Source of the DNA: a virus
Lineage: Duplodnaviria; Caudoviricetes
Length of the DNA stretch: 59,566 bases
IMG/VR virus record: IMGVR_UViG_3300046796_000573
Location: 1-59,566 of that record
Strand: one strand, 5' to 3'
Each line of letters starts with the position of its first letter. The first letter of the stretch is position 1. Under the pieces are notes generated by a model. It was not told the origin of the DNA, searched no databases, and saw nothing but the letters and a program-made list of their open reading frames with translations. Positions 1-59,566 of this stretch are shown here, piece after piece. A program made the position numbers and the translations under genes.

Positions 1-127
1 GCTGCTGCTGCGGCCAACTCGCTCCACGCGGCGCAGGCCACCGTCGGCGCTGCGGTGCTCACCTGGCTGAAGTCCGACCTGATCGCGGGTGGCCTCACCG
101 CGTTGGCCGCGTGTCCGCGTCAGCTCC
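1..127. repeat. Terminal direct repeat, copy 1 (circular assembly overlap)
   Basis: Identical to 59440-59566; falls inside a continuous ORF; 127 nt is a common assembler k-mer length. Confidence 0.95.
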
Positions 128-561
128 AGGTCACCACCGCGGGTGCGACGCCTGCGGACGCGCCTGCCACCGGTGTGCTCACCGGCTGGACCGTCAACGG
201 CCTGCGCGTGCAGGAGACGCTGACCATTCCGCAGACCGCCACCACGGTGAACTCGACGTACTTCTACAGCGACTTCGAGTCGTTCATCACGACGGCTGCC
301 GACGGCGCGGGTGCCACGCTGGCGCTCGGCTTCACCGCGAAGCTGGGCCTGCGGCACAAGGCCAAGGGACGCGGTGCAGCGCTCGCCGTGTTCACGCCCA
401 TCAACGAGATGGTGGACGGCGCGCTCGCCGTGACCGCCGGCTCGATCACCGACCCGGCCACCGACAAGCCGAACGGCAGCTACTCCCCGAACAGCGCGCC
501 CAACGCGGCACGCGACTACCTGATGCTGTACGAGATCGACCCCACCGCGGGCGTCTTCTGA
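1..561 (+). CDS. 3' part of a junction-spanning hypothetical (probably virion) protein, about 223 aa, starting at 59329
   Basis: Frame 1 is open from base 1 to TGA 559-561 and is in frame with ATG 59329 across the overlap; Thr/Gly/Ala-rich; lies in the head gene cluster. Confidence 0.8.
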   Translation, partial: AAAAANSLHAAQATVGAAVLTWLKSDLIAGGLTALAACPRQLQVTTAGATPADAPATGVLTGWTVNGLRVQETLTIPQTATTVNSTYFYSDFESFITTAADGAGATLALGFTAKLGLRHKAKGRGAALAVFTPINEMVDGALAVTAGSITDPATDKPNGSYSPNSAPNAARDYLMLYEIDPTAGVF

Positions 562-574
562 TCGACCCACCACC

Positions 575-2380
575 ATGCCCCGACCCCGCAAGAAGACGAT
601 CGGCCCCATCGTGCTAGAGGCGCAGCTGCCTCGCGGCACGACGCTGCTCGTGCTGATGCCGGTGCAGGTGGCAGGCGCCGAGCGCAAGCTGCTCGAGGCA
701 CCCGCGAACGACACCGACGCGCCGCGCCTGGTGTGGAATCAGGTGGCCAAGGGCGGCACGTACAAGGGCCACAGCAGCGGCGACTTCACGTTCGACAAGG
801 GCGCCTTCGACGAGATGGTCGCCAACTTCCGCGCGCACCCCAAGTACACGGCGGGCCCGGGCAAGTCGCGCGTCATCCCGGCCGACTTCCACCACGCCAG
901 CGAGGGCCCGGCCAAGAACGTCGCCGTGGCAGGCGCACCGGCCCAGGGCTGGATCTACGAGCTCGAGACGCGCACCGACGCATCCGGCGCGGCGACGCTG
1001 TGGGCTCAGTTCGAATGGCTCGAGCCGGCAGCGGGCTACATCCGCGATGGCAAGTACGACGGCCTGAGCGTGGCCGTGTGGCCCGACGCGGTGGACCCCG
1101 TCAGCGGTGCGCGCATCGGCTGGTACATGTCGAGCGTCGCCCTCACCAACGACCCCTTCATCCAGGGGATGGCCAAGGTGGCGGCCGAGCGCGCAGGCAT
1201 CAACGCCGACCGCGGCGCCAAGGTGGTGCGTTTGTACGGCGGCCCCGAGGACGTGGTCTGCGACCTGCGTTGGATCTTCGGCCTCACCGCGCTGGACGGC
1301 ATCGACGCCGTGATGGCCGCGGTGGAGCAGCTCAAGGGGTTCGTCGCGGACCCCAGCACGGTGCCCGCAGGCGTGGACATCGATCGATTGATGGAGCGCG
1401 TGCGTGGCGCGCTCCAGCTGCCGGTGCTCGCACCGGTGGAGCAAGTCTTCGCGCACCTGGCACTACTGCCGACGGTGCTCGAGCCCACGGAACAGCCGGG
1501 TGAGCCGGCAACCTACGAACACCCGGAACGAGGAACAGCCATGTCGGATCTCGCCACCAAGCTCGCCGAGCGACTCGGCGTGAATGCCCAGGTCATCGCG
1601 GCTTCGCGAGACAAGACCCCGAAGAGCGTCGCCGCACTCGAGTACGAGACGGAGCGCACGCTCGAGCACACCCTCCTCGCTGCGGAGGCCGACCGCACCA
1701 CGGTGGCCAAGCTCTGCGAGCTCACCGGCATCAAGAGCATCCCGCTCGCGCTCGAGGCGTTGACGAAGGCGTTCGAGGACGCCAAGGCGCTCGTCGAGCT
1801 CCGGCCGCAGATCGTCGAGCTGAAGGCGGCGCGCGAGAAGGCGGAAGCCGACGCCATCGAGAGCGACGTCGACGCGGTGATCAAGGTGCACAAGCTCAGC
1901 GCGGTGGTGCGCCCCTCGCTGCTCCGCGATCGCAAGGCCGACGCGCTCGCCTTCGCCAAGGACTACCCGATGCCGGCCAAGGGCTTCGAGCACGTCACCA
2001 CGCCGCTCGCGACGTCCCGCACGGGCACGCTGCGCGTGGTCGGTGGCAGCGTGCAGCTGGGCAACGGCGGCCAGCGCCCGGCGCACGGCAACGCACCGCT
2101 CCCGAAGACGCGCGTCGGCACCACGCCGGAGCGCGACGACCAGGGCGGCGAGCTCGAGCCCGGTACCAGCACGTTCGCCGAGACGCTCTCGCGCTACCCG
2201 GGCGCCAACGTGCTCGCGCAGGCGCAGGCGTACCTGGCCGACAAGGCGCCCAAGGCGTCGTTCCAGGACACGTTCGATCGCGCGGTGGAGCTCGTGCGTG
2301 AGAAGCGCGCCAGCGGCGAGCTGCCGGCGGCAGACCACGCCTCCTACGCGCGCGCAGCGCAGCAGGCCACGCAGGGCTGA
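575..2380 (+). CDS. Mu gp32 (I)-like prohead protease with C-terminal scaffold region
   Basis: Motifs IPADFHHA, APAQGWI, LWAQFEW...YIRDGKY..LS, SVALTNDPFI; coiled-coil C-terminal half; upstream of capsid. Confidence 0.85.
   Translation: MPRPRKKTIGPIVLEAQLPRGTTLLVLMPVQVAGAERKLLEAPANDTDAPRLVWNQVAKGGTYKGHSSGDFTFDKGAFDEMVANFRAHPKYTAGPGKSRVIPADFHHASEGPAKNVAVAGAPAQGWIYELETRTDASGAATLWAQFEWLEPAAGYIRDGKYDGLSVAVWPDAVDPVSGARIGWYMSSVALTNDPFIQGMAKVAAERAGINADRGAKVVRLYGGPEDVVCDLRWIFGLTALDGIDAVMAAVEQLKGFVADPSTVPAGVDIDRLMERVRGALQLPVLAPVEQVFAHLALLPTVLEPTEQPGEPATYEHPERGTAMSDLATKLAERLGVNAQVIAASRDKTPKSVAALEYETERTLEHTLLAAEADRTTVAKLCELTGIKSIPLALEALTKAFEDAKALVELRPQIVELKAAREKAEADAIESDVDAVIKVHKLSAVVRPSLLRDRKADALAFAKDYPMPAKGFEHVTTPLATSRTGTLRVVGGSVQLGNGGQRPAHGNAPLPKTRVGTTPERDDQGGELEPGTSTFAETLSRYPGANVLAQAQAYLADKAPKASFQDTFDRAVELVREKRASGELPAADHASYARAAQQATQG
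1541..2380 (+). CDS. Probable nested in-frame scaffold protein (Mu Z-like)
   Basis: GAGGA SD-like sequence then in-frame ATG at 1541 (MSDLATKLAERLG) after a Pro/Glu linker. Confidence 0.55.
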   Translation: MSDLATKLAERLGVNAQVIAASRDKTPKSVAALEYETERTLEHTLLAAEADRTTVAKLCELTGIKSIPLALEALTKAFEDAKALVELRPQIVELKAAREKAEADAIESDVDAVIKVHKLSAVVRPSLLRDRKADALAFAKDYPMPAKGFEHVTTPLATSRTGTLRVVGGSVQLGNGGQRPAHGNAPLPKTRVGTTPERDDQGGELEPGTSTFAETLSRYPGANVLAQAQAYLADKAPKASFQDTFDRAVELVREKRASGELPAADHASYARAAQQATQG

Positions 2381-2425
2381 CGAGGCCCCCACCACCACGC
2401 CCGAACCCATAGGAGACCTCGCGCC

Positions 2426-2833
2426 ATGGCACTCACTCTTCGCCGCAGCTACGACGCCCACGACATCGTGAGCGTGTTCAACAACACCGGTGTCACCCTC
2501 GCCAAGGGCAAGGTCGTCAAGCAGACGACCACCCAAGACTTCGCCGTGCTCATCGCGGCGGGCACCGACTCGATCGAGGGCGTTGTCCTGGAGGACATCC
2601 CCGACCAGACGTGGGGCAGCGTGCAGATGCGCGGCCTCGCCAACGTCCTGTCCGACAACGTGGGCTTCACGGTCGGCGACGACCTGATGTCCAACGACGG
2701 CACCGCCACGGTGTGGGCCGGCGGTGGCGCGGGCAATAACAAGAACATGCTCGGCAAGGCCAAGAGCACCACGGCAGCGAACCAGCTCGGCGAAGTCGAG
2801 CTCGCAGGGCCGAACGTCATCAAGCAGCAGTAA
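2426..2833 (+). CDS. Capsid cement/decoration protein (DUF2190-like)
   Basis: 135 aa Gly-rich beta protein between scaffold and capsid; AGGAG RBS. Confidence 0.7.
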   Translation: MALTLRRSYDAHDIVSVFNNTGVTLAKGKVVKQTTTQDFAVLIAAGTDSIEGVVLEDIPDQTWGSVQMRGLANVLSDNVGFTVGDDLMSNDGTATVWAGGGAGNNKNMLGKAKSTTAANQLGEVELAGPNVIKQQ

Positions 2834-2893
2834 CGGCCTGCGCCCACCACTCAGTCGCTCTCCCCAGCACCAAGCAACGAAAGGATCTTCATC

Positions 2894-3940
2894 GTGGAAA
2901 ACGTCACCTTCCAGCTCGCAGCGAACATGCCGGGCGTCGGCAGGGCAGGGGAGATGGTCACCCTCTCGCTCGAGCCGACGGACGTGCACGTTCCCGAGGA
3001 GCTCCCCAACTACCTCGCCGGGTACAAGCCGTTCGGCTTCCGCGCGGACGACGTGTCTCCGGTCATCCCGGTGGACAACGACTCCGACTACTACCGCACG
3101 CAGAACCACCTCGACACGTTCGAGGCGGTGCCCATGAAGGTGAGCACCGAGGGCCGCCACGCGCAGATCGACCTGCGCACCAGCACCACCAAGTATACGG
3201 TCGTGCGGCGCGCCATCGGCGTGTTCATCAACGCGATCACCGAGCAGCAGAGCAGCTACAACGTGCGCCAGGCTGCGATGAAGCTCATCCAGCGCAAGAT
3301 GTTCCTCGACCGCGAGATCGACGTCATGGCGCAGGCCAGCACCACGACGAACTTCGCCAGCGCCAACCGATTCCCGCTCGCAGCGGGCAGCGAGTGGAAC
3401 GGCGGCGCGGACAGCGACCCCATCAAGGACCTTCAGTTCGTGATGGACGCCAGCGCGCAGGAGGTGACGGAGTTCCACCTGAACCTCAAGCAGGCGTTCA
3501 CGCTGCTGCGCCACCCGGCCACCCGCGACCAGTTCCGCATGATGATCGGCGACGGCGCCGTCGATGCGGCGCTCAACGTCGTGGGCAAGACGGGCGGCAT
3601 GAACACCAAGCGGGACTTCACCATCCCGGGCATCGGCGACTTCCGCGTCCACGCGGCCAAGCGCACCAACGCCACCACGGGCGTGCTCGAGTACGTGTTT
3701 CCCACGGGCACGATCATCGGCGTCCACAACGAGCCGGGCGCGCCTGCCGACATGGACACCATCAACACGCTGCGGACCTTCCGCGTGCGCGGCGCAGCTG
3801 GTGTCGGCTACACCGTCCGCGAGTACCTCACGCCCGATCGCGGCGCAGAGGGCGGCACGATGCTCGTCGCCAGCCAGGCGGAGATCAGCGTGGTGACGGC
3901 GAACAACGCGGGCGGCATCATCAGCGGCGCGTTCGTCTGA
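2894..3940 (+). CDS. Major capsid protein
   Basis: 348 aa; motif W....SDPIKDL; AAAGGA RBS; followed by a hairpin; synteny. Confidence 0.8.
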   Translation: MENVTFQLAANMPGVGRAGEMVTLSLEPTDVHVPEELPNYLAGYKPFGFRADDVSPVIPVDNDSDYYRTQNHLDTFEAVPMKVSTEGRHAQIDLRTSTTKYTVVRRAIGVFINAITEQQSSYNVRQAAMKLIQRKMFLDREIDVMAQASTTTNFASANRFPLAAGSEWNGGADSDPIKDLQFVMDASAQEVTEFHLNLKQAFTLLRHPATRDQFRMMIGDGAVDAALNVVGKTGGMNTKRDFTIPGIGDFRVHAAKRTNATTGVLEYVFPTGTIIGVHNEPGAPADMDTINTLRTFRVRGAAGVGYTVREYLTPDRGAEGGTMLVASQAEISVVTANNAGGIISGAFV

Positions 3941-3963
3941 CCTGCTGACTGCGTGGTACCCTC

Positions 3964-4002
3964 CGAAGGGCCTGGGCAAGCGAGCCCGGGCCCTTCGCGT
4001 TT
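3964..4002 (+). terminator. Stem-loop after the capsid gene, putative intrinsic terminator
   Basis: CGAAGGGCCTGGGC-aagcga-GCCCGGGCCCTTCG then CGTTT; short U tract. Confidence 0.6.
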
Positions 4003-4011
4003 GGAGAGACC

Positions 4012-4356
4012 ATGCCCCCGATCACCGACACCGCCAGCGAGTCCACCGACACCGACCAGCCCGTCGCAGCGCCGCCCGTCGCCAACGCCGGCAGGCAACG
4101 CCGACAGCGCGGCTGGTGGGCCCAGGCCAACCTGCGCTACCGCCCGGACACCGACACCACGCCCATGGACGTCGCTTCGAAGAACGTCCGCACGGCCATC
4201 CCACACGAGCGCGTGCTCGACCTGCGCGCGGACGACGCGGAGAAGCTCCTGGCCCAGGGCCTCATCGTCGAGGCGTGGGCCGACGAGCGCCGCGACCCGC
4301 GCCAGCCCGTGCGCGCCAAGGCCTACGGCACGCCTGCGCAAGAGCCGCAGCGATGA
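4012..4356 (+). CDS. Hypothetical protein (head-associated position)
   Basis: GGAGA RBS; ATGA coupling to next gene. Confidence 0.6.
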   Translation: MPPITDTASESTDTDQPVAAPPVANAGRQRRQRGWWAQANLRYRPDTDTTPMDVASKNVRTAIPHERVLDLRADDAEKLLAQGLIVEAWADERRDPRQPVRAKAYGTPAQEPQR

Positions 4357-4850
4357 GCGTCACGCCGCTGATCGCGCAGGCCGACCTGGAGGGCCGCTTC
4401 ACGCCTGCGCGGATCGTCCAGTGCGCGGACGACACGAACAGCGGCGACCCCGCCAACGGCCAGGTGCAGGCCAACGTCACGCGCGCCTGCGCCGAGGCCA
4501 GCGGCATCGCCTACGCGATCCTGGGCCAGGGCTGGAGCAACGAGGAGATCCTGCTGCTGTTCACCAACGGCGACGAGGCGCTGAAGGGCGCCACCTGCGA
4601 CATCGCGATGGACATCCTGGGCAAGCGCCGCCAGGAGTTCCTGAACGACGACGGGAAGACGCTGTGGTGGCAGGCGCGCAAGGATGGCGAGGCCACGCTG
4701 AAGCTGTACGCCACGCGGCAGCGCAAGCCCACGGCGGTGCCCGTTCCGGTGGCGGTCAACCACACCATCGGCACGAACACCAACCGCACCCGGCGCGAGC
4801 TCGTCTTCCAGGCGGACGAGGACTACAAGCGGGGCAAGGGCGGGTTCTGA
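4353..4850 (+). CDS. Head-tail adaptor (Mu gp36/DUF1320-like)
   Basis: DLEGRF...AEASG...LKGATCDIA pattern; synteny. Confidence 0.7.
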   Translation: MSVTPLIAQADLEGRFTPARIVQCADDTNSGDPANGQVQANVTRACAEASGIAYAILGQGWSNEEILLLFTNGDEALKGATCDIAMDILGKRRQEFLNDDGKTLWWQARKDGEATLKLYATRQRKPTAVPVPVAVNHTIGTNTNRTRRELVFQADEDYKRGKGGF

Positions 4851-4851
4851 C

Positions 4852-5280
4852 GTGACGCAGGTGCAGGCCGACACGAGCGATGTAGTGCGTGCGGTGCGCG
4901 CGCTCGGCGTCGACCTGCACCCGTTCTTCGCCTCGTTGGGGGAGGACTTGGCCGCCGAGGTGCACGACAACTTCAAGACCAGCGGCCACGGGTCATTCGC
5001 GGCGCTGGCGCCCAGCACGCTGAAGCGCAAGGCCAAGGCGGGCAAGAGCGCCGTCCCCCTGATCTGGAACGCCATCTGGATGAACAGCCCCACGATCATC
5101 ACGGACGAGTTCAGCGCCGAGGTGACCACCAACGTCAACTACGCCGTGTTCCACGTGAGCAAGGCACCGCGCAAGAAGATCCCCCTGCGCGACGTCTACC
5201 AGATGACCGCCGACTTCATGAACGACGTGGCCGAGCGGCTCGCGCGGTTCATCGCCACCGGCGGGAAAGAGGGCCAGTGA
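4852..5280 (+). CDS. Virion morphogenesis protein (Mu gpG-like)
   Basis: LAPSTLKRK, TNVNYAVFH, KIPLRD motifs. Confidence 0.75.
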   Translation: MTQVQADTSDVVRAVRALGVDLHPFFASLGEDLAAEVHDNFKTSGHGSFAALAPSTLKRKAKAGKSAVPLIWNAIWMNSPTIITDEFSAEVTTNVNYAVFHVSKAPRKKIPLRDVYQMTADFMNDVAERLARFIATGGKEGQ

Positions 5281-6224
5281 GCATCCAGTCGTGGACCAGC
5301 ACCTTGGATCGCGCGCTCGCGATCCTGTCGCTCATGCGCCCGCTGATGGGCACCGCCAGCAACGGCTTCGCTCGAGCGCTGTGCACCGTGGGCCAGGCCA
5401 CGCCGGTGGTGGTGCCCAAGAACAGCATCCTGTTCCCCATCCGCAGCGGCGTGGGTGGCGTGCAGGGCATCGACATCACCTGCCCGTTCCGCACCACCGC
5501 AGCGGCCACCGTGGCGATCGGTGCCACGCCCACCGACATCCCCGTGCGCTCCATGCTGGGCGGCGCGCAGCAGAACATCCCCGACACGGCGGCCTTCGCG
5601 TGGTTCCCCGCGCCGATCGGGCTCGCGCCCATGGCGGCCGCGCTGACGGTGGCAGGCGGCGTCACCGAGACGGACAAGCGCGCGCTGAAGTGCGCCGCCT
5701 TCTACGAGATGCCCAACGAGGACGAGCTGCCCGACGAGATCACTCGGGCGATGCTGGGCCAGGCGCCCGGCGTGATGCTCAGCTGGGCGGGCAGCATGGG
5801 CAGCAAGAAGATCAGCGGGAGCAGCTGCTGGCAGCAGACGGAGCTCTGGGAGATGCTCGTGTACGTCTCGCGCGACGAGGGCCGCATGTGGCGCAGCTAC
5901 ACCGGGCTGTCGCTGCTCGACCTGGTCGAGAGCCTGATCGGCGACCGCGCCAGCGCGCCGTTCAACGAGATGAAGTTCACCAGCCTGGGCGCCACCATCA
6001 CCGGGCGGAAGCCGCTGCGCCTCGCCGGCCAGTTCTATGCGTACAAGCTGGCCTTCACCACGGTGAGCGATTGGGAGGGCGTGTACACGCAGCCCGGGCA
6101 GAGCGAGGCGACGATCTCCACGTGGGCCTGGACCAAGCTCAACTTCATCACGCCGGAGGACGAGCGCGGCACGCACCCGACGAACATTGCGATCGTGAAG
6201 GACGCTTCCTACCCTCAGCCTTGA
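5277..6224 (+). CDS. Tail terminator/completion-like protein with extra N-terminal beta domain
   Basis: Position before sheath; C-half APGVMLSWAG...WEMLVYV...YKLAFTT resembles tail terminators. Confidence 0.5.
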   Translation: MSIQSWTSTLDRALAILSLMRPLMGTASNGFARALCTVGQATPVVVPKNSILFPIRSGVGGVQGIDITCPFRTTAAATVAIGATPTDIPVRSMLGGAQQNIPDTAAFAWFPAPIGLAPMAAALTVAGGVTETDKRALKCAAFYEMPNEDELPDEITRAMLGQAPGVMLSWAGSMGSKKISGSSCWQQTELWEMLVYVSRDEGRMWRSYTGLSLLDLVESLIGDRASAPFNEMKFTSLGATITGRKPLRLAGQFYAYKLAFTTVSDWEGVYTQPGQSEATISTWAWTKLNFITPEDERGTHPTNIAIVKDASYPQP

Positions 6225-6652
6225 TGGCAGCCGCTGCGTCGCCCTTCGCGTTCTTCGTGTCCTCCGTGGAGGGCCACGTGGTGCCCCGCTACGGATCGCG
6301 CACCCCGAGCAACATCGGCGTCACCCGCACGGCCGACGGCTGGGCGTGGGACACCGCCAGCATCGAGGGCATCACCCACGTGGAGGCGCAGCTCTACCGG
6401 CGCGAGTACGCGCGGGCCTTCGAGAACAAGTCGCTGAAGCTCCGCACGGCCGACGAGTTCGCCTCGCTGCTGCGCGCAGAGGAGCAGGCCGCCAAGAAGC
6501 GCGCGGACGACCAGGCTGCCGCCAAGGCCAAGGCCGAGGTGGAAGCGAACACGCAGCCCGCACCCGAGCTCGAGCCGTCCGGCGCAGCTGCGGGCGACAC
6601 CGAGCCAGCAGCAGACCACGCCGGTGACTTGCCGGCAGGAGACACGCCGTGA
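6224..6652 (+). CDS. Hypothetical protein (Mu gp38-like position)
   Basis: TGATG coupling; overlaps sheath start by GTGA. Confidence 0.6.
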   Translation: MAAAASPFAFFVSSVEGHVVPRYGSRTPSNIGVTRTADGWAWDTASIEGITHVEAQLYRREYARAFENKSLKLRTADEFASLLRAEEQAAKKRADDQAAAKAKAEVEANTQPAPELEPSGAAAGDTEPAADHAGDLPAGDTP

Positions 6653-8187
6653 GCCTCGACCTCGCAGTCAGCCCGTCCACGCGCACGCCTGCCGTGTACC
6701 TGAAGGTCAACCTGCTGGCCGGGCAGAACAGCCCGGGGACAGGTCAGCTCAAGGTGCTGGTGCTCGCGCCCAAGGGCGCAGGCGGCACCATCACCGACAA
6801 CACCGAGCTACTCGAGGCGGTGGGCAGCACCGACACGGTGGCCACCAAGTTCTTCAAGGGGTCGATGGCCCACCTGGTGGCGAAGATCCTGTTCACCGAG
6901 GTGGGCGCCGATCTCAACCTCGACATGATGAGCCCCGCGCCGGTGGGTGGCGCAGTGGCCGCCACGCTGGACATCACGTTCGCGGGCACCGTCACCATCG
7001 CGTACACGCTGAACATGTTCATCGCTGGCCGCCTGGTGCAGGCCAGCTGGAACCCCGGCGTGCTGGCCAGCGCGTTCGCCACCGCGGTGCGCGACGCCAT
7101 CAACCTGCTGACCAACGACCTGCCCATCACGGCGAGCGTCGTCGGCGCAGTGCTCACGCTCACCGCCAAGAGCGGCGGCACCTGGGGCAACGACATCGTC
7201 GTCTACGCCACGCTGTCCGGCGGCGCAGGCGGCACCATCAACGGCGGGGCCAGCATCAACACCAAGGTGGGCACCACCATCGCCGGCACCACCACCGCCG
7301 ACGTGGCCACCTGCCTCGCTGCCGTGTCGACGCGCGAGTACGCGTACATCCTGGCGTGCGATGGGAACACCGTCGTCGCGACCAGCGGCGCCACCACGGC
7401 GTACGGCAAGATCGACGCGCACATCCTCCAGTACAGCACCGGCGCGCACGCCAAGCTCCAGCAGCAGATCCTGGGCTACACGGGCATCCCGGCCACGGCG
7501 AACACCGCAGCGGGCTACCGCAACGTGGGCACGTCCCAGCTGATGTACTACCAGGCGGCGCAGTCGCTTCCCTGCGAGGTGGCGGCCGCCGAGCTGGGCC
7601 AGCGCCTGCGCGAGCGCCTGCTCGACCCGGCGGCCAACCGCATCGGCCTCCAGTACCGCGCCACGCTCTACGGCCCGGTGGACACCGTCAACGACAAGCT
7701 GACCGACGTCGAGCTCGAGAGCGCGCTCAACAACGGCGTCAGCCCGGTGGACTTCCTCGGCAACGGGAGCGCGTTCGGCGTGATGCCGATCACCACCTAC
7801 GCCTTCGACGCGCAGAGCAACCCTGATGCGCGCCTGCTCGACACCAGCCGCATCGACGGCAGCTACTTCTGCGCGCGCGACCTGGCCACCTTCCTGGCGC
7901 AGGAGTACCCGCAGAAGAAGATCATCGACGACCTCATTGCGGGGCAGGAGCTGCCGCGCGGGTGCGTCCAGATCCAGACCATCCGCACCAGCGCCTACGC
8001 GCGTGCCCGCTTCTGGGTTTCCATCGGCGTGGTGCAGAGCGTGGCGCTCGAGGCCGCGATCGCCAACGGCACCTTCGTTGTCCAGCGCGACACGCAAGAC
8101 TCGTCGCAGGTGGACATGGTCGTCCCGCTGAAGATCGTTCCCCCGCTGCGCAAGTTCAGCGCGGTGGTCAACCACACCGGGCCCTGA
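6649..8187 (+). CDS. Tail sheath protein (Mu gpL-like)
   Basis: RTPAVY, FFKGSMAH, LTLTAKSGGTWGNDI, LDPA, LNNGVSP, ITTY motifs; 512 aa. Confidence 0.9.
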   Translation: MSLDLAVSPSTRTPAVYLKVNLLAGQNSPGTGQLKVLVLAPKGAGGTITDNTELLEAVGSTDTVATKFFKGSMAHLVAKILFTEVGADLNLDMMSPAPVGGAVAATLDITFAGTVTIAYTLNMFIAGRLVQASWNPGVLASAFATAVRDAINLLTNDLPITASVVGAVLTLTAKSGGTWGNDIVVYATLSGGAGGTINGGASINTKVGTTIAGTTTADVATCLAAVSTREYAYILACDGNTVVATSGATTAYGKIDAHILQYSTGAHAKLQQQILGYTGIPATANTAAGYRNVGTSQLMYYQAAQSLPCEVAAAELGQRLRERLLDPAANRIGLQYRATLYGPVDTVNDKLTDVELESALNNGVSPVDFLGNGSAFGVMPITTYAFDAQSNPDARLLDTSRIDGSYFCARDLATFLAQEYPQKKIIDDLIAGQELPRGCVQIQTIRTSAYARARFWVSIGVVQSVALEAAIANGTFVVQRDTQDSSQVDMVVPLKIVPPLRKFSAVVNHTGP

Positions 8188-8200
8188 AAGGTAGTTCGCG

Positions 8201-8593
8201 ATGCCGCTCCCCGACGAGGACATGCTCACTCACTCCCGCGGCCAGGTGGTGATCGCGGGCTCGCGCGTGATCCAGTGCGTGATGGCGCGCTGCTCGATCA
8301 AGAAGGGCGCGAAGGTCAAGCACACGCTCAACCGCCAGGGCAACGCGATCGTGTACGGCAACGCCGAGGTGAGCGGCACCATCGAGCTGGACCTCACGGA
8401 CGAGGGCCCGGAGCGCGACTGGATCGGCGAGCTGCTCTCGCAGAAGAAGTACAACACCCACTACGAGATCCCGCTCTACAACATCCACTTCCAGATCGGG
8501 CTCGACACGGCCGACGTCGAGATGCCGCTCGACGACGCCATCAAGCTGACGCTCAACTTCGTGGGCGCGATCCGCGGCGGTCCGACCGCGTAA
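8201..8593 (+). CDS. Tail tube protein
   Basis: 130 aa beta-rich ORF directly after sheath. Confidence 0.7.
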   Translation: MPLPDEDMLTHSRGQVVIAGSRVIQCVMARCSIKKGAKVKHTLNRQGNAIVYGNAEVSGTIELDLTDEGPERDWIGELLSQKKYNTHYEIPLYNIHFQIGLDTADVEMPLDDAIKLTLNFVGAIRGGPTA

Positions 8594-8628
8594 CCACCAC
8601 GGCGCGCGTTTGAGCTACGCTCCGCCGC

Positions 8629-9336
8629 ATGGCTGATGGAGAGAAGAAGGACCCGCTTCAGGCGGTGGTGCTGGGCGAGCTGGCGAAGTGGCTTGAGGGC
8701 CGCTCGCTGGAGGATCTCGAGGTAATCGAGCTCGATGGCGAGGCCCTCTATCCGGACAGCATCCCGCGGTTCAACTGGGGCACGCGCAAGATCGAAGAGA
8801 CGCCCGTCTACCTGCGGGTGCACGGCGGCCAGGACCGCATCATTGCGCGCCAGCGCGTGATCGCCGACCTGGCCCCGCGCTCGAAGAGCAAGACCGGCGA
8901 GACGCTGATCACCACGATCGAGCAGGCCCGCACCACCTTCGGCGCCGACGTCGTCGAGCACGCCGAAGCCGTGCACCTGCTGGCCCTCAGCCTCCGCCGG
9001 CGCGAGGACCCCAAGCTGCCGTTGATGGCCGCGCAGGATCTGGAGAAGGTGCTGAGCACCGTGGCCGTGGACGTGACGCTGGCCAAGATCGAGCACTGGC
9101 GCGCGACGTTCGACCAGCGCATCAGCGAGGCGCAGCTGTCCGACCCGAAGGTGTTCTGGCCCTGCGTGGCCGCCATCGCGAAGCGCGGTGACCTTGGCCC
9201 TTTAGTCGTTATCGCTGGGCCCGCGCAGCCCAGCTTCATCATACGTATGGCTGTGGAGCTGCAAGGCTACCGGACCGCGTCGTCTTCGCAGCCATCTGCC
9301 GAGAGCTCGACCTCTTCGGACAGACCGACGAGCTGA
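8629..9336 (+). CDS. Tail assembly chaperone (G-like)
   Basis: Between tube and tape measure; contains slippery heptamer. Confidence 0.7.
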   Translation: MADGEKKDPLQAVVLGELAKWLEGRSLEDLEVIELDGEALYPDSIPRFNWGTRKIEETPVYLRVHGGQDRIIARQRVIADLAPRSKSKTGETLITTIEQARTTFGADVVEHAEAVHLLALSLRRREDPKLPLMAAQDLEKVLSTVAVDVTLAKIEHWRATFDQRISEAQLSDPKVFWPCVAAIAKRGDLGPLVVIAGPAQPSFIIRMAVELQGYRTASSSQPSAESSTSSDRPTS

Positions 9337-9482
9337 CGCACATCCTCTTCCCGAAGTGGAAGTTCCCCGACGCCTGGCGCGAGATGATCTCGAAGAAGCT
9401 GGCCAAGGCGAAGCAGGACGTGGAGCTCGAGCTCGAGCGCGACCGGCTCACGGACATCGCGCTGGAGCAGCGCCACAAGTAG
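9198..9482 (+). other. -1 programmed frameshift site (C CCT TTA, 9198-9204) and frameshifted extension (GT-like) ending at TAG 9480-9482
   Basis: In-frame X XXY YYZ heptamer with rare TTA codon; -1 frame stays open and fills the gap to tape measure. Confidence 0.8.
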
Positions 9483-9492
9483 GATCGCGGAC

Positions 9493-11595
9493 GTGTCGAA
9501 CGAGGCGTCCGTCAAGATCACGATCAAGGGGTCGGGCTGGAAGGACGGCCTCAAGCGCTTTGAGAGCGACGCCGAGGACACCGGCAAGAAGGTCGGCGAC
9601 AGCCTAGGCAAGGGCCTGCTCAGCGCCACCAAGCACCTGGGCGGCGCGCTCAAGACCGGGCTCCAGTCGATGGCCAGCTCGCCCATCGCGCAGATCGGCG
9701 GCTTCGGCGCGCTGCTCGGCATCGGCGAGATGGTCAAGGACACGCAGCAGGCGCAGAAGAGCCTGCGCGGGCTGTCCTTCGAGATGGGTCGTGGGCGCGA
9801 CGCCAGCTACTCCCTGCTGAACGTCACCAACTGGGCCAACGCCGCGACCAAGAAATGGGGCATCACCACCAACGAGGCGGCCGCCGCAATGGGCAGCCTC
9901 TATGACGAGGTGGGCGACCCTCAGTTGGCCGTCCAGTCGCTGGACATCATCGCCCGCCACGCGCGCGGCACCGGCCGGTCTATCGAAGAGACGTCGGCGA
10001 TCGCGGGCGGGCTCGGCGAGCAGTTCGGCATTACCGCCCGCGACATGGGCGAGGGCCTGGCGGCCACGTTCGATCAGGCCACCAAGGGCGGCGTCACGCT
10101 GAACGATCTCCAGGGCTCGATGGGCCGCCTGGGGCGCGCCGCCAAGCTCTCCGGCGTCAGCGGTGTGGACGGGCTGAAGCAGACGCTGGCCCTGGCCAAC
10201 GCGCTCGAGGACAGCGCCGGTGGTGGTGCAGCTGCGATCGACGTGCTGGCTGGCACGCTGGGCAAGCTCGATGCGGGCAAGGCGCAGCGCAAGCAACTGG
10301 CGGCCAACGGCATCAAGACCACCGACAGCAACGGCAAGGAGCTCAACGGCATCGAGCTGCTCGGCAAGATCATGGAGAAGACCAAGGGCGACGCCACTGC
10401 CCTCGGCCTGCTGGGCATCCGCCCGGAGCAAGCACAGGCGCTCTCGATGGGCCTGGGCGGTGGCAAGTTCGACGAGGCGCTGAAGGGCGCGTCGGCGCCA
10501 GGCATTACGCAGGAGGACATCGGCAAGCGCGCGGCGGAGGAGATGAACACGCCGGAGATGAAGCTCCAGCAGGCGATGAATCACATCAAGGAGACGCTCG
10601 GCTCGCCCGAGGTCACCGCGGCGCTGAACAAGTTCGCCGACAACCTGCCCAAGCTGGCCGACATCATCGCGAAGACGGTGAGCGCGATCGCGAACCACGG
10701 CGGCATCGCTGCGGCGCTGTTCGCCGGCAAGAGCATGGTCTCGTTCGGCGGTGGCGGTGGAGGCGGTGGTGGCGGCCTGGGCCTCCCCGGTGGCGGTGGT
10801 GGAGGCGGTGGCGGTGGAGGCGGTGCAGCAGGTGCAGCCGGCAACATCGCAGCGGCCGCGCTGCTGGCGTACGCCGTCGGGCGCGACGCGATCGACAGTC
10901 ACTTCACCGGGCAGGAGCAGGCGCAGAGCGCAGCCCTTGGCGCCGAGCTCGGCGCGGGCAACGTGCGCAGCGCCGCCACCACGGGTGACGAGAAGACGCG
11001 TCGCGAAGCGCATGCGGCCGCGCGCGCAGGCATGGCCGACATCCAGGACAAGCTGGACGAGATCGACGTGAGCAGCACCGGCGGTGTGAACCTCGACGCC
11101 GATCGCCGAGCAGCAGCGCAGGCGCGCGTCAATGCCACCGGCCCGCGCGACGCCTCCGAGCGCGACAGCCTGCTGCGCCAATACGGCGAGTACCAGGACG
11201 CGCTGTCGGCCAAGCCAGCGGTGAACATGAACGACAGGATCGCGGCCGCGGGTGGCCTCCAGAACGCGGTCGCCACCGGAGCCGACATCCTGGGCCTGCG
11301 CGATGACACTGGCGGCGTAAACATGATCGGCGGTGGGACCGCGGCGGAGCAGATCCATGGCTTCGTCGGTCGGCACAAGTCGCCGCCACCGCAGACGGAC
11401 GCGTCCAGCGGCAACGATGCGGGCGCGAAGAGCAGCGCCGAGGGGAACCGCTTGCTCGCCGAGATGCTCCAGGCCTCGCAGGCCACCAGCCGCAAGATCC
11501 AGGGCGGGCTGACCGTGCAGATCGACGGTGGCAGCATCGCCGCGCTCGGCGCTGCCATGCGCGCCGGCCAGCCGGGCTACACTGGGCGCGAGTAG
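9493..11595 (+). CDS. Tail tape measure protein
   Basis: 700 aa Ala/Gly-rich helical protein after chaperone. Confidence 0.85.
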   Translation: MSNEASVKITIKGSGWKDGLKRFESDAEDTGKKVGDSLGKGLLSATKHLGGALKTGLQSMASSPIAQIGGFGALLGIGEMVKDTQQAQKSLRGLSFEMGRGRDASYSLLNVTNWANAATKKWGITTNEAAAAMGSLYDEVGDPQLAVQSLDIIARHARGTGRSIEETSAIAGGLGEQFGITARDMGEGLAATFDQATKGGVTLNDLQGSMGRLGRAAKLSGVSGVDGLKQTLALANALEDSAGGGAAAIDVLAGTLGKLDAGKAQRKQLAANGIKTTDSNGKELNGIELLGKIMEKTKGDATALGLLGIRPEQAQALSMGLGGGKFDEALKGASAPGITQEDIGKRAAEEMNTPEMKLQQAMNHIKETLGSPEVTAALNKFADNLPKLADIIAKTVSAIANHGGIAAALFAGKSMVSFGGGGGGGGGGLGLPGGGGGGGGGGGGAAGAAGNIAAAALLAYAVGRDAIDSHFTGQEQAQSAALGAELGAGNVRSAATTGDEKTRREAHAAARAGMADIQDKLDEIDVSSTGGVNLDADRRAAAQARVNATGPRDASERDSLLRQYGEYQDALSAKPAVNMNDRIAAAGGLQNAVATGADILGLRDDTGGVNMIGGGTAAEQIHGFVGRHKSPPPQTDASSGNDAGAKSSAEGNRLLAEMLQASQATSRKIQGGLTVQIDGGSIAALGAAMRAGQPGYTGRE

Positions 11596-11598
11596 ACC

Positions 11599-12546
11599 GT
11601 GGACATCCCCAAGGGCATCTTCGAGCTGTACCCCGACCCGCGCTATCAGGTCGACAGCTACGACATCACCTTCAGCCTGATCTCGCTCCAGGAGGAGGGC
11701 GGCAATCGCCTCGCGCGCCACCCACGCCTCTATCGCGACAAGGAGCGGCTCGAGGACACGGGCGCCACCAGCCGCATCTGGACGATGACGGGCGAGTTCT
11801 ACAACGGTGGCGAGAGCGGCGGGAAGTACCCCGACGACGTGGACAAGCTGCTCGAAGCGGCAGGCGTGCACAAGACGGGCACGCTGACGGTGCCCACCGT
11901 CGGCCCGGTGAAGGTCCGCCTGGCCACGTACAAGCGCCTGGAGCAGAGCACCGACCGCGACCTGGCCATGCTCACGATGGTGTGGGTCGAGGACGGCGTG
12001 GACGACGAGAGCGCCACCAGGTGGCAGGCTCCGCAGGCGAGCGCGGTGGCGCCCGGCCTGGTGGCCGACGCGGTGAACGGCTTCGACGGTCTCGGGATCG
12101 ACATGGACCCATTCCAGGAGATCACCGACTTCTGCGATTCGCTGAGCGAGCTCGCGCAGTCGCCCTTCGATTACGTCGACACGTGGGAGGCGCGCGCCGC
12201 CAAGGTGGCGAACGCGATCGATCGCGTCGAGGCGAGCTACACCACCACGCCACTGAACCGCGTGCTCAGCGACGTGAGCACGCTGATGACCGATCCGCTG
12301 GCGTCGCGCCCGGGCATGTTGCTGCGCAAGTTGAGTGGGATCGTGTCGACGGCGGCCACCACCCACCGCTCGCCGACGATCATCACGCGGATGTTCGACA
12401 AGCCGCTGCCGATCTTCAGCATCGCGCAGCTGGTCAAGCAGGACAGCACCGCGCTCATCAAGTTGAACCCCGGGCTGCCGCTCCTCTCGATTCCGGCGGG
12501 CACACCGGTGCGGATGTACGCGGACGGCACGGCCCGGAGCTACTAG
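11599..12546 (+). CDS. Mu gp43 (DNA circulation/N)-like tail protein with C-terminal LysM-like motif
   Basis: GGNRLARH...EDTG..SR..T.TG; GTLTVPT.G; C-term IKLNP...IPAGTPV. Confidence 0.75.
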   Translation: MDIPKGIFELYPDPRYQVDSYDITFSLISLQEEGGNRLARHPRLYRDKERLEDTGATSRIWTMTGEFYNGGESGGKYPDDVDKLLEAAGVHKTGTLTVPTVGPVKVRLATYKRLEQSTDRDLAMLTMVWVEDGVDDESATRWQAPQASAVAPGLVADAVNGFDGLGIDMDPFQEITDFCDSLSELAQSPFDYVDTWEARAAKVANAIDRVEASYTTTPLNRVLSDVSTLMTDPLASRPGMLLRKLSGIVSTAATTHRSPTIITRMFDKPLPIFSIAQLVKQDSTALIKLNPGLPLLSIPAGTPVRMYADGTARSY

Positions 12547-13721
12547 TGGCGATCCGCGAGCCGGACGTGATCGAGCTGCGCGGTGGTGGTGGCACCCTGG
12601 CGCGCTTCGAGAGCATCGAGATCTCCACGTCGCTGGTGTCGCCCACCGAAGCGCGCTTCGTCATGGGCGACGACTTCGCGTGGCGCGACCTCGAGCGCTT
12701 CACCAAGCCAGGCGCCGAGTACGAGGTCACCATCAACGGCACGCGCCTGCTCAAGGGCCGCGTCGAGGCACGCGAGGCACCGAGCGACCCGGGCAGCGGC
12801 TCGCGGCTCGAGCTGACGATCCACACCAAGCTGAGCGACGCGCGCTACGCCAGCGCCGACCCGAACATCAAGGTCAGCAAGGTGTCGCTCAAGGACTTCA
12901 TCGTGCAGCTGTTCGACCAGCACGGGTACGTGGAGAGCGACTTCGTGTTCGCCACTCGCACCAGCGTCGACCTGGTGACCGGCGCGCCCAAGGGCAGCCA
13001 GAAGCAGAACCCCAACCTCGCCGCGATGACCATTCAGCAGGCGATGATCCAACCGCCCGAGACGGTGTGGGAGGCGTTCAACAGGCACACGCAGCGACAC
13101 GCCGTAATGGGCTGGGACATGCCGGATGGGCGCATCTTCGTGGGGCAGCCCGACGACGAGGTGCAGCCCGACTTCCAGATCAGGTTCCGGCGCGACGCAC
13201 CTGCCGCGGTGGCGAACAACGTCGAGGCGTTCCGCCGCGTGAACGACTGGCGCGAGGTCGCGAGCGAGATCCGCATTGTGGGCCAGGCCACCGGGCAGGA
13301 CGTGACGCGGAAGCCCGTGCAGGCTCTATCGGCCGACCCCGAGGTGTTCGCGGTGGTGGCGGACAGCGGGCACTTCTTCCGGCCGGTGGTGCTGCCGAAC
13401 GAGCGCGCCAAGTCGAAGGGGCACGCCGAGCTGATTGCGCGCCGCGAGCTCTCCGCGCGGCGCAGGCGCAAGGACGGCTTCGAGGCGGTCGCCGATGGGT
13501 GGACCTACTGGAATGGCCAGCGCGCCATCCCCTGGTGCATCGGTGGCGTCTGCGACGTGACGGCCGACACCGCCGGCGGGCCGATGGGTCCGTACCTGAT
13601 CTGGCGCGTGGTCTATCGCATGAGCACCAGCGCCGGCCACGAGATCAGCAACGACGGCGGCCAGCGCGTGCTGCTCGGTGGTGTGCGGAAGGGCCTGTGG
13701 GACCTGGGGGAGCCAGCGTGA
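12546..13721 (+). CDS. Baseplate hub protein (Mu gp44/P-like)
   Basis: GTG start overlapping TAG; IQPPETVWE, FFRPVVL, GW...W..G motifs; synteny. Confidence 0.75.
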   Translation: MAIREPDVIELRGGGGTLARFESIEISTSLVSPTEARFVMGDDFAWRDLERFTKPGAEYEVTINGTRLLKGRVEAREAPSDPGSGSRLELTIHTKLSDARYASADPNIKVSKVSLKDFIVQLFDQHGYVESDFVFATRTSVDLVTGAPKGSQKQNPNLAAMTIQQAMIQPPETVWEAFNRHTQRHAVMGWDMPDGRIFVGQPDDEVQPDFQIRFRRDAPAAVANNVEAFRRVNDWREVASEIRIVGQATGQDVTRKPVQALSADPEVFAVVADSGHFFRPVVLPNERAKSKGHAELIARRELSARRRRKDGFEAVADGWTYWNGQRAIPWCIGGVCDVTADTAGGPMGPYLIWRVVYRMSTSAGHEISNDGGQRVLLGGVRKGLWDLGEPA

Positions 13722-14554
13722 ACCCGCTCGACCGCGTGCTCACGTTCGTCCGCATCGTCAAGGGCGTGGTCCAGGGCGACCGGAACGCCGTGCTGGTCAA
13801 CGTCGCCACGCTCCTCGACGACGAGGGCAACGAGAGCGGCGGCCAGGACAGCCAGGAGATCTACACCGGCGTCACGTATCTGAACCCCGACCCGCCCGAC
13901 ACGCAGGACAAGGGCGGCACGTGCTGCGAGGGCATCGCGCTCAAGGAGGACAATGGCTGCACGGTGGTGGCCTATCGCGACCTGCGCCTGGCGCGCCGGG
14001 TGAAGCCCGCCGTCGGCGAGCTCGGGATGAGCCATTACGGTGGCGGCTTCCTGTCGCTGGCGTGGGACGCCGATCACAAGGGCACGCAGGTGGTGCTGCT
14101 CGCGCCGCGCCTCGACTCGAACGGCGCGATCGACAAGTCGCACGGCATCACGATGGACCCCACCGTGGGCAACGCGAACATCACGATCCAGCACATCGAA
14201 GGCGGCGCGCTCGTGCTCGACAAGGACGGCAGCGCGAAGCTCACGAGCGGCAACGGCAAGCACTGGGTCCACCTGAAGAACGACGGCTTCGCGATGAGCG
14301 CGGACAGCGGCTACCAGTTCGTGGGTGGTGTGGTCGCGGGGAACACCAGCCTGGCGAGGGAGGTGCCCCTGCACCAGGAGGTGTCCGACGCGCTCACCAC
14401 GATCGCCACCGCGCTGGGCCTGCTCAGCACGCAGATCATGGCGCCTCCGCAGGCTGGCGCAGGTGCAGCTGCGCAGGTGGCCCAGCTCGCCACGCAGCTC
14501 GCAGCGCTGGCGACCACCGGCAAGGCCACCACGCTCAAGGCATCGCCGGTATGA
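13718..14554 (+). CDS. Baseplate spike (Mu gp45/gpV-like)
   Basis: D.R....GE motif then beta-repeat region; synteny. Confidence 0.7.
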   Translation: MNPLDRVLTFVRIVKGVVQGDRNAVLVNVATLLDDEGNESGGQDSQEIYTGVTYLNPDPPDTQDKGGTCCEGIALKEDNGCTVVAYRDLRLARRVKPAVGELGMSHYGGGFLSLAWDADHKGTQVVLLAPRLDSNGAIDKSHGITMDPTVGNANITIQHIEGGALVLDKDGSAKLTSGNGKHWVHLKNDGFAMSADSGYQFVGGVVAGNTSLAREVPLHQEVSDALTTIATALGLLSTQIMAPPQAGAGAAAQVAQLATQLAALATTGKATTLKASPV

Positions 14555-14561
14555 TCGGCGG

Positions 14562-14849
14562 ATGGCCCTCACGGTAGGAACGGTCTCGGTCGACGGCGCT
14601 GGCGTGCGCACTGGAACGGGGTACGCGGTCGCCATCTACGACTCGATGCTCGCGTACACCGAGGCGCGCAACGGCATCGCCACCACGGTGGCGCAGCGCC
14701 AGGGCTTTGCCGATTACGCCAACGCGCAAGCGCCCACGCTGATGAACTACCTCACCGCCAACGGCGCGCCGCGCATCGTCGTGCCCACGAACGCCTTCGG
14801 GGCTGGCATCCCGCCAGGGCCGGTCACCATCAACGGCACGCTTCTATGA
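14562..14849 (+). CDS. Small baseplate protein, possible spike tip
   Basis: 95 aa after spike; C-term PGPVTINGTL. Confidence 0.55.
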   Translation: MALTVGTVSVDGAGVRTGTGYAVAIYDSMLAYTEARNGIATTVAQRQGFADYANAQAPTLMNYLTANGAPRIVVPTNAFGAGIPPGPVTINGTLL

Positions 14850-15184
14850 GCTGCGGCCTCAAGCCGTTGGTCGTGCTGCCGGCGGGCATCCCGCCCAGCC
14901 CGCCACCGATCGGCTTCCCCACACCACCGACGTTCCCAGCGCAGCCATCGCTCGGGTTCAGCCTGGGGCTCAAGCCACTGACGGCCCTGCCGGCGGGCAT
15001 CCCGCCGTCGCCTCCGCCGGTGGGGTTCCCCACGCCACCCACCTTCCCCGCGCCGCCCAGCTTCCCCTTCAGCCTGGGCCTGAAGCCCTTGGTCGCGCTC
15101 CCCGCAGGCATTCCACCTGCGCCCCCACCGATCGGGTTCCCGACGCCGCCGACCTTCCCGCAGCCCAGGTGCCCGCTCTCCTAG
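14846..15184 (+). CDS. Proline-rich protein with three 37-aa repeats
   Basis: Units GLKPL..LPAGIPP.PPP.GFPTPPTFP start at 14855, 14966, 15077; synonymous divergence between units. Confidence 0.7.
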   Translation: MSCGLKPLVVLPAGIPPSPPPIGFPTPPTFPAQPSLGFSLGLKPLTALPAGIPPSPPPVGFPTPPTFPAPPSFPFSLGLKPLVALPAGIPPAPPPIGFPTPPTFPQPRCPLS

Positions 15185-15196
15185 TACGCTCCCGCC

Positions 15197-15640
15197 ATGG
15201 CCGACCCCATCATCACGCCGTGCGGGCTGTCGCCGCTGTCCGGGCCTTGGGACGACGGCATCACCGGCGAGCAGGCCAAGCGCCGCACCGTGCTCGCGGT
15301 CGCGGTGGACAACATCACCGGCGAGGTGCTGTCGCTCTTGCAGTCGTGCCACCCGATCGACGCGAACATCGCGATGCAGTTCCAGGCGCAGCTGAACGCG
15401 GGCGTCGCGCTCGACCAGACCGGCCACCTGCTGTTCACGATCAAGAAGGCCGACGACCAGGCGCAGCGGAGGATCGAGCAGGAGGTGCGCCGGTGCATGG
15501 AGCCGTTCGTCAAGGCGGGCTACGCGCGCATCGAGTCGCTCCTGCCCAAGGTGGAGGGCGACACGGGCAGCTTCGACCTCAAGTACAAGAACCTGTTCAC
15601 CGGCGGCAGCCCGACCATCACGGTGCAGGCGCTGGGGTGA
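15197..15640 (+). CDS. Baseplate wedge protein (gp46/gpW-like)
   Basis: 147 aa immediately before baseplate J. Confidence 0.55.
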   Translation: MADPIITPCGLSPLSGPWDDGITGEQAKRRTVLAVAVDNITGEVLSLLQSCHPIDANIAMQFQAQLNAGVALDQTGHLLFTIKKADDQAQRRIEQEVRRCMEPFVKAGYARIESLLPKVEGDTGSFDLKYKNLFTGGSPTITVQALG

Positions 15641-15653
15641 TAACCTCCGGCGC

Positions 15654-17213
15654 ATGGTCGCACCGGCGGATCGCCAGTTTCCCACCTTCGCGCGCGGCGA
15701 GCTGCGCGACCTCTACCTCGACGCGCTCCGCTACGAGCTGCGCCACGCGCTGAACCCCGACACCGGGCAGCCCTTCACCGAGGGCGAGATCCAGGCCGTC
15801 ACCAGCGAGCTGAGCCGCGACTACAAGGAGGCGAACGCGCTCGACCTGGTGATGCTCGCGGTGCAGCAGCGCGGGCAGTGGCTGGCCGACCAAGCGCTCG
15901 AGACGACGGCGAGCGACTCGTGGCTGAAGGAAGTCCACGGCCCGATGTGGGGCATCGGCGACCCGCTGCCGGCGAGCGGTGGTGGTGGAACGATCACGTG
16001 GAAGGCCACGCCTGGCACCACCTTCCTCGGGTCCACCACGCTGCCCACCGGCTACGCCCACAAGATCGCGATCGGCGCGGTCACCTACCAGGTGCTGTTC
16101 AGCGAGGTGACGTCGATCGGTGGCGTGGCCACGCTGCGCGTGCGCGCGCTGAGCACCGGGCTCGAAACCAACGCCAAGACCACGCAGATCGCCACGCCGA
16201 TCACGCAGCCGTCGGGCGCTGATCCTGCCGGCATCGGGATCACCGCCAACTTCACCGGTGGCGCACCGGCCGAGACGGCGCAGGAGTACGCGAACCGCAT
16301 CTCCGCGGCCAAGCGCGACAAGGAGGGCGCGGGCAATCAGGCACAGCTGCGCGCGCTGGCCAAGGGCGCGAGCGCCGCTGTGGAGACCGCGTGGGTTTAC
16401 CCGTGCGCGCTCGAGGCGGGCAGCACGATCATCGCCGTCGGCGCCAAGCGCGGGAACACCGTGGGCCCCACTGCACGCATCGCGGGGCAGACCGTCGTCG
16501 ACGACGTCGTGGCCTACCTCACGCCACCAGGCTCGCCGGTGCTGCCGCCGCAGCCGTGGCTGCTGGGCGTCGCCCAGGTCCCCGAGAACACCGACGTCGC
16601 GGTGCGCCTGACCATGGCCAAGAAGAGCGTGTCGGGCTGGACGGACCTGGTGCCGTGGCCCACCGCCACCGCGGCGCTGGTTCTGGTGAGCAACGTCACC
16701 GACCAACAGCACTTCAAGATCGACGTCGGCGGTGCCGGCGCGCCGCCGAACCCGACGCCCGCGCTGATGGTGTGGAACAACGCCACCAGCGCGTTCGAGC
16801 TGCTCGCGGTGGTCAGCGTCTCGCTCGATGCGGGCAACGTCTACAACGTGGTGCTCGGCAGCGCACCGGCAGCGACGATCGCGGTGGGCATGGCCGTGTC
16901 GCCTGGCAACGGGCAGGCGGACGCGATCGGCCTGGCGCTGGGACAGTACTTCGACGCGCTCGGCCCGGGCGAGCTCGTGAACCTGTCGACGTCCACGCTC
17001 GCGCACCGCGCCTACCGCTGGCCACCGCCCGACGAGGAGTACACCACGGACGTGGGCGGCCTGCTGCTGACGTACCTCCAGGACGCACTCGGCGCAGCGA
17101 TCACGAACAGCAGCCTGCCGTACACCAGCGTGAGCACGCCCACGCTGCCGGCCAGCCCGGAGCTCGGCCCGCACCAGCTGGTCATCAGGCACTTCGGGAT
17201 CTACCCGTTGTAG
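15654..17213 (+). CDS. Baseplate J-like protein (Mu gp47)
   Basis: FTGGAPAET...Y.RI, GAGN, VETAWVYP, LGPGE motifs. Confidence 0.9.
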   Translation: MVAPADRQFPTFARGELRDLYLDALRYELRHALNPDTGQPFTEGEIQAVTSELSRDYKEANALDLVMLAVQQRGQWLADQALETTASDSWLKEVHGPMWGIGDPLPASGGGGTITWKATPGTTFLGSTTLPTGYAHKIAIGAVTYQVLFSEVTSIGGVATLRVRALSTGLETNAKTTQIATPITQPSGADPAGIGITANFTGGAPAETAQEYANRISAAKRDKEGAGNQAQLRALAKGASAAVETAWVYPCALEAGSTIIAVGAKRGNTVGPTARIAGQTVVDDVVAYLTPPGSPVLPPQPWLLGVAQVPENTDVAVRLTMAKKSVSGWTDLVPWPTATAALVLVSNVTDQQHFKIDVGGAGAPPNPTPALMVWNNATSAFELLAVVSVSLDAGNVYNVVLGSAPAATIAVGMAVSPGNGQADAIGLALGQYFDALGPGELVNLSTSTLAHRAYRWPPPDEEYTTDVGGLLLTYLQDALGAAITNSSLPYTSVSTPTLPASPELGPHQLVIRHFGIYPL

Positions 17214-17223
17214 TCTGGCGGGC

Positions 17224-17718
17224 ATGAGCTCGTTCCCCACCCGCATCACGCGCGTCGCCTACGGCCCACCTCGCAAGGACACGCTTCGCGCGGGCGACCC
17301 TTCGAAGACGGTCAACAAGGCCGACTTCGAGCGGATGTTCTGGCAGCTCACCGGCGCGGGCCTGATGGTGCCCATCCTGCGCCTGGCCTTCACCAGCGCT
17401 GCGACCACCGGCGCGCTGGTGCTGAACTATCACTTCGAGTCGTGGGACGTGGAGGGCACGGGGCCTCCGCCGGTGCTGACGCGCCAGACCACGGGCACGT
17501 ACCGCATCACCTACCCGACGGCGGTGCTCAACGTGAACGGCGACAGCGTGCCCCTGGCGCTCTACGACGCGCGCTGCTCGATCCAGGGCGGCGCCAGCGT
17601 GCTGGGCTGGACGGCCCCATGCTCGATCATCAGCCCCAACGTGATCGAGGTCACCGTCGGCGACGCGACCAACGCACGCACCGACACGGCCACGCGCTTG
17701 GAGGTCTGCGGCCTGTGA
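17224..17718 (+). CDS. Hypothetical tail/baseplate protein
   Basis: Beta-rich, TGTYRITY motif. Confidence 0.6.
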   Translation: MSSFPTRITRVAYGPPRKDTLRAGDPSKTVNKADFERMFWQLTGAGLMVPILRLAFTSAATTGALVLNYHFESWDVEGTGPPPVLTRQTTGTYRITYPTAVLNVNGDSVPLALYDARCSIQGGASVLGWTAPCSIISPNVIEVTVGDATNARTDTATRLEVCGL

Positions 17719-18401
17719 GCATCGGCGTCTTCAATCCGTGCCCGTTCGTGATCGGCGAGGGGCCCACGCCGCTCGAGAGCGCCTACCAGTCGCTGCGCGA
17801 AGCGGTCGGTGCGAAGGCTGGCATCGCAGGCGGCAAGAGCTTCGCCGACGGTGGGATCGAGGACGCGCGGCGCTACTGCCGGGCGCTGGTGATCGCGGCA
17901 GCTGCATCGCTCCAGGAAGCGGCGCTCGCGGAGTTCTTCGCGATCACCACCACGTACCGCCTGCGTGAATGGGAGGACATCCTGCACCTGCCCCACCAGG
18001 ACGACGCCGAGGCGGGCCGCCAGGCCGCTGCCGCCGTCGCGTACGCCAAGCTGTACGGCGACCTACCGCGCCTGCGCGAGCAGCTGCGCGCGCGGTTCGA
18101 TCCGAGCATCAACCTCACGCTGATCGCGCGCGAGGACCAGGTCACCACGATGATCGGCAAGACGCTCGCCGACCGCACCGGCACCGTGTACTTCGGCACG
18201 CGCGGCGTGCAGATCGCGCCCAACTACTCGACGGCGTGGGTGCTGAACGTGTCGTGGCCAGGCACGCGCACGCCGGACGAGCTGGCGCTCATCTCGCGGG
18301 TGGTGTCGCGCGTCATCCCCAGTTGGGTGGACTTCCAGATCACCGGCAGCACCGGCTTCGTGCTGGGCACCAGCCTGCTGGGGCAAACCACGCTGACCTG
18401 A
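17715..18401 (+). CDS. Baseplate protein (Mu gp48/tail protein I-like)
   Basis: LREWEDILHL, RVIPSW, GFVLGTSLLG motifs. Confidence 0.7.
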   Translation: MSIGVFNPCPFVIGEGPTPLESAYQSLREAVGAKAGIAGGKSFADGGIEDARRYCRALVIAAAASLQEAALAEFFAITTTYRLREWEDILHLPHQDDAEAGRQAAAAVAYAKLYGDLPRLREQLRARFDPSINLTLIAREDQVTTMIGKTLADRTGTVYFGTRGVQIAPNYSTAWVLNVSWPGTRTPDELALISRVVSRVIPSWVDFQITGSTGFVLGTSLLGQTTLT

Positions 18402-18414
18402 TAGGCTCGGGGCC

Positions 18415-18951
18415 GTGGCGAACTTCCCCCCGGTGAAGCCTGGCGGCTGGAGCGACGGCGAGACACTCACCGGCGCGCAGGCCACCGTCCTTCAGTCCTA
18501 CCTGGTCAAGGCACCCAACGGCGACGACGGCTCGAGCCACGCCGGCAAGATGTCCTTCGGCGGGGTCAAGGCGCCGCACCTCACGCTCGTTGTGAACAAT
18601 CAGTCGGTCGCCTCGAGCCCGGGCTCATTCACGTTCGACACCGACGTGGCGGGCCTGCTCCAGATCAAGGTCACCGACACCGGCAACGACGTGGCGATCA
18701 CCATCACGCCGGAGCACGCGATGTCCGGCGATGAGTACGAGGTTGTCCTGTGGGTGTCGGCCCTGGAGGACGCGTTCCAAACGACGATCACCTGGGCCGC
18801 AGGCACAGGCACGATCACCCACCGCTTCCCCGACGGTGACGACCAGCCATACCCCGGCACAGGGCGGACGCGTTGGCGAGGCCGCGCGCTGAACTTCAGC
18901 GGGGGCACCACAGCGAACGAGATCTGGTGGACCTGCGAGAGGCTTGGCTGA
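18415..18951 (+). CDS. Putative tail fibre/receptor-binding component
   Basis: N-term KPGGWSDGETLT typical of baseplate-attached fibres. Confidence 0.5.
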   Translation: MANFPPVKPGGWSDGETLTGAQATVLQSYLVKAPNGDDGSSHAGKMSFGGVKAPHLTLVVNNQSVASSPGSFTFDTDVAGLLQIKVTDTGNDVAITITPEHAMSGDEYEVVLWVSALEDAFQTTITWAAGTGTITHRFPDGDDQPYPGTGRTRWRGRALNFSGGTTANEIWWTCERLG

Positions 18952-19538
18952 TGGCGAGGATCAAGATCAAGGCGTTTCACGGCATCGTCGACACGCGGCT
19001 CATGAGCCTTGCGAACCCCGTGAACATCGCGATGGGCACCAGCTTCGTCGTGCAGAAAAACGTGATCATCGCGCCGACGACCGGCACCGTCACCACGACG
19101 TGGTGGGTGACGCCGAATACGTCGTTCTCCCTCGAGTCGGCAATCCTCGATCTCGAGGGCACGTTCACGAACAACAGCGGATCGAACAAGGGCGCAACGA
19201 TCGACATCGGCATCAAGGAGAACAACACGACCTTCCGCACGCTCGTCACTGGCGTGCTGCTGAACGCCGACTTCGCGGGGAACAATTACGCCGCCTTCGG
19301 CGCGACAGGAAAGCCAGGCATGTGGGGCGGACAAGCCGCCGACCTCGGGTATCTGTTCGCAGATCACGGCGGACCCGCTGGCGGCCTCTACTGGCAGTCG
19401 AGCTCGAAGGGGCTCGTCAACCTGAACGCCAACGACTATTCGGGCCAGCCGGTTCAGGTGCGCGTGACGCCAGTCGACGGCGCGGCAACGTGGAACGGTA
19501 ACTTCGGGTGCACGCTGCGCGGGCATCTCCTGAGCTGA
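18951..19538 (+). CDS. Hypothetical beta-rich tail protein
   Basis: TGATG coupling; Asn/Thr/Gly-rich. Confidence 0.6.
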   Translation: MARIKIKAFHGIVDTRLMSLANPVNIAMGTSFVVQKNVIIAPTTGTVTTTWWVTPNTSFSLESAILDLEGTFTNNSGSNKGATIDIGIKENNTTFRTLVTGVLLNADFAGNNYAAFGATGKPGMWGGQAADLGYLFADHGGPAGGLYWQSSSKGLVNLNANDYSGQPVQVRVTPVDGAATWNGNFGCTLRGHLLS

Positions 19539-19545
19539 TCTCGCC

Positions 19546-19950
19546 ATGGCGGACTTCGTGATCTCGGTGGGCCTGGGCGACATCCACGTGGTGGACTGGG
19601 CGGACACCGGCCTGCCCGGCCAGCCCGATCGCCTGAGCGCGCCGAAGTACCCGCACCGCTACGCACGCGTTGGCCATGGCGGGCTTCCCACCTCGGTCAC
19701 CGTCAGCGCGGTGGTCGGTGGCGTGGCTGCCCCGCTGGACGCTGCGCTGGGCGGCCGCCTATTCACCTGGTGGTGGGAGGACAAGGGCGCAGGCGCGCCG
19801 CCGTCGGTCGCGCCGCCAGCGGGGCACACGTCGACCGTGTCGCCCTTGTTCACGCCCGACAACCTGGGCACGTGGGTGCTGGCCTGCTACCGCGACGGCG
19901 GAGGCTGCGTGCGCGTGCCCTTCAGCGTGGAGCTCGCCGACGCGCCATGA
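19546..19950 (+). CDS. Hypothetical protein (Ig/PKD-like)
   Basis: FTW...FTPD..GTW motif. Confidence 0.55.
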   Translation: MADFVISVGLGDIHVVDWADTGLPGQPDRLSAPKYPHRYARVGHGGLPTSVTVSAVVGGVAAPLDAALGGRLFTWWWEDKGAGAPPSVAPPAGHTSTVSPLFTPDNLGTWVLACYRDGGGCVRVPFSVELADAP

Positions 19951-20300
19951 TCCTCGACGTCATCGCGCCGGAGGACTGCGGGGCCAAGCTGATCGACGTG
20001 CAGCTCGAGGACCCCGACGCGAAGCCGCGCGCGCACCAGCCGATCGTCATCGGCATCACGTACGACCGCTGCACCACGGGCATCGTGCTGCCGCTGATCG
20101 TGACGGTGACGTCGGGCACGTCGCAGGAGAGCTTCGTGCGGCGCATCTACCGCAGGGTGGCGCCGTCGGTGTTCGTCTTCACGCCGCGCGAGGGCGGCCG
20201 CCACCTGGTGCGCGTGGCTGAGTGCTACCATCAGCGGTGGCAGGGCGTGCTCCGCTTGGACGTCGCCGGTGACCGACTGCAGAAGGGAACGATCGGATGA
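19947..20300 (+). CDS. Hypothetical protein (Ig-like)
   Basis: FTPREGGRH.V motif; ATGA coupling. Confidence 0.55.
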   Translation: MILDVIAPEDCGAKLIDVQLEDPDAKPRAHQPIVIGITYDRCTTGIVLPLIVTVTSGTSQESFVRRIYRRVAPSVFVFTPREGGRHLVRVAECYHQRWQGVLRLDVAGDRLQKGTIG

Positions 20301-21055
20301 GCAGGGGCACAGCGCGCTTCAGCTGCGACGGCAACGCCAGCGCCAACCGCGGCTACATCGTGCCGGACGTGAACACGCCGGTGAGCATGCGCCTCGAGGA
20401 CGCGGGCACCGACATCACCAAGGTGCAGTTTTCGCTCGTGCGCACCAGCAAGAGCGCCGAAAACGATCCGCCTGCATTCACCCCAAGCGACGGCATCGCG
20501 GTGCCGGCCAGCGGCATCGTGCAGATCCAAGGCACCGATGTGTCGCCTGCGCCGCAGGCGTGGATGGTCCGGTGCGTTGCGAACAACGGCCAGCTCCCCG
20601 ATGGCTCGCCGTTCGCCGACTACACCTTCGATCGGCTGCTGGTGGTGCCCACCACGCTGACGCGCCTGCGTGCGACCGTCGCGCTCGAGACCGCCGAGTA
20701 CGACCCCGTCTATGGATGGGCCGCTGTGCTCGAGCAGATCGCCACCGCGTTCGAGGCGGAACGCACCGGCCTGGGCAGCAGCTTCAGCTCGGGCACGCCG
20801 GTGCTCACCGGCTTCAACGTGGCGAACATCACCACGATCAGCGGCACGGTGTCGGCCGTCACGCTGCCGCAGGCGAGCACCTGGGGCAGCGACTGGCTGG
20901 GCATCCAGAAGAGCAACATCGCAGGCGCGGTCACCATCAACGCGCACGCCGGAGACACCATCAACGGCGCGGCCACCTACTCGCTCACCGGTGCCTACGG
21001 TGGCGTGCTCTTCCGATCCTACGGCGGCACCGTGGTGCTGACGGCGGTCAAGTGA
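20297..21055 (+). CDS. Hypothetical tail protein
   Basis: C-term VTLPQAS...GDTINGAATYSL motif seen in fibre proteins. Confidence 0.6.
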   Translation: MSRGTARFSCDGNASANRGYIVPDVNTPVSMRLEDAGTDITKVQFSLVRTSKSAENDPPAFTPSDGIAVPASGIVQIQGTDVSPAPQAWMVRCVANNGQLPDGSPFADYTFDRLLVVPTTLTRLRATVALETAEYDPVYGWAAVLEQIATAFEAERTGLGSSFSSGTPVLTGFNVANITTISGTVSAVTLPQASTWGSDWLGIQKSNIAGAVTINAHAGDTINGAATYSLTGAYGGVLFRSYGGTVVLTAVK

Positions 21056-21330
21056 GTACCGCGGTCCCGACGAAGTGTGCCTGCGGCACGTGCTGGCGCT
21101 GCGAGCTCGAGGTCGTCCGCGAGTGGAGGCGCACCCACCGCCGGCAGGGGGCGAACATCTTCACCGGCTACCGCGCGCGCTTCGCCCCGGACACGGGCAC
21201 CATCCCCGCGCTGCGCAAGGTGGCGAACGAGATCAGCTCGAAGACGGGCCTGCCGCCGAACGACGTGCTGGACCTGCTGGCCGACGGCCGCGAGCCCACC
21301 GACCTGGCCCCGAAGCTGCGCCTGGCCTGA
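21052..21330 (+). CDS. Small Cys-motif (CxCxxCxxC) protein
   Basis: GTGA coupling; KCACGTCWRC. Confidence 0.55.
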   Translation: MSTAVPTKCACGTCWRCELEVVREWRRTHRRQGANIFTGYRARFAPDTGTIPALRKVANEISSKTGLPPNDVLDLLADGREPTDLAPKLRLA

Positions 21331-21371
21331 CGTATCTCGCGGCCAGGGCCGCCTGCGGCTAGCCTGCGGCC

Positions 21372-23228
21372 ATGACCACCAAGGTGCAGGCGAAGGCGAC
21401 CGCCACCAAGCAGGAGATGCTGAAGACGCTTCAGGCGATCTCCAATCGGGTCGACAACTCCCCCAAGCTGCTCACCGGGCAGCTCCACCTGTACTTCGAC
21501 GGTGACTCGATCACCGCGGGGCAGTCGTTGTCGGCCGGCCAGTCGTGGCCGGTGGCGGTGGCCGCGCGCGTGCGCGGTGGCGCCACGTACCACCACAACG
21601 ACGGCGCGCCGTCGGCGCTCACCGAGGACCTGATCGCCGAGTACCCCACGCACACGCGGGTGAAGTTCGATCCGACGGTGCCCAACGCCTACATCCTGAT
21701 GATCGGCGTCAACAACTTGAACGGCCCGCAGAGCGACAGCGCGGCCACGCTCTACGGCAAGCTGCTCACGCTGTGCAAGCTCGCCAAGAACGATGGCCAC
21801 ACCGTCTTCATCTGCGAGGTCTGGCCCTCCACGGTGATCACCGCTGGTGAGGAAACGCAGCGCCTGCTGCTGAACGACACCTACCTGCCGCAGCTGGTGG
21901 CCGCAGGTGCGGCGGACGTGATCTTGCGCGGCAGGGAGTGCCCGGAAACGCAGAACCCGTCGAACACGGTCATGTTCCCCGACGGCCTGCACCCCAGCGC
22001 CACGCTCTGCTCGATCTGGGGCGCGTTCGTCGCAGGCAAAGTGAACGACTACTACGGCGGGTTCGAGGCGAACGCTTCGGTGATCACCAGCGGTCACGAC
22101 CTCGGCTACCAGTGCGTGCAGGAGGTCCGCGCGGACCAGGGCATGACGCTCGCCGGGCTGGACATCACCACGTGGGCCGACATCTCGGGCAACGGCAATG
22201 ACTGGGGCGACTCCACCGGCGTGGCCAACCTGCCCGGCAGCAAGCCGAGCCTCATCCTCGACGACGGCGACGGCCTGCCGTGCGTCGACTTCGACGCCAC
22301 CCACGGCAACGGCGAGGCGTTCATCCTGAACAAGGCGACGCTCAGGACCACGGGCCCGTACCACGTGATGATGCTGATCAAGCCCAACGACACGAACAAC
22401 GGCATCGTCTGGGCGCAGTCGGACACCACCTCGTTCGGCACCAAGCAGATCACGCTCCAGATCGACAACGCGAACCCGCCCTTCGTCTCGTACACCCACA
22501 CGTTCGACAACGGCGTGAACTGGACGGTGGGCGATCCCGACAGCCCGCTCGTGCGCTTTCCGCCGACCATCACGAAGACGGCGTGGCACCTGCTCGAGAT
22601 GATCGACGACGGCACGCGCCTGCGGATCATCGTGGACGACAAGGAGTGCATGAACCTGCTCTCGACGGCCACGACGAACACCGCGCTGACCAACGTGCGC
22701 CAGGCGCTCGGCGCGAGTTGGACGTCGGTGGGCATCTTCAGCGCGAAGACGTTCAAGCTCCGCCACATGACGCAGCACAACGGCGTGCTCCCGTGGGCCA
22801 AGCGACGCGACCTGCGGAACTTCATGCTCTCCGAGTGGTCGCCGCGCTTCGCGGAGATCAGCACCGACCAGGCCATCGCAGGCACGGGCGCGTTCGTCGA
22901 CCTGGCCAACCTGTCGCTCGCGGTCACCATCACCAAGCAGACCACGCTCGAGGCGGTGCTCAACGCCAGCGGCTCCACGCTGGTGGGCGCGGCGACACTT
23001 CAGATCGTGGTGGACCAGGTCACGCCCGGCGTGTTCGTGGCGAAGCGTGGCCTCACCATTCCAGCGGCCGCAGCCGGCGGTGGTGCGGTCAAGGCGCGCA
23101 TCCAGGTGGGCCCTGGCACCTACACGTTCAAGGTGCAGCAGAAGAGCGCCGGTGGCTCCACGTTGCAGATTCGTCCGGCCACGCAGATCGGCGAGAGCGC
23201 CTCCCTGTCGGTGCGCGCGGCAGCGTGA
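21372..23228 (+). CDS. SGNH/GDSL esterase plus LamG-like domain, probable tail/receptor-binding protein
   Basis: GDSIT (block I), IGVNN (block III), DGLHP (block V); ITTWADISGNGN and WHLL LamG-like motifs. Confidence 0.8.
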   Translation: MTTKVQAKATATKQEMLKTLQAISNRVDNSPKLLTGQLHLYFDGDSITAGQSLSAGQSWPVAVAARVRGGATYHHNDGAPSALTEDLIAEYPTHTRVKFDPTVPNAYILMIGVNNLNGPQSDSAATLYGKLLTLCKLAKNDGHTVFICEVWPSTVITAGEETQRLLLNDTYLPQLVAAGAADVILRGRECPETQNPSNTVMFPDGLHPSATLCSIWGAFVAGKVNDYYGGFEANASVITSGHDLGYQCVQEVRADQGMTLAGLDITTWADISGNGNDWGDSTGVANLPGSKPSLILDDGDGLPCVDFDATHGNGEAFILNKATLRTTGPYHVMMLIKPNDTNNGIVWAQSDTTSFGTKQITLQIDNANPPFVSYTHTFDNGVNWTVGDPDSPLVRFPPTITKTAWHLLEMIDDGTRLRIIVDDKECMNLLSTATTNTALTNVRQALGASWTSVGIFSAKTFKLRHMTQHNGVLPWAKRRDLRNFMLSEWSPRFAEISTDQAIAGTGAFVDLANLSLAVTITKQTTLEAVLNASGSTLVGAATLQIVVDQVTPGVFVAKRGLTIPAAAAGGGAVKARIQVGPGTYTFKVQQKSAGGSTLQIRPATQIGESASLSVRAAA

Positions 23229-23245
23229 TGCGGTAGCCTCGGGCC

Positions 23246-23848
23246 ATGGCCGAGGACAAGCCCACCACCGTCGAGATGCAGCGGACGCTCGTGATGCCGG
23301 CGGAGCTGCCGAAGCCGCTGCCCGAGTTCATGATGCGCGACCTGCCACCTGACGAGCTGGCCGCTGCACTCAAGCAGATCAAGGCAGGCACCTACGAGCT
23401 GCCCACGCCCAACGCGGATAAGCTGCGGGACGACTACAACGCGCTGGTCGAGCAGGCACAGGCCGGCGGATGGAAGGTGGTCGTCAACGGCGAGCCGTTC
23501 GAGGCGCCTGCGCCGGTGCTCGAGCTCGCGCAGGCGGACGAAGCGACGGCCCCCATGGTGGCCGGCGAAGGGTCACCCGACCTGGCCAAGACCGGCGAGG
23601 CACCCGTCGCGGAAGTGCTCGGGCGGCCCGAGAACCACGAGCCCGGCGTGCAGCTGCCCACCGTGGACGCCACCACCGGCGAACCCGTGCCACCGGCCAA
23701 GGAGCTCGGCGACTTCCACGAGGGCCAGCCTGGCGCACCGCTCGAGCAGCCTGCACCGGTGGCCGACACGCCCGACACGCTGGTGGCGGACGGCCCCACC
23801 GCCGACACCGAGCCGCCTGCGCCGCCGTCCACTCCTCCCGCAACGTGA
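23246..23848 (+). CDS. Acidic Pro-rich, probably disordered protein
   Basis: 200 aa, high-GC3 frame. Confidence 0.65.
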   Translation: MAEDKPTTVEMQRTLVMPAELPKPLPEFMMRDLPPDELAAALKQIKAGTYELPTPNADKLRDDYNALVEQAQAGGWKVVVNGEPFEAPAPVLELAQADEATAPMVAGEGSPDLAKTGEAPVAEVLGRPENHEPGVQLPTVDATTGEPVPPAKELGDFHEGQPGAPLEQPAPVADTPDTLVADGPTADTEPPAPPSTPPAT

Positions 23849-23898
23849 CGCGCGCTGCGTCTTGCGGTCCGGGCGCGGAGCCTGCAAAGATCTACCGC

Positions 23899-24138
23899 AT
23901 GACCACCGCGGCACCTCAGGCGGCACCGGCGACTCTTCCCCCCCGGTCGTTCCGTGCGTCGCTCTCCGCGGCGGTCAACCTCTCCGACGCCGAGCGTGCG
24001 CGCCTCCAGCGCCTGCACCTTGGCGCCCGTCGCGTGATGAACCCGCAGGCGGCCAGCGCGCTCGAGCTGCTCGCCCAGGTGCAGGCCGAAGCGAGCCGCG
24101 TGCTCGACGAGCCGCGCAGGCGCAAGGCCAGCAAGTAA
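23899..24138 (+). CDS. Hypothetical protein
   Basis: ATG 23899, fills gap, phage-like codon use. Confidence 0.5.
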   Translation: MTTAAPQAAPATLPPRSFRASLSAAVNLSDAERARLQRLHLGARRVMNPQAASALELLAQVQAEASRVLDEPRRRKASK

Positions 24139-24175
24139 CGACGACGCGCGCACTCGCACGAGTAAAGTGTGAGGC

Positions 24176-24517
24176 GTGGACGACGACGAGACGCCGACGC
24201 CGCCTTCGTGGTTCCTGCCCCGCACGTACCGCGAGGAGTGTCGGAAGTTCGCGAACCGCCTGGACACCGTGGCGCTGGTGAGCGCGAAGCGGCTGGACCT
24301 GCTGGACTTCTCTCGCGCGCGCCGCGCTGGTGAGATCGCCCACGAGCTGCGGCGCCTGGCGCGCATCTTCGACGGGTGGGACGACCTGCCGCCCGAGCAG
24401 GTGGCACGCGAGAGCACGGCCCACGTGCCTGCGATGTGCGAGCTGCTGCGCGAGGCGCTGGCCATGCTCCAGGCGATGCCGTCGCACCCGACGCTCGGGC
24501 CGGTGCGTGGGAAGTGA
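24176..24517 (+). CDS. Hypothetical protein
   Basis: GTG preceded by TAAAGT-N7. Confidence 0.55.
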   Translation: MDDDETPTPPSWFLPRTYREECRKFANRLDTVALVSAKRLDLLDFSRARRAGEIAHELRRLARIFDGWDDLPPEQVARESTAHVPAMCELLREALAMLQAMPSHPTLGPVRGK

Positions 24518-24616
24518 TCCCTAGGCGATCACCTGATCGCTGAGCGATCACCTTGGCCGTCGGTGGAGGCCTCGACGAACGTCGGCGCTGCCGGCGGCAC
24601 ACGATACCCTTGCGTC

Positions 24617-25051
24617 ATGCCTCCCCGTGGCCGTTACCCCAGCGATCCGCGCACCGACCTCGACGAGCTCGATCCCGGCAAGCGCTCGATCACGCCCATC
24701 CAGATGGAGGCGACGGACCTGGGCAGGATCCTCACGGAGCACACGGTGCTGCGCAACGCGGTCGCCGAGCTGCGCACGCGGATGGACACCTACGAGCGGG
24801 CCAAGGAGGACGCGATGGCCGCCGAGCTCGAGGCCGCACGCGACAAGGTGGCCGCGTGGGAGGCGGACGATCGCAAGCGCAAGCGCGAGGAGGCCGAGGC
24901 CGCAGCTGCGGAGAAGAAGCGCCAGGACGACCAGGCCAAGCAGGACGAGCGCGATCGCGCCAAGGAGCGCCGGCAGATCTACGCCTCGATCATGCTGCTG
25001 GTGCTGGGCACGCTCGCGGGCGCTCTCGCCACGTGGCTGCTGAAGCGGTAG
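24617..25051 (+). CDS. Coiled-coil protein with C-terminal TM helix (holin-like)
   Basis: IYASIMLLVLGTLAGALATWLLKR C-terminus. Confidence 0.55.
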   Translation: MPPRGRYPSDPRTDLDELDPGKRSITPIQMEATDLGRILTEHTVLRNAVAELRTRMDTYERAKEDAMAAELEAARDKVAAWEADDRKRKREEAEAAAAEKKRQDDQAKQDERDRAKERRQIYASIMLLVLGTLAGALATWLLKR

Positions 25052-25060
25052 CCTGGGCGC

Positions 25061-25507
25061 ATGCTCGATCGGCTGCTCAACTCCACGCTCTCGTTGCTGG
25101 GCGGCGCTGCCGCTGTGGTGATCCTGCTCGCGCTCGCCTACCTGGCCTGGGGCCTGATCTCCGGCGTGTACCTGACCGTCTTCGACAAGCGCCTGCCGCA
25201 CACCGATGACGAATGGGCGGCGCTCTTCCAGCGATCGCCACGCACCGCGGCGCTGGTGGGCCTGGCGAAGACGGCCGGCTGGAACCTGCCCGGCATCGTG
25301 CGCGCGCTGAAGGCCTTCTTCGGTGGTGGGTTCCCACCCGCGATCAAGGCGCTCATCTTGGGCAGGGGCCTCGGCTCGAGCGGCGACGTCAAGGAGACCG
25401 TGCGCGTGGTCGGTGTCGAGCTCGAGCGCCAGGTGGTCACCACGATCAAGGCAGGCGCCAAGGACCCACCGCCCGATCCGCCGGCCAGCCCACCGGAGGC
25501 AGCGTGA
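25061..25507 (+). CDS. Membrane protein (holin or i-spanin candidate)
   Basis: N-terminal hydrophobic helix. Confidence 0.55.
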   Translation: MLDRLLNSTLSLLGGAAAVVILLALAYLAWGLISGVYLTVFDKRLPHTDDEWAALFQRSPRTAALVGLAKTAGWNLPGIVRALKAFFGGGFPPAIKALILGRGLGSSGDVKETVRVVGVELERQVVTTIKAGAKDPPPDPPASPPEAA

Positions 25508-25929
25508 AGCCGGCGCTGCTGCTCCTGGCGTGCCTGCTGGCGGCCCTGCTGCTGGGGTGCGGCGCAGGTGCCCTGGACCCTGCCATCGCCAGCGTGAACG
25601 GCAGCCACGACGCCCTGGTGCAGAGCCACGACGCCCTGGAGGCCATCCACAAGCAGGCGCGCGACAAGGCGCTCGACGGGGCCACCAGCGAGGCCGACGC
25701 CCGTGCCCAGACCGACGCCGTGCAGAAGCGCTTCAAGGGCGCGTGGGACGCCTACGACGCCGCCCGGGCCGACTGGCTGGCCACCCGGGCCGCGATCGCC
25801 TCGGTGCAGGCCGCCCAGGCCGCCGGCAAGGCGCCCGACCTGCCGCGGATTGCCACGCTGCTGGCCACCATGGCGAGCGCCTGGGACGCCTTCCAGGCGG
25901 CAGTGGAAGCCACCCGCGCCGCGCGGTAG
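25504..25929 (+). CDS. Lipoprotein (spanin candidate)
   Basis: Signal peptide with lipobox LLGC; helical mature part. Confidence 0.6.
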   Translation: MKPALLLLACLLAALLLGCGAGALDPAIASVNGSHDALVQSHDALEAIHKQARDKALDGATSEADARAQTDAVQKRFKGAWDAYDAARADWLATRAAIASVQAAQAAGKAPDLPRIATLLATMASAWDAFQAAVEATRAAR

Positions 25930-25938
25930 CCTGCGGGC

Positions 25939-26163
25939 ATGGCAGTCACCGCGACCGACGCTCTCCGCGTAGCTGAGATCCTGCGCCAGGCGGCCCCGTT
26001 CGGGGAGGCCCTGTTCAAGGACGTGTATCAGGCGTTCCAGACGCACCACCCGGACCTCGTGCCCGCGCAGCTGCCGGAGCGCTCCGACACCGCGATCGCG
26101 GCCGAGACCGACCGCCTGATCCGCGAGCGCTTCCCCGCGCCGGCCTCCGTCCCGCCCAAGTAG
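25939..26163 (+). CDS. Hypothetical protein
   Basis: TAGCCT-N6-ATG. Confidence 0.55.
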   Translation: MAVTATDALRVAEILRQAAPFGEALFKDVYQAFQTHHPDLVPAQLPERSDTAIAAETDRLIRERFPAPASVPPK

Positions 26164-26240
26164 CGCAGCGCGACGCCCGAATAGGCGGGCAGGTTGGGCC
26201 CTGGTTTTTCCGCGATCCATCTTGCGGTAGAACCCTGGCC

Positions 26241-26732
26241 ATGTCGCTCGCCAAGTTCTTCCTCATCGCGATGGTGCTGTGGGTGCCGCCACGCTTCCAG
26301 CCGGAGGGCGAGGCCGCTGCGCTCGAGCGCTACGAGGCGATCGCGGCCGACGTCGCCGAGGTAGTCGAGCGCGACGACGAGCCAGCGGTCGACGGCAGCC
26401 CGGCGCTGACGGGCCTGGTGGTGCTGTCGATGGCGGCCGACGAGAGCGCGTTCGCGCAGCGCGTGGACGAGGGCCACTGCCTCCCCAAGGAGTGCGACCA
26501 CGGGCGCGCGGCCACCATGTGGCAGATACACGCGGACTGCGGCCTGGCGTTCGACGGTGTCGGCTGGAGGTACGACTGCTCCGAGGGCTTTCGCAACGCG
26601 GACCTCGTGGCGGATCGGAAGCGCACGATCAGGATGGTTCTCCACATCCGGCGCGGCACGCATGACCACCGCTGGGACGGGCCGAAGCGCCGGCAGCGCG
26701 CGGCCACCTTCGAAGCCACGCACCCGCGCTAG
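26241..26732 (+). CDS. Exported lytic transglycosylase/lysozyme-like protein
   Basis: N-term hydrophobic segment; MAADESAF (catalytic ES-like) and DHGRAATMWQI motifs. Confidence 0.55.
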   Translation: MSLAKFFLIAMVLWVPPRFQPEGEAAALERYEAIAADVAEVVERDDEPAVDGSPALTGLVVLSMAADESAFAQRVDEGHCLPKECDHGRAATMWQIHADCGLAFDGVGWRYDCSEGFRNADLVADRKRTIRMVLHIRRGTHDHRWDGPKRRQRAATFEATHPR

Positions 26733-26742
26733 ACTCCGGGGC

Positions 26743-28065
26743 ATGGCCCAGTTCCCGATCTACCTGACCGCCGTCGAAGACATCGTCGAGAGCCCCGCTG
26801 GGCGCTATCGCTTCGCGCCAGGCAAGCGGTGCAATCGCCTCCCGCTCGTCGACAAGCAGACCGGCCTGCGGGCCCGCGTCGATTACGACACGCTCCTCGC
26901 CTACGCCAAGAAGGTGGGCGCCGTGCTGCGCACGCCCGACGACGAGAAACTGATCGCGGAGCAGGCGTTCTGGATTCGCCCGAACGTCACGCGCGAGACG
27001 CCGGAGGAGCGGGCCCAGCGCATCAAGGAAGGGCGCGGCGACGCGTACCAGCTCGAGCGCATGGCGACGATCGAATGGGCCAAGCGCGCGGACGACTTCG
27101 CCGTGTCGCAGCTCGAGCACTGGGACGGCGACAAGCCGATCTACAACTGGGGCAAGCACTGGGTCAGCGAGGACAACGCGCACCACGCGCCGGGCGCCAC
27201 GCAGTCCTTCAACGAAGGGTGGGACGACAACGCCGACCCCAAGGTCACGCACCTGATCCAGAACGTCGGCGGGATGCACAACCGCAGGCACGTCGACTAC
27301 TCGCAGGTGGGCGACCTGGTGTGGCTGGAGGATCTCCCCAGCGACCCGACTTTGCCGCAGGAGCTGGCGCTCGCGCCCGACCTATCGCTCTCGCGCATCG
27401 TCGCCGCCGGGCTGGACTGCGCCGAGCGCGCCCTGGTGGACATGTGGGACCGCGTGCAGCAGGCCGCCTCTGCACCACCACCGCCGAAGCCCAGCCCCCT
27501 GGTGGCGACCACCACCGGCGGCGAGCTGCCGTGCATCACGTCGTGGCGCCCGTCGCCGCACTTCCGACCGACGCCGGCAGGCGTGCACCGCGACGTCTGG
27601 AACGTGGTCGTGCACACCGCGCAGTGCTCGGAGGCGGCCACCGCAGCGGAGGGCCTGGGCGCATTCTTCCAGGCACCGGGGACGGGCGTCTCGGCGCACG
27701 CATCCGGCGACAACGACTCGATCGTGCAGAGCGTCCACCTGAATGACGTGGCCTGGGCAGCGCCGCCGCTCAACGACCACGGCGTGCACTTCGAGTTCGC
27801 CGGCTACGCGGAGCAGACCGTCGCGCAATGGGACGACGCGTTCTCGCGCGCGCAGCTGGCGCTCGCTGCCAAGTTCTTCCGCCAGGTGTGCGACCGCTAC
27901 AGCCTGCCGATCGCGTTCGTCGATGCTGCGGGCCTGCGCCGTGGCGAGAAGGGCATCACCACGCACGTCTGCGTCAGCGATGCCTTCCACCAGTCGAACC
28001 ACCGTGACCCGGGTGCCAGCTTCCCCATGGAGCGCTTCCTCGAGCTCGTGCGCGCCGCAGGCTAA
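26743..28065 (+). CDS. Endolysin: unknown N-terminal domain plus N-acetylmuramoyl-L-alanine amidase (Amidase_2)
   Basis: VVVHTA, VSAH, AWAA..N..GVHFEF, ITTH, HRDPG zinc-amidase motifs. Confidence 0.85.
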   Translation: MAQFPIYLTAVEDIVESPAGRYRFAPGKRCNRLPLVDKQTGLRARVDYDTLLAYAKKVGAVLRTPDDEKLIAEQAFWIRPNVTRETPEERAQRIKEGRGDAYQLERMATIEWAKRADDFAVSQLEHWDGDKPIYNWGKHWVSEDNAHHAPGATQSFNEGWDDNADPKVTHLIQNVGGMHNRRHVDYSQVGDLVWLEDLPSDPTLPQELALAPDLSLSRIVAAGLDCAERALVDMWDRVQQAASAPPPPKPSPLVATTTGGELPCITSWRPSPHFRPTPAGVHRDVWNVVVHTAQCSEAATAAEGLGAFFQAPGTGVSAHASGDNDSIVQSVHLNDVAWAAPPLNDHGVHFEFAGYAEQTVAQWDDAFSRAQLALAAKFFRQVCDRYSLPIAFVDAAGLRRGEKGITTHVCVSDAFHQSNHRDPGASFPMERFLELVRAAG

Positions 28066-28119
28066 GGCGGGGCACGTTGCCACGTTGCCCATGCGCGGGA
28101 CGCGGCTCACGCTCCAGGC

Positions 28120-28293
28120 ATGAACATCTCCATCAGCTCCCTGCTGCTCGCGATCCTGGGCGCGCTCGTGTTCATCCTGGCGGACAAGGCGCCCAAGGCG
28201 GTGGAGCTGGGGCGGCTGACGTTCGCGGTCGCGCTGCTGGCCGCCCTGCTCCACGCTTCTTGGGACGTCGCGATCCACCTGGGCTCACACTGA
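28120..28293 (+). CDS. 57-aa two-TM protein (holin candidate), below ORF-track cutoff
   Basis: MNISISSLLLAILGALVFILADKAPKAVELGRLTFAVALLAALLHASW... Confidence 0.6.
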   Translation: MNISISSLLLAILGALVFILADKAPKAVELGRLTFAVALLAALLHASWDVAIHLGSH

Positions 28294-28593
28294 GTCGAGC
28301 ACCGGGCGCGCACCGGCGAACGCGCGGATGGGCAGGCGGATGATGTCCGTCTGGAGGTACATCGTCGGCAGCTCGCGCCACAACTGCACACGCACCCCGA
28401 AGCGCCGCACGCTGGCGGCCGCCTCGGGCTTGCCGCTGTCGCGGCCGATCACCTGCACGACGCGCCCCTCCACCGCCCACAGGTGGCGCTCGCCGGCAAG
28501 CTGCGCCACCACCGCGGACAGGAACGCGTTGGACTGCGTGAGCAGGTGCTCCTCCTCGGGCGTCCAGCCGCACCACGCGGGGCCCAGCTTCAT
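28285..28593 (-). CDS. Hypothetical protein
   Basis: Last gene of the leftward operon; coupled start. Confidence 0.5.
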   Translation of the reverse strand: MKLGPAWCGWTPEEEHLLTQSNAFLSAVVAQLAGERHLWAVEGRVVQVIGRDSGKPEAAASVRRFGVRVQLWRELPTMYLQTDIIRLPIRAFAGARPVLDSV

Positions 28594-29384
28594 GGTCGCC
28601 CCGTACGCTCGATCTCGAGCTCGACGTCGCGCACCAGGTCGAGGAGCACCTGGCGCAGGTCGGCGAGGCGCGTCTTCGGCTGGTCCAGCGCCTTGCGCAC
28701 CGCGCACGCGAACGTCACGCCGTTCTGCACCGCGTCTTCACGCGCGCAATCGGTGTGCTCGGTGCACACGGCCTTCCGCAGGTACTGCCGCCGATCGTCC
28801 CGCCACGCCAGCCACTGCGCCAGGCGGTACATCAGCCGCACGGTGTAGCCCGAGGTGGCGCCGTAGCGCGCGCACACGGCACGCTCCGCTTCCTGCCGGT
28901 ACGCGGTCATGCGGTGGCAGGGCCGATTGCTGCCGGTCGAGTACCACCGCGTGATCACCCGCGACGCGATCGCGAGCTCCTCCTGCCTCACGCGCGGCCC
29001 GCGCTCTCGCCGTTCAAGCGCAACTGCCGTCGCAGCGCTACGCCGTGGCGTTGGCCGGTGGACGACCCACCGGCCGGTCGCCGTCGCGTACACCTGACCC
29101 AGGACTGGCTGAACGGCTTCGTCGAGCGCTCGCTCATGGCGGATGCGTGGTGGCCCAGCCAGCTGGAGCGGTGCAGGCACGCCACCGAGCATCAGCACCG
29201 GCAGCTCCTGGCCCTCGCGTGCGCCGGCCAGCGCCATGCCCACCGGCACCTCGTCGGCCCACCAGCCAGCGTTCACGGGTACCGGTGAGGGCGGTGCAGC
29301 GAGCCACTGCTTCGGCTCGCTGGCTGCCACACGCGCAGCGCCGCACCCCATGCACTCGCACCCATCGGCGTGCGGCGTGCTCAC
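28590..29384 (-). CDS. Hypothetical protein
   Basis: GTGA coupling; CECMGC motif. Confidence 0.5.
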   Translation of the reverse strand: MSTPHADGCECMGCGAARVAASEPKQWLAAPPSPVPVNAGWWADEVPVGMALAGAREGQELPVLMLGGVPAPLQLAGPPRIRHERALDEAVQPVLGQVYATATGRWVVHRPTPRRSAATAVALERRERGPRVRQEELAIASRVITRWYSTGSNRPCHRMTAYRQEAERAVCARYGATSGYTVRLMYRLAQWLAWRDDRRQYLRKAVCTEHTDCAREDAVQNGVTFACAVRKALDQPKTRLADLRQVLLDLVRDVELEIERTGRP

Positions 29385-29971
29385 GGAACCCACCCGGCCG
29401 TTCCCAGGTAGCGCTGCACCTTGCTCCGCTCCGTGCCCAGCACGATCAGCGCGGAGCCGTGCATCGGCTGCTTCCCGCGCTCGAAGCCCGGCGTGCCGTC
29501 CAGCGCCATCTGCCCGGTGTGCAGCATGAAGCGCACGCGGTCGCGCAGCAGCACCACCGATGTGCTCGAGCGCCGCCACTCCTCGGCGAAGAGCTTCGGC
29601 GTGCGCACCTGCACCATCGCGAGTTGGTCGATCGAGTAGGCGAAGAAGACGGCCCACCCGATGAGGCCCTTGCTGTACGAGCGCACCAGCTTGTCCCACC
29701 ACGGCCCGGGCGGGCTGGGCGGGTTCAGCCAGACCGACGGCGCTTCCCACGTGTCGCCGGCCAGGCCGTCGTCGGCCTCCGTCATGAAGCGATCCGCCTT
29801 CACCAGGTGGTTCGCCACCGCGCAGCTGGCCGGGTCCAGCGCGAACCTGCCGTCCAGCATGCTGCGGCATGGGTCGACGATCTCCGGTGGCGAATACCAC
29901 TCGCTGGAGATCGGCTCCGCGACGTAGTGCTGGAACAGCGCGCCCACACCTGCACCGCGCTTGCGGCTCAC
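29381..29971 (-). CDS. Phage DNA N6-adenine methyltransferase-like (Dam family)
   Basis: EWYSP, LDPAS, DDGL...W, VWLNPPS, RVRF motifs. Confidence 0.75.
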   Translation of the reverse strand: MSRKRGAGVGALFQHYVAEPISSEWYSPPEIVDPCRSMLDGRFALDPASCAVANHLVKADRFMTEADDGLAGDTWEAPSVWLNPPSPPGPWWDKLVRSYSKGLIGWAVFFAYSIDQLAMVQVRTPKLFAEEWRRSSTSVVLLRDRVRFMLHTGQMALDGTPGFERGKQPMHGSALIVLGTERSKVQRYLGTAGWVP

Positions 29972-30462
29972 GATGCGGGCTCCTGGTACTTGGTGATGCA
30001 GGCGGCGCAGACCCAGAACGGCAGTTCCGGCGTGGTGCTGCGCGGCAGCAATGCCTGCTGCCCGTGACGCTTGTCGTAGCGGCCGCACAGCTCGCACACG
30101 TGCGGCCCGTCGATGCGCCGCAGGGCATAGAGCAGCCCGGCGCAGAAGCCGTGCTCGTACGAGTCGCGCGCCGCGCCCAGGTGCTTCGCCAGCTCCGCGT
30201 CCACCAGCTCCGCGGCGCATTGCACGCTGTCGGTCACCTTCAGCTTGATGGGCCACTCGATCGGCTTCCGCATTGCGCAGCCCTGGAAGTGCCGGCGCGG
30301 GTCGGCAGCCTGGATCGCATTGCAGGTGCAGCGCTCCGGCTCCTTGCCCGGGCAGTCCTCCACGTCGGTGTTCGGATCGAATGCACCGCACAGCGTGCAG
30401 AACGGCCCGCGCGTGCCCAGCTGGTAGCTGACGTTCTCGCCGACCTCGATAACGTGCTTCAT
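29968..30462 (-). CDS. Cys-rich hypothetical protein
   Basis: Several CxxC pairs; coupled. Confidence 0.55.
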   Translation of the reverse strand: MKHVIEVGENVSYQLGTRGPFCTLCGAFDPNTDVEDCPGKEPERCTCNAIQAADPRRHFQGCAMRKPIEWPIKLKVTDSVQCAAELVDAELAKHLGAARDSYEHGFCAGLLYALRRIDGPHVCELCGRYDKRHGQQALLPRSTTPELPFWVCAACITKYQEPAS

Positions 30463-31403
30463 GACCGCACCTCGATTCCGTCCACGTCCGCGTACCCGGG
30501 CACCTGGCGCACGCGCAGCATCGGCTCGAACTCGTCGATGTCGCCGCCCTTCTTCTCCTTCAGCTTCACCGGGCGCGACCATTGCGGCTCGAACACCAGC
30601 CGCGGGTTCACGTCCTCGCGCAGGCCGTCCGGCGTCCAGTCGTAGGGCTGCTCGCCGTACTGCTTGACGAACGGGGCCACCCCATTCTCGAGGCAGTCGT
30701 GGACGATGTTGCGCACCCACGACAGATGCATCGGGCGCGCGCCAGGGCCGCTCTCGCCGCCAACGATCACCCAATCGGGCCCGCCCACCACCAGGTAATC
30801 GCTGATGTCGACGCTCTCGAGGAGCGGCTCCATCGAATAGAACTTGACCGGCGCAGGCACCTTGAACAGGTGCGGCGCACGCTCGGCCAGGCGCTCCTCG
30901 TCTTCGATCGTGGTGCCGGCCCAGGCATTACCAGGCCACCGATCTGCCCACGATGCAGGCGCGAGCCGGACCATGTTCTGCGGCCGCTTGGTGAGCAGCA
31001 GCCAGTCCAGGCTCGGTGTCTTCGCGATCAGGTCGAACAGCCGCGCGCGCGGTGCCACCAGATCGGGACGGTCCTCGAAGACGTCTGCGAGCGACGCGCA
31101 GAACACGCGGCGCCTGCGCCCCTTCGGGCCGTAGCCCTCCGCCTCGCGCTGCCAACGCAGCGGCTGATTCCAATACGACTCGACGCGCATCAGGCGCGGG
31201 GCCTTCACGCCCCAGTGCTCGCCGCGCTCCACGTCCTTGGTCATGTCCAGCGCCTGGAGCAGCCGCTTCTCTGCCGGGCGCGGGTGGAAGCGCGCGTTGC
31301 GCTCCTCCGCGTAGCAGTGCTTGCAGCCCGGGCTGACCTTCGCGCAGCCTTCCCACGGATTGAAGGTGTGGTGCGCCCACTGAATCTTCGTGTCGGCTCC
31401 CAT
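30459..31403 (-). CDS. DUF5131 (phage Gp37/Gp68) family protein
   Basis: TKIQW..HTFNPWEGCAKVSPGCKHCYAE, VFCASLADVF, LLTKRP, SMEPLL, WVIVGGESG, FVKQ. Confidence 0.9.
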   Translation of the reverse strand: MGADTKIQWAHHTFNPWEGCAKVSPGCKHCYAEERNARFHPRPAEKRLLQALDMTKDVERGEHWGVKAPRLMRVESYWNQPLRWQREAEGYGPKGRRRRVFCASLADVFEDRPDLVAPRARLFDLIAKTPSLDWLLLTKRPQNMVRLAPASWADRWPGNAWAGTTIEDEERLAERAPHLFKVPAPVKFYSMEPLLESVDISDYLVVGGPDWVIVGGESGPGARPMHLSWVRNIVHDCLENGVAPFVKQYGEQPYDWTPDGLREDVNPRLVFEPQWSRPVKLKEKKGGDIDEFEPMLRVRQVPGYADVDGIEVRS

Positions 31404-31405
31404 GG

Positions 31406-31879
31406 CTACGCCTCCACCCCAGCGCTGCGGCGCTGCACGCAGGTGACGCACGGGCAGTGCACGTCCCACCATTCCGTCTCCGCGTCGGCGAAGGCGTCGT
31501 TCAGCTGCTTCTGCACCTTGGCGATCTCCGGCGGGATGTGCCCCACCGTGCGGGCCTCGCCGAGCTTGGTGTCGCCCACCACGCGGCCGACGATGGCGCC
31601 CAGCAGGTTCTTCGCGATGGGCGCTAGCTCGATGGCCGCGATCGCGCTCAGCAGCGTCAGCCGCGCCGTGCTGGGCAACGCCTGCCCGCGGGCGGTGATC
31701 ATCGTGGTGCAGTGGATCACGCGCCACACGTCCCGCGCGTACGCCGCACCGGAGCGCGCAGCTGCGGCGCCCAGCTTGGGCAGCATCACCCGCAGCTCCT
31801 CGGTGGGCGTGTTCTCGTCGATCGTCACGGTCCAGTCTTCGAGCACGCCACCGGCCTGCTCCTCGTGCATTGCTTCCAT
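31406..31879 (-). CDS. Hypothetical protein
   Basis: AGGAG RBS; C-term HCPCVTC. Confidence 0.6.
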   Translation of the reverse strand: MEAMHEEQAGGVLEDWTVTIDENTPTEELRVMLPKLGAAAARSGAAYARDVWRVIHCTTMITARGQALPSTARLTLLSAIAAIELAPIAKNLLGAIVGRVVGDTKLGEARTVGHIPPEIAKVQKQLNDAFADAETEWWDVHCPCVTCVQRRSAGVEA

Positions 31880-31910
31880 CGTCCGCTCCTAGCCTGGGGA
31901 TGAGCCCCCA

Positions 31911-31945
31911 CCACGGCCGTCGATCGCACCGACGGGCATCCGTGG
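31911..31945 (-). promoter_or_regulatory. Conserved bulged RNA hairpin, copy A
   Basis: CCACGG-atgc-CCGTCG-gtgcgat-CGACGG-CCGTGG on - strand; same architecture as 36983-37017. Confidence 0.55.
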
Positions 31946-31949
31946 AGGT

Positions 31950-32279
31950 TCAGCCGAACAGTTTCTTGATCTCGGCCAGCACCTTCTCGCGCTCGCGCTT
32001 GGCGCCGCGCTCCTCTGCGTCGTGGAGCGCCTGCGCCATGTCGCTGATGGTCAGCAGCGCCTCGCCGCGCTCGCCCAGCCGCACGCCCGACACGATGCTG
32101 ATCGTCCAGCGTTCGGGCGCGGGCTGGTATGGCCTGCCGTACTGGACGTTCCTGGCCTCCACCACCACGCCCAGGTCGACGTCGCCGTGCTCCGTCATCA
32201 GCACCAGCTTCGTGCCGTAGAACGGATCGCTCGGCGGTGGCGTGCCACCGGTGCTCGCGAATGCCAGGCGCGCCTTCAT
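31950..32279 (-). CDS. Hypothetical protein
   Basis: ATGA coupling. Confidence 0.55.
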   Translation of the reverse strand: MKARLAFASTGGTPPPSDPFYGTKLVLMTEHGDVDLGVVVEARNVQYGRPYQPAPERWTISIVSGVRLGERGEALLTISDMAQALHDAEERGAKREREKVLAEIKKLFG

Positions 32280-33436
32280 GACTGCGGGGTCCAGTCTGCC
32301 GGCGGCTCGTCAACGCCCGGGCGCGGCGCTCCCGCAGGCGCGTCCGCCGGCGGTGCCTGCGCCTTGGGGGCCTCATCCGCCGGTGCGTCCTTGGCGGGCC
32401 CCTGGCGCTTGGCGTCGGCCTGCTTCTTGGCCTCGTCGGCCTTGGCCTTCACCTTGTCGGCGGCCGACTTCACCTTCTTGGCGGTCTCCTCGGCCTTCTT
32501 CTTCGCACCGGCGTCGGCGTCGGGCTCGACGTTCTTCATGGCCACCAGCTCGGCCCAGCGCAGCTCGCCGTCCTTCAGCGACTGGTAGATGCCCCGCAGC
32601 TCGAGCAGCTCGGCCGGGTCGAGCCCGGCCACCGGCTTCAGCAGGTACTCGGCGAGCATGGCCGGTGTGATGCCGATCGCGGCGAACGCGTCGATGAGGC
32701 GCTTGCGCTCCCCCTCGGGGTCGTCCTTGATCTTCTTCGTGAGCGTCTCCACCACCACCTCCATCGCCTCTTCGACCAGGTCCGCCGGCAGCACGCGGAC
32801 GATCAGGTTGCGGATGATGATCGAGGCGAGCCGGCCCTCCTTCTGCTGGAGCTCGTCGTCGGTGGTCGGGTAGACGTACACCGCCTTGCCCGCCGTGTTC
32901 GACCGCGTGAAGAGCGGCGGAACGGCCACCTGCTTGCGCTCCTGCCCTTGGCCTTCCCACACGGTGCGGAGCTTGGACCGCTCCACCGTCTTCTCGACGG
33001 TGAAGTCCTTGCCCCACGACAGGTTCGACTCGAAGTCGGTCACGCTGGCGTGGAGCACGCGCTTCTCGTCGTCGTCCTGGAGCGTGACGATCGTGGGGTG
33101 GATGTTGCCGAACGCACGTGCAGCCGCCTCGGCGAAGCGGATGCTGGGCCCCTCGGCAAACTGGTCCTCGGCCTGGCGCGTGGCCGGGTTCCACTTCGAC
33201 CCGGTGGGCTTCTTGTAGCGCGCCTTCTCGGCGAAGCGCGGCCGCCGGCAGTCCTTCAGCACGGCGATGCGCACCTGGTCCATGTCACGCGGGAAGCGCT
33301 TCGCGATCGCGTACTGCGCCTGGACCTGCATCTGCGCGCTCGCCGCGGAAGCCGTGGCGCTGATCTCATTGCGCGGCGCCTGCATCAGCCCCGCGAACGG
33401 CGGTGCTCCGCCCTGCTCTTCGTCATGCTCGTTCAT
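32276..33436 (-). CDS. Putative single-strand annealing/recombination protein
   Basis: QAQYAIAKRFPRD, EGPSIRFAE motifs; directly downstream of YqaJ exonuclease; disordered tail. Confidence 0.5.
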   Translation of the reverse strand: MNEHDEEQGGAPPFAGLMQAPRNEISATASAASAQMQVQAQYAIAKRFPRDMDQVRIAVLKDCRRPRFAEKARYKKPTGSKWNPATRQAEDQFAEGPSIRFAEAAARAFGNIHPTIVTLQDDDEKRVLHASVTDFESNLSWGKDFTVEKTVERSKLRTVWEGQGQERKQVAVPPLFTRSNTAGKAVYVYPTTDDELQQKEGRLASIIIRNLIVRVLPADLVEEAMEVVVETLTKKIKDDPEGERKRLIDAFAAIGITPAMLAEYLLKPVAGLDPAELLELRGIYQSLKDGELRWAELVAMKNVEPDADAGAKKKAEETAKKVKSAADKVKAKADEAKKQADAKRQGPAKDAPADEAPKAQAPPADAPAGAPRPGVDEPPADWTPQS

Positions 33437-34431
33437 CACTTTGCCTTGCCCTTGGGTGCCTTGGGTTTGAACGGATAGGCGCGCGGCACACGCGACGCCT
33501 TCCCCCGGTGCTTTTCGATCAGCGCCAGCGGCACCGTGCCGCCGACATCTGTCGCCATCTCCTCCGCCACTGCCTTCCAGTCCACGCGCCCAGCGACGCG
33601 GTAATGCAGGAACTTCCCCCACGGCCCGCTGACGCCGTACTCCGACCCGACCAGCTCGATGAAGGCGTTCGTCAGCTGGTCCTCCGCGTGCTCGAGCAGC
33701 TTGCGCATCTGCGTGGCCGTCACCAGCCACGCGAACGCCTGCGCCACCGCCTCGTCCTCCACCTTGCGCAGGTGCTCCGTCTTGATGCCGCCCGGCGTGA
33801 GCGCCCGCAGTGCACGGCGCACGGCCTGCGGGTCCTCGCACGGTGGTGGCTGGTCGGCCTCGACGTACGCCGGCCACCACGCCTCGCACACGTCGATCAG
33901 CTGCTCCTCGATCTCCTGGTCGCGCTCGATGCGGATCAGGCGCAGGCCCGTGCCGCCCACCAGCGCGATCACGTCCCACCACGGCACGTCGGCCACGGCC
34001 ATGCACTGCCGCGCCTGGAGCTCCACGTGCAGCGGTGCAGTTTCGGGATCGGCCCAGTCGCTGGCCTGCGACATGCCGACGATCTTGATCTCCGCGCCAC
34101 CGGCCACACGCTTCGCGCTCGCCTTGCCCTCGACGAAGCTGTCGGGGGAGGCGAGCACGCGCTCGTGCTTGGGGTGGCGCAGCGTGGTGCCGACGGCGCG
34201 CGCCACGTTGCCCGTGCGGATGCGGTAGATGTCCCGCATCGCCTGCTCCAGGGCCAGGCCGATGAACTGCTCGTCGGTCTCGTCCTGCTCCTCGAAGGTG
34301 GTGCGCCCGGTCTTCTCCAGCCACACGTCGATCGGCGTGCTGAACGGGCTCACCTCCATCACGATGGGCGTCTCGCTGGCGCCGATGCCCGTGGCGCGGA
34401 TCGCGCGCTGCTCCGGTGTGAGGCCGCTCAC
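33436..34431 (-). CDS. YqaJ-like (lambda exonuclease family) recombination nuclease
   Basis: RATGIGASE, VWLEKTG, G..LE, LASPD, EIK motifs. Confidence 0.9.
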   Translation of the reverse strand: MSGLTPEQRAIRATGIGASETPIVMEVSPFSTPIDVWLEKTGRTTFEEQDETDEQFIGLALEQAMRDIYRIRTGNVARAVGTTLRHPKHERVLASPDSFVEGKASAKRVAGGAEIKIVGMSQASDWADPETAPLHVELQARQCMAVADVPWWDVIALVGGTGLRLIRIERDQEIEEQLIDVCEAWWPAYVEADQPPPCEDPQAVRRALRALTPGGIKTEHLRKVEDEAVAQAFAWLVTATQMRKLLEHAEDQLTNAFIELVGSEYGVSGPWGKFLHYRVAGRVDWKAVAEEMATDVGGTVPLALIEKHRGKASRVPRAYPFKPKAPKGKAK

Positions 34432-34685
34432 GCCTGACACCTAGGACAACCGAGTCGGCCGCACTCGTCGCCAGCTTCGCACCCGTTGTAGCCGTCCGTG
34501 ACGCTGCCCTGGTCCGGCGAGATCTCGACGTCATCCTCGTGCACGATGCGCGTGCCGTCGGCGGTGGCCACCTTGTAGAAGCCCTCGCCTTCGTAACCGC
34601 TGATCAGGCCCGATCGACAGTTGCGCGAGATGCGATCGGCGCCCTTGCCGCGCACGCGCACGCCCTCCTTGAACGCGGTCTTCAC
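34428..34685 (-). CDS. Small SH3-like/Cys-tail hypothetical protein
   Basis: GTG coupling; C-term CGRLGCPRC. Confidence 0.5.
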   Translation of the reverse strand: MKTAFKEGVRVRGKGADRISRNCRSGLISGYEGEGFYKVATADGTRIVHEDDVEISPDQGSVTDGYNGCEAGDECGRLGCPRCQA

Positions 34686-35086
34686 GCCGTCCTCCTGTCG
34701 CGCGGTGCCGCAGGTGCGGGCCTGGCGTGCTCGCGATCGATCGCGTGGCGCAGCGCGTGCGCCCGCTTGTCGCGCGGGCTGGGGAAGCCGCGCCAGTCGG
34801 CGACCACCATCTTGCGCATGCGCTGGAGCTTGCCGGTGGCGGACCACACGCGGACCACCAGGAAGCCGTCGTCGGGCCCCGCACCCACGGCCTGCACGTA
34901 GGCGATCCGCACCGCGTCGTGCGCGCCGTGCCGCACGTAGATGATGTCGCCGTCGTCGATCGGGTTCGCGTCCTGGTGGACGAGCTTGCCCTCGAGTGCC
35001 CGCAGCACGTCGGGCGCGTTCTCGGGATCAAGGAGCGACAGCTGCACCGCGGCCAGCACGTGCATCCGCAGATCGTCGGCGTTCAT
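34682..35086 (-). CDS. Hypothetical protein
   Basis: Coupled at both ends. Confidence 0.55.
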   Translation of the reverse strand: MNADDLRMHVLAAVQLSLLDPENAPDVLRALEGKLVHQDANPIDDGDIIYVRHGAHDAVRIAYVQAVGAGPDDGFLVVRVWSATGKLQRMRKMVVADWRGFPSPRDKRAHALRHAIDREHARPAPAAPRDRRTA

Positions 35087-36678
35087 GTGCCCGCTCCGAT
35101 CTCCACCGCGTGCGCGGGCCCAGCGTCCACGCGCGTGGCGATCAGCTGGTACCCGTCGGCGGTGGCGGCCGCGATGAAGACGGGGAGCTGCTCCTTGTCG
35201 AGCCGCTCCAGGCCGTCCACGATCACGAGCCTGGCCTTGGGGTTCAGCCGGCGCGTGATGTCCACGGCGAAGCGAACCTGCTCCGCGCCCGACAGGTGAT
35301 CGAGCGCCACGCCGTCGAGCGTGATCGTGTCGCCGTCCAGGCCCAGCCCGGGGATGCCACCCGCTGCCGCCAGCAGGGCCGCCGGTGCCTCGTTGGTGAA
35401 CGCCTTGACCGCCTGGTCCAGCTGGTATGCGGCGAGCTTGGCGGCCGCCGTGGCCTTGCGCGCCTCGTCCGCGTCGAGCTGCCCGTTCTTGGCGCGCAGC
35501 CTGGCGTTCAGCAGGGCCACCATCCCCTCCGCCTGCTTGACCGCTGCGCCCGCGGTGCGGATTGCTTCGGCCGCCTCTTCGGGCTGGGCCTGCATACCGA
35601 TCGACTCCTCGAGCTCGGCCGCCTGGCCTTCGAGATCAGCCGCCCGATCCATGCGGTCGACGGCCTGCTGTTCGCGCTCCTGGAGCCCGGCCAGCTTGCG
35701 CTGGAGCTTGTCGCGCTCCTCGCGGTGCAGCACCAGCTCGCCCTTCGCGATCTCCAGCTGCTCCTCGAACGCCTTCACCCGTGCCTCCGCACCGGCGATC
35801 GCCTCCGACACGTTGCCAGCCTGCTCGAGCACCGCGTCGATGTCCGCCGGCTGCACGGTCGGCGCAGACGCCAGGCACATGCTCGCCTCGTTGCGCAGCT
35901 GCGCCACCCTGGCGCGCGTCTTCGCGGTGCGCTCCTGGTGCGACGCTGCCGCCTCGGCGCGCGCCTGTGCCGCCGCTGCGTCCTTGCGCCTGGCCACCAG
36001 CAGCTCCTCCGCGTCGACACCCTCGGCGAGCTCGTCGAACGCCTGCACGATGTCGGGCTCGGCCACCGCCTGCGCCACCAGCTGGTCAGCGCGGGCGCAC
36101 GCGTTGGCCTCCTCCGCCTCGGCGAGTTTGTACGCCTTGTTCGCCAGCGCGCGCCGGTCGTAGAAGCCCTGGCGCAGGCGGTCCACCACCTCCAGCCCGT
36201 GGCCTGCGCACTCCGTCGCCGTCAGCGTCTCGCCCGGCGGCAGCCAGCGCTTCAGCAGCTCCGGCGTGGCCACCACGGGCATCGCGCCCAGGATCGTCGC
36301 GCGGCGCTTCTTGGGGTCGCGCTCGAACACCAGGTCCAGCGGGTCCAGCGGCGCCATGCCGAGCAGCTCCTGGAGGAAGGCCGCAGGGGCCTTCTGCACC
36401 AGGCCGTCGGCACGCATCACGCGCACGCTCTGCCCGGTGGGCGTGATCAGGCGCCGCACGGACACGTCGTCCAGGTCCACCAGGATCTCCGCCTCGTCGG
36501 CGCCCTTGCGGATGGCGGTGGGATTGGCCCCGCGCCCGGTGAGCGCGATGCGGATCGCCTCCAGGACGCTGGTCTTGCCGCTGCCGTTGCTGCCCTCGAT
36601 GATCGCGCCGTGCGGCCCGAACACGTACTCGCGTGCGTGGATGCCGAGCACGTTGCTGATCTTCACCCGGGCGATCAC
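35083..36678 (-). CDS. SMC/Rad50(SbcC)-like ATPase
   Basis: Walker A GSNGSGKTS, coiled coil, signature LSGAE, Walker B/D-loop IVDGLERLD. Confidence 0.85.
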   Translation of the reverse strand: MIARVKISNVLGIHAREYVFGPHGAIIEGSNGSGKTSVLEAIRIALTGRGANPTAIRKGADEAEILVDLDDVSVRRLITPTGQSVRVMRADGLVQKAPAAFLQELLGMAPLDPLDLVFERDPKKRRATILGAMPVVATPELLKRWLPPGETLTATECAGHGLEVVDRLRQGFYDRRALANKAYKLAEAEEANACARADQLVAQAVAEPDIVQAFDELAEGVDAEELLVARRKDAAAAQARAEAAASHQERTAKTRARVAQLRNEASMCLASAPTVQPADIDAVLEQAGNVSEAIAGAEARVKAFEEQLEIAKGELVLHREERDKLQRKLAGLQEREQQAVDRMDRAADLEGQAAELEESIGMQAQPEEAAEAIRTAGAAVKQAEGMVALLNARLRAKNGQLDADEARKATAAAKLAAYQLDQAVKAFTNEAPAALLAAAGGIPGLGLDGDTITLDGVALDHLSGAEQVRFAVDITRRLNPKARLVIVDGLERLDKEQLPVFIAAATADGYQLIATRVDAGPAHAVEIGAGT

Positions 36679-36947
36679 GGCGCACCTCCGTCCTGCATCG
36701 ACTGGCCGTGGGCCTGGCGCGCCTCTTCCTCGAGCACCGCGAGCGCGTCCTCGTAGACGGCGGCCGCCTTGGCGTGCAGGTCCGCGATCGTCGCGATGGT
36801 GATCGCGTACGGCGTGGTGGTCACGCCCATCGCCGCCAGGCGCTCGCGTGCCGCCTTCTCGCGCAGCCGCATCGCGTGCCCGTTGTCCTCGAGCCACATC
36901 ACGAGCAGGGCCCTTCCGGTGCCCGGCTTCTTCTTCGCTTCGTCCAT
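36675..36947 (-). CDS. Hypothetical protein
   Basis: AAGGAG RBS. Confidence 0.6.
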   Translation of the reverse strand: MDEAKKKPGTGRALLVMWLEDNGHAMRLREKAARERLAAMGVTTTPYAITIATIADLHAKAAAVYEDALAVLEEEARQAHGQSMQDGGAP

Positions 36948-36982
36948 GTCCCGCTCCTTGCTGCGCCGTCCTAGTGGCGCGC

Positions 36983-37017
36983 ACGCCGGGCCCGATCGCA
37001 CCGGGCCCCGCAGGCGC
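36983..37017 (-). promoter_or_regulatory. Conserved bulged RNA hairpin, copy B
   Basis: GCGCC-tgcg-GGGCCCG-gtgcgat-CGGGCCC-GGCGT on - strand. Confidence 0.55.
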
Positions 37018-37021
37018 TCCC

Positions 37022-39430
37022 CTACGAAGCCACCACCTCTTCAGCAGCGGCATCCGTGGCGGCCTGCGCGTGCTCGAGCGTGACGTACTCGAGCGGCCTG
37101 GGCTTGCTGCCGCCAGCGCCGGGCACGCCCTTGGTGCCCCACAGCAGCGCGCTGGCCTGGCGCTGCACGTCGTCCTCGCCGAACGCGTCGAGCTCGAGCA
37201 CCGTGTGCGTGTACCGGGTGATCGCGTTGACGACGGCGGCGCGGCTGACCGCGTGCACCTTGCGCGCGCTCGATGCGTCCGCTTCCCAGCAGGCCACCAA
37301 CGCGTCGACGTGCTCGTCGATCTTGCTGCGACCCGGCAGCTTGATGCGCGCGCGCTGCCCACCGCTCAGCAGCCCGGCGAAGATGCCCCGCACCGCGTCG
37401 GTGGTGTTACCGGGCACGGCGTCGTCGCTGATCAGGCGGGCCACCTCCAGCACGTCCTCCTCGCAGGCGTAGTCCCACGCCTTGATGAAGTGCCCGATCG
37501 CGTCGAGCGCCTTGGCGAAGTGCGCCTGGAACTTCCGCGCCAGCTCGTAGACGCTGCCCACGTGGCGGATCGAGAACAGGTCGCGCGCCTGGCGGTCGAT
37601 GATCGCCAGGTTCAGGCACAGGTTCTGCCACGCCACCGAGCTGCCGCGGATCGCGCCGCCACCCGTGTCGTCGGTGCGCACCACCACCCCAGCCTTGAAG
37701 AACTCCCCGGCCACGTAGTGCCTGGGCTGCACGTTGGAGTGGAACAGCGCCTCGAACCTGGCGCGCGTGCCGTCGTACGTGACGCCACCGCGGGCCTCGG
37801 GTGCGGTGCGCTTCAGCGCCTCGCCGATCGCCTCCGCCACCTTGTCCACGTCGAACGTGGCGTACCCCGGCGACACGGTGGCCCAGATGGATCGCGGCGT
37901 GGTGCCGTCGGCCCTGGTGACCGCGCGGGTGCGGAAGACCAGCGACTGGCGCTTGGGTGCCTTGTCGGCGTCCTTCGCGTGCGGGCCCGCCTGCCACGCG
38001 CGGCGCTCCTTGTCCTCGCGGTCGAGCATGAGATCCGACTGCGCGTTGACGTTGTGGGCGCGCAGCACCGGCGGGCACTTGTCCACCAGGTAGTATCGAC
38101 CGCCGTAGCCCAGGCGGCCGAACATGCTGCCCACCGCGTCGCTGGAGATCGGCATCTCGGTGGCCACCATCAGCGAGCCCGACACGCCGCTGGTGAGGCC
38201 GTCTGCGATCACCGACTGCGGCCGCACGCGCACCCGGCCGTCGCCGGCCATGCCCACGTCGCTGGCGTACACCAGCAGGTCGGCGCGCTTCTCGTCGTGC
38301 ACGCGCTGGATCACGTTGTCGCAGAGCACGGTGACGAGCGGCTTGGCGTCGTGCTCGGCGCGCGATGCCCGGGCCGCCTCCACGCCAGCCTCGATCACGC
38401 GCAGGCCACGCTCGTACACGGTCTGCTTCGGCTCGAAGCCTGCCGCGCGCGCCGCCTCCAGGTCGCGCAGCGATCGCGCCAGGCCGATCGCGTCCACGCC
38501 CTGGGCGATGCTCTCGCCGTGCGACTCGAGGTTCGTCTTCGACGCCTCGCCCTGCGGCACGGCCTGCATCGTCATCCCGCCACCGAGCTGCACGCCCTGC
38601 GGAGGCGGCACGGCCGGCGACACCACACCCTCGCTGTCGCGGTGCATCCACCCGTGCGGCTTCGCGGGCTCCTGCCCGAGCAGCACGATCACCCCAGCGT
38701 CCTGGAAACCCAGGTTGACGCGGCGCTCGCGCATGGCGCGCGCCTGGCGCAGCGTGAGCGGCTCCGCGTGGCAGTACTTGCCGCTGCCGTTCGGCGCGAG
38801 CTCGAGGGCCCACCGCGGCACGTCGCCCATGGGGTCCTCCGCGTGCGGGCTGTTCGGCAGGGCCGCCATGCTGCGATCGGTCGCGTCCTGCACCGCCTGC
38901 TCGCGGGTGTCGTGCAGGTCGGCACGGATGTCGTCGTCGTCGAGCGCGGCCACCTCGGCCTCCACCTGCTGCCGTGCAGCGCGCCAGTCCGTGGGGTCCT
39001 CGCCGCGCATCCACGCGGTGTGGTGCGCCGTGAAGGCTGCGCCGGTGGCGTTCTCGTCCACCGCGGCCGCAGCGCACCAGCGCGCGAACGACAGGCCGTT
39101 CACCTCAGAACGGGAGGTCGTCGACGTGGGCGACGTCGCCGAAGGGGTTCCATGCTGCGCGAGCACCGCAGTAGCAGGGCCAGAAGCCACAAGCAGGGCA
39201 ACGGCGCTCACCGCGGCGTGCTTGGCCTTGGCCGCTGCGTCCTGCGAGCTTGCGCCGTCGGCCATCGCCAGGTGGTAGGCCCGCTTTGCCGCGCGCTCGA
39301 CTGCCGCCTTCTGCGGGGCCGTCAGCTCGTCCTCGTCGCTCGCCCGCATCTTGGGGTCCACCTGCGCCATGATCCTGGCGATCGCTTCGTCGTTGGTCTC
39401 GGTCGTCGTCTCGGTGTTGTTCATGTCCAT
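37022..39430 (-). CDS. Large protein with C-terminal DUF932-like domain (true start may be GTG 39103)
   Basis: VSPGY, GVVVRTDDTGGGA, LCLNLAI, RHVG motifs; AAGGAG RBS at 39430; frame ambiguity at 39105-39215. Confidence 0.6.
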   Translation of the reverse strand: MDMNNTETTTETNDEAIARIMAQVDPKMRASDEDELTAPQKAAVERAAKRAYHLAMADGASSQDAAAKAKHAAVSAVALLVASGPATAVLAQHGTPSATSPTSTTSRSEVNGLSFARWCAAAAVDENATGAAFTAHHTAWMRGEDPTDWRAARQQVEAEVAALDDDDIRADLHDTREQAVQDATDRSMAALPNSPHAEDPMGDVPRWALELAPNGSGKYCHAEPLTLRQARAMRERRVNLGFQDAGVIVLLGQEPAKPHGWMHRDSEGVVSPAVPPPQGVQLGGGMTMQAVPQGEASKTNLESHGESIAQGVDAIGLARSLRDLEAARAAGFEPKQTVYERGLRVIEAGVEAARASRAEHDAKPLVTVLCDNVIQRVHDEKRADLLVYASDVGMAGDGRVRVRPQSVIADGLTSGVSGSLMVATEMPISSDAVGSMFGRLGYGGRYYLVDKCPPVLRAHNVNAQSDLMLDREDKERRAWQAGPHAKDADKAPKRQSLVFRTRAVTRADGTTPRSIWATVSPGYATFDVDKVAEAIGEALKRTAPEARGGVTYDGTRARFEALFHSNVQPRHYVAGEFFKAGVVVRTDDTGGGAIRGSSVAWQNLCLNLAIIDRQARDLFSIRHVGSVYELARKFQAHFAKALDAIGHFIKAWDYACEEDVLEVARLISDDAVPGNTTDAVRGIFAGLLSGGQRARIKLPGRSKIDEHVDALVACWEADASSARKVHAVSRAAVVNAITRYTHTVLELDAFGEDDVQRQASALLWGTKGVPGAGGSKPRPLEYVTLEHAQAATDAAAEEVVAS

Positions 39431-39698
39431 GCTCCGCTCCTTGGGTCATCGTCAGTTGTACGTCGTCTCCGGCCACGTTGGCCGCTGCCAGGGCGAAGGC
39501 CCGGGCAAGGAATGTCACAGGCTCCAGGCCGTAGCCCTTCGCCACCTGCACCAGGTGCCGCTCGCGAGGCTCGCGCTCGCCACTCTCGAAGCGCGCGATC
39601 TCGTACTGGTGCAGGCCAGCACGCTCGGCGAGCTTCGACTGCGACAACCCTGCGGCCACGCGGTAGAGGCGCAGCGCCAGCGCGATCGGGCGCCTCAT
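39105..39698 (-). CDS. XRE-family HTH transcription regulator (C-terminal extent uncertain)
   Basis: LRLYRVAAGLSQSKLAERAGLHQYEIARFESGEREP. Confidence 0.75.
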   Translation of the reverse strand: MRRPIALALRLYRVAAGLSQSKLAERAGLHQYEIARFESGEREPRERHLVQVAKGYGLEPVTFLARAFALAAANVAGDDVQLTMTQGAEHGHEQHRDDDRDQRRSDRQDHGAGGPQDAGERRGRADGPAEGGSRARGKAGLPPGDGRRRKLAGRSGQGQARRGERRCPACGFWPCYCGARAAWNPFGDVAHVDDLPF

Positions 39699-40117
39699 CG
39701 TCGGCCCCCGATCGGCGGTGGTGCCTTGCGCTTCGCGCGTGCGGCCGCGATGCGCTCCACCTTGGCCAGGTGCAGCTGCTCGTCGAGCACCACCTTGGCG
39801 AAGACGCTGAGCTGCACCAGGCGCGCGTGACCGCCGCTGTTCCGCAGGCGCGTCACCCACCCGCGGGCCTGCCCGATCACCACGAACGGTTTCGCGTTGG
39901 CGAAGTTGGCGGTGGGCCTGCCGTGCCTGCCCAGCCACTGCCACGTGCGCAGCGGGCCAGCAGGGTCGCCGCCGTAATAGGTGGCCTCGATCTCCACCGC
40001 GTAGAGCTTCAGCTCGGGCACGCCGCGCAGGGCGCTCGCGGCCACAGTGTCGTCGGCCCGCTCGAGCGCGTCAGCCGTTACCTGCATCAGCTCGCCCAGG
40101 TTTGCCGGCGCGCTCAT
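39695..40117 (-). CDS. Hypothetical protein
   Basis: ATGA coupling. Confidence 0.55.
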   Translation of the reverse strand: MSAPANLGELMQVTADALERADDTVAASALRGVPELKLYAVEIEATYYGGDPAGPLRTWQWLGRHGRPTANFANAKPFVVIGQARGWVTRLRNSGGHARLVQLSVFAKVVLDEQLHLAKVERIAAARAKRKAPPPIGGRR

Positions 40118-40428
40118 CGCCAGGCCTCGCCCTTCAGCCACCCGCGCTCGCCCGCGTTGCGCACGTAGCCGCCTTCCATCAGACGGCCCAGCGCCTGCCA
40201 CACGCGCCGCTCCTGGAGGCCGGTGGCGGCCGCGATCTCCTCCGCGCGCAGGCCCCACCCGTGCTTCGCGAGCACTTCGATCGTGCGGATCTCGTGCTCC
40301 GAGCGCTTCCGTGCGGCCTGCGCGTTGCGGCGCGTGCGGCGCCTGTGCTGCTCGAGGCAACGCTCCGCGAGCGTGGCCCAACCGCCCGCGACGATCGCGG
40401 TGCTCACCGTTCTGCACGTGGTCGTCAT
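40114..40428 (-). CDS. Winged-HTH protein with Arg-rich N-terminal segment
   Basis: EEIAAATGLQERRVWQALGRLMEGGYV; RRRTRRNAQAARKR. Confidence 0.65.
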   Translation of the reverse strand: MTTTCRTVSTAIVAGGWATLAERCLEQHRRRTRRNAQAARKRSEHEIRTIEVLAKHGWGLRAEEIAAATGLQERRVWQALGRLMEGGYVRNAGERGWLKGEAWR

Positions 40429-41171
40429 GACGTCGCTCCGATCTGTCGCAGTGTCTCTTCGCGCCAGGCCATCGCGTAGCGCGCGCAGTTGGCGCAGCTG
40501 GCGTGCTCGCACCCGTGCAGGGGCTCGGCGCGGCGCGCGTCGTAGCTCCACGCCAGCGAGTCGCTCGAGGCCAGCAGTCGTCCTCCTGGTGATGCCAGTC
40601 CGGTGCGCTTGAAGCCGAACCCGTGCAGGCGCAGGCCCTCGTCCGCCAGCCACGCCAGGAGGAGCGAGGCGGACACCGTGTTCTGCCGGCGGCACACCGT
40701 GCCCACGCCCACCAGCGGCTCCGCCAGCAGGTCCACGCCGGCAGCGGTGTACGCGTCCACGTGATCCAGGTAGTCGCCGCGCGCCCAGCCTTGCAGCACG
40801 GGCACGATCGGCAGCTCCGGCGCCAGCGCGCGCAGCTCGAGGTAGTTGGCCAGCGTGCGCGCCTGGTGCTCCGCCACGGTCAGCCCGGTGCGACGCAACA
40901 TCTCCGGCTCGCACATCCAGTCCTGTGGTGCTGCCCAGGCCAGCGAGCCGATGTCGTCGCGGTACCGGCGCACCTGCGCGACGTAGGCGCGTGCGTCGAG
41001 CTGCCACGCGCCATGCATCGACAGCTCGGTGAAGCCGCCGCTGTCCAGCGCCCACGTCGCAGCCGCACGGGGCAGGCGCTTCATCGTCTCCAGCCGGCGG
41101 CGCGAGACGAACAGCGGCACGCCCAGCGTGGCCAGCCAGTTGACCTGATGCGTGCCCAGGTAGAACGTCAC
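40425..41171 (-). CDS. dpdA: DpdA-like (TGT-fold) deazaguanine DNA transglycosylase
   Basis: WALDSGGF, PQDWMCE, PVLQG, VGVG, LHGFG, SSDSLAW motifs characteristic of TGT/DpdA. Confidence 0.75.
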   Translation of the reverse strand: MTFYLGTHQVNWLATLGVPLFVSRRRLETMKRLPRAAATWALDSGGFTELSMHGAWQLDARAYVAQVRRYRDDIGSLAWAAPQDWMCEPEMLRRTGLTVAEHQARTLANYLELRALAPELPIVPVLQGWARGDYLDHVDAYTAAGVDLLAEPLVGVGTVCRRQNTVSASLLLAWLADEGLRLHGFGFKRTGLASPGGRLLASSDSLAWSYDARRAEPLHGCEHASCANCARYAMAWREETLRQIGATS

Positions 41172-41605
41172 AGCAGCCTCCGCACGCGCAGGCCACGGTT
41201 CACGTCCACGTGCTCGCCGATCTTCAGCGCGCGCACCTGCTCCACCACCTCGGGCGTGTCCGCGTTCGCCTCGACGAACTGCGACAGCGTGCACTTGGTG
41301 CGGGCGCACTCGTCGCTGTCCACGATCTCCAGGAACGGGTCCGCGCCCACGCCCACCACGTCGAGCATGCCCTGGTCGTTCATCTCCTCCAGCAGGTCGC
41401 GCACGTCGGAGGCCGCACCGCGCACGCACCAGCGCAGGCGCAGCTCGCCGCCCAGCGTGGTCGGCTTGGCCACGTCGTGGTGGAGCTTGTCCACGCCGAC
41501 CATGCGGTGCTCGAGCACGCAGTCGAAGTCGCGCGCCAGGTCTTCCAGGCGCACCTGCGCGGCAGGCGTTGTCGGCGCAGGCACCAGGCGGATCGTGTCG
41601 CTCAT
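41168..41605 (-). CDS. Hypothetical protein
   Basis: Coupled. Confidence 0.55.
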   Translation of the reverse strand: MSDTIRLVPAPTTPAAQVRLEDLARDFDCVLEHRMVGVDKLHHDVAKPTTLGGELRLRWCVRGAASDVRDLLEEMNDQGMLDVVGVGADPFLEIVDSDECARTKCTLSQFVEANADTPEVVEQVRALKIGEHVDVNRGLRVRRLL

Positions 41606-41892
41606 CGCGGGAGCCCTTCGTGCTTCGCGGCGTCGTACGGCTCGCAGGCGACCAGGCAGTCGGGGTGCTTCTCGCTGGCCGCCTTCGCCACGCGGTCGGC
41701 GATGTAGCGCCGCTCGAACGGCCCGTAGGCCTTGACCACGCGGCCCAGCGTGCAGCCCGTCTCCGGGTCCACGGGGCCGCCGTGCATCGTCCAGCGGATC
41801 ACCATGGTGCGCACCGGCACCAACGACGGCGGCGTCGTATGGCGCGCGGCAGCGAGCTCGCGGCCCCAGGGCAAGCGGTTCGCGTTCGCCAT
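41602..41892 (-). CDS. Hypothetical protein
   Basis: Coupled. Confidence 0.5.
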   Translation of the reverse strand: MANANRLPWGRELAAARHTTPPSLVPVRTMVIRWTMHGGPVDPETGCTLGRVVKAYGPFERRYIADRVAKAASEKHPDCLVACEPYDAAKHEGLPR

Positions 41893-42425
41893 CACGCCAC
41901 CCCTTCCACGCTGAGCGCGCGCTTGCACGGCGCGGTGCGCTCCAGGTCGGCACGCAGGTCGCCAAGCAACTGGGCCCGCTCCACACGGCACAGCGTCTCG
42001 TCGCTGCGGGCCGCTGCGATGTCCTGCACCACGCGGCAGCGCTTGCAGGTGCACGGGTCCAGCACGGCCAGGCGCTCCGCTGCGTCGGGCCCCAGCAGGG
42101 CGCGCACCAGCACGCGCAGGCTGCGCTTCGCCTCGCGCAGGCGCAGGGCGCCGTCGTCCACGCGGCGCTGCTGCACCCGGCGCTGGTCCGCGTCGTCGGC
42201 GATCCTGCCGGCGGCCACGTCGCGGTCGTCGAGCTCGATCGATCGCTGGTCGCGCGCCAGTAGCGTGCCCAGCTCGTCCACGCGCTCGGCCTCGTCCAGC
42301 AGGGCGCGCTCGCCCGGCCTCGTCACCAGGCTGGTGATGCCATCGCCGAGATCCACCTGCCCACACGACAGCGCACGCGCGACTTCCGCGTGCACCGCCT
42401 CCCACCACTGCGTCGATCGCTTCAT
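41892..42425 (-). CDS. Hypothetical protein with CxCxxC
   Basis: PCTCKRC; coupled. Confidence 0.55.
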   Translation of the reverse strand: MKRSTQWWEAVHAEVARALSCGQVDLGDGITSLVTRPGERALLDEAERVDELGTLLARDQRSIELDDRDVAAGRIADDADQRRVQQRRVDDGALRLREAKRSLRVLVRALLGPDAAERLAVLDPCTCKRCRVVQDIAAARSDETLCRVERAQLLGDLRADLERTAPCKRALSVEGVA

Positions 42426-42874
42426 CGTGCGCTCCACTTCTGGTCCGGTCCGAACGGGTTCGCCTTGCCCTGGTCATGCTTCGCGCGCCCGGTGCCGCCG
42501 CACGCCGGGCACTCGATGGACGTCTCGTTGTTGACGCCTTCGCCCTTGCAGGTGGGGCAGCAGCGGCCCTCGCCCTGGGCGTGCCGTGCGCAGCAGTGGA
42601 TCGAGATCACGCGGTCGCCGGGGATGTCGTGCTTGGCCTTGGCCATCGGCGAGAACGGGCTCCAGCTGCGGCCCCGCACGCGATCGCTGGCCGCGTCGAT
42701 CCGCGCGGCGTGCTCCACGTCGATGACGGGCACCTGCACGCGGTGCAGCCCGGGCCTGCGCGCCGTGGTCACCCACGGGTCGCCGATCACCTGGGCTTCG
42801 AACCTGCGCCCGTTGGCCAGCTGCACCACGATCCGCGCGCCGGTGCGCAGCGCCAGCAGCTCGCGGGCGGTCAC
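42422..42874 (-). CDS. Protein with DnaJ-type CxxCxGxG zinc finger
   Basis: CPTCKGEG and CPACGGTG. Confidence 0.6.
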   Translation of the reverse strand: MTARELLALRTGARIVVQLANGRRFEAQVIGDPWVTTARRPGLHRVQVPVIDVEHAARIDAASDRVRGRSWSPFSPMAKAKHDIPGDRVISIHCCARHAQGEGRCCPTCKGEGVNNETSIECPACGGTGRAKHDQGKANPFGPDQKWSAR

Positions 42875-43152
42875 GCTGCACCTGCGTCGATCCGCGCAAG
42901 CTGCGCCGGCCACACCATGCACTCCACGGCGGCCCAGCCGGAGCGGTCGCGCACGCGGTAGACGAACTTCTGTGCCAGGTGCACGGCGAGCTGCCGCTTG
43001 TCCATCTTGCTGCGGTATCCAAGGTCCACCGCGCTAGCGATCTGGCGCAGCTCGCCGCAGGTGCGGGCCTGGAGCTCCTGCACCACCACCATCACCGCTG
43101 CGGCCTGCACGCGCAGGTTCCGCTCGCGCCTGGGCTCGGCGGGCCCGTTCAC
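42871..43152 (-). CDS. Small protein, Rho N-terminal/SAP-like helical motif
   Basis: ELRQIASAVDL.YRSKMDKRQL. Confidence 0.5.
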   Translation of the reverse strand: MNGPAEPRRERNLRVQAAAVMVVVQELQARTCGELRQIASAVDLGYRSKMDKRQLAVHLAQKFVYRVRDRSGWAAVECMVWPAQLARIDAGAA

Positions 43153-43961
43153 GCTGCACCTCCCACCAGCTCCACCTCGTGGTCGATCAGCTCCAAGGTG
43201 CGGCCGTCCGGGGCCACCACCGTGTAGCAGGCGTAGTCGCACTCGATCAGCTGGCCGCTGGCGCGCCTGGCGGCGCACGCCGGGCCCTCGTCCAGGACGT
43301 CGCCGTTGGCGTCGTGTGGCTCCACCTGCACGCTGCGCACTACGGCCTGCACGCCCACGTCGCTGGCCTTGGGGTGGTGGTCGCGCCCGTTGAACCCGTA
43401 CGGATCGACGGCCACCACGCGCAACGTGCTGCCCACCGCGAACACCGGGCGCGGCGCGCCGTCGGCCTCGCCCTGGCCGGTGTGCACCGCGCCGATCACG
43501 CTGGTCGCCACCGCCGGCACCGCGGCCACCACGGCCGGCACCGTTGCGGTCGCACCCTTGGCGCAGGTGCTATCGCGTTGCACCTGACCGCCGTGCTCGA
43601 GGGCCACGCGCGTGGCCGTCACGTGCTTCTCGATGCGCGAAACGCCCTCCTCGCCCAGCACCACGTACGCCAACGACTGGAACGACTTGATGGCCTGTTC
43701 GATGCGGCCACAGCGCTCCTCGGCGTTGCGCAGGTGCGAGTAGCCGAACGGCGCATCCCAGTGCCTGCCCTGCACCAGGTAGCGCGCGTAGGCGGCGAAC
43801 TTGGCGCTCAGATCGCGCATGTCGTGCGCCTGCTGGTCGAGCAGGTAGTCGATGTCGCGCGCCGCCCGCAGCACCTCAAAGGTGGGCCGATCCATCTTGC
43901 CCGGGATGCGATCCAGCTCAGCCTGCACCGCGTCCGCCCAAATCGTGATGTCTTTTGCCAT
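43149..43961 (-). CDS. Hypothetical protein, first gene of the leftward operon
   Basis: AAGGAG RBS, ATG 43961. Confidence 0.65.
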   Translation of the reverse strand: MAKDITIWADAVQAELDRIPGKMDRPTFEVLRAARDIDYLLDQQAHDMRDLSAKFAAYARYLVQGRHWDAPFGYSHLRNAEERCGRIEQAIKSFQSLAYVVLGEEGVSRIEKHVTATRVALEHGGQVQRDSTCAKGATATVPAVVAAVPAVATSVIGAVHTGQGEADGAPRPVFAVGSTLRVVAVDPYGFNGRDHHPKASDVGVQAVVRSVQVEPHDANGDVLDEGPACAARRASGQLIECDYACYTVVAPDGRTLELIDHEVELVGGAA

Positions 43962-44153
43962 GGTCCCGCTCCTTGTTCCCACCCGGGCCCGACGCCCAAC
44001 TGGGATAGCCATCATGCCACCAGCGGCATTGCTGCACAAGCGCCAAGCGCCTGGCGGCCCTGGGCAATCGGCAAACCGCCCACAGGTTCAGGCGTGCACT
44101 GCGCTGTTTTGCGCTTGCCATGCGCCCAGTGAGCGCGGCATGTTGGCCAGCCC
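43962..44153. promoter_or_regulatory. Divergent early promoter region
   Basis: Only divergent intergenic region; rightward TTGCCA...CATGTT, leftward TTGTGC...CATGAT; CAAGCGC repeats. Confidence 0.5.
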
Positions 44154-44363
44154 ATGCGAGTCGAGAAGCTGAACGGGTTCCCCACGCTGGCGGAGGTCCG
44201 CCGCAACTACATCCGCCAGGTGCTGATCATGGCGCGCGGCGAGGTCGCCCTGGCGGAGCGCACGCTGGACTACAGCCTGCGGCGCCTGCTCGAGACCGAC
44301 ACCGCGCTGCGGGCCGAGGTGGACGCGCTGCGGGCCGCTGCACGGCAGGGGAGGGCAGCGTGA
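44154..44363 (+). CDS. Stand-alone Fis-type HTH protein
   Basis: PTLAEVRRNYIRQVL...GEVALAERTL resembles Fis/NtrC C-terminal HTH. Confidence 0.6.
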   Translation: MRVEKLNGFPTLAEVRRNYIRQVLIMARGEVALAERTLDYSLRRLLETDTALRAEVDALRAAARQGRAA

Positions 44364-45337
44364 CCTGGACGGTGGCGGAGCTCCGTGCTGTGCTGGCCCT
44401 GCCCCTGGACGACGACCGCCTGCGGGTCATGGTCGTCCACCTGGTCGGACCCCCCGAGGCACCACCGGCACCGGTGGCAACCAACCCAAGGCGGGCAGCT
44501 GCGGGTAGGAAGGGTGGCCAAGCCAGGGTCCGAAACGCCCAAGCCAGCCCCCAAGCCAGCGAGGCAAGCCAGCCAAGCCAGGACCCAAGCCAGCCCCCAA
44601 GCCAGCCAAGCCAGCGCCAGGCCAGCCCCCTCGCGGTCTCCAGTGGAGATCTCTCTTCTCTTGCAGGATCTGAGGGAGATCAGAGCTCAGAAGGAGAGGG
44701 AGAGTGCGAGAGGGAGAACCCTACCGCAGCTAGCTTGCAAGCAAGCCAGCCAAGCCAGGCAAGCCAAGCCAAGCCAGGCAAGCCAGCCAAGCCAGGACCC
44801 AAGCCAGAGGACCCCTGGGGCCTGGTGCCCACCGGCCAGGATCCCGACGCGCCCAAGGCGGTGGCCAAGGCACCGAAGAGCGCCAAGCCAGACCTCGCCC
44901 TGGCTTGCCTGGAGGAGCCCGAGCGGATCGCCTACGAGGTGATCATCAGCGACGAGAGTCTGGCGCCGATCGTCCCGCGCCCTGCCGCCTGCGCCCGTGA
45001 CCTCTGTGCGATCGGCCCAGGGGTCGACGTCGCCATGGAGATCCGCAAAGCAGGTGCCTGGCTGCGCTCGCACCCGGAGCAGCGCAAGTCGCTAGGCGCG
45101 GCGTACCTTGGGCGCTGGATCACCAGGGCGCAGGAGAGCGCGCGCCACCGGCCCACGCTGGCGGCCCAGGCGCAGCGCCTCCGCGCGGTGCCACCGCCAC
45201 GCGACGACGGTGCACCGCCGGCCACACCTGCCGAGCAGCGCGCCGTGGACGAGCTGCGCTCGAAGGGCAGGCCCACCGACGAGGAGCTGATGGCGCCCAT
45301 GGTGATCCCTGAGCACCTGCGCGGGGCCGCGTCGTGA
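44360..45337 (+). CDS. Putative replication initiator (lambda O-like position)
   Basis: AAGRKGGQAR motif, internal DNA repeats, directly upstream of DnaB. Confidence 0.6.
   Translation: MTWTVAELRAVLALPLDDDRLRVMVVHLVGPPEAPPAPVATNPRRAAAGRKGGQARVRNAQASPQASEASQPSQDPSQPPSQPSQRQASPLAVSSGDLSSLAGSEGDQSSEGEGECERENPTAASLQASQPSQASQAKPGKPAKPGPKPEDPWGLVPTGQDPDAPKAVAKAPKSAKPDLALACLEEPERIAYEVIISDESLAPIVPRPAACARDLCAIGPGVDVAMEIRKAGAWLRSHPEQRKSLGAAYLGRWITRAQESARHRPTLAAQAQRLRAVPPPRDDGAPPATPAEQRAVDELRSKGRPTDEELMAPMVIPEHLRGAAS
44519..44891 (+). repeat. About 15 CAAGCCAG direct repeats, putative iterons/origin
   Basis: Two clusters (44519-44614, 44742-44807) plus one at 44884, flanking a purine/pyrimidine-skewed spacer. 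Confidence 0.75.
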
Positions 45338-46749
45338 GCGCCGCCAAGCGCGTGCCGCACCTCCAGCTCGTCTCGCCGCCGACCGTCGCCGGTAAGCTGC
45401 CACCGCACGACCTCGAAGCAGAGGCCGCCGTGCTGAGCGCGTGCCTGCTGAAGCCCGCGTGCATGGACGAGGTGGCGCGCATGCTGCGGCCCGAGCACTT
45501 CTACTCGGAGGCGAACCGCCTGGTGTGGACGGCGATGCTCGCGATCGCTGAGCGCGGCGCACCGATCGACGTGGTGCAGGTGGCGAGCGAGCTGCGCGAC
45601 CGCGACCGGCTGCCGCAGACTGGCGGCACGGCGTACCTGGCGCAGATCGTCGATGCGACGCCCGCGATCGCACACGTGGTCGCGCACGCCACCACGGTGC
45701 TGCGCAAGGCACGCGTCCGCGCCACGATCGCGGCGATGCAGGTGGCCGTCGCCGAGGGGTACAACGACCACGGCGAGGACGAGACGTGGATGCGCGACGT
45801 GCCCATCCGCGTGGAGCAGGCGGCGCAAGCAGGCGCGGTGCTCCAGACCAGCCGCACGATCTTCGAGGCTGGCGAGGAGATGACCGCCGCGATCGAACGG
45901 ACGCGCGCGCTGGCCGAACTGGGCGTGCGGCCCGGGCTCGACGTGGGCGACCCGAACCTTCAGAAGCTGACCGGCGGCCTGCACGAGGCCGAGGTGACCA
46001 TGCTCAGCGCGCCCACCAAGGGCTTCAAGACGACGCGCGCGATGGCCATGGTGATGGCGGCCGCCAGCAGCGTGGAGCGCTACATCGACGAGGGGCAGGA
46101 GAAGCAACGGCCCAACGGCGTGGCAGTGTTCGAGCTCGAGATGACCGACACCGAGCTGGCCATGCTGGCCGCTTGCCAGGTGGGTGGCGCCGACCGCGAG
46201 CGCTTCCGCCTCGGCACGGCGACGCCTGGCGATTACGACAAGCTGTTCGCCGGCAAGCACGGCTTCGAGAAGCTGCCGATCATCATCGACGCGCGCACCG
46301 ACCTGACGATCGACACGCTGCGCGCCGCCGTGCGCGAGGCCCGCGTGAAGCTGTGGAACAAGTTCAAGGCGCCGCTGCGGCTGGTGGTGATCGACACGGT
46401 GCAGCTGCTGGCCACCAAGGGGAACACCGACCCCGACGCGATGCAGGGCTTGGTGGACGCAGCCGGCGCACGCATCCGCGAGCTCAGCCTGGAGAAGGAG
46501 TTCGCGCGCACCAGCTGGCTGGTCCTGTCGCAGCTCAACTCGCAGGGCCAGATGCGCGGCAGCCGCGCGCTGGAGCAGCACTGCACGTCGTGGTGGGACC
46601 TGCGCGTGGTGGACGACGACTCGCCCCAGGCGCGCGACTACATCAAGGTGGCGCGCATCACGGTGAAGCTCCAGCGCTCCGGCAAGCAGGGCAGCGACGT
46701 AATCGCAGCTGCGTGGCTGAACACCATTACCGGGCGCGTGTACGGATGA
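45334..46749 (+). CDS. dnaB: Replicative DNA helicase
   Basis: LPPHDLEAEAAVL N-domain, LTGGL, VVIDTVQLL, LSQLN, RGSRALEQ; Walker A degenerate (APTKGFKT). Confidence 0.9.
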   Translation: MSAAKRVPHLQLVSPPTVAGKLPPHDLEAEAAVLSACLLKPACMDEVARMLRPEHFYSEANRLVWTAMLAIAERGAPIDVVQVASELRDRDRLPQTGGTAYLAQIVDATPAIAHVVAHATTVLRKARVRATIAAMQVAVAEGYNDHGEDETWMRDVPIRVEQAAQAGAVLQTSRTIFEAGEEMTAAIERTRALAELGVRPGLDVGDPNLQKLTGGLHEAEVTMLSAPTKGFKTTRAMAMVMAAASSVERYIDEGQEKQRPNGVAVFELEMTDTELAMLAACQVGGADRERFRLGTATPGDYDKLFAGKHGFEKLPIIIDARTDLTIDTLRAAVREARVKLWNKFKAPLRLVVIDTVQLLATKGNTDPDAMQGLVDAAGARIRELSLEKEFARTSWLVLSQLNSQGQMRGSRALEQHCTSWWDLRVVDDDSPQARDYIKVARITVKLQRSGKQGSDVIAAAWLNTITGRVYG

Positions 46750-47513
46750 GGCGCATCGTCACCGCGCCGATCCACCTGAAGAGCGAGAACAAGTTCCGCG
46801 GCTTCACCGGTGGGTTCGTGGCGGCCAGCTCGAGCAAGCGCACGCGCCGCGACGTGGGCCTGGTGCTCACGCAGATCCCGAAGCCGCCGCTGCGCCTGGC
46901 CGACGGCAGCGCCAACACGTTCCGCGTCACGCTGGTGCGGATCAGCGTCGGCATCCTCGACGACGACAACCTGCGCGGCGCGTGCAAGGCGGCCCGCGAC
47001 GAGGTGGCTGCGTGGATCGGCATCGACGACGGCCACCACCTGATCCGCTTCCTCTACGACCAGAAGGGATGCAGGCGCGGGCGCTTCGGGCTTCAGATCA
47101 CGGTGGACGACGACACGCCTGGCGAGCCGTACGCGCGCGAGCTGGCCGGTGTGCCGGCGGCCACGTTCGAGGCACGCAAGCGCGGCGCACCGAAGCACCA
47201 GCGCTCGCAGCCGGTGCGCCCCAAGCAGGTGGAGCTGACGTTCCGCGACGCGTACGCGGTGCTGCCGTGGGAGCAGGACGGCGGCGAGCCGGTGCTCACC
47301 AAGCTGGCCATCCGCGGCGTCGATCCGCCGCGCGCGCTGCGGCTGCGCGTGCCCGCGCGAATGCTGTCCGCAGCGGCCAGCGTGCGCTACCAGCCAGGGG
47401 GCGAAGTGGTGCTGGAGCGCGGACTGGCGCGCGTCGGCTCGGAAGAGCTGTGGGTGTACACGGTGCCCGAGAGCACCACGGAGCAGGCAGAGCAACCAAC
47501 GGAGGAAGCATGA
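46746..47513 (+). CDS. RusA-like Holliday junction resolvase with C-terminal extension
   Basis: LDDDNL..ACK..RD...GIDD motif. Confidence 0.6.
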   Translation: MRRIVTAPIHLKSENKFRGFTGGFVAASSSKRTRRDVGLVLTQIPKPPLRLADGSANTFRVTLVRISVGILDDDNLRGACKAARDEVAAWIGIDDGHHLIRFLYDQKGCRRGRFGLQITVDDDTPGEPYARELAGVPAATFEARKRGAPKHQRSQPVRPKQVELTFRDAYAVLPWEQDGGEPVLTKLAIRGVDPPRALRLRVPARMLSAAASVRYQPGGEVVLERGLARVGSEELWVYTVPESTTEQAEQPTEEA

Positions 47514-47944
47514 AGATCGTGAAGGACGTGAAGAGCAAGATCGACGACGACCGCAGGCTGGCGCTGGGCCAGGAGATCGCACAGCACGCGATGCGGAAGG
47601 TGGAGCTGGAGGAGGCCAAGAAGAAGGCGGGCAGCGAGTACACGGTGAAGCTGAAGGCCGAGCTCGAGGCGCTCAACCGCAAGAGCAAGGCGCTGCTCAC
47701 CGGCGAGCTCGAAGAGGCCGTGGAGTGCGAGACGATCGAGGACTTCGAGCGCAACGAGGTCCGCACGGTGCGGTGCGACAGCGGCGAGATCGTGGCCACG
47801 CGCGCCATGACCGGCGACGAGCGCCAGACCACGATCGACGGCATCCCCGAGGCCAGCGTCGAGACCGGCGCAGGCGCCAAGCGCAAGCGGCTGCCCAAGG
47901 CGGGCACCGTCACCGACGACAGCGAACCGACGAAGGCGCACTGA
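47510..47944 (+). CDS. Conserved phage hypothetical protein
   Basis: GGAGG RBS; VRCDSGEIV.TRAMT..ERQ. Confidence 0.7.
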   Translation: MKIVKDVKSKIDDDRRLALGQEIAQHAMRKVELEEAKKKAGSEYTVKLKAELEALNRKSKALLTGELEEAVECETIEDFERNEVRTVRCDSGEIVATRAMTGDERQTTIDGIPEASVETGAGAKRKRLPKAGTVTDDSEPTKAH

Positions 47945-47945
47945 C

Positions 47946-48212
47946 GTGGCCACCATGCGCATGGTGCTGGACGGCACCGAGGACAAGGAGCCGGCCATCC
48001 CGGCGGAGATCGATCGCGCGGTGTTCCTTGAGAACCACTCCGGCAGCGGGCAGCCGTGCATCGGCATCGTGCTGCGCACCAAGGAGGGCACGCTGGTGGA
48101 GGGCATCACCTCGCTGGCGCTGTTCGAGACGGCGGCCAAGGCGTTCGCAGCGCGCGCCGACGCGCTGGGCTATCGCTACGACCCGGGCACCGGGCGACGG
48201 GTGAAGCCGTGA
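47946..48212 (+). CDS. Hypothetical protein
   Basis: High-GC3 frame. Confidence 0.55.
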   Translation: MATMRMVLDGTEDKEPAIPAEIDRAVFLENHSGSGQPCIGIVLRTKEGTLVEGITSLALFETAAKAFAARADALGYRYDPGTGRRVKP

Positions 48213-48595
48213 CCGCCGCAGCATGGTGCCGACTGGTGCTGCCGCTTCTGCTCGTCGTTGGCTGCGACGTGCCGGAGATCGCAGCCGAGCCTGGGCCGAC
48301 CACGGTGGCGCTCGCACCCGCGCCCAGCTGCCGCACCGAGCCGATGCCCAGGTGGCTGACGGGCACGACGGTGGACGTCGACGCGAACGAGGTGGGCATC
48401 GCCTCTGTCCGCTGCGACGCCGGCACCAAGCTGGTCACGGGTGGCTGCCGCTCGGCGGGCAACGTGGGCGACCTGGTGATCGTCGAGAGCACGCCGCTCG
48501 AGGACGAAGGGTGGCGCTGCGCTGCCCGCGCGTGGGATGCCGGCGCGACGCACCTTGTCGTGTCGATCGTCTGCGAAGGGTGGCCGGAGCCATGA
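48209..48595 (+). CDS. Lipoprotein
   Basis: Lipobox LVVGC; CDAGTKLVTGGC Cys-rich domain. Confidence 0.6.
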   Translation: MTAAAWCRLVLPLLLVVGCDVPEIAAEPGPTTVALAPAPSCRTEPMPRWLTGTTVDVDANEVGIASVRCDAGTKLVTGGCRSAGNVGDLVIVESTPLEDEGWRCAARAWDAGATHLVVSIVCEGWPEP

Positions 48596-48984
48596 CCACC
48601 GACGACGTGAAGCAGAACGCGCCGGCAGCACCGCAGCGCAAGCTGGTGATGGGCGACGCGGAGCTGCGCCGCTACGCGAAGCAGATCACCGGCGTGGACG
48701 CGACGCTGGAGTGGATGAGCCCGGGGGACGCGCAGCTGCGGCTCCAGGCGCACAAGCCGACGGCGACGCTGATCGAGCACAAGCACCCGGCGGCCGTCGT
48801 GCTGGTGATGACGAGCGGCTCGGAGTCGTGGGCGCTCGGTTCGGTGGTGGATACGCCGCACCACCGCGACGTCGTGCGGGCGCAGATGGCGTGCTCGCTG
48901 GTGCACGAGCGCGACAAGTGCACGTGTAACGGCGGCGTCTGCGCGGCGTGGCGGCGCGAGCTCGGGCGCCTGCGCGGCAGCTGA
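48592..48984 (+). CDS. Hypothetical protein
   Basis: ATGA coupling; C-term CTCNGGVC. Confidence 0.55.
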   Translation: MTTDDVKQNAPAAPQRKLVMGDAELRRYAKQITGVDATLEWMSPGDAQLRLQAHKPTATLIEHKHPAAVVLVMTSGSESWALGSVVDTPHHRDVVRAQMACSLVHERDKCTCNGGVCAAWRRELGRLRGS

Positions 48985-49019
48985 AAAGGCGAACGCCCCG
49001 TCGTCGGGACGGGGCGTTC
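48985..49019. terminator. Perfect 12-bp hairpin, putative terminator
   Basis: GAACGCCCCGTC-gtcgg-GACGGGGCGTTC with upstream A run (U tract on - strand). Confidence 0.65.
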
Positions 49020-49086
49020 ATGCGACCGACAGCTGGCTGGCCTGGAGCGGGCAGAGGGACCGAAGGTGCGCCACCAAGGAGTAGCG

Positions 49087-49920
49087 ATGGCTAAGGCGAA
49101 GCGCAAGCCGCACGTGAGCGGCGAGGTGGAGCTGGTGGAGCTGGCAACGGTGCGGCCCAACGGGTGGAACCCCAACGAGTGCGACGCGCACACGCTGGCG
49201 TCGATCGAGCGCGGCTTCACCGAGGAGGGCTGGCTGAAGTCCCACGCGCTGACGATCTGGCGCACCGACGAGAAGGGCGTGGAGAAGCGCCTGATCATCG
49301 ACGGCGAGCACCGGTGGGAGGTGGGCACGCGCCTCGACATGAAGCACGGCCCGGGCATGTTCATCGACGGCATCACCGAGGCGCAGGCCAAGGCGCTGAC
49401 CATCAAGCTGGACAAGCGGCGCGGCGCGTTCCTCGCCGACCCGCTCGCCGCACTGCTCGCCGAGCTGCGCGCCACGTTGAACAGCGACGACCTGGCGCAG
49501 GAGCTGGGCTTCGCGCCGGAGGAGCTGCTCAAGGCGCTGCCCAGCCCGGAGAACCTTGCCGACGGCAGCGCGTTCCCACCGAAGCCGCCGGCACCAGGGC
49601 CGAACAACGTGAACCCAACGCAGGGCGCGGGCAGCCCGTACACGCGCGTGGTGCAGCTGTACCTGTCGATCGACGACCACGCCGCGTACCACGGCACGTA
49701 CGGCGGCGCGTACCTGGGGTTCCCGGAGTTCTTCTGCGGCGTGGACATGCGCGACGGCGACGCGATCCTGTTCGACCCGCACGCGTGGCACGCCGTGACC
49801 GACTTCGAGGACAAGGGCGACGACGCGGAGCGGATCAGCGTCGTGTACTACCTGCGCTCGAGGATCGACCAGTGCCAGACACCGGAGCTCGAGCTCCAGA
49901 GAGCGCAGGCTGCACGATGA
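49087..49920 (+). CDS. ParB/Srx-like domain fused to C-terminal fragment of a TET/JBP-type 2OG-Fe(II) oxygenase
   Basis: PNGWNPN, IIDGEHRW; then GTYGGAYLGFP...RDGDAILFD.HAWH..T...RISVVYYLR; HxD absent. Confidence 0.7.
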   Translation: MAKAKRKPHVSGEVELVELATVRPNGWNPNECDAHTLASIERGFTEEGWLKSHALTIWRTDEKGVEKRLIIDGEHRWEVGTRLDMKHGPGMFIDGITEAQAKALTIKLDKRRGAFLADPLAALLAELRATLNSDDLAQELGFAPEELLKALPSPENLADGSAFPPKPPAPGPNNVNPTQGAGSPYTRVVQLYLSIDDHAAYHGTYGGAYLGFPEFFCGVDMRDGDAILFDPHAWHAVTDFEDKGDDAERISVVYYLRSRIDQCQTPELELQRAQAAR

Positions 49921-50705
49921 TCGTCATCCCCTCACACCGTAGATGCGATTCGCTGGCGGCCATCGCCCTGGCGTGGCTCGCGTCTACCGACGTCCCGCTG
50001 AGCGAGGTGGTGGTCGTCGTCAGCGACGAGGCCGATCGCGCCGAGTACAGCGCCCGCCTGCCGGTGCGCGTGGTGCTGCCGCCGCAACGCCAAAGCACCG
50101 GGCTGACCGACAAGCTGAACGCCATCCACTACGGCATGGGCGACCGCGAGCTGGTGCTGCTCGAGGACGACATCGTTGTGTGCGGCGACGATCGCAAACC
50201 AATCACCAAGCTTCAGCGCGTGCTGGACGAGGGCGCCGAAGCGATTGCCGGCGGTGGGCTTTGGGGAGTCGCCAGCTCGTCCAACCCATTCTTCTACGGG
50301 CGGCCAGGTGCGGGCTTCCGCTTCATCGCCGGGTTCATCTGGGGCTCCCGCGGCAACGCCGATCCCGAGCTCGCATGCACGGTGCCGGTGAAGGCCGACT
50401 ACGAGCGCACCTGCCGCTACTATCGGCGGTTCGGGACGCTGCACAGGGTGGGCGGTGTGGGGGCCAAGGCCAAGGCCAGCTACGCGCTCGCCGGCGGCAT
50501 CCAAGCAAACCACACACACGAGGCCCGCCAGGTGCTGGAACGGCAGGCCGTGCTCGATCTCTGCCAGGCGTTCCCGCACTGGCTGGCGCCCAACGAGCAA
50601 CGCAAGAGCGGGTTCCCCGAGCTGCGGCTGCTCAAGGCACCGGCGAGCGCACCGGCGTATCCGCCTGCACCGTTGGAGGCTTGGCCGTGCGGCTGGCTGC
50701 TCTAG
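49917..50705 (+). CDS. GT-A glycosyltransferase (TET-associated/GREB1-like)
   Basis: IVIPSHRR, LLEDDI (DxD-like), LWGV...NPFF, KADYERT, GGIQ. Confidence 0.75.
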   Translation: MIVIPSHRRCDSLAAIALAWLASTDVPLSEVVVVVSDEADRAEYSARLPVRVVLPPQRQSTGLTDKLNAIHYGMGDRELVLLEDDIVVCGDDRKPITKLQRVLDEGAEAIAGGGLWGVASSSNPFFYGRPGAGFRFIAGFIWGSRGNADPELACTVPVKADYERTCRYYRRFGTLHRVGGVGAKAKASYALAGGIQANHTHEARQVLERQAVLDLCQAFPHWLAPNEQRKSGFPELRLLKAPASAPAYPPAPLEAWPCGWLL

Positions 50706-51418
50706 GGCACAGCGGCTCCAGCGTGCGCAAGGTCGGCCCGCTGGTGGTGAAGACGGGCCCGCTGCGCATGCTCGAAGGCGTGGCGAAGCAGCGGGCGAAC
50801 CCCAGCGTGCGGCTGCCGTCCGTGCCTGTGGTGGCAGCGTGGGCGATGGGCGATCGCGGCGTGGTGGTGATGCGCCACCAGGCTGGCCTCGCCGCCGTCG
50901 AACGCGTGGACGTGGCGCGCACCGCAGCGCACGCCGCGATCGCCTACGTGCGTAGCAACGTGCTGCCCGGCAGCGTGTCGGCGTGGCGCCTGGCCGAGCG
51001 CCTGGTGGACACCGTGAAGACCTGGCGCGCCAAGTCGGTGGCAAAGGCGCTCGCCACGCTGAGCCTGCCCGCGGGCCGCTGCCACGGCGACCTGACGCTC
51101 TCGAACATCATCGTGGAGGGCTCGCGCGCCCACGTGCTGGACTTCGCGTCGCTGCCCATCGAGAGCCCAGCGATCGACGCGTGCAAGCTGCTCCAGGACG
51201 CGGTGCACGGGTGGGCGCTGCGCATCGCACCGCGGATCGCCGACGAGCGCGCGCTGAACGCCGCGTGCGAGGTGCTGCTGCCGGCGCTCCAGCGCCTGCC
51301 GGGCTACAGCACCTGGGGCGACGTGCTGATGGCGTGGACGCTGCTGCGTGCGTGGCCGTATGCATCGCCCGAGCTGCGGGAGTGGATCGAACGGGAGGTG
51401 GACGCGTGCATGTTCTGA
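50687..51418 (+). CDS. APH/choline kinase-fold phosphotransferase
   Basis: GHSG loop, CHGDLTLSNI, VLDF, D..KL.QD. Confidence 0.8.
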   Translation: MRLAALGHSGSSVRKVGPLVVKTGPLRMLEGVAKQRANPSVRLPSVPVVAAWAMGDRGVVVMRHQAGLAAVERVDVARTAAHAAIAYVRSNVLPGSVSAWRLAERLVDTVKTWRAKSVAKALATLSLPAGRCHGDLTLSNIIVEGSRAHVLDFASLPIESPAIDACKLLQDAVHGWALRIAPRIADERALNAACEVLLPALQRLPGYSTWGDVLMAWTLLRAWPYASPELREWIEREVDACMF

Positions 51419-52089
51419 TCGTCACGGCAGCGGGCACGTCGGACAGGTTCGGCGGCGAGACGAAATGGGCCCTGCGCGACCCGCGCACCGGTCACTCGCT
51501 GCTGCACTGCGCAGTGGACGGCGTGAAGGGCTGGGACCGCCTGGTGGTGGCCGTGCGCCGGCACCCGAAGGAGCACCCGGCCGAGGACTGGGCCGTGCGC
51601 GAGCTGGGCATGATGGGCGCCGACGTGGTGAAGGTGGGCGAGACGGCCAGCCACGCGGAGACGGCGCAGAAGACCATCGCCCTGGCCTGCCGCCCGGACG
51701 ACGTGGTGACCATCCGCGACGCGGACAACCGCGTGGACCTGCACCTGCGCAGCTGCAACGCCATCGGCGTGTACGTGCCGAAGAGCGGCCGCGACCGCCT
51801 CCGCACCGACGCGAAGGGCAAAGCGGGCGTCCGCCGCAGCAAGAACCGCGTGACGAACATCTTCGAGCGGCGCGGCAACGCCGACGCGTGCTTCAGCGTT
51901 GGGTGCATCACGTTCGCCAGCGCAGAGCAGGCCCGCGTCCTCCTGGACGACGGCGTGGCGCGCATCAGCACGGGCATCCAGCGGCTCATCGACCGCGGCG
52001 AGCAGGTGGCCGCCATCGAGAGCAAGGCGTTCGACGACTGGGGCACACGCGCCGCGTGGGAGCGGTACGTGGCAGAATCGAAGGCGTGA
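51406..52089 (+). CDS. Sugar-phosphate nucleotidyltransferase (NTP_transferase)
   Basis: TAAGTSDRF...KW, TASHAET, RDADN, DWGT. Confidence 0.8.
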   Translation: MHVLIVTAAGTSDRFGGETKWALRDPRTGHSLLHCAVDGVKGWDRLVVAVRRHPKEHPAEDWAVRELGMMGADVVKVGETASHAETAQKTIALACRPDDVVTIRDADNRVDLHLRSCNAIGVYVPKSGRDRLRTDAKGKAGVRRSKNRVTNIFERRGNADACFSVGCITFASAEQARVLLDDGVARISTGIQRLIDRGEQVAAIESKAFDDWGTRAAWERYVAESKA

Positions 52090-52307
52090 GCAAGCTGGCC
52101 GAAACACCGCCCTGGATCGCGCTCGAGCGGGACGCAGCGCATGCTGGGGCACGTGGCGAGATCGAGCGGTCGGGCATCTTGATGTGGGCCGCGTGGCGCT
52201 CGCGCAAGACGTGTCGGTGCCTGATCCCCGAGCGGCCCGGGCAGCCGTTCGCGGTGGTGCACCGGGCCTGCCCCGTCCACCCGTTGCCCGTGCGGATGCT
52301 GACGTGA
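52086..52307 (+). CDS. Small Cys/His protein
   Basis: CRC...CPVH; coupled. Confidence 0.5.
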   Translation: MSKLAETPPWIALERDAAHAGARGEIERSGILMWAAWRSRKTCRCLIPERPGQPFAVVHRACPVHPLPVRMLT

Positions 52308-53260
52308 GCAAGCCAGGCGAGAAGTTCCCCGGCCTCGACGCCATCCGCGCCAGGGCTGCGCGCCCAGCCAGCGAGAAGAAGCGCGGTGGCAAGGCGCCCA
52401 GGCCGTACACCGCGGAGGAGCTCGCCGCTCTGCCGCCCAGCGTGCGCAAGCGCGTGCTCGCCCGCAGCACGCCCACCATGACCAAGGACGGCGTCGTCCA
52501 CGTGGGCCGCCCCAGCAAGCTCACGGAGGAGCTCATCGCCGAGGTGGTGAAGGGCATGGTCAGCGGTGCACCCGTCCAGATCGTTGCCGGTGCGCACGGC
52601 GTCAACCGCGACACGTGCAACGAGTGGCTCCGGCACGGCCAGCACCCCGAGTACGCCGGCACCCTGGAGCAGAAGTTTGCGGTCGCCGTCGCCCGGGCGC
52701 GTGACGAAGCGCTCTATGGGATGGCAGCTCGCGTCCGCACCGGTAGCCGAGGATGGCAGGGGAGCGCCTGGCTGCTGGAGCGGCTGGAGCGGGACACCTT
52801 CAAGCCGCCCACGTCGCGGCAGGAGATCTCCGGGCCGGGTGGCGGCAGCATCCAGATCACCCCGATGACCTGCACCCTGCCCGCCGAGGTGGGAGCGGAT
52901 GGCCGTGTGCTCGAGCTCGCGGCGACGTCGGTGGCTGCCGGCGTCAACGGGCTGGGCCTGGTGCAGGGGGACGCTCTGCCGAGCGGAGAGCCAGAAGCCG
53001 CGCGCGAGGGGGCCCCCAGCAACGGAGCGGACCACGGATCGCTCGGAGATCGCAAGGCGACCGCCTCGAATGGGGGCTTGACAGGTTTTGCCTACACCAA
53101 CGGCCACGGCACCAACGGCACGTCCGCGTACACGGCGCCCGAGCACCCGCTGTGCCCCAGCTGCGGGCTGCCCATCGAGGAGCGCCCGCTGCACCTGGTG
53201 GACGGCGTGGCCCACCACCTTGGGGGCTGCCCCGACCCGCCCACCAGCAACGAGGAGTGA
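52304..53260 (+). CDS. Terminase small subunit-like protein
   Basis: GRPSKLT HTH, WQGSAWLLER, EISGPGGGSI. Confidence 0.75.
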   Translation: MSKPGEKFPGLDAIRARAARPASEKKRGGKAPRPYTAEELAALPPSVRKRVLARSTPTMTKDGVVHVGRPSKLTEELIAEVVKGMVSGAPVQIVAGAHGVNRDTCNEWLRHGQHPEYAGTLEQKFAVAVARARDEALYGMAARVRTGSRGWQGSAWLLERLERDTFKPPTSRQEISGPGGGSIQITPMTCTLPAEVGADGRVLELAATSVAAGVNGLGLVQGDALPSGEPEAAREGAPSNGADHGSLGDRKATASNGGLTGFAYTNGHGTNGTSAYTAPEHPLCPSCGLPIEERPLHLVDGVAHHLGGCPDPPTSNEE

Positions 53261-53264
53261 CCCC

Positions 53265-53528
53265 ATGATCTGCCGCGCCGTGCACCACCTTCAGGACCAC
53301 TGCATCGTCGTGGATGCGGTGCTCGATCGCGACGCCAAGCCTGGCGACCGCTTCCAGGACCCGCGCGGCAACGTGTGGACGGTGCGCGCCTTCGAGGAGG
53401 ACACGCGCGTCCGCGACCGGAAGGGCGACCGGGCAGGTATGGCCCTGGAGGAGCACCACCGGCAGCACCTCACCGGGCAGGAGGGCCCACGCAAGGGCGA
53501 CCTCCTGGTGTGGCTGCCGCAGGCGTAG
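53265..53528 (+). CDS. Hypothetical protein
   Basis: GAGGAG RBS. Confidence 0.5.
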   Translation: MICRAVHHLQDHCIVVDAVLDRDAKPGDRFQDPRGNVWTVRAFEEDTRVRDRKGDRAGMALEEHHRQHLTGQEGPRKGDLLVWLPQA

Positions 53529-53633
53529 GATGGGTGGTCCGTAGCTCGAGCTCAATTCGGGACAGCTCGTTCAGGAACGCCCGGCTCCGTGGCGTGCGGA
53601 CACGGGCCCCATGGTGGGTGTAGGCTCCCGGGC

Positions 53634-54002
53634 ATGGCAGCTCCGTGGAGACTCATCGGCCAGGCAGACGGCGCAGGCGGCAACCTCGGCGGCGAAAACT
53701 CGCCGAACACCACGCCACCCGTGGCCTCGCGCATCCACGCGATCTCCGCCAAGGAGCAGGGCCAGGGCGTCAGCGGGTTCCTGGCCATGTGCCTCGATGG
53801 CACCTCGCAGCAGATCACGCTCTGGTCGCGCGAGACGCGCACCGGGCTGTGGATTCAGCTGCACGCCACCGCAACGGCCACGCTCTACACCGGCGGCCCG
53901 GCGGTCAAGACGGCCCTGTTCGACGTGCGCGGCCACGACATCTTCGCGCGCCTCGAGACGAACACCGGCAACGTCAAGCGCATCGCGTGGTGCCTGGTCT
54001 GA
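53634..54002 (+). CDS. Hypothetical protein
   Basis: TAGGCT-N7-ATG. Confidence 0.6.
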   Translation: MAAPWRLIGQADGAGGNLGGENSPNTTPPVASRIHAISAKEQGQGVSGFLAMCLDGTSQQITLWSRETRTGLWIQLHATATATLYTGGPAVKTALFDVRGHDIFARLETNTGNVKRIAWCLV

Positions 54003-54007
54003 CGCTC

Positions 54008-54238
54008 GTGGTCGCGCGGCTGCTCATCGCGGTGCTGCTGCTGGCCGTGTCCGTGGGGCTGCTGGTGTTCACGCTGCGCATCGGTGTCGAGCCTCGAGCG
54101 GCGACACGCGTCGCCCGTCGACGAGCGACGTCGCCCAGGTCCTCGCGCAACGTGGGCACGCCCTACCGCAGGCCCGGGCGCAAGGAGCCACCGCCACCGC
54201 CGGCGGACATGGGCCCACCCAAGCGCGTGCGCTGCTGA
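54008..54238 (+). CDS. Small membrane protein
   Basis: N-term TM helix, basic tail. Confidence 0.45.
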   Translation: MVARLLIAVLLLAVSVGLLVFTLRIGVEPRAATRVARRRATSPRSSRNVGTPYRRPGRKEPPPPPADMGPPKRVRC

Positions 54239-54492
54239 TGCACGAGCCGCGCAAGAGCACGGGCGAGATCCCCCTGCACGCGGACATCGTGCGGGACGCG
54301 CTCCACCGCCTGCGCCAGGTGCCAGGCAAGCGGGCCGGCGACCTGTTCCAGGAGGGCTGCGTCGTGATGGCGCTCGCCGACGAGGCAGGCCGCCAGCCCA
54401 AGGGCGCGCCCGAGCGCAACGTGGCGTACCGCGAGCTGCTGGAGTTCCAGCGCAAGGCGCTCGCCTTCCTGGCCCAGCCCGAACCGGAGTAG
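54238..54492 (+). CDS. Hypothetical protein
   Basis: TGATG coupling. Confidence 0.5.
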   Translation: MHEPRKSTGEIPLHADIVRDALHRLRQVPGKRAGDLFQEGCVVMALADEAGRQPKGAPERNVAYRELLEFQRKALAFLAQPEPE

Positions 54493-54568
54493 GCTCGAGG
54501 GCGACGGCGGCGCGGTGCACTGACCTAGCGGTGCGCCAAACGCTGCGCCGCCGTTGCTATCCCCACCC

Positions 54569-56005
54569 ATGGCCGACGGCAGCACCTGGACACCCAAGGC
54601 GGGGCCGCAGACCGTCTTCCTGGCGTGCGGCGCCTTCGAGGCGTGCACCGGTGGCATCGTCGGCGGTGGCAAGACCACCAGCCTGCTGGTCGGCGCGCTG
54701 CGCCACGTGCACCGGCCCGGCTACGCGGCGCTGATCCTGCGGCGCCACTACACCGAGCTGACCAAGGCCGACGGCCTGCTCGAGCGCGCGTGGAACCTGT
54801 ACCCGCGGTGCGGTGGCCTGCCCGCCAACGGCGGCCTCACGTGGGTGTGGCCCAGCGGCGCGCGCATCGACCTGGCGGGCATGGACGCCGAGACGGACAG
54901 GTTCAAGTTCGACGGCAGCGCCTACCAGTACGTGGCGTTCGACGAGCTCCAGACCTTCGCGCTCATCCAGTACACGTACCTGGCCAGCCGCATGCGGCAG
55001 AACGACCGCATCCTCGCCAGCGGGCCGCCCATCCCGCTGCGCCTGCGCTCGACGGCCACGCCCGGCGGCATCGGTCACGATTGGGTGGTCGCGCGCTTCG
55101 GTCCGTGGATCAGGCTGCACGATCCGGAGTACGACGGCCCGCGCGCGCAGCCTGGCGCGTGGCTGCACTATCGGATCGACCCCACCACCGAGGGCGAGGT
55201 GCTGTGCGGCGCCGACCACCCCGAGGCGATGAGCCGGTGCTTCATCCCCACGGTGATGCTCGAGTACGTCGGCGCGGAGTACCGGCGCGCGCTCACCCTG
55301 CTGGACCCGGTCACGCGGGCGCAGCGCTTGTACGGCGACTGGCTGGTGCGCCCAGGCGCTGGGCTCATGTTCCAGCGTGCGTGGTTCACCCGCGAGCGCG
55401 GGCAGCTGCTGGACCGCATGCCGCACCCGGCCGACGTGCTGTTCCGCGTGCGCGCCTACGACTTGGCAGCCACGCCCAAGAAGACGAACGAGCAGCGCGC
55501 CGCCACCGTGGCCCTGCGGATGGCGGTGCTGCGCAGTCGCCTGCTGGTGGTGGAGCACGTGCGCCGCCTGTGGGGCAGGCCGCACGAGGTGGAGCAGATG
55601 ATGAAGGAGCTGGCCGTGAGCGACGACGCGTTCCACGGCGGGCCGGTGCTCGTGTCCTTCCCCATCGACCCGGGGCAGAGCGGCATCGCCCAGCGCGACC
55701 AGCTGGCCAAGGTGCTCGAGGGGCACAGCTGGCGCGCCACGCCCGAGACCGGCGACAAGGTGGACCGCGCCAAGCCGCCCAGCGCCAGCGCCGAGGGCAA
55801 GCGCCTAGCGATCGTGAAGGGCGACTGGAACGAGGAGTTTCTGCGCGAGGCGCACGACTTCCCCATCGGCAAGCTCAAGGACCAGATCGACGCGCTGAGC
55901 CGCGCGCACCGCGAGTGCACCCGTGGCGGTGGTGCTGCGACGGCGCGGGCCGGTGGCGGCGACGGCAAGCGCGTGAGCATGCATCGGCCCGGTGGCGGCT
56001 TCTGA
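54569..56005 (+). CDS. Terminase large subunit
   Basis: Walker A GGIVGGGKT, Walker B VAFDEL, TATPGG, nuclease RAYDLA and DQIDALS. Confidence 0.92.
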   Translation: MADGSTWTPKAGPQTVFLACGAFEACTGGIVGGGKTTSLLVGALRHVHRPGYAALILRRHYTELTKADGLLERAWNLYPRCGGLPANGGLTWVWPSGARIDLAGMDAETDRFKFDGSAYQYVAFDELQTFALIQYTYLASRMRQNDRILASGPPIPLRLRSTATPGGIGHDWVVARFGPWIRLHDPEYDGPRAQPGAWLHYRIDPTTEGEVLCGADHPEAMSRCFIPTVMLEYVGAEYRRALTLLDPVTRAQRLYGDWLVRPGAGLMFQRAWFTRERGQLLDRMPHPADVLFRVRAYDLAATPKKTNEQRAATVALRMAVLRSRLLVVEHVRRLWGRPHEVEQMMKELAVSDDAFHGGPVLVSFPIDPGQSGIAQRDQLAKVLEGHSWRATPETGDKVDRAKPPSASAEGKRLAIVKGDWNEEFLREAHDFPIGKLKDQIDALSRAHRECTRGGGAATARAGGGDGKRVSMHRPGGGF

Positions 56006-56058
56006 TACGGTGGTGGCGAACCTTGCGCCGCCTGGGGGCGCGCGGAACCATCCACCCC

Positions 56059-57651
56059 ATGGCGCTTCCCGACCTTGTTGCAGCAGCCAAGCCCAGCCGG
56101 TCGCTCAGCGCCGACGTCTATCCGCGCACCGTGCAGCTGCGCTCCCTGTGGCGCCGCTACTACGGGCACGGGCTGGACCTGATCGCGATCGAGCAGGCCA
56201 CCAAGAGCGCCGAGGTGGGGCTGATGGCGGACATCACCGACCTGGAGAGCGAGAGCCGGGGCATCGACCCGAACATGGCCAGCGCGATGAGCAAGCGCGC
56301 CGGCATCCTCGCTCGCGCGCCGGCCAACCTGGTGCCCGCACGCGGTCCCGACGTGGACAAGGCCAAGGCGGCGCTCGCCGTCGAGGCGATGCACGCGGCG
56401 CTGGCCAAGATCCCCTACCTGCGGCTGCGCCTGCGGAGCCTGGCGTGGGCGCTGTTCTACGGACGTGGCGCGCTCGAGCTGCACTGGGAACCGCTGGCCG
56501 TGCCGCTGGGCACCGCGCCGTTCCAGCTGAAGTGGCTGCCCACCGAGGTGCGCCCCATCCCGAAGCGCAACCTGTCGTTCGGCACGCAGCGCGAGCTGCG
56601 CCTGGTGGACCCGAACTACCTGCAAGGCATGTTCGCCAACGACGGCGTCGCCCTCGACGACTACCCGGCCAAGTTCCTCACGTGGCTGCCGGAGCTGTTC
56701 GGCGAGCTGCCCGAGCGCGAGGGCCTGGGCCCGCCGTGCATGTACTGGAGCTTCTTCAAGCGCTTCGACTGGCGCATGCGGATGAAGCTGACCGAGCTGG
56801 TGGGCATCCCCTGGCGCATCGTCACGGCGAAGGGTGGCGCGGAGGCGAACGTCAGCCCCGACCAGCTGAAGGCCGCCTTCAACGCGGCGAGCGCGCTGGG
56901 CGCCGAGACGACGGCGCAGTTCGACCCGGGCATCGAGCTCGACGTGGAGTTCCCTGGCGAGAACACGGGCGCGCTGTTCCACATGAACAGCGAGGACATC
57001 GACAAGCAGATCAACAAGCTGATCCTCTGGACCAGCGGCACCATGGACGCGTCGCCCACCGGCCTGGGCAGCAGCACCACCACGGAGCTGCGGAACGAGC
57101 AGCTGTCCATGCACCAGGGCGATTGCGAAGAGTTCGCCGAGGTGCTGACGCACCAGCTGATCACCTACCTGGCCCTGGTCAATTGGGGGCCCGAGGCCAC
57201 GGCGCTGTACAAGCCGAAGCTCGAGCTCGACGCGCAGAAGCCGCGCGACCGGAAGACCGAGCTCGACATCGTCGGCAAGGCGGTGAGCATGGGCGTCAAG
57301 GTGGCCGTGGACGAGGCGCGATCGATCGCTGGCCTGCGCGCGCCGGAGGAGGACGAGGAGGTGATCCAGCGCGCCGCGCCGGTGGCAGGTGCGCCGGGCG
57401 ATCTGTCGCAGCCCACCGGCCAGAAGGACGACGGCACCACGGACGACGCCGCCGACGACCCCACCGCGCCAGGCAACGACCCCGAGGAGGACACCGTGCA
57501 GGCGGCGCGCATGGCGCTCGACGACGACGAGCACGTGGACCTAGTCCAGCACCTGATGGCCGCGGAGGGCTGCGACCGCCCGCGCGCCGAGCGCATCGCC
57601 GGGCACGTGCAGGCCCAGCTGGACGCGCGCGGTCTCGCCGACGGGCGATGA
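56059..57651 (+). CDS. Portal protein (Mu gp29/DUF935-like)
   Basis: ALFYG...LE..W, W....E..G.P, INKLIL, GSS motifs; after TerL. Confidence 0.85.
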   Translation: MALPDLVAAAKPSRSLSADVYPRTVQLRSLWRRYYGHGLDLIAIEQATKSAEVGLMADITDLESESRGIDPNMASAMSKRAGILARAPANLVPARGPDVDKAKAALAVEAMHAALAKIPYLRLRLRSLAWALFYGRGALELHWEPLAVPLGTAPFQLKWLPTEVRPIPKRNLSFGTQRELRLVDPNYLQGMFANDGVALDDYPAKFLTWLPELFGELPEREGLGPPCMYWSFFKRFDWRMRMKLTELVGIPWRIVTAKGGAEANVSPDQLKAAFNAASALGAETTAQFDPGIELDVEFPGENTGALFHMNSEDIDKQINKLILWTSGTMDASPTGLGSSTTTELRNEQLSMHQGDCEEFAEVLTHQLITYLALVNWGPEATALYKPKLELDAQKPRDRKTELDIVGKAVSMGVKVAVDEARSIAGLRAPEEDEEVIQRAAPVAGAPGDLSQPTGQKDDGTTDDAADDPTAPGNDPEEDTVQAARMALDDDEHVDLVQHLMAAEGCDRPRAERIAGHVQAQLDARGLADGR

Positions 57652-59039
57652 ACCCCAACGGCACCGTCGACCAGATCGTCACCCGCGTGGCCGACCAGGC
57701 CGTGGGCGTGATGGAGCACTGGACGGCGGTGGTGCAGCACGCGGCTGAAGCGCCCGCGTCGAACCCGCAGCTCCGCGCCGCCAACATCTACGCGTCGCTG
57801 CGCACGCTGCCCGCCAAGCCGCTGGCCGAGCTGCTGTTCCGCGAGAGCTTGCGCGGCGCCATGCTGGGCGCGCTCGACGTGGATTGGGAGATCGCCACCG
57901 GCAAGCGCGTGGAGGAGCCGCTGGCCTTCACGCTCGGCGACGACGACCCGCCTGCGCAGGGGTCGGCCGCCGACTACGAGCTGCACGGCTTCGCGCAGAA
58001 GCCCTTCGAGGAGGCCATCGCCGACTTCAAGGAGCGCAAGAGCATCACGAAGAAGGCGTGGAAGCGCCTGACGCAGGAGCAGCGGCAGGACGCCTTCACG
58101 GTGGCGGGTCCGGCGCGGCAGTCGTTCGTCGACGTCGTGCGCGACGCCGTTGGTGATCACCTGCGCGAGGGCATCGACCTGCGCCTGTGGGCCAAGGAGA
58201 TCACGGAGCGGCTCGAGGAGGCCGGCTTTGCCGCGCTCAATCCCAGCCACGCGCAGCTGGTGGCGCGGCAGGCCATCTCGACGTCGTACTCGCAGGGCAG
58301 GCTCCAACAGGCCAAGGCGCCCGAGGTGCTGCGCACGCACCCGTATTGGCAGATCAGCGGCGTGGACGATCGCACCACGCGGCCCACGCACGAGGCGTGT
58401 CACGGCATCACCCTGCCGGCGACCGATCCGTTCTGGGCGCGGTGCTACCCACCGTTCGGGTTCAACTGCCGGTGCAACGTGATCACCCGGCGCAAGGGCC
58501 CGGAGGCGAGCAGCGCGGCCTACCCGCAGCTGGCCCAGCTGCCCGACAAGGGCTACGACGCGCACGGCGCGGGGAGCGTCAGCCTGGTGCGGCGGATCGC
58601 GCTCGCGCTCGGTGCCACGCCCACCGCGGCCGAGGCGCGGCAGATCATCCGCGAGACGCGCGCTCTCCGCCCTGCGCTCGAGCACCCGGCCGAGCTGCAC
58701 CGCATCGATCCGCACGACGCCCACCAGCTGGCGCAGTGGAAGCACCCGACCGATGCCAGCCGTGTGGTCCCGAGGACGCCCTTTGCCGGTGTCGCCTTCG
58801 AGCGGTCGCACCTGCGGCACCACCTTGCGCCGGCGGAGGTGACGATGGCGCTGGCGGAGATGGGCACCGAGCCGATCGACCGTGCCGCGATCGAGCACGA
58901 GCTGCTCCACCCAACCGCAGCACCGCCACGCCTGCGCCGCACGGGCCGCCTGGTGCACATCGCCGACAGGGCGCACTTCGTGGCGCGCGCGCTCGAGAGC
59001 CGCAGGCTGTGGACGCCGATGCCTGTTAGAGTCAGCTGA
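57648..59039 (+). CDS. Head morphogenesis protein (Mu gpF/SPP1 gp7) with C-terminal extension
   Basis: AFTVAG, DDRTTRPTH, DPFW...YPPFGFNCRC. Confidence 0.88.
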   Translation: MNPNGTVDQIVTRVADQAVGVMEHWTAVVQHAAEAPASNPQLRAANIYASLRTLPAKPLAELLFRESLRGAMLGALDVDWEIATGKRVEEPLAFTLGDDDPPAQGSAADYELHGFAQKPFEEAIADFKERKSITKKAWKRLTQEQRQDAFTVAGPARQSFVDVVRDAVGDHLREGIDLRLWAKEITERLEEAGFAALNPSHAQLVARQAISTSYSQGRLQQAKAPEVLRTHPYWQISGVDDRTTRPTHEACHGITLPATDPFWARCYPPFGFNCRCNVITRRKGPEASSAAYPQLAQLPDKGYDAHGAGSVSLVRRIALALGATPTAAEARQIIRETRALRPALEHPAELHRIDPHDAHQLAQWKHPTDASRVVPRTPFAGVAFERSHLRHHLAPAEVTMALAEMGTEPIDRAAIEHELLHPTAAPPRLRRTGRLVHIADRAHFVARALESRRLWTPMPVRVS

Positions 59040-59281
59040 TGCAGGTCAACAAGCGCAGCCTCGCGGACATCGAAGCGGCCCTCGCAGCACAGGGCTTGAC
59101 CATCACCAAGCGCAACGACGTGGACGGCACCGAGCTGGCCGAGGGCGAGCTGGGTAAGCCGTTCCGCGGGCCCATGCTGTTGAAGGTCGGTGGCATGTCG
59201 CGGCACGACCGGCGCAAGCTCAAGGCGCAGATGCGGGCCAAGGGGCACGACGTCCGCGTGCTCGCTCCCGACCCCGAGTAG
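59039..59281 (+). CDS. Hypothetical protein
   Basis: TGATG coupling to MuF. Confidence 0.55.
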   Translation: MQVNKRSLADIEAALAAQGLTITKRNDVDGTELAEGELGKPFRGPMLLKVGGMSRHDRRKLKAQMRAKGHDVRVLAPDPE

Positions 59282-59328
59282 GCCGCACGAACCTTGCAGG
59301 CTGACCAGCGTTCGGGTCCGCTCCCGTC

Positions 59329-59566
59329 ATGGCGAACCTGTTCAAGCTGATTGGGCAAGCGATCCGCTCGAGCCCTGGCTTGGTCGGCAAGATGCTTGCC
59401 CGCACCACCTACCTGCACCGCATGGACCAGGTGGACGCCGCTGCTGCTGCGGCCAACTCGCTCCACGCGGCGCAGGCCACCGTCGGCGCTGCGGTGCTCA
59501 CCTGGCTGAAGTCCGACCTGATCGCGGGTGGCCTCACCGCGTTGGCCGCGTGTCCGCGTCAGCTCC
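59329..59566 (+). CDS. 5' part of the junction-spanning ORF (continues to 561)
   Basis: ATG 59329, open through the window end, in frame with 1-561. Confidence 0.8.
   Translation, partial: MANLFKLIGQAIRSSPGLVGKMLARTTYLHRMDQVDAAAAAANSLHAAQATVGAAVLTWLKSDLIAGGLTALAACPRQL
59440..59566. repeat. Terminal direct repeat, copy 2
   Basis: Identical to 1-127. Confidence 0.95.

Follow-up and report, generated by a model that had tools for sequence, protein, structure and literature searches.

We found that the first gene of a small glycosylation cluster in a phage genome is an in-frame deletion fusion that joins a ParB-like protein to the C-terminal tail of a TET/JBP-type dioxygenase. The window considered here is the whole analyzed stretch of 59,566 nucleotides, a complete genome closed by direct terminal repeats. 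With a somewhat better than even chance of being right, we read the locus as a decayed copy of a module for post-replicative thymine hypermodification that is inactive in this phage. In the intact form, exemplified by the related locus L011, thymine of the phage DNA would be turned into 5-hydroxymethyluracil (5hmU) by a TET/JBP-type dioxygenase together with a ParB-like activator. A glycosyltransferase of the TET-associated family (TAGT) would then glycosylate the 5hmU, with an APH-fold kinase and a nucleotidyltransferase, the latter usually fused to a HAD domain, furnishing a dedicated NDP-sugar donor. In the present phage, an in-frame deletion of ~0.7 kb would have placed TET residue ~210 directly after ParB residue 202, taking with it the ParB C-terminal domain and the N-terminal 209 residues of the TET, including the HxD iron ligands. 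As these ligands were removed, no 5hmU would be made, and an intact glycosyltransferase, kinase and nucleotidyltransferase would be left without an acceptor.

Five translationally coupled genes (A–E; 49087-52307, plus strand) lie 3' of a hairpin and lead into the gene for the small terminase subunit. The hairpin, with a perfect 12-bp GC-rich stem (48991-49002/49008-49019, plus strand), is located between the upstream stop codon (48982-48984) and gene A. Its fold over 48991..49019 reaches −28.5 kcal/mol (z −3.9), a value equalled by 0 of 200 shuffles. The hairpin has no T-tail and was not called in the terminator scan, and the promoter scan returned no sigma-70-like site in 48400-54600. Gene A as a whole (49087-49920, plus strand) is the ParB::TET-tail fusion, with a ParB part matching phrog_2159 (residues 1-202; 49087..49692) and a TET/JBP remnant giving a partial Tet_JBP match (residues 203-277; 49693..49920). 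It is followed on the same strand by gene B (49917..50705; 262 aa), a predicted TAGT-family glycosyltransferase that shares an ATGA overlap with gene A, and by gene C (50687..51418; 243 aa), a putative small-molecule kinase of the APH/protein-kinase fold that overlaps B by 19 nt and has GGAGG upstream. Gene D (51406..52089, plus strand; 227 aa), of predicted sugar-1-phosphate nucleotidyltransferase fold, overlaps C by 13 nt and has GGGAGG upstream. ORF E (52086..52307, plus strand; 73 codons) has GTGA overlaps on both sides, and neither a family nor a homologue was found for it in Pfam-type, PHROG and NCBIfam searches. The second of these overlaps is with the small terminase gene (52304..53260, plus strand; phrog_4102, E 4.4e-12), and the large terminase lies at 54554-56005. 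Terminase likewise adjoins the TET-glycosyltransferase clusters of relatives L002, L004, L007 and L010. The initial annotation had described four overlapping, coupled genes after a hairpin and upstream of the terminase; this layout is borne out, with ORF E as a fifth coupled gene. Its four labels (ParB::TET fragment, glycosyltransferase, kinase and nucleotidyltransferase) are correct, since the Pfam and PHROG domain matches of A–D agree with them, and the term TET fragment is literally so, as only the last third of the Tet_JBP profile is matched. A DNA-level search of GenBank phages with the cluster gave no matches. The phage comes from soil.

Residues 11-148 of gene A match the ParB-like phrog_2159 with an E-value of 2.7e-14. 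The ParB part has an N-terminal nucleotide-binding-type domain, followed by a linker and by the opening ~17 residues of the C-terminal domain, where the alignment to the free-standing ParB P0003 (232 aa) stops; the rest of that domain is absent. Up to residue ~200, gene A and P0003 are 64% identical. The tail, the final 75 residues of a 2OG/Fe(II) oxygenase of the thymine-dioxygenase type, aligns with residues 210-283 of P0070, a whole TET of 284 aa encoded by a separate gene on the same 16,950-nt contig as P0003. Tet_JBP (PF12851) is matched over profile positions 108-163 of 164 only (E 0.0054; 16-17 bits vs a cut-off of 34.9). The remnant retains the distal His and Arg, but the HxD iron motif is gone: eight of nine aligned sequences have it, and gene A has a gap in its place. 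The combination that marks a complete TET, namely an HxD...H triad, a full double-stranded beta-helix and a PF12851 match over the cut-off, is thus not found in gene A. Nor does gene A have both of the ParB domains that ParB-dependent phage T-dioxygenases require, as stated in PMC13229309. In the relatives L007, L008, L010 and L011, ParB and TET are encoded side by side by two distinct genes. A further deletion is known in the gene A lineage, as P0002 (289 aa), encoded with P0075 on the 30,894-nt sister contig, has its first 78 residues identical to those of gene A and its last 75 differing at one position (R to G). Since a TET core with HKD sits between these shared ends, the deletion in P0002 differs from that in gene A. 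Both deletions are in frame, with two different junctions.

As the data are metagenomic, it should be considered that the fusion might be an assembly artefact and that the real phage carries a whole ParB and a whole TET, although we regard this as highly improbable. Such an error would be in line with the break, at 49485 within gene A, of the Logan contigs from what is probably the source run, and with the different junction of the sister contig. Nonetheless, another sample (X4) has a contig of 783 nt that is identical to 48939-49721; it extends 29 nt beyond the junction, the farthest of the independent contigs. The junction has no repeat liable to mislead an assembler, the reading frame is preserved and the record is closed by its terminal repeats. 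Among the Logan contigs of four runs, which give fragmented, low-depth cover, none bridges the junction by at least 31 nt on both sides, and the Logan joints listed there have sides of 21-22 nt and probably belong to other organisms.

The sole Tet_JBP match in the complete genome is the one at 49693-49857, with no second copy elsewhere, and the thymidylate-synthase-like hydroxymethylase family (PF00303) has 0 matches in it at E<=1. As a complete genome thus shows no other route to 5hmU, the module, and with it the pathway, is probably switched off in this phage. A new glycosylated nucleoside, considered possible in the initial annotation, is therefore not expected here, given a TET that has lost its N-terminal 209 residues with HxD and a genome with no other TET or thymidylate-synthase-like hydroxymethylase.

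Two observations make 5hmU the likely acceptor base of the glycosyltransferase, in line with the ParB-dependent thymine dioxygenase pathways reported in 2026. Firstly, the glycosyltransferase, kinase and HAD-fused nucleotidyltransferase of relatives adjoin an intact TET (L011, L005, L006 and L072) or a 5-hmdU DNA kinase domain (L017). Secondly, C5-cytosine methyltransferase (PF00145) has 0 matches at E<=1 in the complete genome, which confirms what had been noted from the sequence at the outset; none of five related viral records matches PF00145 either. The earlier proposal of a thymine-derived acceptor fits this absence, and that of a DNA-hypermodification-type cluster of the ParB/TET/glycosyltransferase kind is supported. 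Another acceptor then suggested, a deazaguanine inserted by DpdA, has no support, as nothing ties the glycosyltransferase to DpdA or to deazaguanine. DpdA is encoded 8 kb from the cluster on the opposite strand, and none was seen among the Pfam matches of the neighbour ORFs scanned around relatives of the glycosyltransferase and of the cassette. The only public annotation that hints at such a tie, a 'DpdA-like' gene beside the glycosyltransferase of phage PRodriguez (gene 2), concerns a TET, as the gene matches Tet_JBP by Pfam.

The direct match of gene B to TAGT (PF20691; E 3.6e-4, 21 bits) lies below the cut-off of 27.5. However, it has 516 representative relatives at E<=1e-3, and TAGT is the sole Pfam family matched (E<=1e-3) in 49 of 60 aligned relatives. 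A profile made from these aligned relatives finds the strong TAGT that phage PRodriguez encodes, at 1e-66. On these profile comparisons, gene B is a member of the TAGT family. It retains the family-invariant R9, D84, D85, K159, D161, R164, R177, G193 and G194, with D84 and D85 forming part of an invariant acidic E-D-D motif, and shows weak PDB sequence matches to the N-termini of GT-A enzymes (E 0.3); no PDB sequence search with B, C or D returned a significant match. Single-protein scans of IMG/VR with the glycosyltransferase, and of metagenomes with its 64% relative, yielded no confirmed relative, and a word-index homologue search with the glycosyltransferase and the nucleotidyltransferase returned only self or the sister contig (30,894 nt).

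Association with TET is genomic at gene B and genomic or covalent in its family. Gene B is located directly 3' of the TET remnant, and relatives are covalently joined to TET (P0093 and P0120) or to ParB (P0113). A TET is present in 10 of 11 glycosyltransferase-seeded viral loci, the eleventh being truncated at the glycosyltransferase. The nearest relatives with context (30-37% identity; L004-L008, L011 and L017) all adjoin TET or the 5-hmdU kinase. In very large, low-GC viral contigs (L025, L034 and L037), TAGT-family glycosyltransferases adjoin the kinase-nucleotidyltransferase cassette with no TET within 6 kb, so a DNA acceptor is not guaranteed family-wide.

Gene C matches APH (PF01636) with 31 bits, over the cut-off of 23.2, and has K22, the HGDxxxxN catalytic loop and the D-F motif intact; its HGDLTLSN and LDF are kept in all three aligned sequences. 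NCBIfam searches with the cluster proteins gave kinase matches only, all sub-threshold. Gene D matches NTP_transf_3 weakly (E 0.0043; 17.7 vs a cut-off of 27), and its N-terminal AAGTSDRF...K20, a nucleotidyltransferase loop with its Lys, is found in four of four sequences. The AF2 model of gene D (pLDDT 80, pTM 0.82) retrieves by Foldseek GalU, inositol-1-P cytidylyltransferase, GlmU, RmlA and HddC (TM 0.67-0.72, E about 1e-9). Judged by this model, gene D has the fold of sugar-1-phosphate nucleotidyltransferases (NDP-sugar pyrophosphorylases). The structural check proposed with the initial annotation succeeded for gene D; the model of gene C (pLDDT 46) was too poor for a fold search.

The neighbourhood survey, also proposed there, recovered a kinase-nucleotidyltransferase linkage besides the glycosyltransferase-TET linkage. 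Kinase and nucleotidyltransferase form a widespread viral cassette. They are adjacent in 57 of 66 viral kinase loci, 58 of the 64 such loci with a nucleotidyltransferase also have a HAD phosphatase, usually fused to the nucleotidyltransferase, and in L006 all three form a single NTase::HAD::APH protein (hhalign 98.5%, E 1.4e-15). Nucleotidyltransferase-seeded scans gave only three contigs. Gene D does not have the C-terminal HAD domain carried by most relatives, and there is no HAD phosphatase among the 84 ORFs scanned in the window. A Pfam glycosyltransferase lies within 3.2 kb in 16 of 19 sampled cassette loci, and the remaining three have WavE, GT47-like or GDP-mannose dehydratase matches. 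Most kinase-NTase::HAD cassettes belong to glycan islands of a general type, which contain GT2, GT4, GT6, GT11, GT25, epimerases and aminotransferases but no TET. The adjacency, the L006 fusion, the glycan-island setting and the fold of D together support the earlier proposal that the two enzymes are a donor-synthesis pair, in which C and D would supply an NDP-sugar.

The glycan-island setting should also be weighed against a role in DNA modification. With most cassettes in TET-less islands and a TET within 6 kb in only 2 of 66 kinase loci, the glycosyltransferase, kinase and nucleotidyltransferase might instead serve to glycosylate the host surface or proteins of the virion, with an incidental position beside ParB and TET. 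We consider this distinctly unlikely, as TAGT is the only Pfam family for 49 of the 60 relatives, some proteins of the family are covalent fusions with TET or ParB and TET occurs in 10 of 11 glycosyltransferase-seeded loci.

APH-family enzymes phosphorylate the sugar hydroxyls of aminoglycosides, and the kinase and nucleotidyltransferase might tailor a DNA-borne sugar, by phosphorylation and then nucleotidylation, rather than make a donor. The preprint of Pyle et al. (10.1101/2023.12.21.572611) counts APH phosphotransferase as one of several 'additional sugar modifying enzymes', a phrase that might suggest such a role. Such tailoring is nonetheless very unlikely here, since the pair is mostly found away from DNA-modification genes, gene D has a predicted sugar-1-phosphate nucleotidyltransferase fold and the fused HAD phosphatase suits a route from sugar-phosphate to NDP-sugar.

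Every family-invariant residue is still present in genes B, C and D, which also remain tightly coupled; this fits either a recent deletion or retained function. The module could therefore still be active on another modified base, on 5hmU that a co-infecting relative provides in trans or on a non-DNA acceptor, the fusion serving as a tolerated or useful DNA-targeting remnant. The in-frame nature of both lineage deletions and the glycosyltransferase relatives with no nearby TET (L019, L025, L034 and L037) would agree with this. However, it remains unlikely, as the closest glycosyltransferase relatives with context all adjoin TET or the 5-hmdU kinase and searches of the genome gave no other enzyme that would make an acceptor.

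Our preferred reading, a decayed thymine-hypermodification module, can be extended tentatively. It is possible, if rather doubtful, that L011-type modules write a base-J-like glycosyl-5hmU with a phage-made sugar other than a host UDP-hexose, and that the soil lineage switches this mark off. The NDP-sugar would come from the kinase/phosphatase/nucleotidyltransferase cassette common to viral glycan islands, and switching off would proceed via recurrent in-frame ParB-TET deletions, at two junctions, while the glycosyltransferase is swapped. The glycosyltransferases of this phage and of the sister contig are 64% identical between otherwise identical flanks. Such a pattern would be expected if the mark were selected against by host defences that recognize glycosylated DNA.

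Overall, we judge the locus to be a decayed member of a pathway kind that is already known, with an uncharacterized variant of donor synthesis. As ParB-activated phage thymine dioxygenases were described only in 2026, it offers, together with its intact relatives, a testable pointer to what gets built on 5hmU. A TAGT-family glycosyltransferase that draws its donor from a kinase/(phosphatase)/nucleotidyltransferase cassette of its own would predict a glycosylated thymidine, possibly with an unusual sugar. The window is of most use as a natural TET-null allele that provides intact glycosyltransferase, kinase and nucleotidyltransferase genes for reconstitution, and a case of recent DNA-modification loss in a phage that also carries DpdA. 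In the open literature searched, we found no characterized 5hmU glycosyltransferase paired with a nucleotidyltransferase.

Several known systems resemble parts of the module. Routes to NDP-sugars that use a kinase, a phosphatase and a nucleotidyltransferase include HldE/GmhB/HddC for NDP-heptose, AmgK/MurU and LicA/LicC. They likewise place a kinase, a HAD phosphatase and an NTP-transferase-fold enzyme in series, and HddC is among the fold matches of gene D; the kinase here, however, is of the APH fold, and the window's nucleotidyltransferase has no HAD domain. Base J of kinetoplastids, as summarized in PMC13229309 and PMC8256090, is made by JBP1/2 and a glucosyltransferase, from T to 5hmU and then by O-glycosylation. 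The logic is alike, a TET/JBP enzyme making the 5hmU that is then O-glycosylated, but base J is eukaryotic and uses UDP-glucose, with no ParB partner and no donor-synthesis genes. In phage cytosine hypermodification by C5-methyltransferase, TET and glycosyltransferase, as presented by Burke et al. (2021; PMC8256090) and in the preprint of Pyle et al. (10.1101/2023.12.21.572611), a TET-made hydroxymethyl pyrimidine is also glycosylated post-replicatively by a phage glycosyltransferase with NDP-sugars. Those systems start from 5mC made by a phage C5-methyltransferase and draw on host UDP-Glc or UDP-GlcNAc, whereas here there is no C5-methyltransferase and a dedicated donor cassette is present. 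A further system comprises the pathways of ParB-dependent phage thymine dioxygenases (5mYOX, clade C1) of O'Toole et al. (PNAS 2026, PMC13229309), which in that account have GT, APH and HAD among their co-occurring domains and a C5-methyltransferase in only 6% of cases; the word nucleotidyltransferase has 0 occurrences in its main text. The likeness extends to a ParB-like gene directly 5' of a TET/JBP-type dioxygenase, no C5-methyltransferase, glycosyltransferase, APH-type and HAD-type neighbours and a nearby terminase, while the present ParB and TET are deletion-fused and lack the C-terminal domain of the former and the core of the latter through HxD. Finally, Acadian-type mycobacteriophage and Arthrobacter phage clusters run ParB, TET, TAGT, PIG-L deacetylase, P-loop kinase 3 and terminase. 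They share with our locus the order of ParB, TET and TAGT-family glycosyltransferase (27-31% identity for the latter) and the location just 5' of the terminase, but their TET is whole, and the place taken here by the APH-fold kinase and the nucleotidyltransferase is occupied by a PIG-L deacetylase and a P-loop kinase.

The 59,566-bp window is a complete virus record with direct terminal repeats, a G+C content of ~70% and Mu-like morphogenesis genes (portal, Mu F, baseplate J and tape measure). A minus-strand early block encodes DpdA, a DUF5131 protein, a RecE-like exonuclease and an N6-adenine-type methyltransferase; on the plus strand, DnaB (45334-46749, +) opens a block that includes the modification cluster and extends to the terminase and portal genes. 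As noted in the initial annotation, the cluster consists of coupled genes that follow a hairpin and precede the terminase. The perfect 12-bp hairpin (48991-49019; -28.5 kcal/mol, z -3.9) lacks a T-tail, and the terminator scan made no call there. Downstream, an overlapping chain can be read from the sequence, all on the plus strand: genes A (49087-49920), B (49917-50705), C (50687-51418) and D (51406-52089), the 73-codon ORF E (52086-52307) and the small terminase (52304-53260); the large terminase gene maps to 54554-56005 (+). Family scans agreed with the four labels first assigned, namely ParB::TET fragment, glycosyltransferase (GT), kinase and nucleotidyltransferase (NTase), as gene A matched ParB-like proteins and the last third of Tet_JBP, gene B matched TAGT weakly, gene C matched APH over the cut-off and gene D matched MobA-like NTP transferases weakly. 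Elsewhere in the genome, an 802-aa ORF with high GC3 and without a Pfam or PHROG match lies in the replication block (37025-39430, -), and the tail-fibre region encodes a 618-aa protein with a GDSL lipase/acylhydrolase domain (21372-23225, +; E 1.2e-10), which may act in host recognition by deacetylating surface polysaccharides. The DUF5131 (Gp37/Gp68-type) protein gene of the early block (30462-31451, -; E 1.9e-68) is near that of the methyltransferase (29384-29971; phrog_111, 1.6e-16).

Judged by its sequence, gene A is a deletion fusion of ParB and TET. The nearest protein in the databases, P0002 (289 aa), is identical to gene A over the first 78 residues and differs at one of the last 75, and the middle of P0002 is a TET core with its HKD motif, whereas that of gene A is the remainder of ParB. 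A whole ParB (P0003, 232 aa) shares 64% identity with gene A residues 1-202, and a whole TET (P0070, 284 aa) shares 68% with residues 203-277; P0003 and P0070 are assigned to contigs with equal stated length. ParB and TET genes are separate neighbours in four viral loci (L007, L008, L010 and L011). The junction falls at residue 202/203 (nt 49692/49693), exactly where the sole Tet_JBP match genome-wide begins (49693-49857; profile 108-163 of 164), and about 32 ParB and 209 TET residues (~0.7 kb) are missing. HxD is kept in eight of nine aligned sequences, with a gap in gene A; the seemingly "invariant" His of gene A in this column is an alignment coincidence, being the His of ParB's AAYH. In Logan contigs of further soil samples, exact matches to parts of this region occur; one contig, from sample X4, covers 48939-49721 with zero differences and stops 29 nt beyond the junction, and none reaches the 31-nt rule for bridging it. 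Since ParB-dependent phage thymine dioxygenases require both the N-terminal and the C-terminal ParB domains, according to the accessible part of PMC13229309, the deletion is predicted to have abolished both ParB and TET function.

The related 30,894-nt sister contig, which encodes P0002, P0075 and P0076, has another in-frame ParB::TET junction, joining ParB 1-78 to TET from ~residue 73 with HKD kept. Compared with the window, its ParB N-terminus is identical, its TET C-terminus differs at one residue and its NTase is at least 90% identical; its GT is 64% identical to gene B, with differences along the entire protein between identical flanks. It looks as if the GT cassette had been exchanged and a deletion had arisen independently; the different deletion and diverged GT suggest a locus in flux in this lineage. 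With the TET core lost and no other 5-hydroxymethyluracil (5hmU) source in the complete genome, the GT of this phage would be without substrate and the pathway should be idle. As genes B, C and D look intact, either the TET loss is recent or these genes keep some use.

For intact modules, we infer 5hmU as the acceptor from the ParB partner, from linkage to a 5-hmdU DNA kinase in locus L017 and to an amino-acid:DNA transferase and P-loop kinase in locus L006, and from the accessible text of PMC13229309, where ParB-dependent dioxygenases oxidise thymine and C5-methyltransferases occur in only 6% of pathways. The genome indeed lacks a C5-cytosine methyltransferase, as first remarked, and so do five related records; no thymidylate-synthase-like hydroxymethylase was found in the window genome. 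Of the acceptors initially considered, these four lines thus favour a thymine-derived base, while nothing ties the GT to the deazaguanine inserted by DpdA (40428-41171, -; PF23859, E 1.5e-91; phrog_1279). QueC, QueD, QueE and FolE had no match among the 78 ORFs scanned in the window, so the host, or unrecognised genes beside DpdA (41171-42437 gave no family matches), would have to supply the deazaguanine precursor. An apparent GT-DpdA link in Mycobacterium phage PRodriguez was rejected, as its gene 2 (813-1688 of locus L002), annotated "DpdA-like tRNA-guanine transglycosylase", matches Tet_JBP (E 1.4e-4) and our TET profile (1e-31); Acadian-type phages probably carry a wrong label for this gene.

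Gene B belongs to a large family, with 516 representatives at E<=1e-3 in an exhaustive HMMER search. TAGT was the sole family matched in 49 of 60 aligned relatives; scanned singly, 12 of 16 matched it at E<=1e-3 and seven exceeded its cut-off. E-D-D and seven further residues are invariant in the family and all kept in gene B. TET-TAGT (P0093, P0120) and ParB-TAGT (P0113) fusions occur. The neighbourhood survey of homologues proposed in the initial annotation found TET in 10 of 11 IMG/VR loci with the GT, the 11th being cut at the GT, and an NTase within 6 kb of the kinase in 64 of 66 viral loci (IMG/VR, L019-L084) from a kinase-seeded search. One of the ten TET loci (L009, a 25% G+C contig) holds a 431-aa TAGT-TET fusion, GT first (6778-8070), beside DUF5754 and DUF5872 proteins.

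The order GT-kinase-NTase recurs in L011 next to intact ParB and TET, in L005 next to TET, and in L017, where its neighbours are another TAGT-like GT and the helical domain of a 5-hmdU DNA kinase; each of the three NTases bears a C-terminal HAD phosphatase domain. In L005, the kinase homologue occupies two reading frames (1465-2059), through either a frameshift or a sequencing error, the rest of the TET-GT-kinase-NTase::HAD cluster being intact. L006, a provirus record, has the order TET, amino-acid:DNA transferase, oxidoreductase, P-loop kinase 3, a TAGT-family GT and a 611-aa protein (7737-9569) in which Pfam recognises NTase, HAD and APH parts; the NTase::HAD profile matched this protein at 98.5% (hhalign; E 1.4e-15, 288 columns), and its kinase part gave a weak match (E 5.5e-4). 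Two kinds of thymidine hypermodification appear to be joined in this cluster.

Among the 66 kinase loci, the NTase directly follows the kinase in 57, and HAD, the GT (by our profile) and TET lie within 6 kb in 58, 4 and 2, respectively. Flanks were annotated for 19 loci chosen for diversity (150 of 189 candidate ORFs scanned). Sixteen had one or more Pfam glycosyltransferases no further than 3.2 kb away, including TAGT in five (L019, L025, L034, L037 and L072), and the remaining three had WavE, GT47-like or GDP-mannose dehydratase matches; epimerases/dehydratases, DegT aminotransferases, FdtA and methyltransferases were common. The APH-fold kinase and NTase::HAD pair is widespread in viruses, including 150-435 kb contigs and giant-virus MAGs, nearly always in glycan-synthesis islands (GT2/4/6/7/10/11/25/61, GDP-mannose dehydratase, DegT, FdtA, methyltransferases); a literature search aimed at the DNA-modification context found no description of it. 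In L025, L034 and L037, very large low-GC viral contigs, TAGT-family GTs adjoin the pair with no TET within 6 kb (a separate HAD_2 gene is present in L025 and L034), and their acceptor may not be DNA.

The AF2 model of gene D, built from four sequences (pLDDT 80, pTM 0.82), matches UDP-glucose pyrophosphorylases, inositol-1-phosphate cytidylyltransferase, GlmU, RmlA and HddC (TM 0.67-0.72). Gene C keeps K22, HGDxxxxN and D-F, and language-model look-alikes of genes C and D fall in viral APH/RIO-like and MobA-like clusters. Gene linkage, the L006 fusion, the glycan-gene flanks, the gene D fold and the gene C motifs together support the original proposal that the kinase and NTase form a putative nucleotide-sugar donor cassette.

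This kind of system is already known from PMC13229309, PMC8256090 and the Pyle et al. preprint. Similar orders occur in GenBank in Arthrobacter phage Klevey (ParB ... TET - x - GT - PIG-L) and Acadian-type mycobacteriophages (ParB - TET - TAGT - PIG-L - P-loop kinase 3 - terminase). In this literature, APH and HAD are named among the domains that accompany such pathways; the accessible main text of neither PMC13229309 nor the preprint speaks of a nucleotidyltransferase, and our literature search found no description of a 5hmU GT together with one. The window locus is therefore a decayed copy of a known kind of system, in which the nucleotidyltransferase would be the new element.

Follow-up and report, generated by a model that had tools for sequence, protein, structure and literature searches.

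The open reading frame at 49087-49920 of the 59,566-nt stretch analysed here (the window), a virus record that is complete and bears terminal repeats, joins a ParB-like activator in frame to the C-terminal end of a TET/JBP-family 5-methylpyrimidine dioxygenase (5mYOX). We will argue that this fusion ORF arose when about 0.7 kb was recently deleted, in frame, from a two-gene ParB-5mYOX module belonging to a known system, a reading to which we assign a probability of about 0.8. A ParB-TET 'fusion' in a metavirome catalogue could pass for a new domain architecture or for a minimal oxygenase, but here it is better read as what a deletion left behind. The locus is organized as follows.

49077-49082, AAGGAG Shine-Dalgarno sequence of the fusion ORF
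49087..49920, + strand, fusion ORF (P0001), 277 aa and stop, ParB-like activator joined in frame to a C-terminal 5mYOX (TET/JBP) dioxygenase remnant
49087..49692, + strand, ParB-derived part, aa 1-202
within the ParB-derived part, ParB/Srx domain of the nucleotide-binding type, with the DGEHRW motif at aa 72-77
within the ParB-derived part, helical segment to about aa 160, followed by a disordered linker at about aa 160-185
within the ParB-derived part, beginning of the C-terminal dimerisation domain (~17 residues, comprising a strand and the start of a helix), the rest being absent
49639-49689, YTRVVQLYLSIDDHAAY, aa 185-201 of the fusion ORF
49690-49725, HGTYGGAYLGFP, aa 202-213 of the fusion ORF
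49690..49693, + strand, deletion junction, at which ParB '..AAYH' (codon 202) abuts oxygenase 'GTYGG..' (codon 203)
49693..49917, + strand, 5mYOX (TET/JBP) remnant, aa 203-277, with the last jelly-roll strands, the distal His, the Arg strand, Cys263 and a C-terminal extension
49780-49791, HAWH, aa 232-235, with the distal iron His
49831-49851, RISVVYY, aa 249-255, the Arg strand

The initial annotation had described a ParB domain running directly into the last third of an oxygenase. All of the peptide positions that it quoted are exact and lie within the ORF at 49087-49920 (+), and profile matches confirm that the in-frame fusion is real, the protein being ParB-like to residue 202 and consisting of the last 75 oxygenase residues thereafter. 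The retained share is smaller than was stated, about 74 of 284 residues, and thus the last quarter. The third-position GC content (GC3) of the ORF is 0.94, and a scan of the locus for promoters and terminators gave nothing above shuffled sequences. The 90% cluster of P0001 also contains two unrelated 50-aa ENA proteins, which we take as a clustering oddity.

For the ParB and TET families, profiles of 232 and 291 positions, respectively, were built for this analysis. The ParB part covers positions 3-199 of its profile (E 2.2e-71), with 200-232 missing, and it also matches phrog_2159 (E 2.7e-14) and other ParB PHROGs. It is 64% identical to the closest stand-alone ParB, the 232-aa protein P0003, which extends 32 residues further. 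An intact C-terminal dimerisation domain is absent from the fusion ORF, about two thirds of it (~32 residues) being gone; the initial annotation, which considered a loss from the oxygenase only, had overlooked this damage to the partner. The DGEHR stretch (GxxR-type motif region) is invariant across the ParB alignment, and a ParB/Srx CTPase fold is predicted.

The remnant occupies positions 210-283 of the 291 in the TET profile (E 4.9e-29), is 68% identical to the full-length 284-aa relative P0070 over residues 210-283 (E 3e-32), and matches phrog_24024 (E 3e-13). Against Pfam PF12851 (Tet_JBP) the match is weak, with positions 108-163 of 164 aligned at 16.4-18.6 bits (cut-off 34.9), while P0070, the enzyme of locus L005 and a related protein discussed below (P0002) exceed the cut-off with 54-79 bits. 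The tail does therefore align to the TET/JBP family, on which the original reading depended, strongly in the case of phrog_24024, P0070 and the TET profile and weakly in that of PF12851. It was also correctly seen that the remnant keeps its distal His and Arg strand and lacks the HxD motif: the corresponding HKD of P0070 (residues 192-194) precedes the segment that was retained. About 210 of the about 284 oxygenase residues, or about three quarters, are gone, HxD included. What is left is free of stops and frameshifts and continues to agree with the family consensus, also in the C-terminal extension. In this extension, Cys263 is followed by 14 residues that align with the C-terminal extensions of ParB-linked homologues, and this cysteine is probably the counterpart of 'C280' in PMC13229309.

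We now turn to the relatives of the two parts. ParB homology stops and TET homology starts at 49690-49693, which is within the interval of 49680-49695 originally estimated for a deletion. In the 13 other loci that carry both genes (11 of 80 viral ParB loci, L005 and L007), ParB and TET are without exception separate, complete and adjacent ORFs, with ParB first, and none is fused. Because the relatives keep two separate complete genes, the fusion ORF is best explained by an in-frame deletion of about 0.7 kb. The initial annotation had proposed looking in related contigs for a full TET gene and a methyltransferase between the two parts; the full TET is indeed there, beside ParB in 13 of 13 loci, while nothing lies between the two genes and the methyltransferase part of the proposal falls. 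The closest relatives are P0003 and P0070 (64% and 68% identity), which are probably neighbours, as they are recorded on contigs of equal size (16,950) and the genes are adjacent in the 13 other loci. Most family members retrieved with the oxygenase part have a length of about 280-315 aa.

When the window segment and 88 loci were scanned, only the fusion ORF matched both profiles. Similarly, among the best 150 representatives of 1.84 billion representative proteins, P0002 is the only one with two stretches matching the fusion query, and no longer fused form was found. An intact ParB+TET version of this lineage is absent from all collections searched, and a collection of 5.8 billion proteins holds no intact parental oxygenase of the lineage, the next best being P0070 with 67% identity. 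The ancestor would accordingly have to be reconstructed from relatives at 68% identity or less. In the viral contigs, P0003 alone as the query retrieved no relative and an alignment query recovered the loci, whereas P0070 retrieved three ParB-less enzymes with 30-33% identity. The search of genome contigs gave only an enzyme from a Bacteroidota MAG, 34% identical and without ParB.

A sister contig shows the same locus in another form. This 30,894-nt contig, from run X3 (another soil sample), has 2 differences from window positions 47500-49321 (1822 nt, 99.9% identical), and it resumes identity at 49692, with 1 difference over 49692-49939. What lies between is exchanged:

49322..49691, + strand, replaced segment of 370 nt (ParB aa 79-202), in place of which the X3 contig has 406 other letters

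As a result, the X3 contig encodes P0002, in which ParB aa 1-78 are followed by all of the oxygenase downstream of about residue 73, HKD included. P0002 has a full Pfam Tet_JBP domain (76.6 bits); a search of PDB sequences with it gave no significant match. The arrangements of the window (A-form) and of the sister contig (B-form) would both be expected if a single ParB-TET ancestor had undergone two independent deletions that overlap. Both variants are in frame, for which the chance is about 1 in 9 if frames are random. The preserved frames and the intact remnant would also be compatible with selection, acting on the fusion protein or on translational coupling, to which we return below. The sister contig has no exact 30-nt match in the viral contig collection, which may lack close relatives of the window.

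The junction could in principle have been created by the assembler, as the initial annotation had pointed out; the real phage would in that case have intact ParB and oxygenase genes, and about 0.7 kb would have been skipped. Only run X1, from which the window was probably assembled, has shown the A-form junction; a 4678-nt Logan contig of this run spans 49476-51500 with 0 differences and crosses it, so that two assemblers but one read set are involved. The contig pieces listed for runs X2 and X4 contain no A-form junction and are uninformative either way. In addition, within the gene the X1 contigs of Logan are interrupted at 49476-49485, these soils harbour several coexisting variants, and 49692 is the precise end of a 298-nt contig from X2, a sign that the assembly graph branches at this position. 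At the break of 49476-49485, on the other hand, other contigs add depth (21.1 vs about 8.8 in X1), a pattern expected from an unrelated look-alike stretch. Furthermore, a de Bruijn shortcut requires two places to share an exact repeat, and the search for direct repeats around the junction detected no such sequence, giving weak GC-rich matches only and no informative microhomology. The reading frame is kept across the join and terminal repeats close the contig; both the IMG/VR record and Logan show this junction, and the analogous B-form is likewise recorded by two sources, JGI and Logan. We consider an artefact quite improbable on this basis, keeping in mind that the bridging contig comes from the probable source sample.

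Another option put forward in the initial annotation was a novel minimal or split oxygenase, in which the 75-residue tail would form an Fe(II)/2OG centre together with the His and Asp residues of DDHAAYH or with a partner encoded elsewhere. The retained distal His and Arg strand, and the presence of His and Asp residues just upstream of the junction, could be taken to speak for it. However, these upstream residues come from the ParB C-terminal domain and are inherited, since the stand-alone P0003 has EDHQTYH at the same place. The part of PF12851 that is left (positions 108-163) scores below the cut-off, and the N-terminal half that had been sought in other frames of the locus is absent from the whole 59,566-nt virus record, as is any other TET piece.

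The AF2 model of the fusion protein does not support such an enzyme either. While the pLDDT is 84-97 at aa 11-150, it falls below 50 at aa 175-190, and the oxygenase tail is modelled with values of 47-69 and without a jelly-roll; oxygenase N-termini were misaligned over the ParB region in the input alignment, and the low confidence is not proof of disorder. Foldseek gave 27 matches with E <= 0.001, and the listed ones are of the ParB, KorB, Noc, PadC and sulfiredoxin type, with a probability of 1.00 to ParB-CDP, KorB and Noc and no oxygenase among them. Moreover, far milder truncations of these enzymes abolish activity according to PMC13229309, in which an N-terminally truncated homologue of 209 aa is reported to be inactive. 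Taken together, a working minimal or split enzyme is extremely improbable, and the deletion scar remains the preferred reading.

Downstream of the fusion ORF, three further genes follow on the same strand.

49917..50705, + strand, glycosyltransferase (GT) of the TET-associated (TAGT) type, 262 aa
50681..51418, + strand, APH-type kinase-like gene, with an uncertain start (TTG at 50681 or an internal ATG near 50768)
51415..52089, + strand, nucleotidyltransferase-like gene (MobA-like NTP transferase), a weak assignment (PF12804, E 0.0051, 17.4 bits, below cut-off)

The GT matches phrog_25200 (E 7.5e-12, 203 of 262 residues) and phrog_842 (E 7.8e-5), and scores below the cut-off of 27.5 bits against PF20691 TAGT (E 3.6e-4, 21 bits). 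The kinase-like gene is above cut-off against PF01636 APH (E 2.9e-7, 30.9 bits). The ATG of the GT overlaps the TGA of the fusion ORF (ATGA), which suggests translational coupling of the two. A tblastn search with the window's downstream genes against all loci found one TAGT relative only (L025, 30%); conservation of the downstream cargo thus does not extend to the relatives. The complete 59.6-kb genome contains neither a C5-methyltransferase (PF00145), for which control genomes gave matches, nor a hydroxymethylase of the thymidylate-synthase type. The absence of a C5-methyltransferase fits a thymine-directed enzyme of the kind described in PMC13229309. Terminase genes are located near the ParB-oxygenase locus, and a DpdA guanine-modification gene is also present in this phage lineage.

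On the basis of these results, the following course of events can be proposed. The ancestor would have had a ParB-like activator directly upstream of its cognate 5mYOX, which most likely was ParB-dependent and thymine-oxidising and primed the phage DNA for glycosylation. The deletion would then have shortened the ParB dimerisation domain by ~32 residues at its end and the oxygenase by ~210 of ~284 residues at its start, so that the HxD iron ligands and the greater part of the jelly-roll were lost. Since the remnants are joined in frame, translation still ends at the oxygenase's own stop, overlapping the GT start. The fusion protein is expected to have no oxygenase activity, and its ParB part is probably crippled as an activator; in PMC13229309, deletion of the ParB C-terminal domain leaves 2% activity. 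The phage would for these reasons make no 5-hydroxymethyl-pyrimidine, and the GT, the kinase and the nucleotidyltransferase would be left without a substrate. In the initial annotation, a deletion with the sugar genes kept was one of the alternatives, and this part is borne out: ParB and TET are separate and complete in relatives, and the three downstream ORFs are open. The further suggestion of a repurposed pathway finds no support, as the intact downstream genes most simply reflect a loss that is presumably recent, given flanks that are 99.9% identical to those of the sister contig.

A different possibility is that the fusion is a functional new protein, e.g. a decoy or dominant-negative factor against the ParB-dependent dioxygenase of competing phages, or a ParB that still serves in packaging or partition. 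Recurrent in-frame deletions could instead constitute an off-switch for thymine hypermodification at the level of the population, under pressure from modification-dependent restriction. That the frame survived each of the two independent deletions, in genomes that are nearly identical, is in line with this, and so are the kept stop/start overlap with the GT and the match of the remnant to the family consensus, including the extension that is modelled at the ParB interface in PMC13229309. The differences between the variants in the APH-like gene are also mostly synonymous (16 of 21 relative to the X3 contig), but this bias may predate the deletions. The tail is modelled with low confidence, and the fusion is confined to this lineage, with 0 of 13 other loci and only P0002 among the 150 best representatives. 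In addition, the near-identical flanks leave too little time to read selection from the sequence. We thus regard a functional new protein as unlikely. Much the same can be said of the more specific idea that in-frame ParB-5mYOX deletions were selected, either to switch thymine hypermodification off, with the coupling to the downstream genes kept, in a lineage that also has the DpdA guanine-modification gene, or to yield a ParB-tail protein that interferes with the dioxygenases of co-infecting relatives, or both; the odds are clearly against it.

In the case of deletion scars, two different deletions in near-identical phages from different soils suggest that this lineage can dispense with thymine hypermodification or is under selection against it. 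The authors of PMC13229309 leave the purpose of thymine modification open, and the deletion variants constitute a natural on/off contrast for asking what this modification does. The natural truncation points are, in turn, ready constructs for mapping the ParB-oxygenase interface.

It is instructive to compare the window with known systems. The ParB, KorB and Noc proteins of the CTPase fold (PDB: 6sdk, 8qa9, 7nfu, 7bnk) share the N-terminal fold of ~160 residues (Foldseek E 5e-7 to 1e-4), with only 15-21% identity to the window protein in the listed matches. Unlike a chromosome-segregation ParB, the window protein has no recognised HTH, is encoded in a DNA-modification operon, and has its C-terminal dimerisation domain cut. 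On the oxygenase side, Nonlabens phage P12024L (NC_018272.1) encodes a complete 288-aa PF12851 oxygenase followed directly by a gene annotated as beta-glucosyl-HMC-alpha-glucosyltransferase (gp26/gp27), and the window tail is 36% identical to the C-terminus of this oxygenase. In P12024L, however, the gene directly upstream of the oxygenase encodes a 72-aa hypothetical protein, preceded by a primase, with no ParB; a methyltransferase follows, and the oxygenase is intact.

The window also resembles the phage TETs of Burke et al. (PNAS 2021, PMC8256090), where a glycosyltransferase likewise comes after an enzyme of the TET/JBP family in a cluster for post-replicative hypermodification, and an association with ParB was noted there. 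The active clades A and B of that study are found beside a C5-MTase and act on 5mC, whereas the window has no C5-MTase and its oxygenase is truncated.

The closest correspondence is with the ParB-dependent phage thymine dioxygenase pairs (5mYOX176/ParB176 and other Clade C1 members) of O'Toole et al. (PNAS 2026, PMC13229309). The feature that links them is present in the window, namely a ParB-like gene with an N-domain of the nucleotide-binding type and, adjoining it directly downstream, the sequence of a TET/JBP-family dioxygenase. As in the ParBs described there, this domain leads into a helical segment, which a disordered linker connects to a small C-terminal domain, and a DNA-binding domain is not obvious. 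The gene context agrees as well, with no C5-methyltransferase, GT and APH-type genes downstream and terminase genes nearby; ParB-dependent 5mYOXs are reported there to lack a neighbouring C5-MT. The window oxygenase also has a C-terminal extension after a conserved Cys, the counterpart of which in their AF2 multimer models is located at the ParB interface. The module most likely belongs to the thymine-directed, ParB-dependent subclass, an assignment based on gene context and on the descriptions in that paper rather than on its sequences. What sets the window apart from these pairs is that its genes are fused by deletion and that both losses hit elements required there for activity. The complete dioxygenase of ~280-300 aa that characterizes such a pair, with the HxD...H iron triad and the 2OG Arg, is lacking in the window, where the equivalent of P0070 residues 211-284 is all that is left and the genome has no other copy. 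The A- and B-form deletions each remove elements reported there as necessary, i.e. the ParB C-terminal or nucleotide-binding domain plus the N-terminal part of the oxygenase. The ParB-dependent dioxygenase module having been described already in 2026 (PMC13229309), the gene in the window is most likely its decayed form and not a new kind of enzyme.

The in-frame join of a ParB-like domain to the end of a TET/JBP dioxygenase is most probably the scar of a recent deletion within a known system, itself described recently, and does not represent a novel enzyme architecture. The window, a complete IMG/VR record, spans 59,566 nt, ends in direct terminal repeats and has a G+C content of 70%. Its gene content is that of a tailed phage: Mu-type portal, protease and F-like head genes together with a large terminase of the T4 type. 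The locus contains the following features:

49087-49920, + strand: fusion ORF encoding P0001 (277 residues; GC3 0.94)
ATG overlapping the TGA of the fusion (ATGA, 49917-49920), downstream of the fusion: TAGT-like glycosyltransferase (GT)
Downstream of the fusion: APH-type kinase
Downstream of the fusion: MobA-like nucleotidyltransferase (weak match)
After the nucleotidyltransferase: small-terminase-like, large terminase and portal genes

The motif AAGGAG is located 5 nt upstream of the fusion ATG, and the peptides quoted in the initial annotation are all encoded where it had placed them. By eye, an inverted repeat (48991-49019; 12 bp, G+C-rich, 5-nt loop) was found just past the codon that ends the preceding gene (48982-48984) and ahead of the ParB start; the terminator scan did not call it, as it is not followed by a T-run.

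Residues 1-202 of P0001 are ParB-like (phrog_2159, E 2.7e-14, and five other ParB PHROGs), and a profile built from 18 homologues (alignment A2) matches over its positions 3-199 of 232 (E 2.2e-71), with about two thirds of the C-terminal dimerisation domain (CTD) gone. The C-terminal end of a TET/JBP-family dioxygenase makes up residues 203-277. As the initial annotation expected, this tail aligns to TET/JBP profiles, weakly to PF12851 (positions 108-163 of 164, 16.4-18.6 bits, below the cut-off of 34.9) and strongly to phrog_24024 (E 3e-13) and our TET profile (positions 210-283 of 291, E 4.9e-29). The oxygenase remnant is thus real, but the alignment with residues 210-283 of the 284-aa enzyme P0070 (68% identity) makes it the last quarter, rather than the last third, of the protein. 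HAWH, with the distal His, and RISVVYY, the Arg strand, are both retained. The HxD motif is indeed absent, its P0070 equivalent (HKD, 192-194) falling in the missing stretch, and P0001 is without two iron ligands out of three and some three quarters of the jelly-roll.

In the relatives, the two parts are separate genes. The closest database relatives are the stand-alone proteins P0003 (232 aa, 64% identity) for the ParB part and P0070 for the oxygenase part, each from an NCBI contig of 16,950 nt. When all ORFs of 80 viral loci, fetched with the ParB alignment, and of metagenome loci were scanned with the ParB and TET profiles, both were found in 13 loci, namely 11 of the 80 viral ones (L012, L014, L015, L016, L018-L021, L025, L027 and L031), L005 and L007. 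Each of the 13 has a complete ParB ORF, matching the profile through positions 223-230 of 232, and directly after it a separate TET ORF whose match begins no later than profile position 28; in L005 the two genes overlap by 29 nt. None of these loci has a fusion, and the window is the sole scanned source with both profiles in one ORF. P0001 is matched in two stretches by just one of the best 150 of 1.84 billion representative proteins, namely P0002, a 289-aa protein from a sister phage. A search for longer proteins (8000 candidates scored; weak evidence) returned no ParB-oxygenase fusion, only the ParB-methyltransferase fusion P0187. The oxygenase relatives retrieved with the oxygenase part of P0002 (n=113) are mostly about 280-315 aa long.

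Some further observations concern these families. Two tandem ParB-like genes lie directly 5' of the dioxygenase in L014 (2710-4157), L015 (1209-3021) and L025 (3456-4768), and ParB pairs also occur in several TET-less ParB loci, e.g. L034-L036 and L039. P0187 (785 aa) joins a ParB N-domain, 45% identical to that of the window, to PALP (PF00291) and N6/N4 methyltransferase (PF01555) domains; there are also several ParB-PF01555 fusions of 420-460 aa (P0028, P0043, P0065, P0066). The partners of the ParB N-domain fusions seen in this clade are methyltransferases, not oxygenases. The 90%-identity cluster of P0001 has an unrelated 50-aa ENA protein as its representative and another such protein as a member, apparently an artefact of the way the protein collection was clustered.

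Logan contigs of four soil sequencing runs (X1-X4) were compared with window 47500-51500. The X3 contig (30,894 nt), which encodes P0002, shows 2 differences over 47500-49321, 1 over 49692-49939 and 23 over 50664-51500, and has 406 letters where the window has 370 (49322-49691). P0002 is identical to P0001 over residues 1-78 and then continues as oxygenase from about P0070 residue 73, including the HKD, to the same C-terminus, with a full Pfam Tet_JBP domain (76.6 bits). Form A, in the window, joins ParB(1-202) to the oxygenase tail, and form B joins ParB(1-78) to the oxygenase from about residue 73 onwards; the two match exactly the products that would be expected of two independent overlapping deletions in one ParB-oxygenase ancestor. 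B's left breakpoint would then lie where the stretch that differs between A and B begins and A's right breakpoint where it ends, and the window deletion would comprise about 32 ParB codons and about 210 oxygenase codons, or about 0.7 kb, give or take a small gene overlap such as that in L005. Both deletions are in frame, for which chance alone gives about 1 in 9. Translational coupling is a plausible added factor, as after an in-frame deletion ribosomes would still run to the native oxygenase stop codon, with which the GT start overlaps. Of the three readings first offered, that of a deletion is borne out by the separate genes of the relatives and the overlapping deletion in the sister; the inactivation it invoked is what we infer below.

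Over 49939-50664, across the GT gene, the X3 sequence is replaced or strongly diverged despite 99.9% identity upstream, with 127 letters for 124 and a 223-nt stretch equal in size but diverged. This mosaic boundary just past the GT start suggests an exchange of glycosyltransferase alleles.

Could the junction be an assembly artefact? Among the contigs listed it is bridged in X1 only. X1 is a possible source of the window, and the agreement thus comes from another assembler but probably from the same reads rather than a separate sample. The 4678-nt X1 contig covers 49476-51500 with 0 differences and crosses the junction, to the left of which it has 216 nt; no repeat able to cause an assembly shortcut was found around it. 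We consider a misassembly very improbable. A second X1 contig (4414 nt) covers 47500-49485, and at the break (49476-49485) there is extra depth from other contigs (21.1 vs about 8.8). None of the listed X2-X4 contigs bridges the form A junction. A 298-nt X2 contig ends exactly at 49692, which suggests that in this sample the oxygenase tail is preceded by more than one kind of sequence, and in a 600-nt X4 contig (48792 to 49391) ParB continues beyond B's breakpoint.

Nothing elsewhere in the genome completes the enzyme. In line with the initial annotation, which had found no N-terminal half in other frames, tblastn with P0070 and P0002 matched the tail alone, and protein and PF12851 searches across the whole record gave no further oxygenase piece. 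The complete genome also has no PF00145 C5-methyltransferase and no thymidylate-synthase-type pyrimidine hydroxymethylase. In the AF2 model of P0001 (mean pLDDT 74.8, pTM 0.54), the pLDDT is 84-97 for residues 11-150, below 50 for 175-190 and 47-69 for the tail, which is predicted as two short hairpin strands and a terminal helix with no jelly-roll. The best Foldseek matches are ParB-CDP, KorB, Noc and M. xanthus ParB, and no oxygenase is among those listed, 27 of which have E <= 0.001. With two iron ligands gone, no N-terminal half in the genome and no oxygenase among these matches, a novel minimal or split oxygenase is not supported. The DDHAAYH residues, considered in the initial annotation as possibly completing a metal site, are ordinary ParB CTD residues, with EDHQTYH at the same position in P0003.

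According to O'Toole et al. (PNAS 2026; PMC13229309), phage thymine dioxygenases of the TET/JBP type (5mYOX, Clade C1) require a co-encoded ParB-like activator. This protein consists of a nucleotide-binding domain (NBD), a short helical segment, an unstructured linker of about 50 residues and a CTD, with no obvious DNA-binding domain; activity is 0% after NBD deletion and 2% after CTD deletion. Activity further requires a C-terminal extension present in the ParB-dependent enzymes, and an N-terminally truncated 209-aa homologue is inactive. On the basis of these published CTD and truncated-enzyme losses, both partners would be disabled in the fusion. Form B is without most of ParB and, as seen in the alignment, without the conserved N-terminal enzyme segment of about 72 residues, and is probably disabled too. 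The window phage has no other route to 5-hydroxymethyl-pyrimidines, and the GT, kinase and nucleotidyltransferase should therefore lack substrate. Their genes are still open, and 16 of the 21 differences between A and B in the APH-like gene are synonymous, a bias that may be older than the deletions.

Alternatively, loss of the modification may have been selected, or the fusion protein may interfere. The in-frame character of both deletions, together with the possible coupling, leaves room for this, but we regard it as improbable. Other genes of the window are:

29381-29971 (-) / 30459-30974 (-): region with a weak, sub-threshold match to PF05869 (Dam-type N6-adenine methyltransferase; E 1.4e-4) and, nearby, a DUF5131 protein (E 8.8e-32), its match confined to profile positions 123-218 of 243
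33436-36678, - strand: recombination module with YqaJ-type exonuclease (E 1.2e-16) and SMC/AAA_23-type ATPase (E 1.1e-10)
40425-41171, - strand: DpdA, 7-deazaguanine DNA transglycosylase (PF23859, E 1.5e-91, strong)
45334-46749, + strand: DnaB helicase, upstream of the modification operon

As DpdA is present and no QueC was found in the genome, the phage may modify guanines with host preQ0, which could bear on the dispensability of the pyrimidine pathway. The two deletion forms A and B, together with DpdA in the same genome, offer a natural experiment, of mild interest, on whether thymine hypermodification can be dispensed with.

In PMC13229309, the ParB-dependent enzymes have no neighbouring C5-methyltransferase, and their frequent neighbours are GTs, ParBs, terminases and APH-type genes. 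The window ParB shares the domain layout of these activators, the window is likewise without a C5-methyltransferase, and its GT, APH-type kinase and terminase genes fit the reported neighbourhood. From this gene context, the window module probably belongs to the ParB-dependent 5mYOX subclass.
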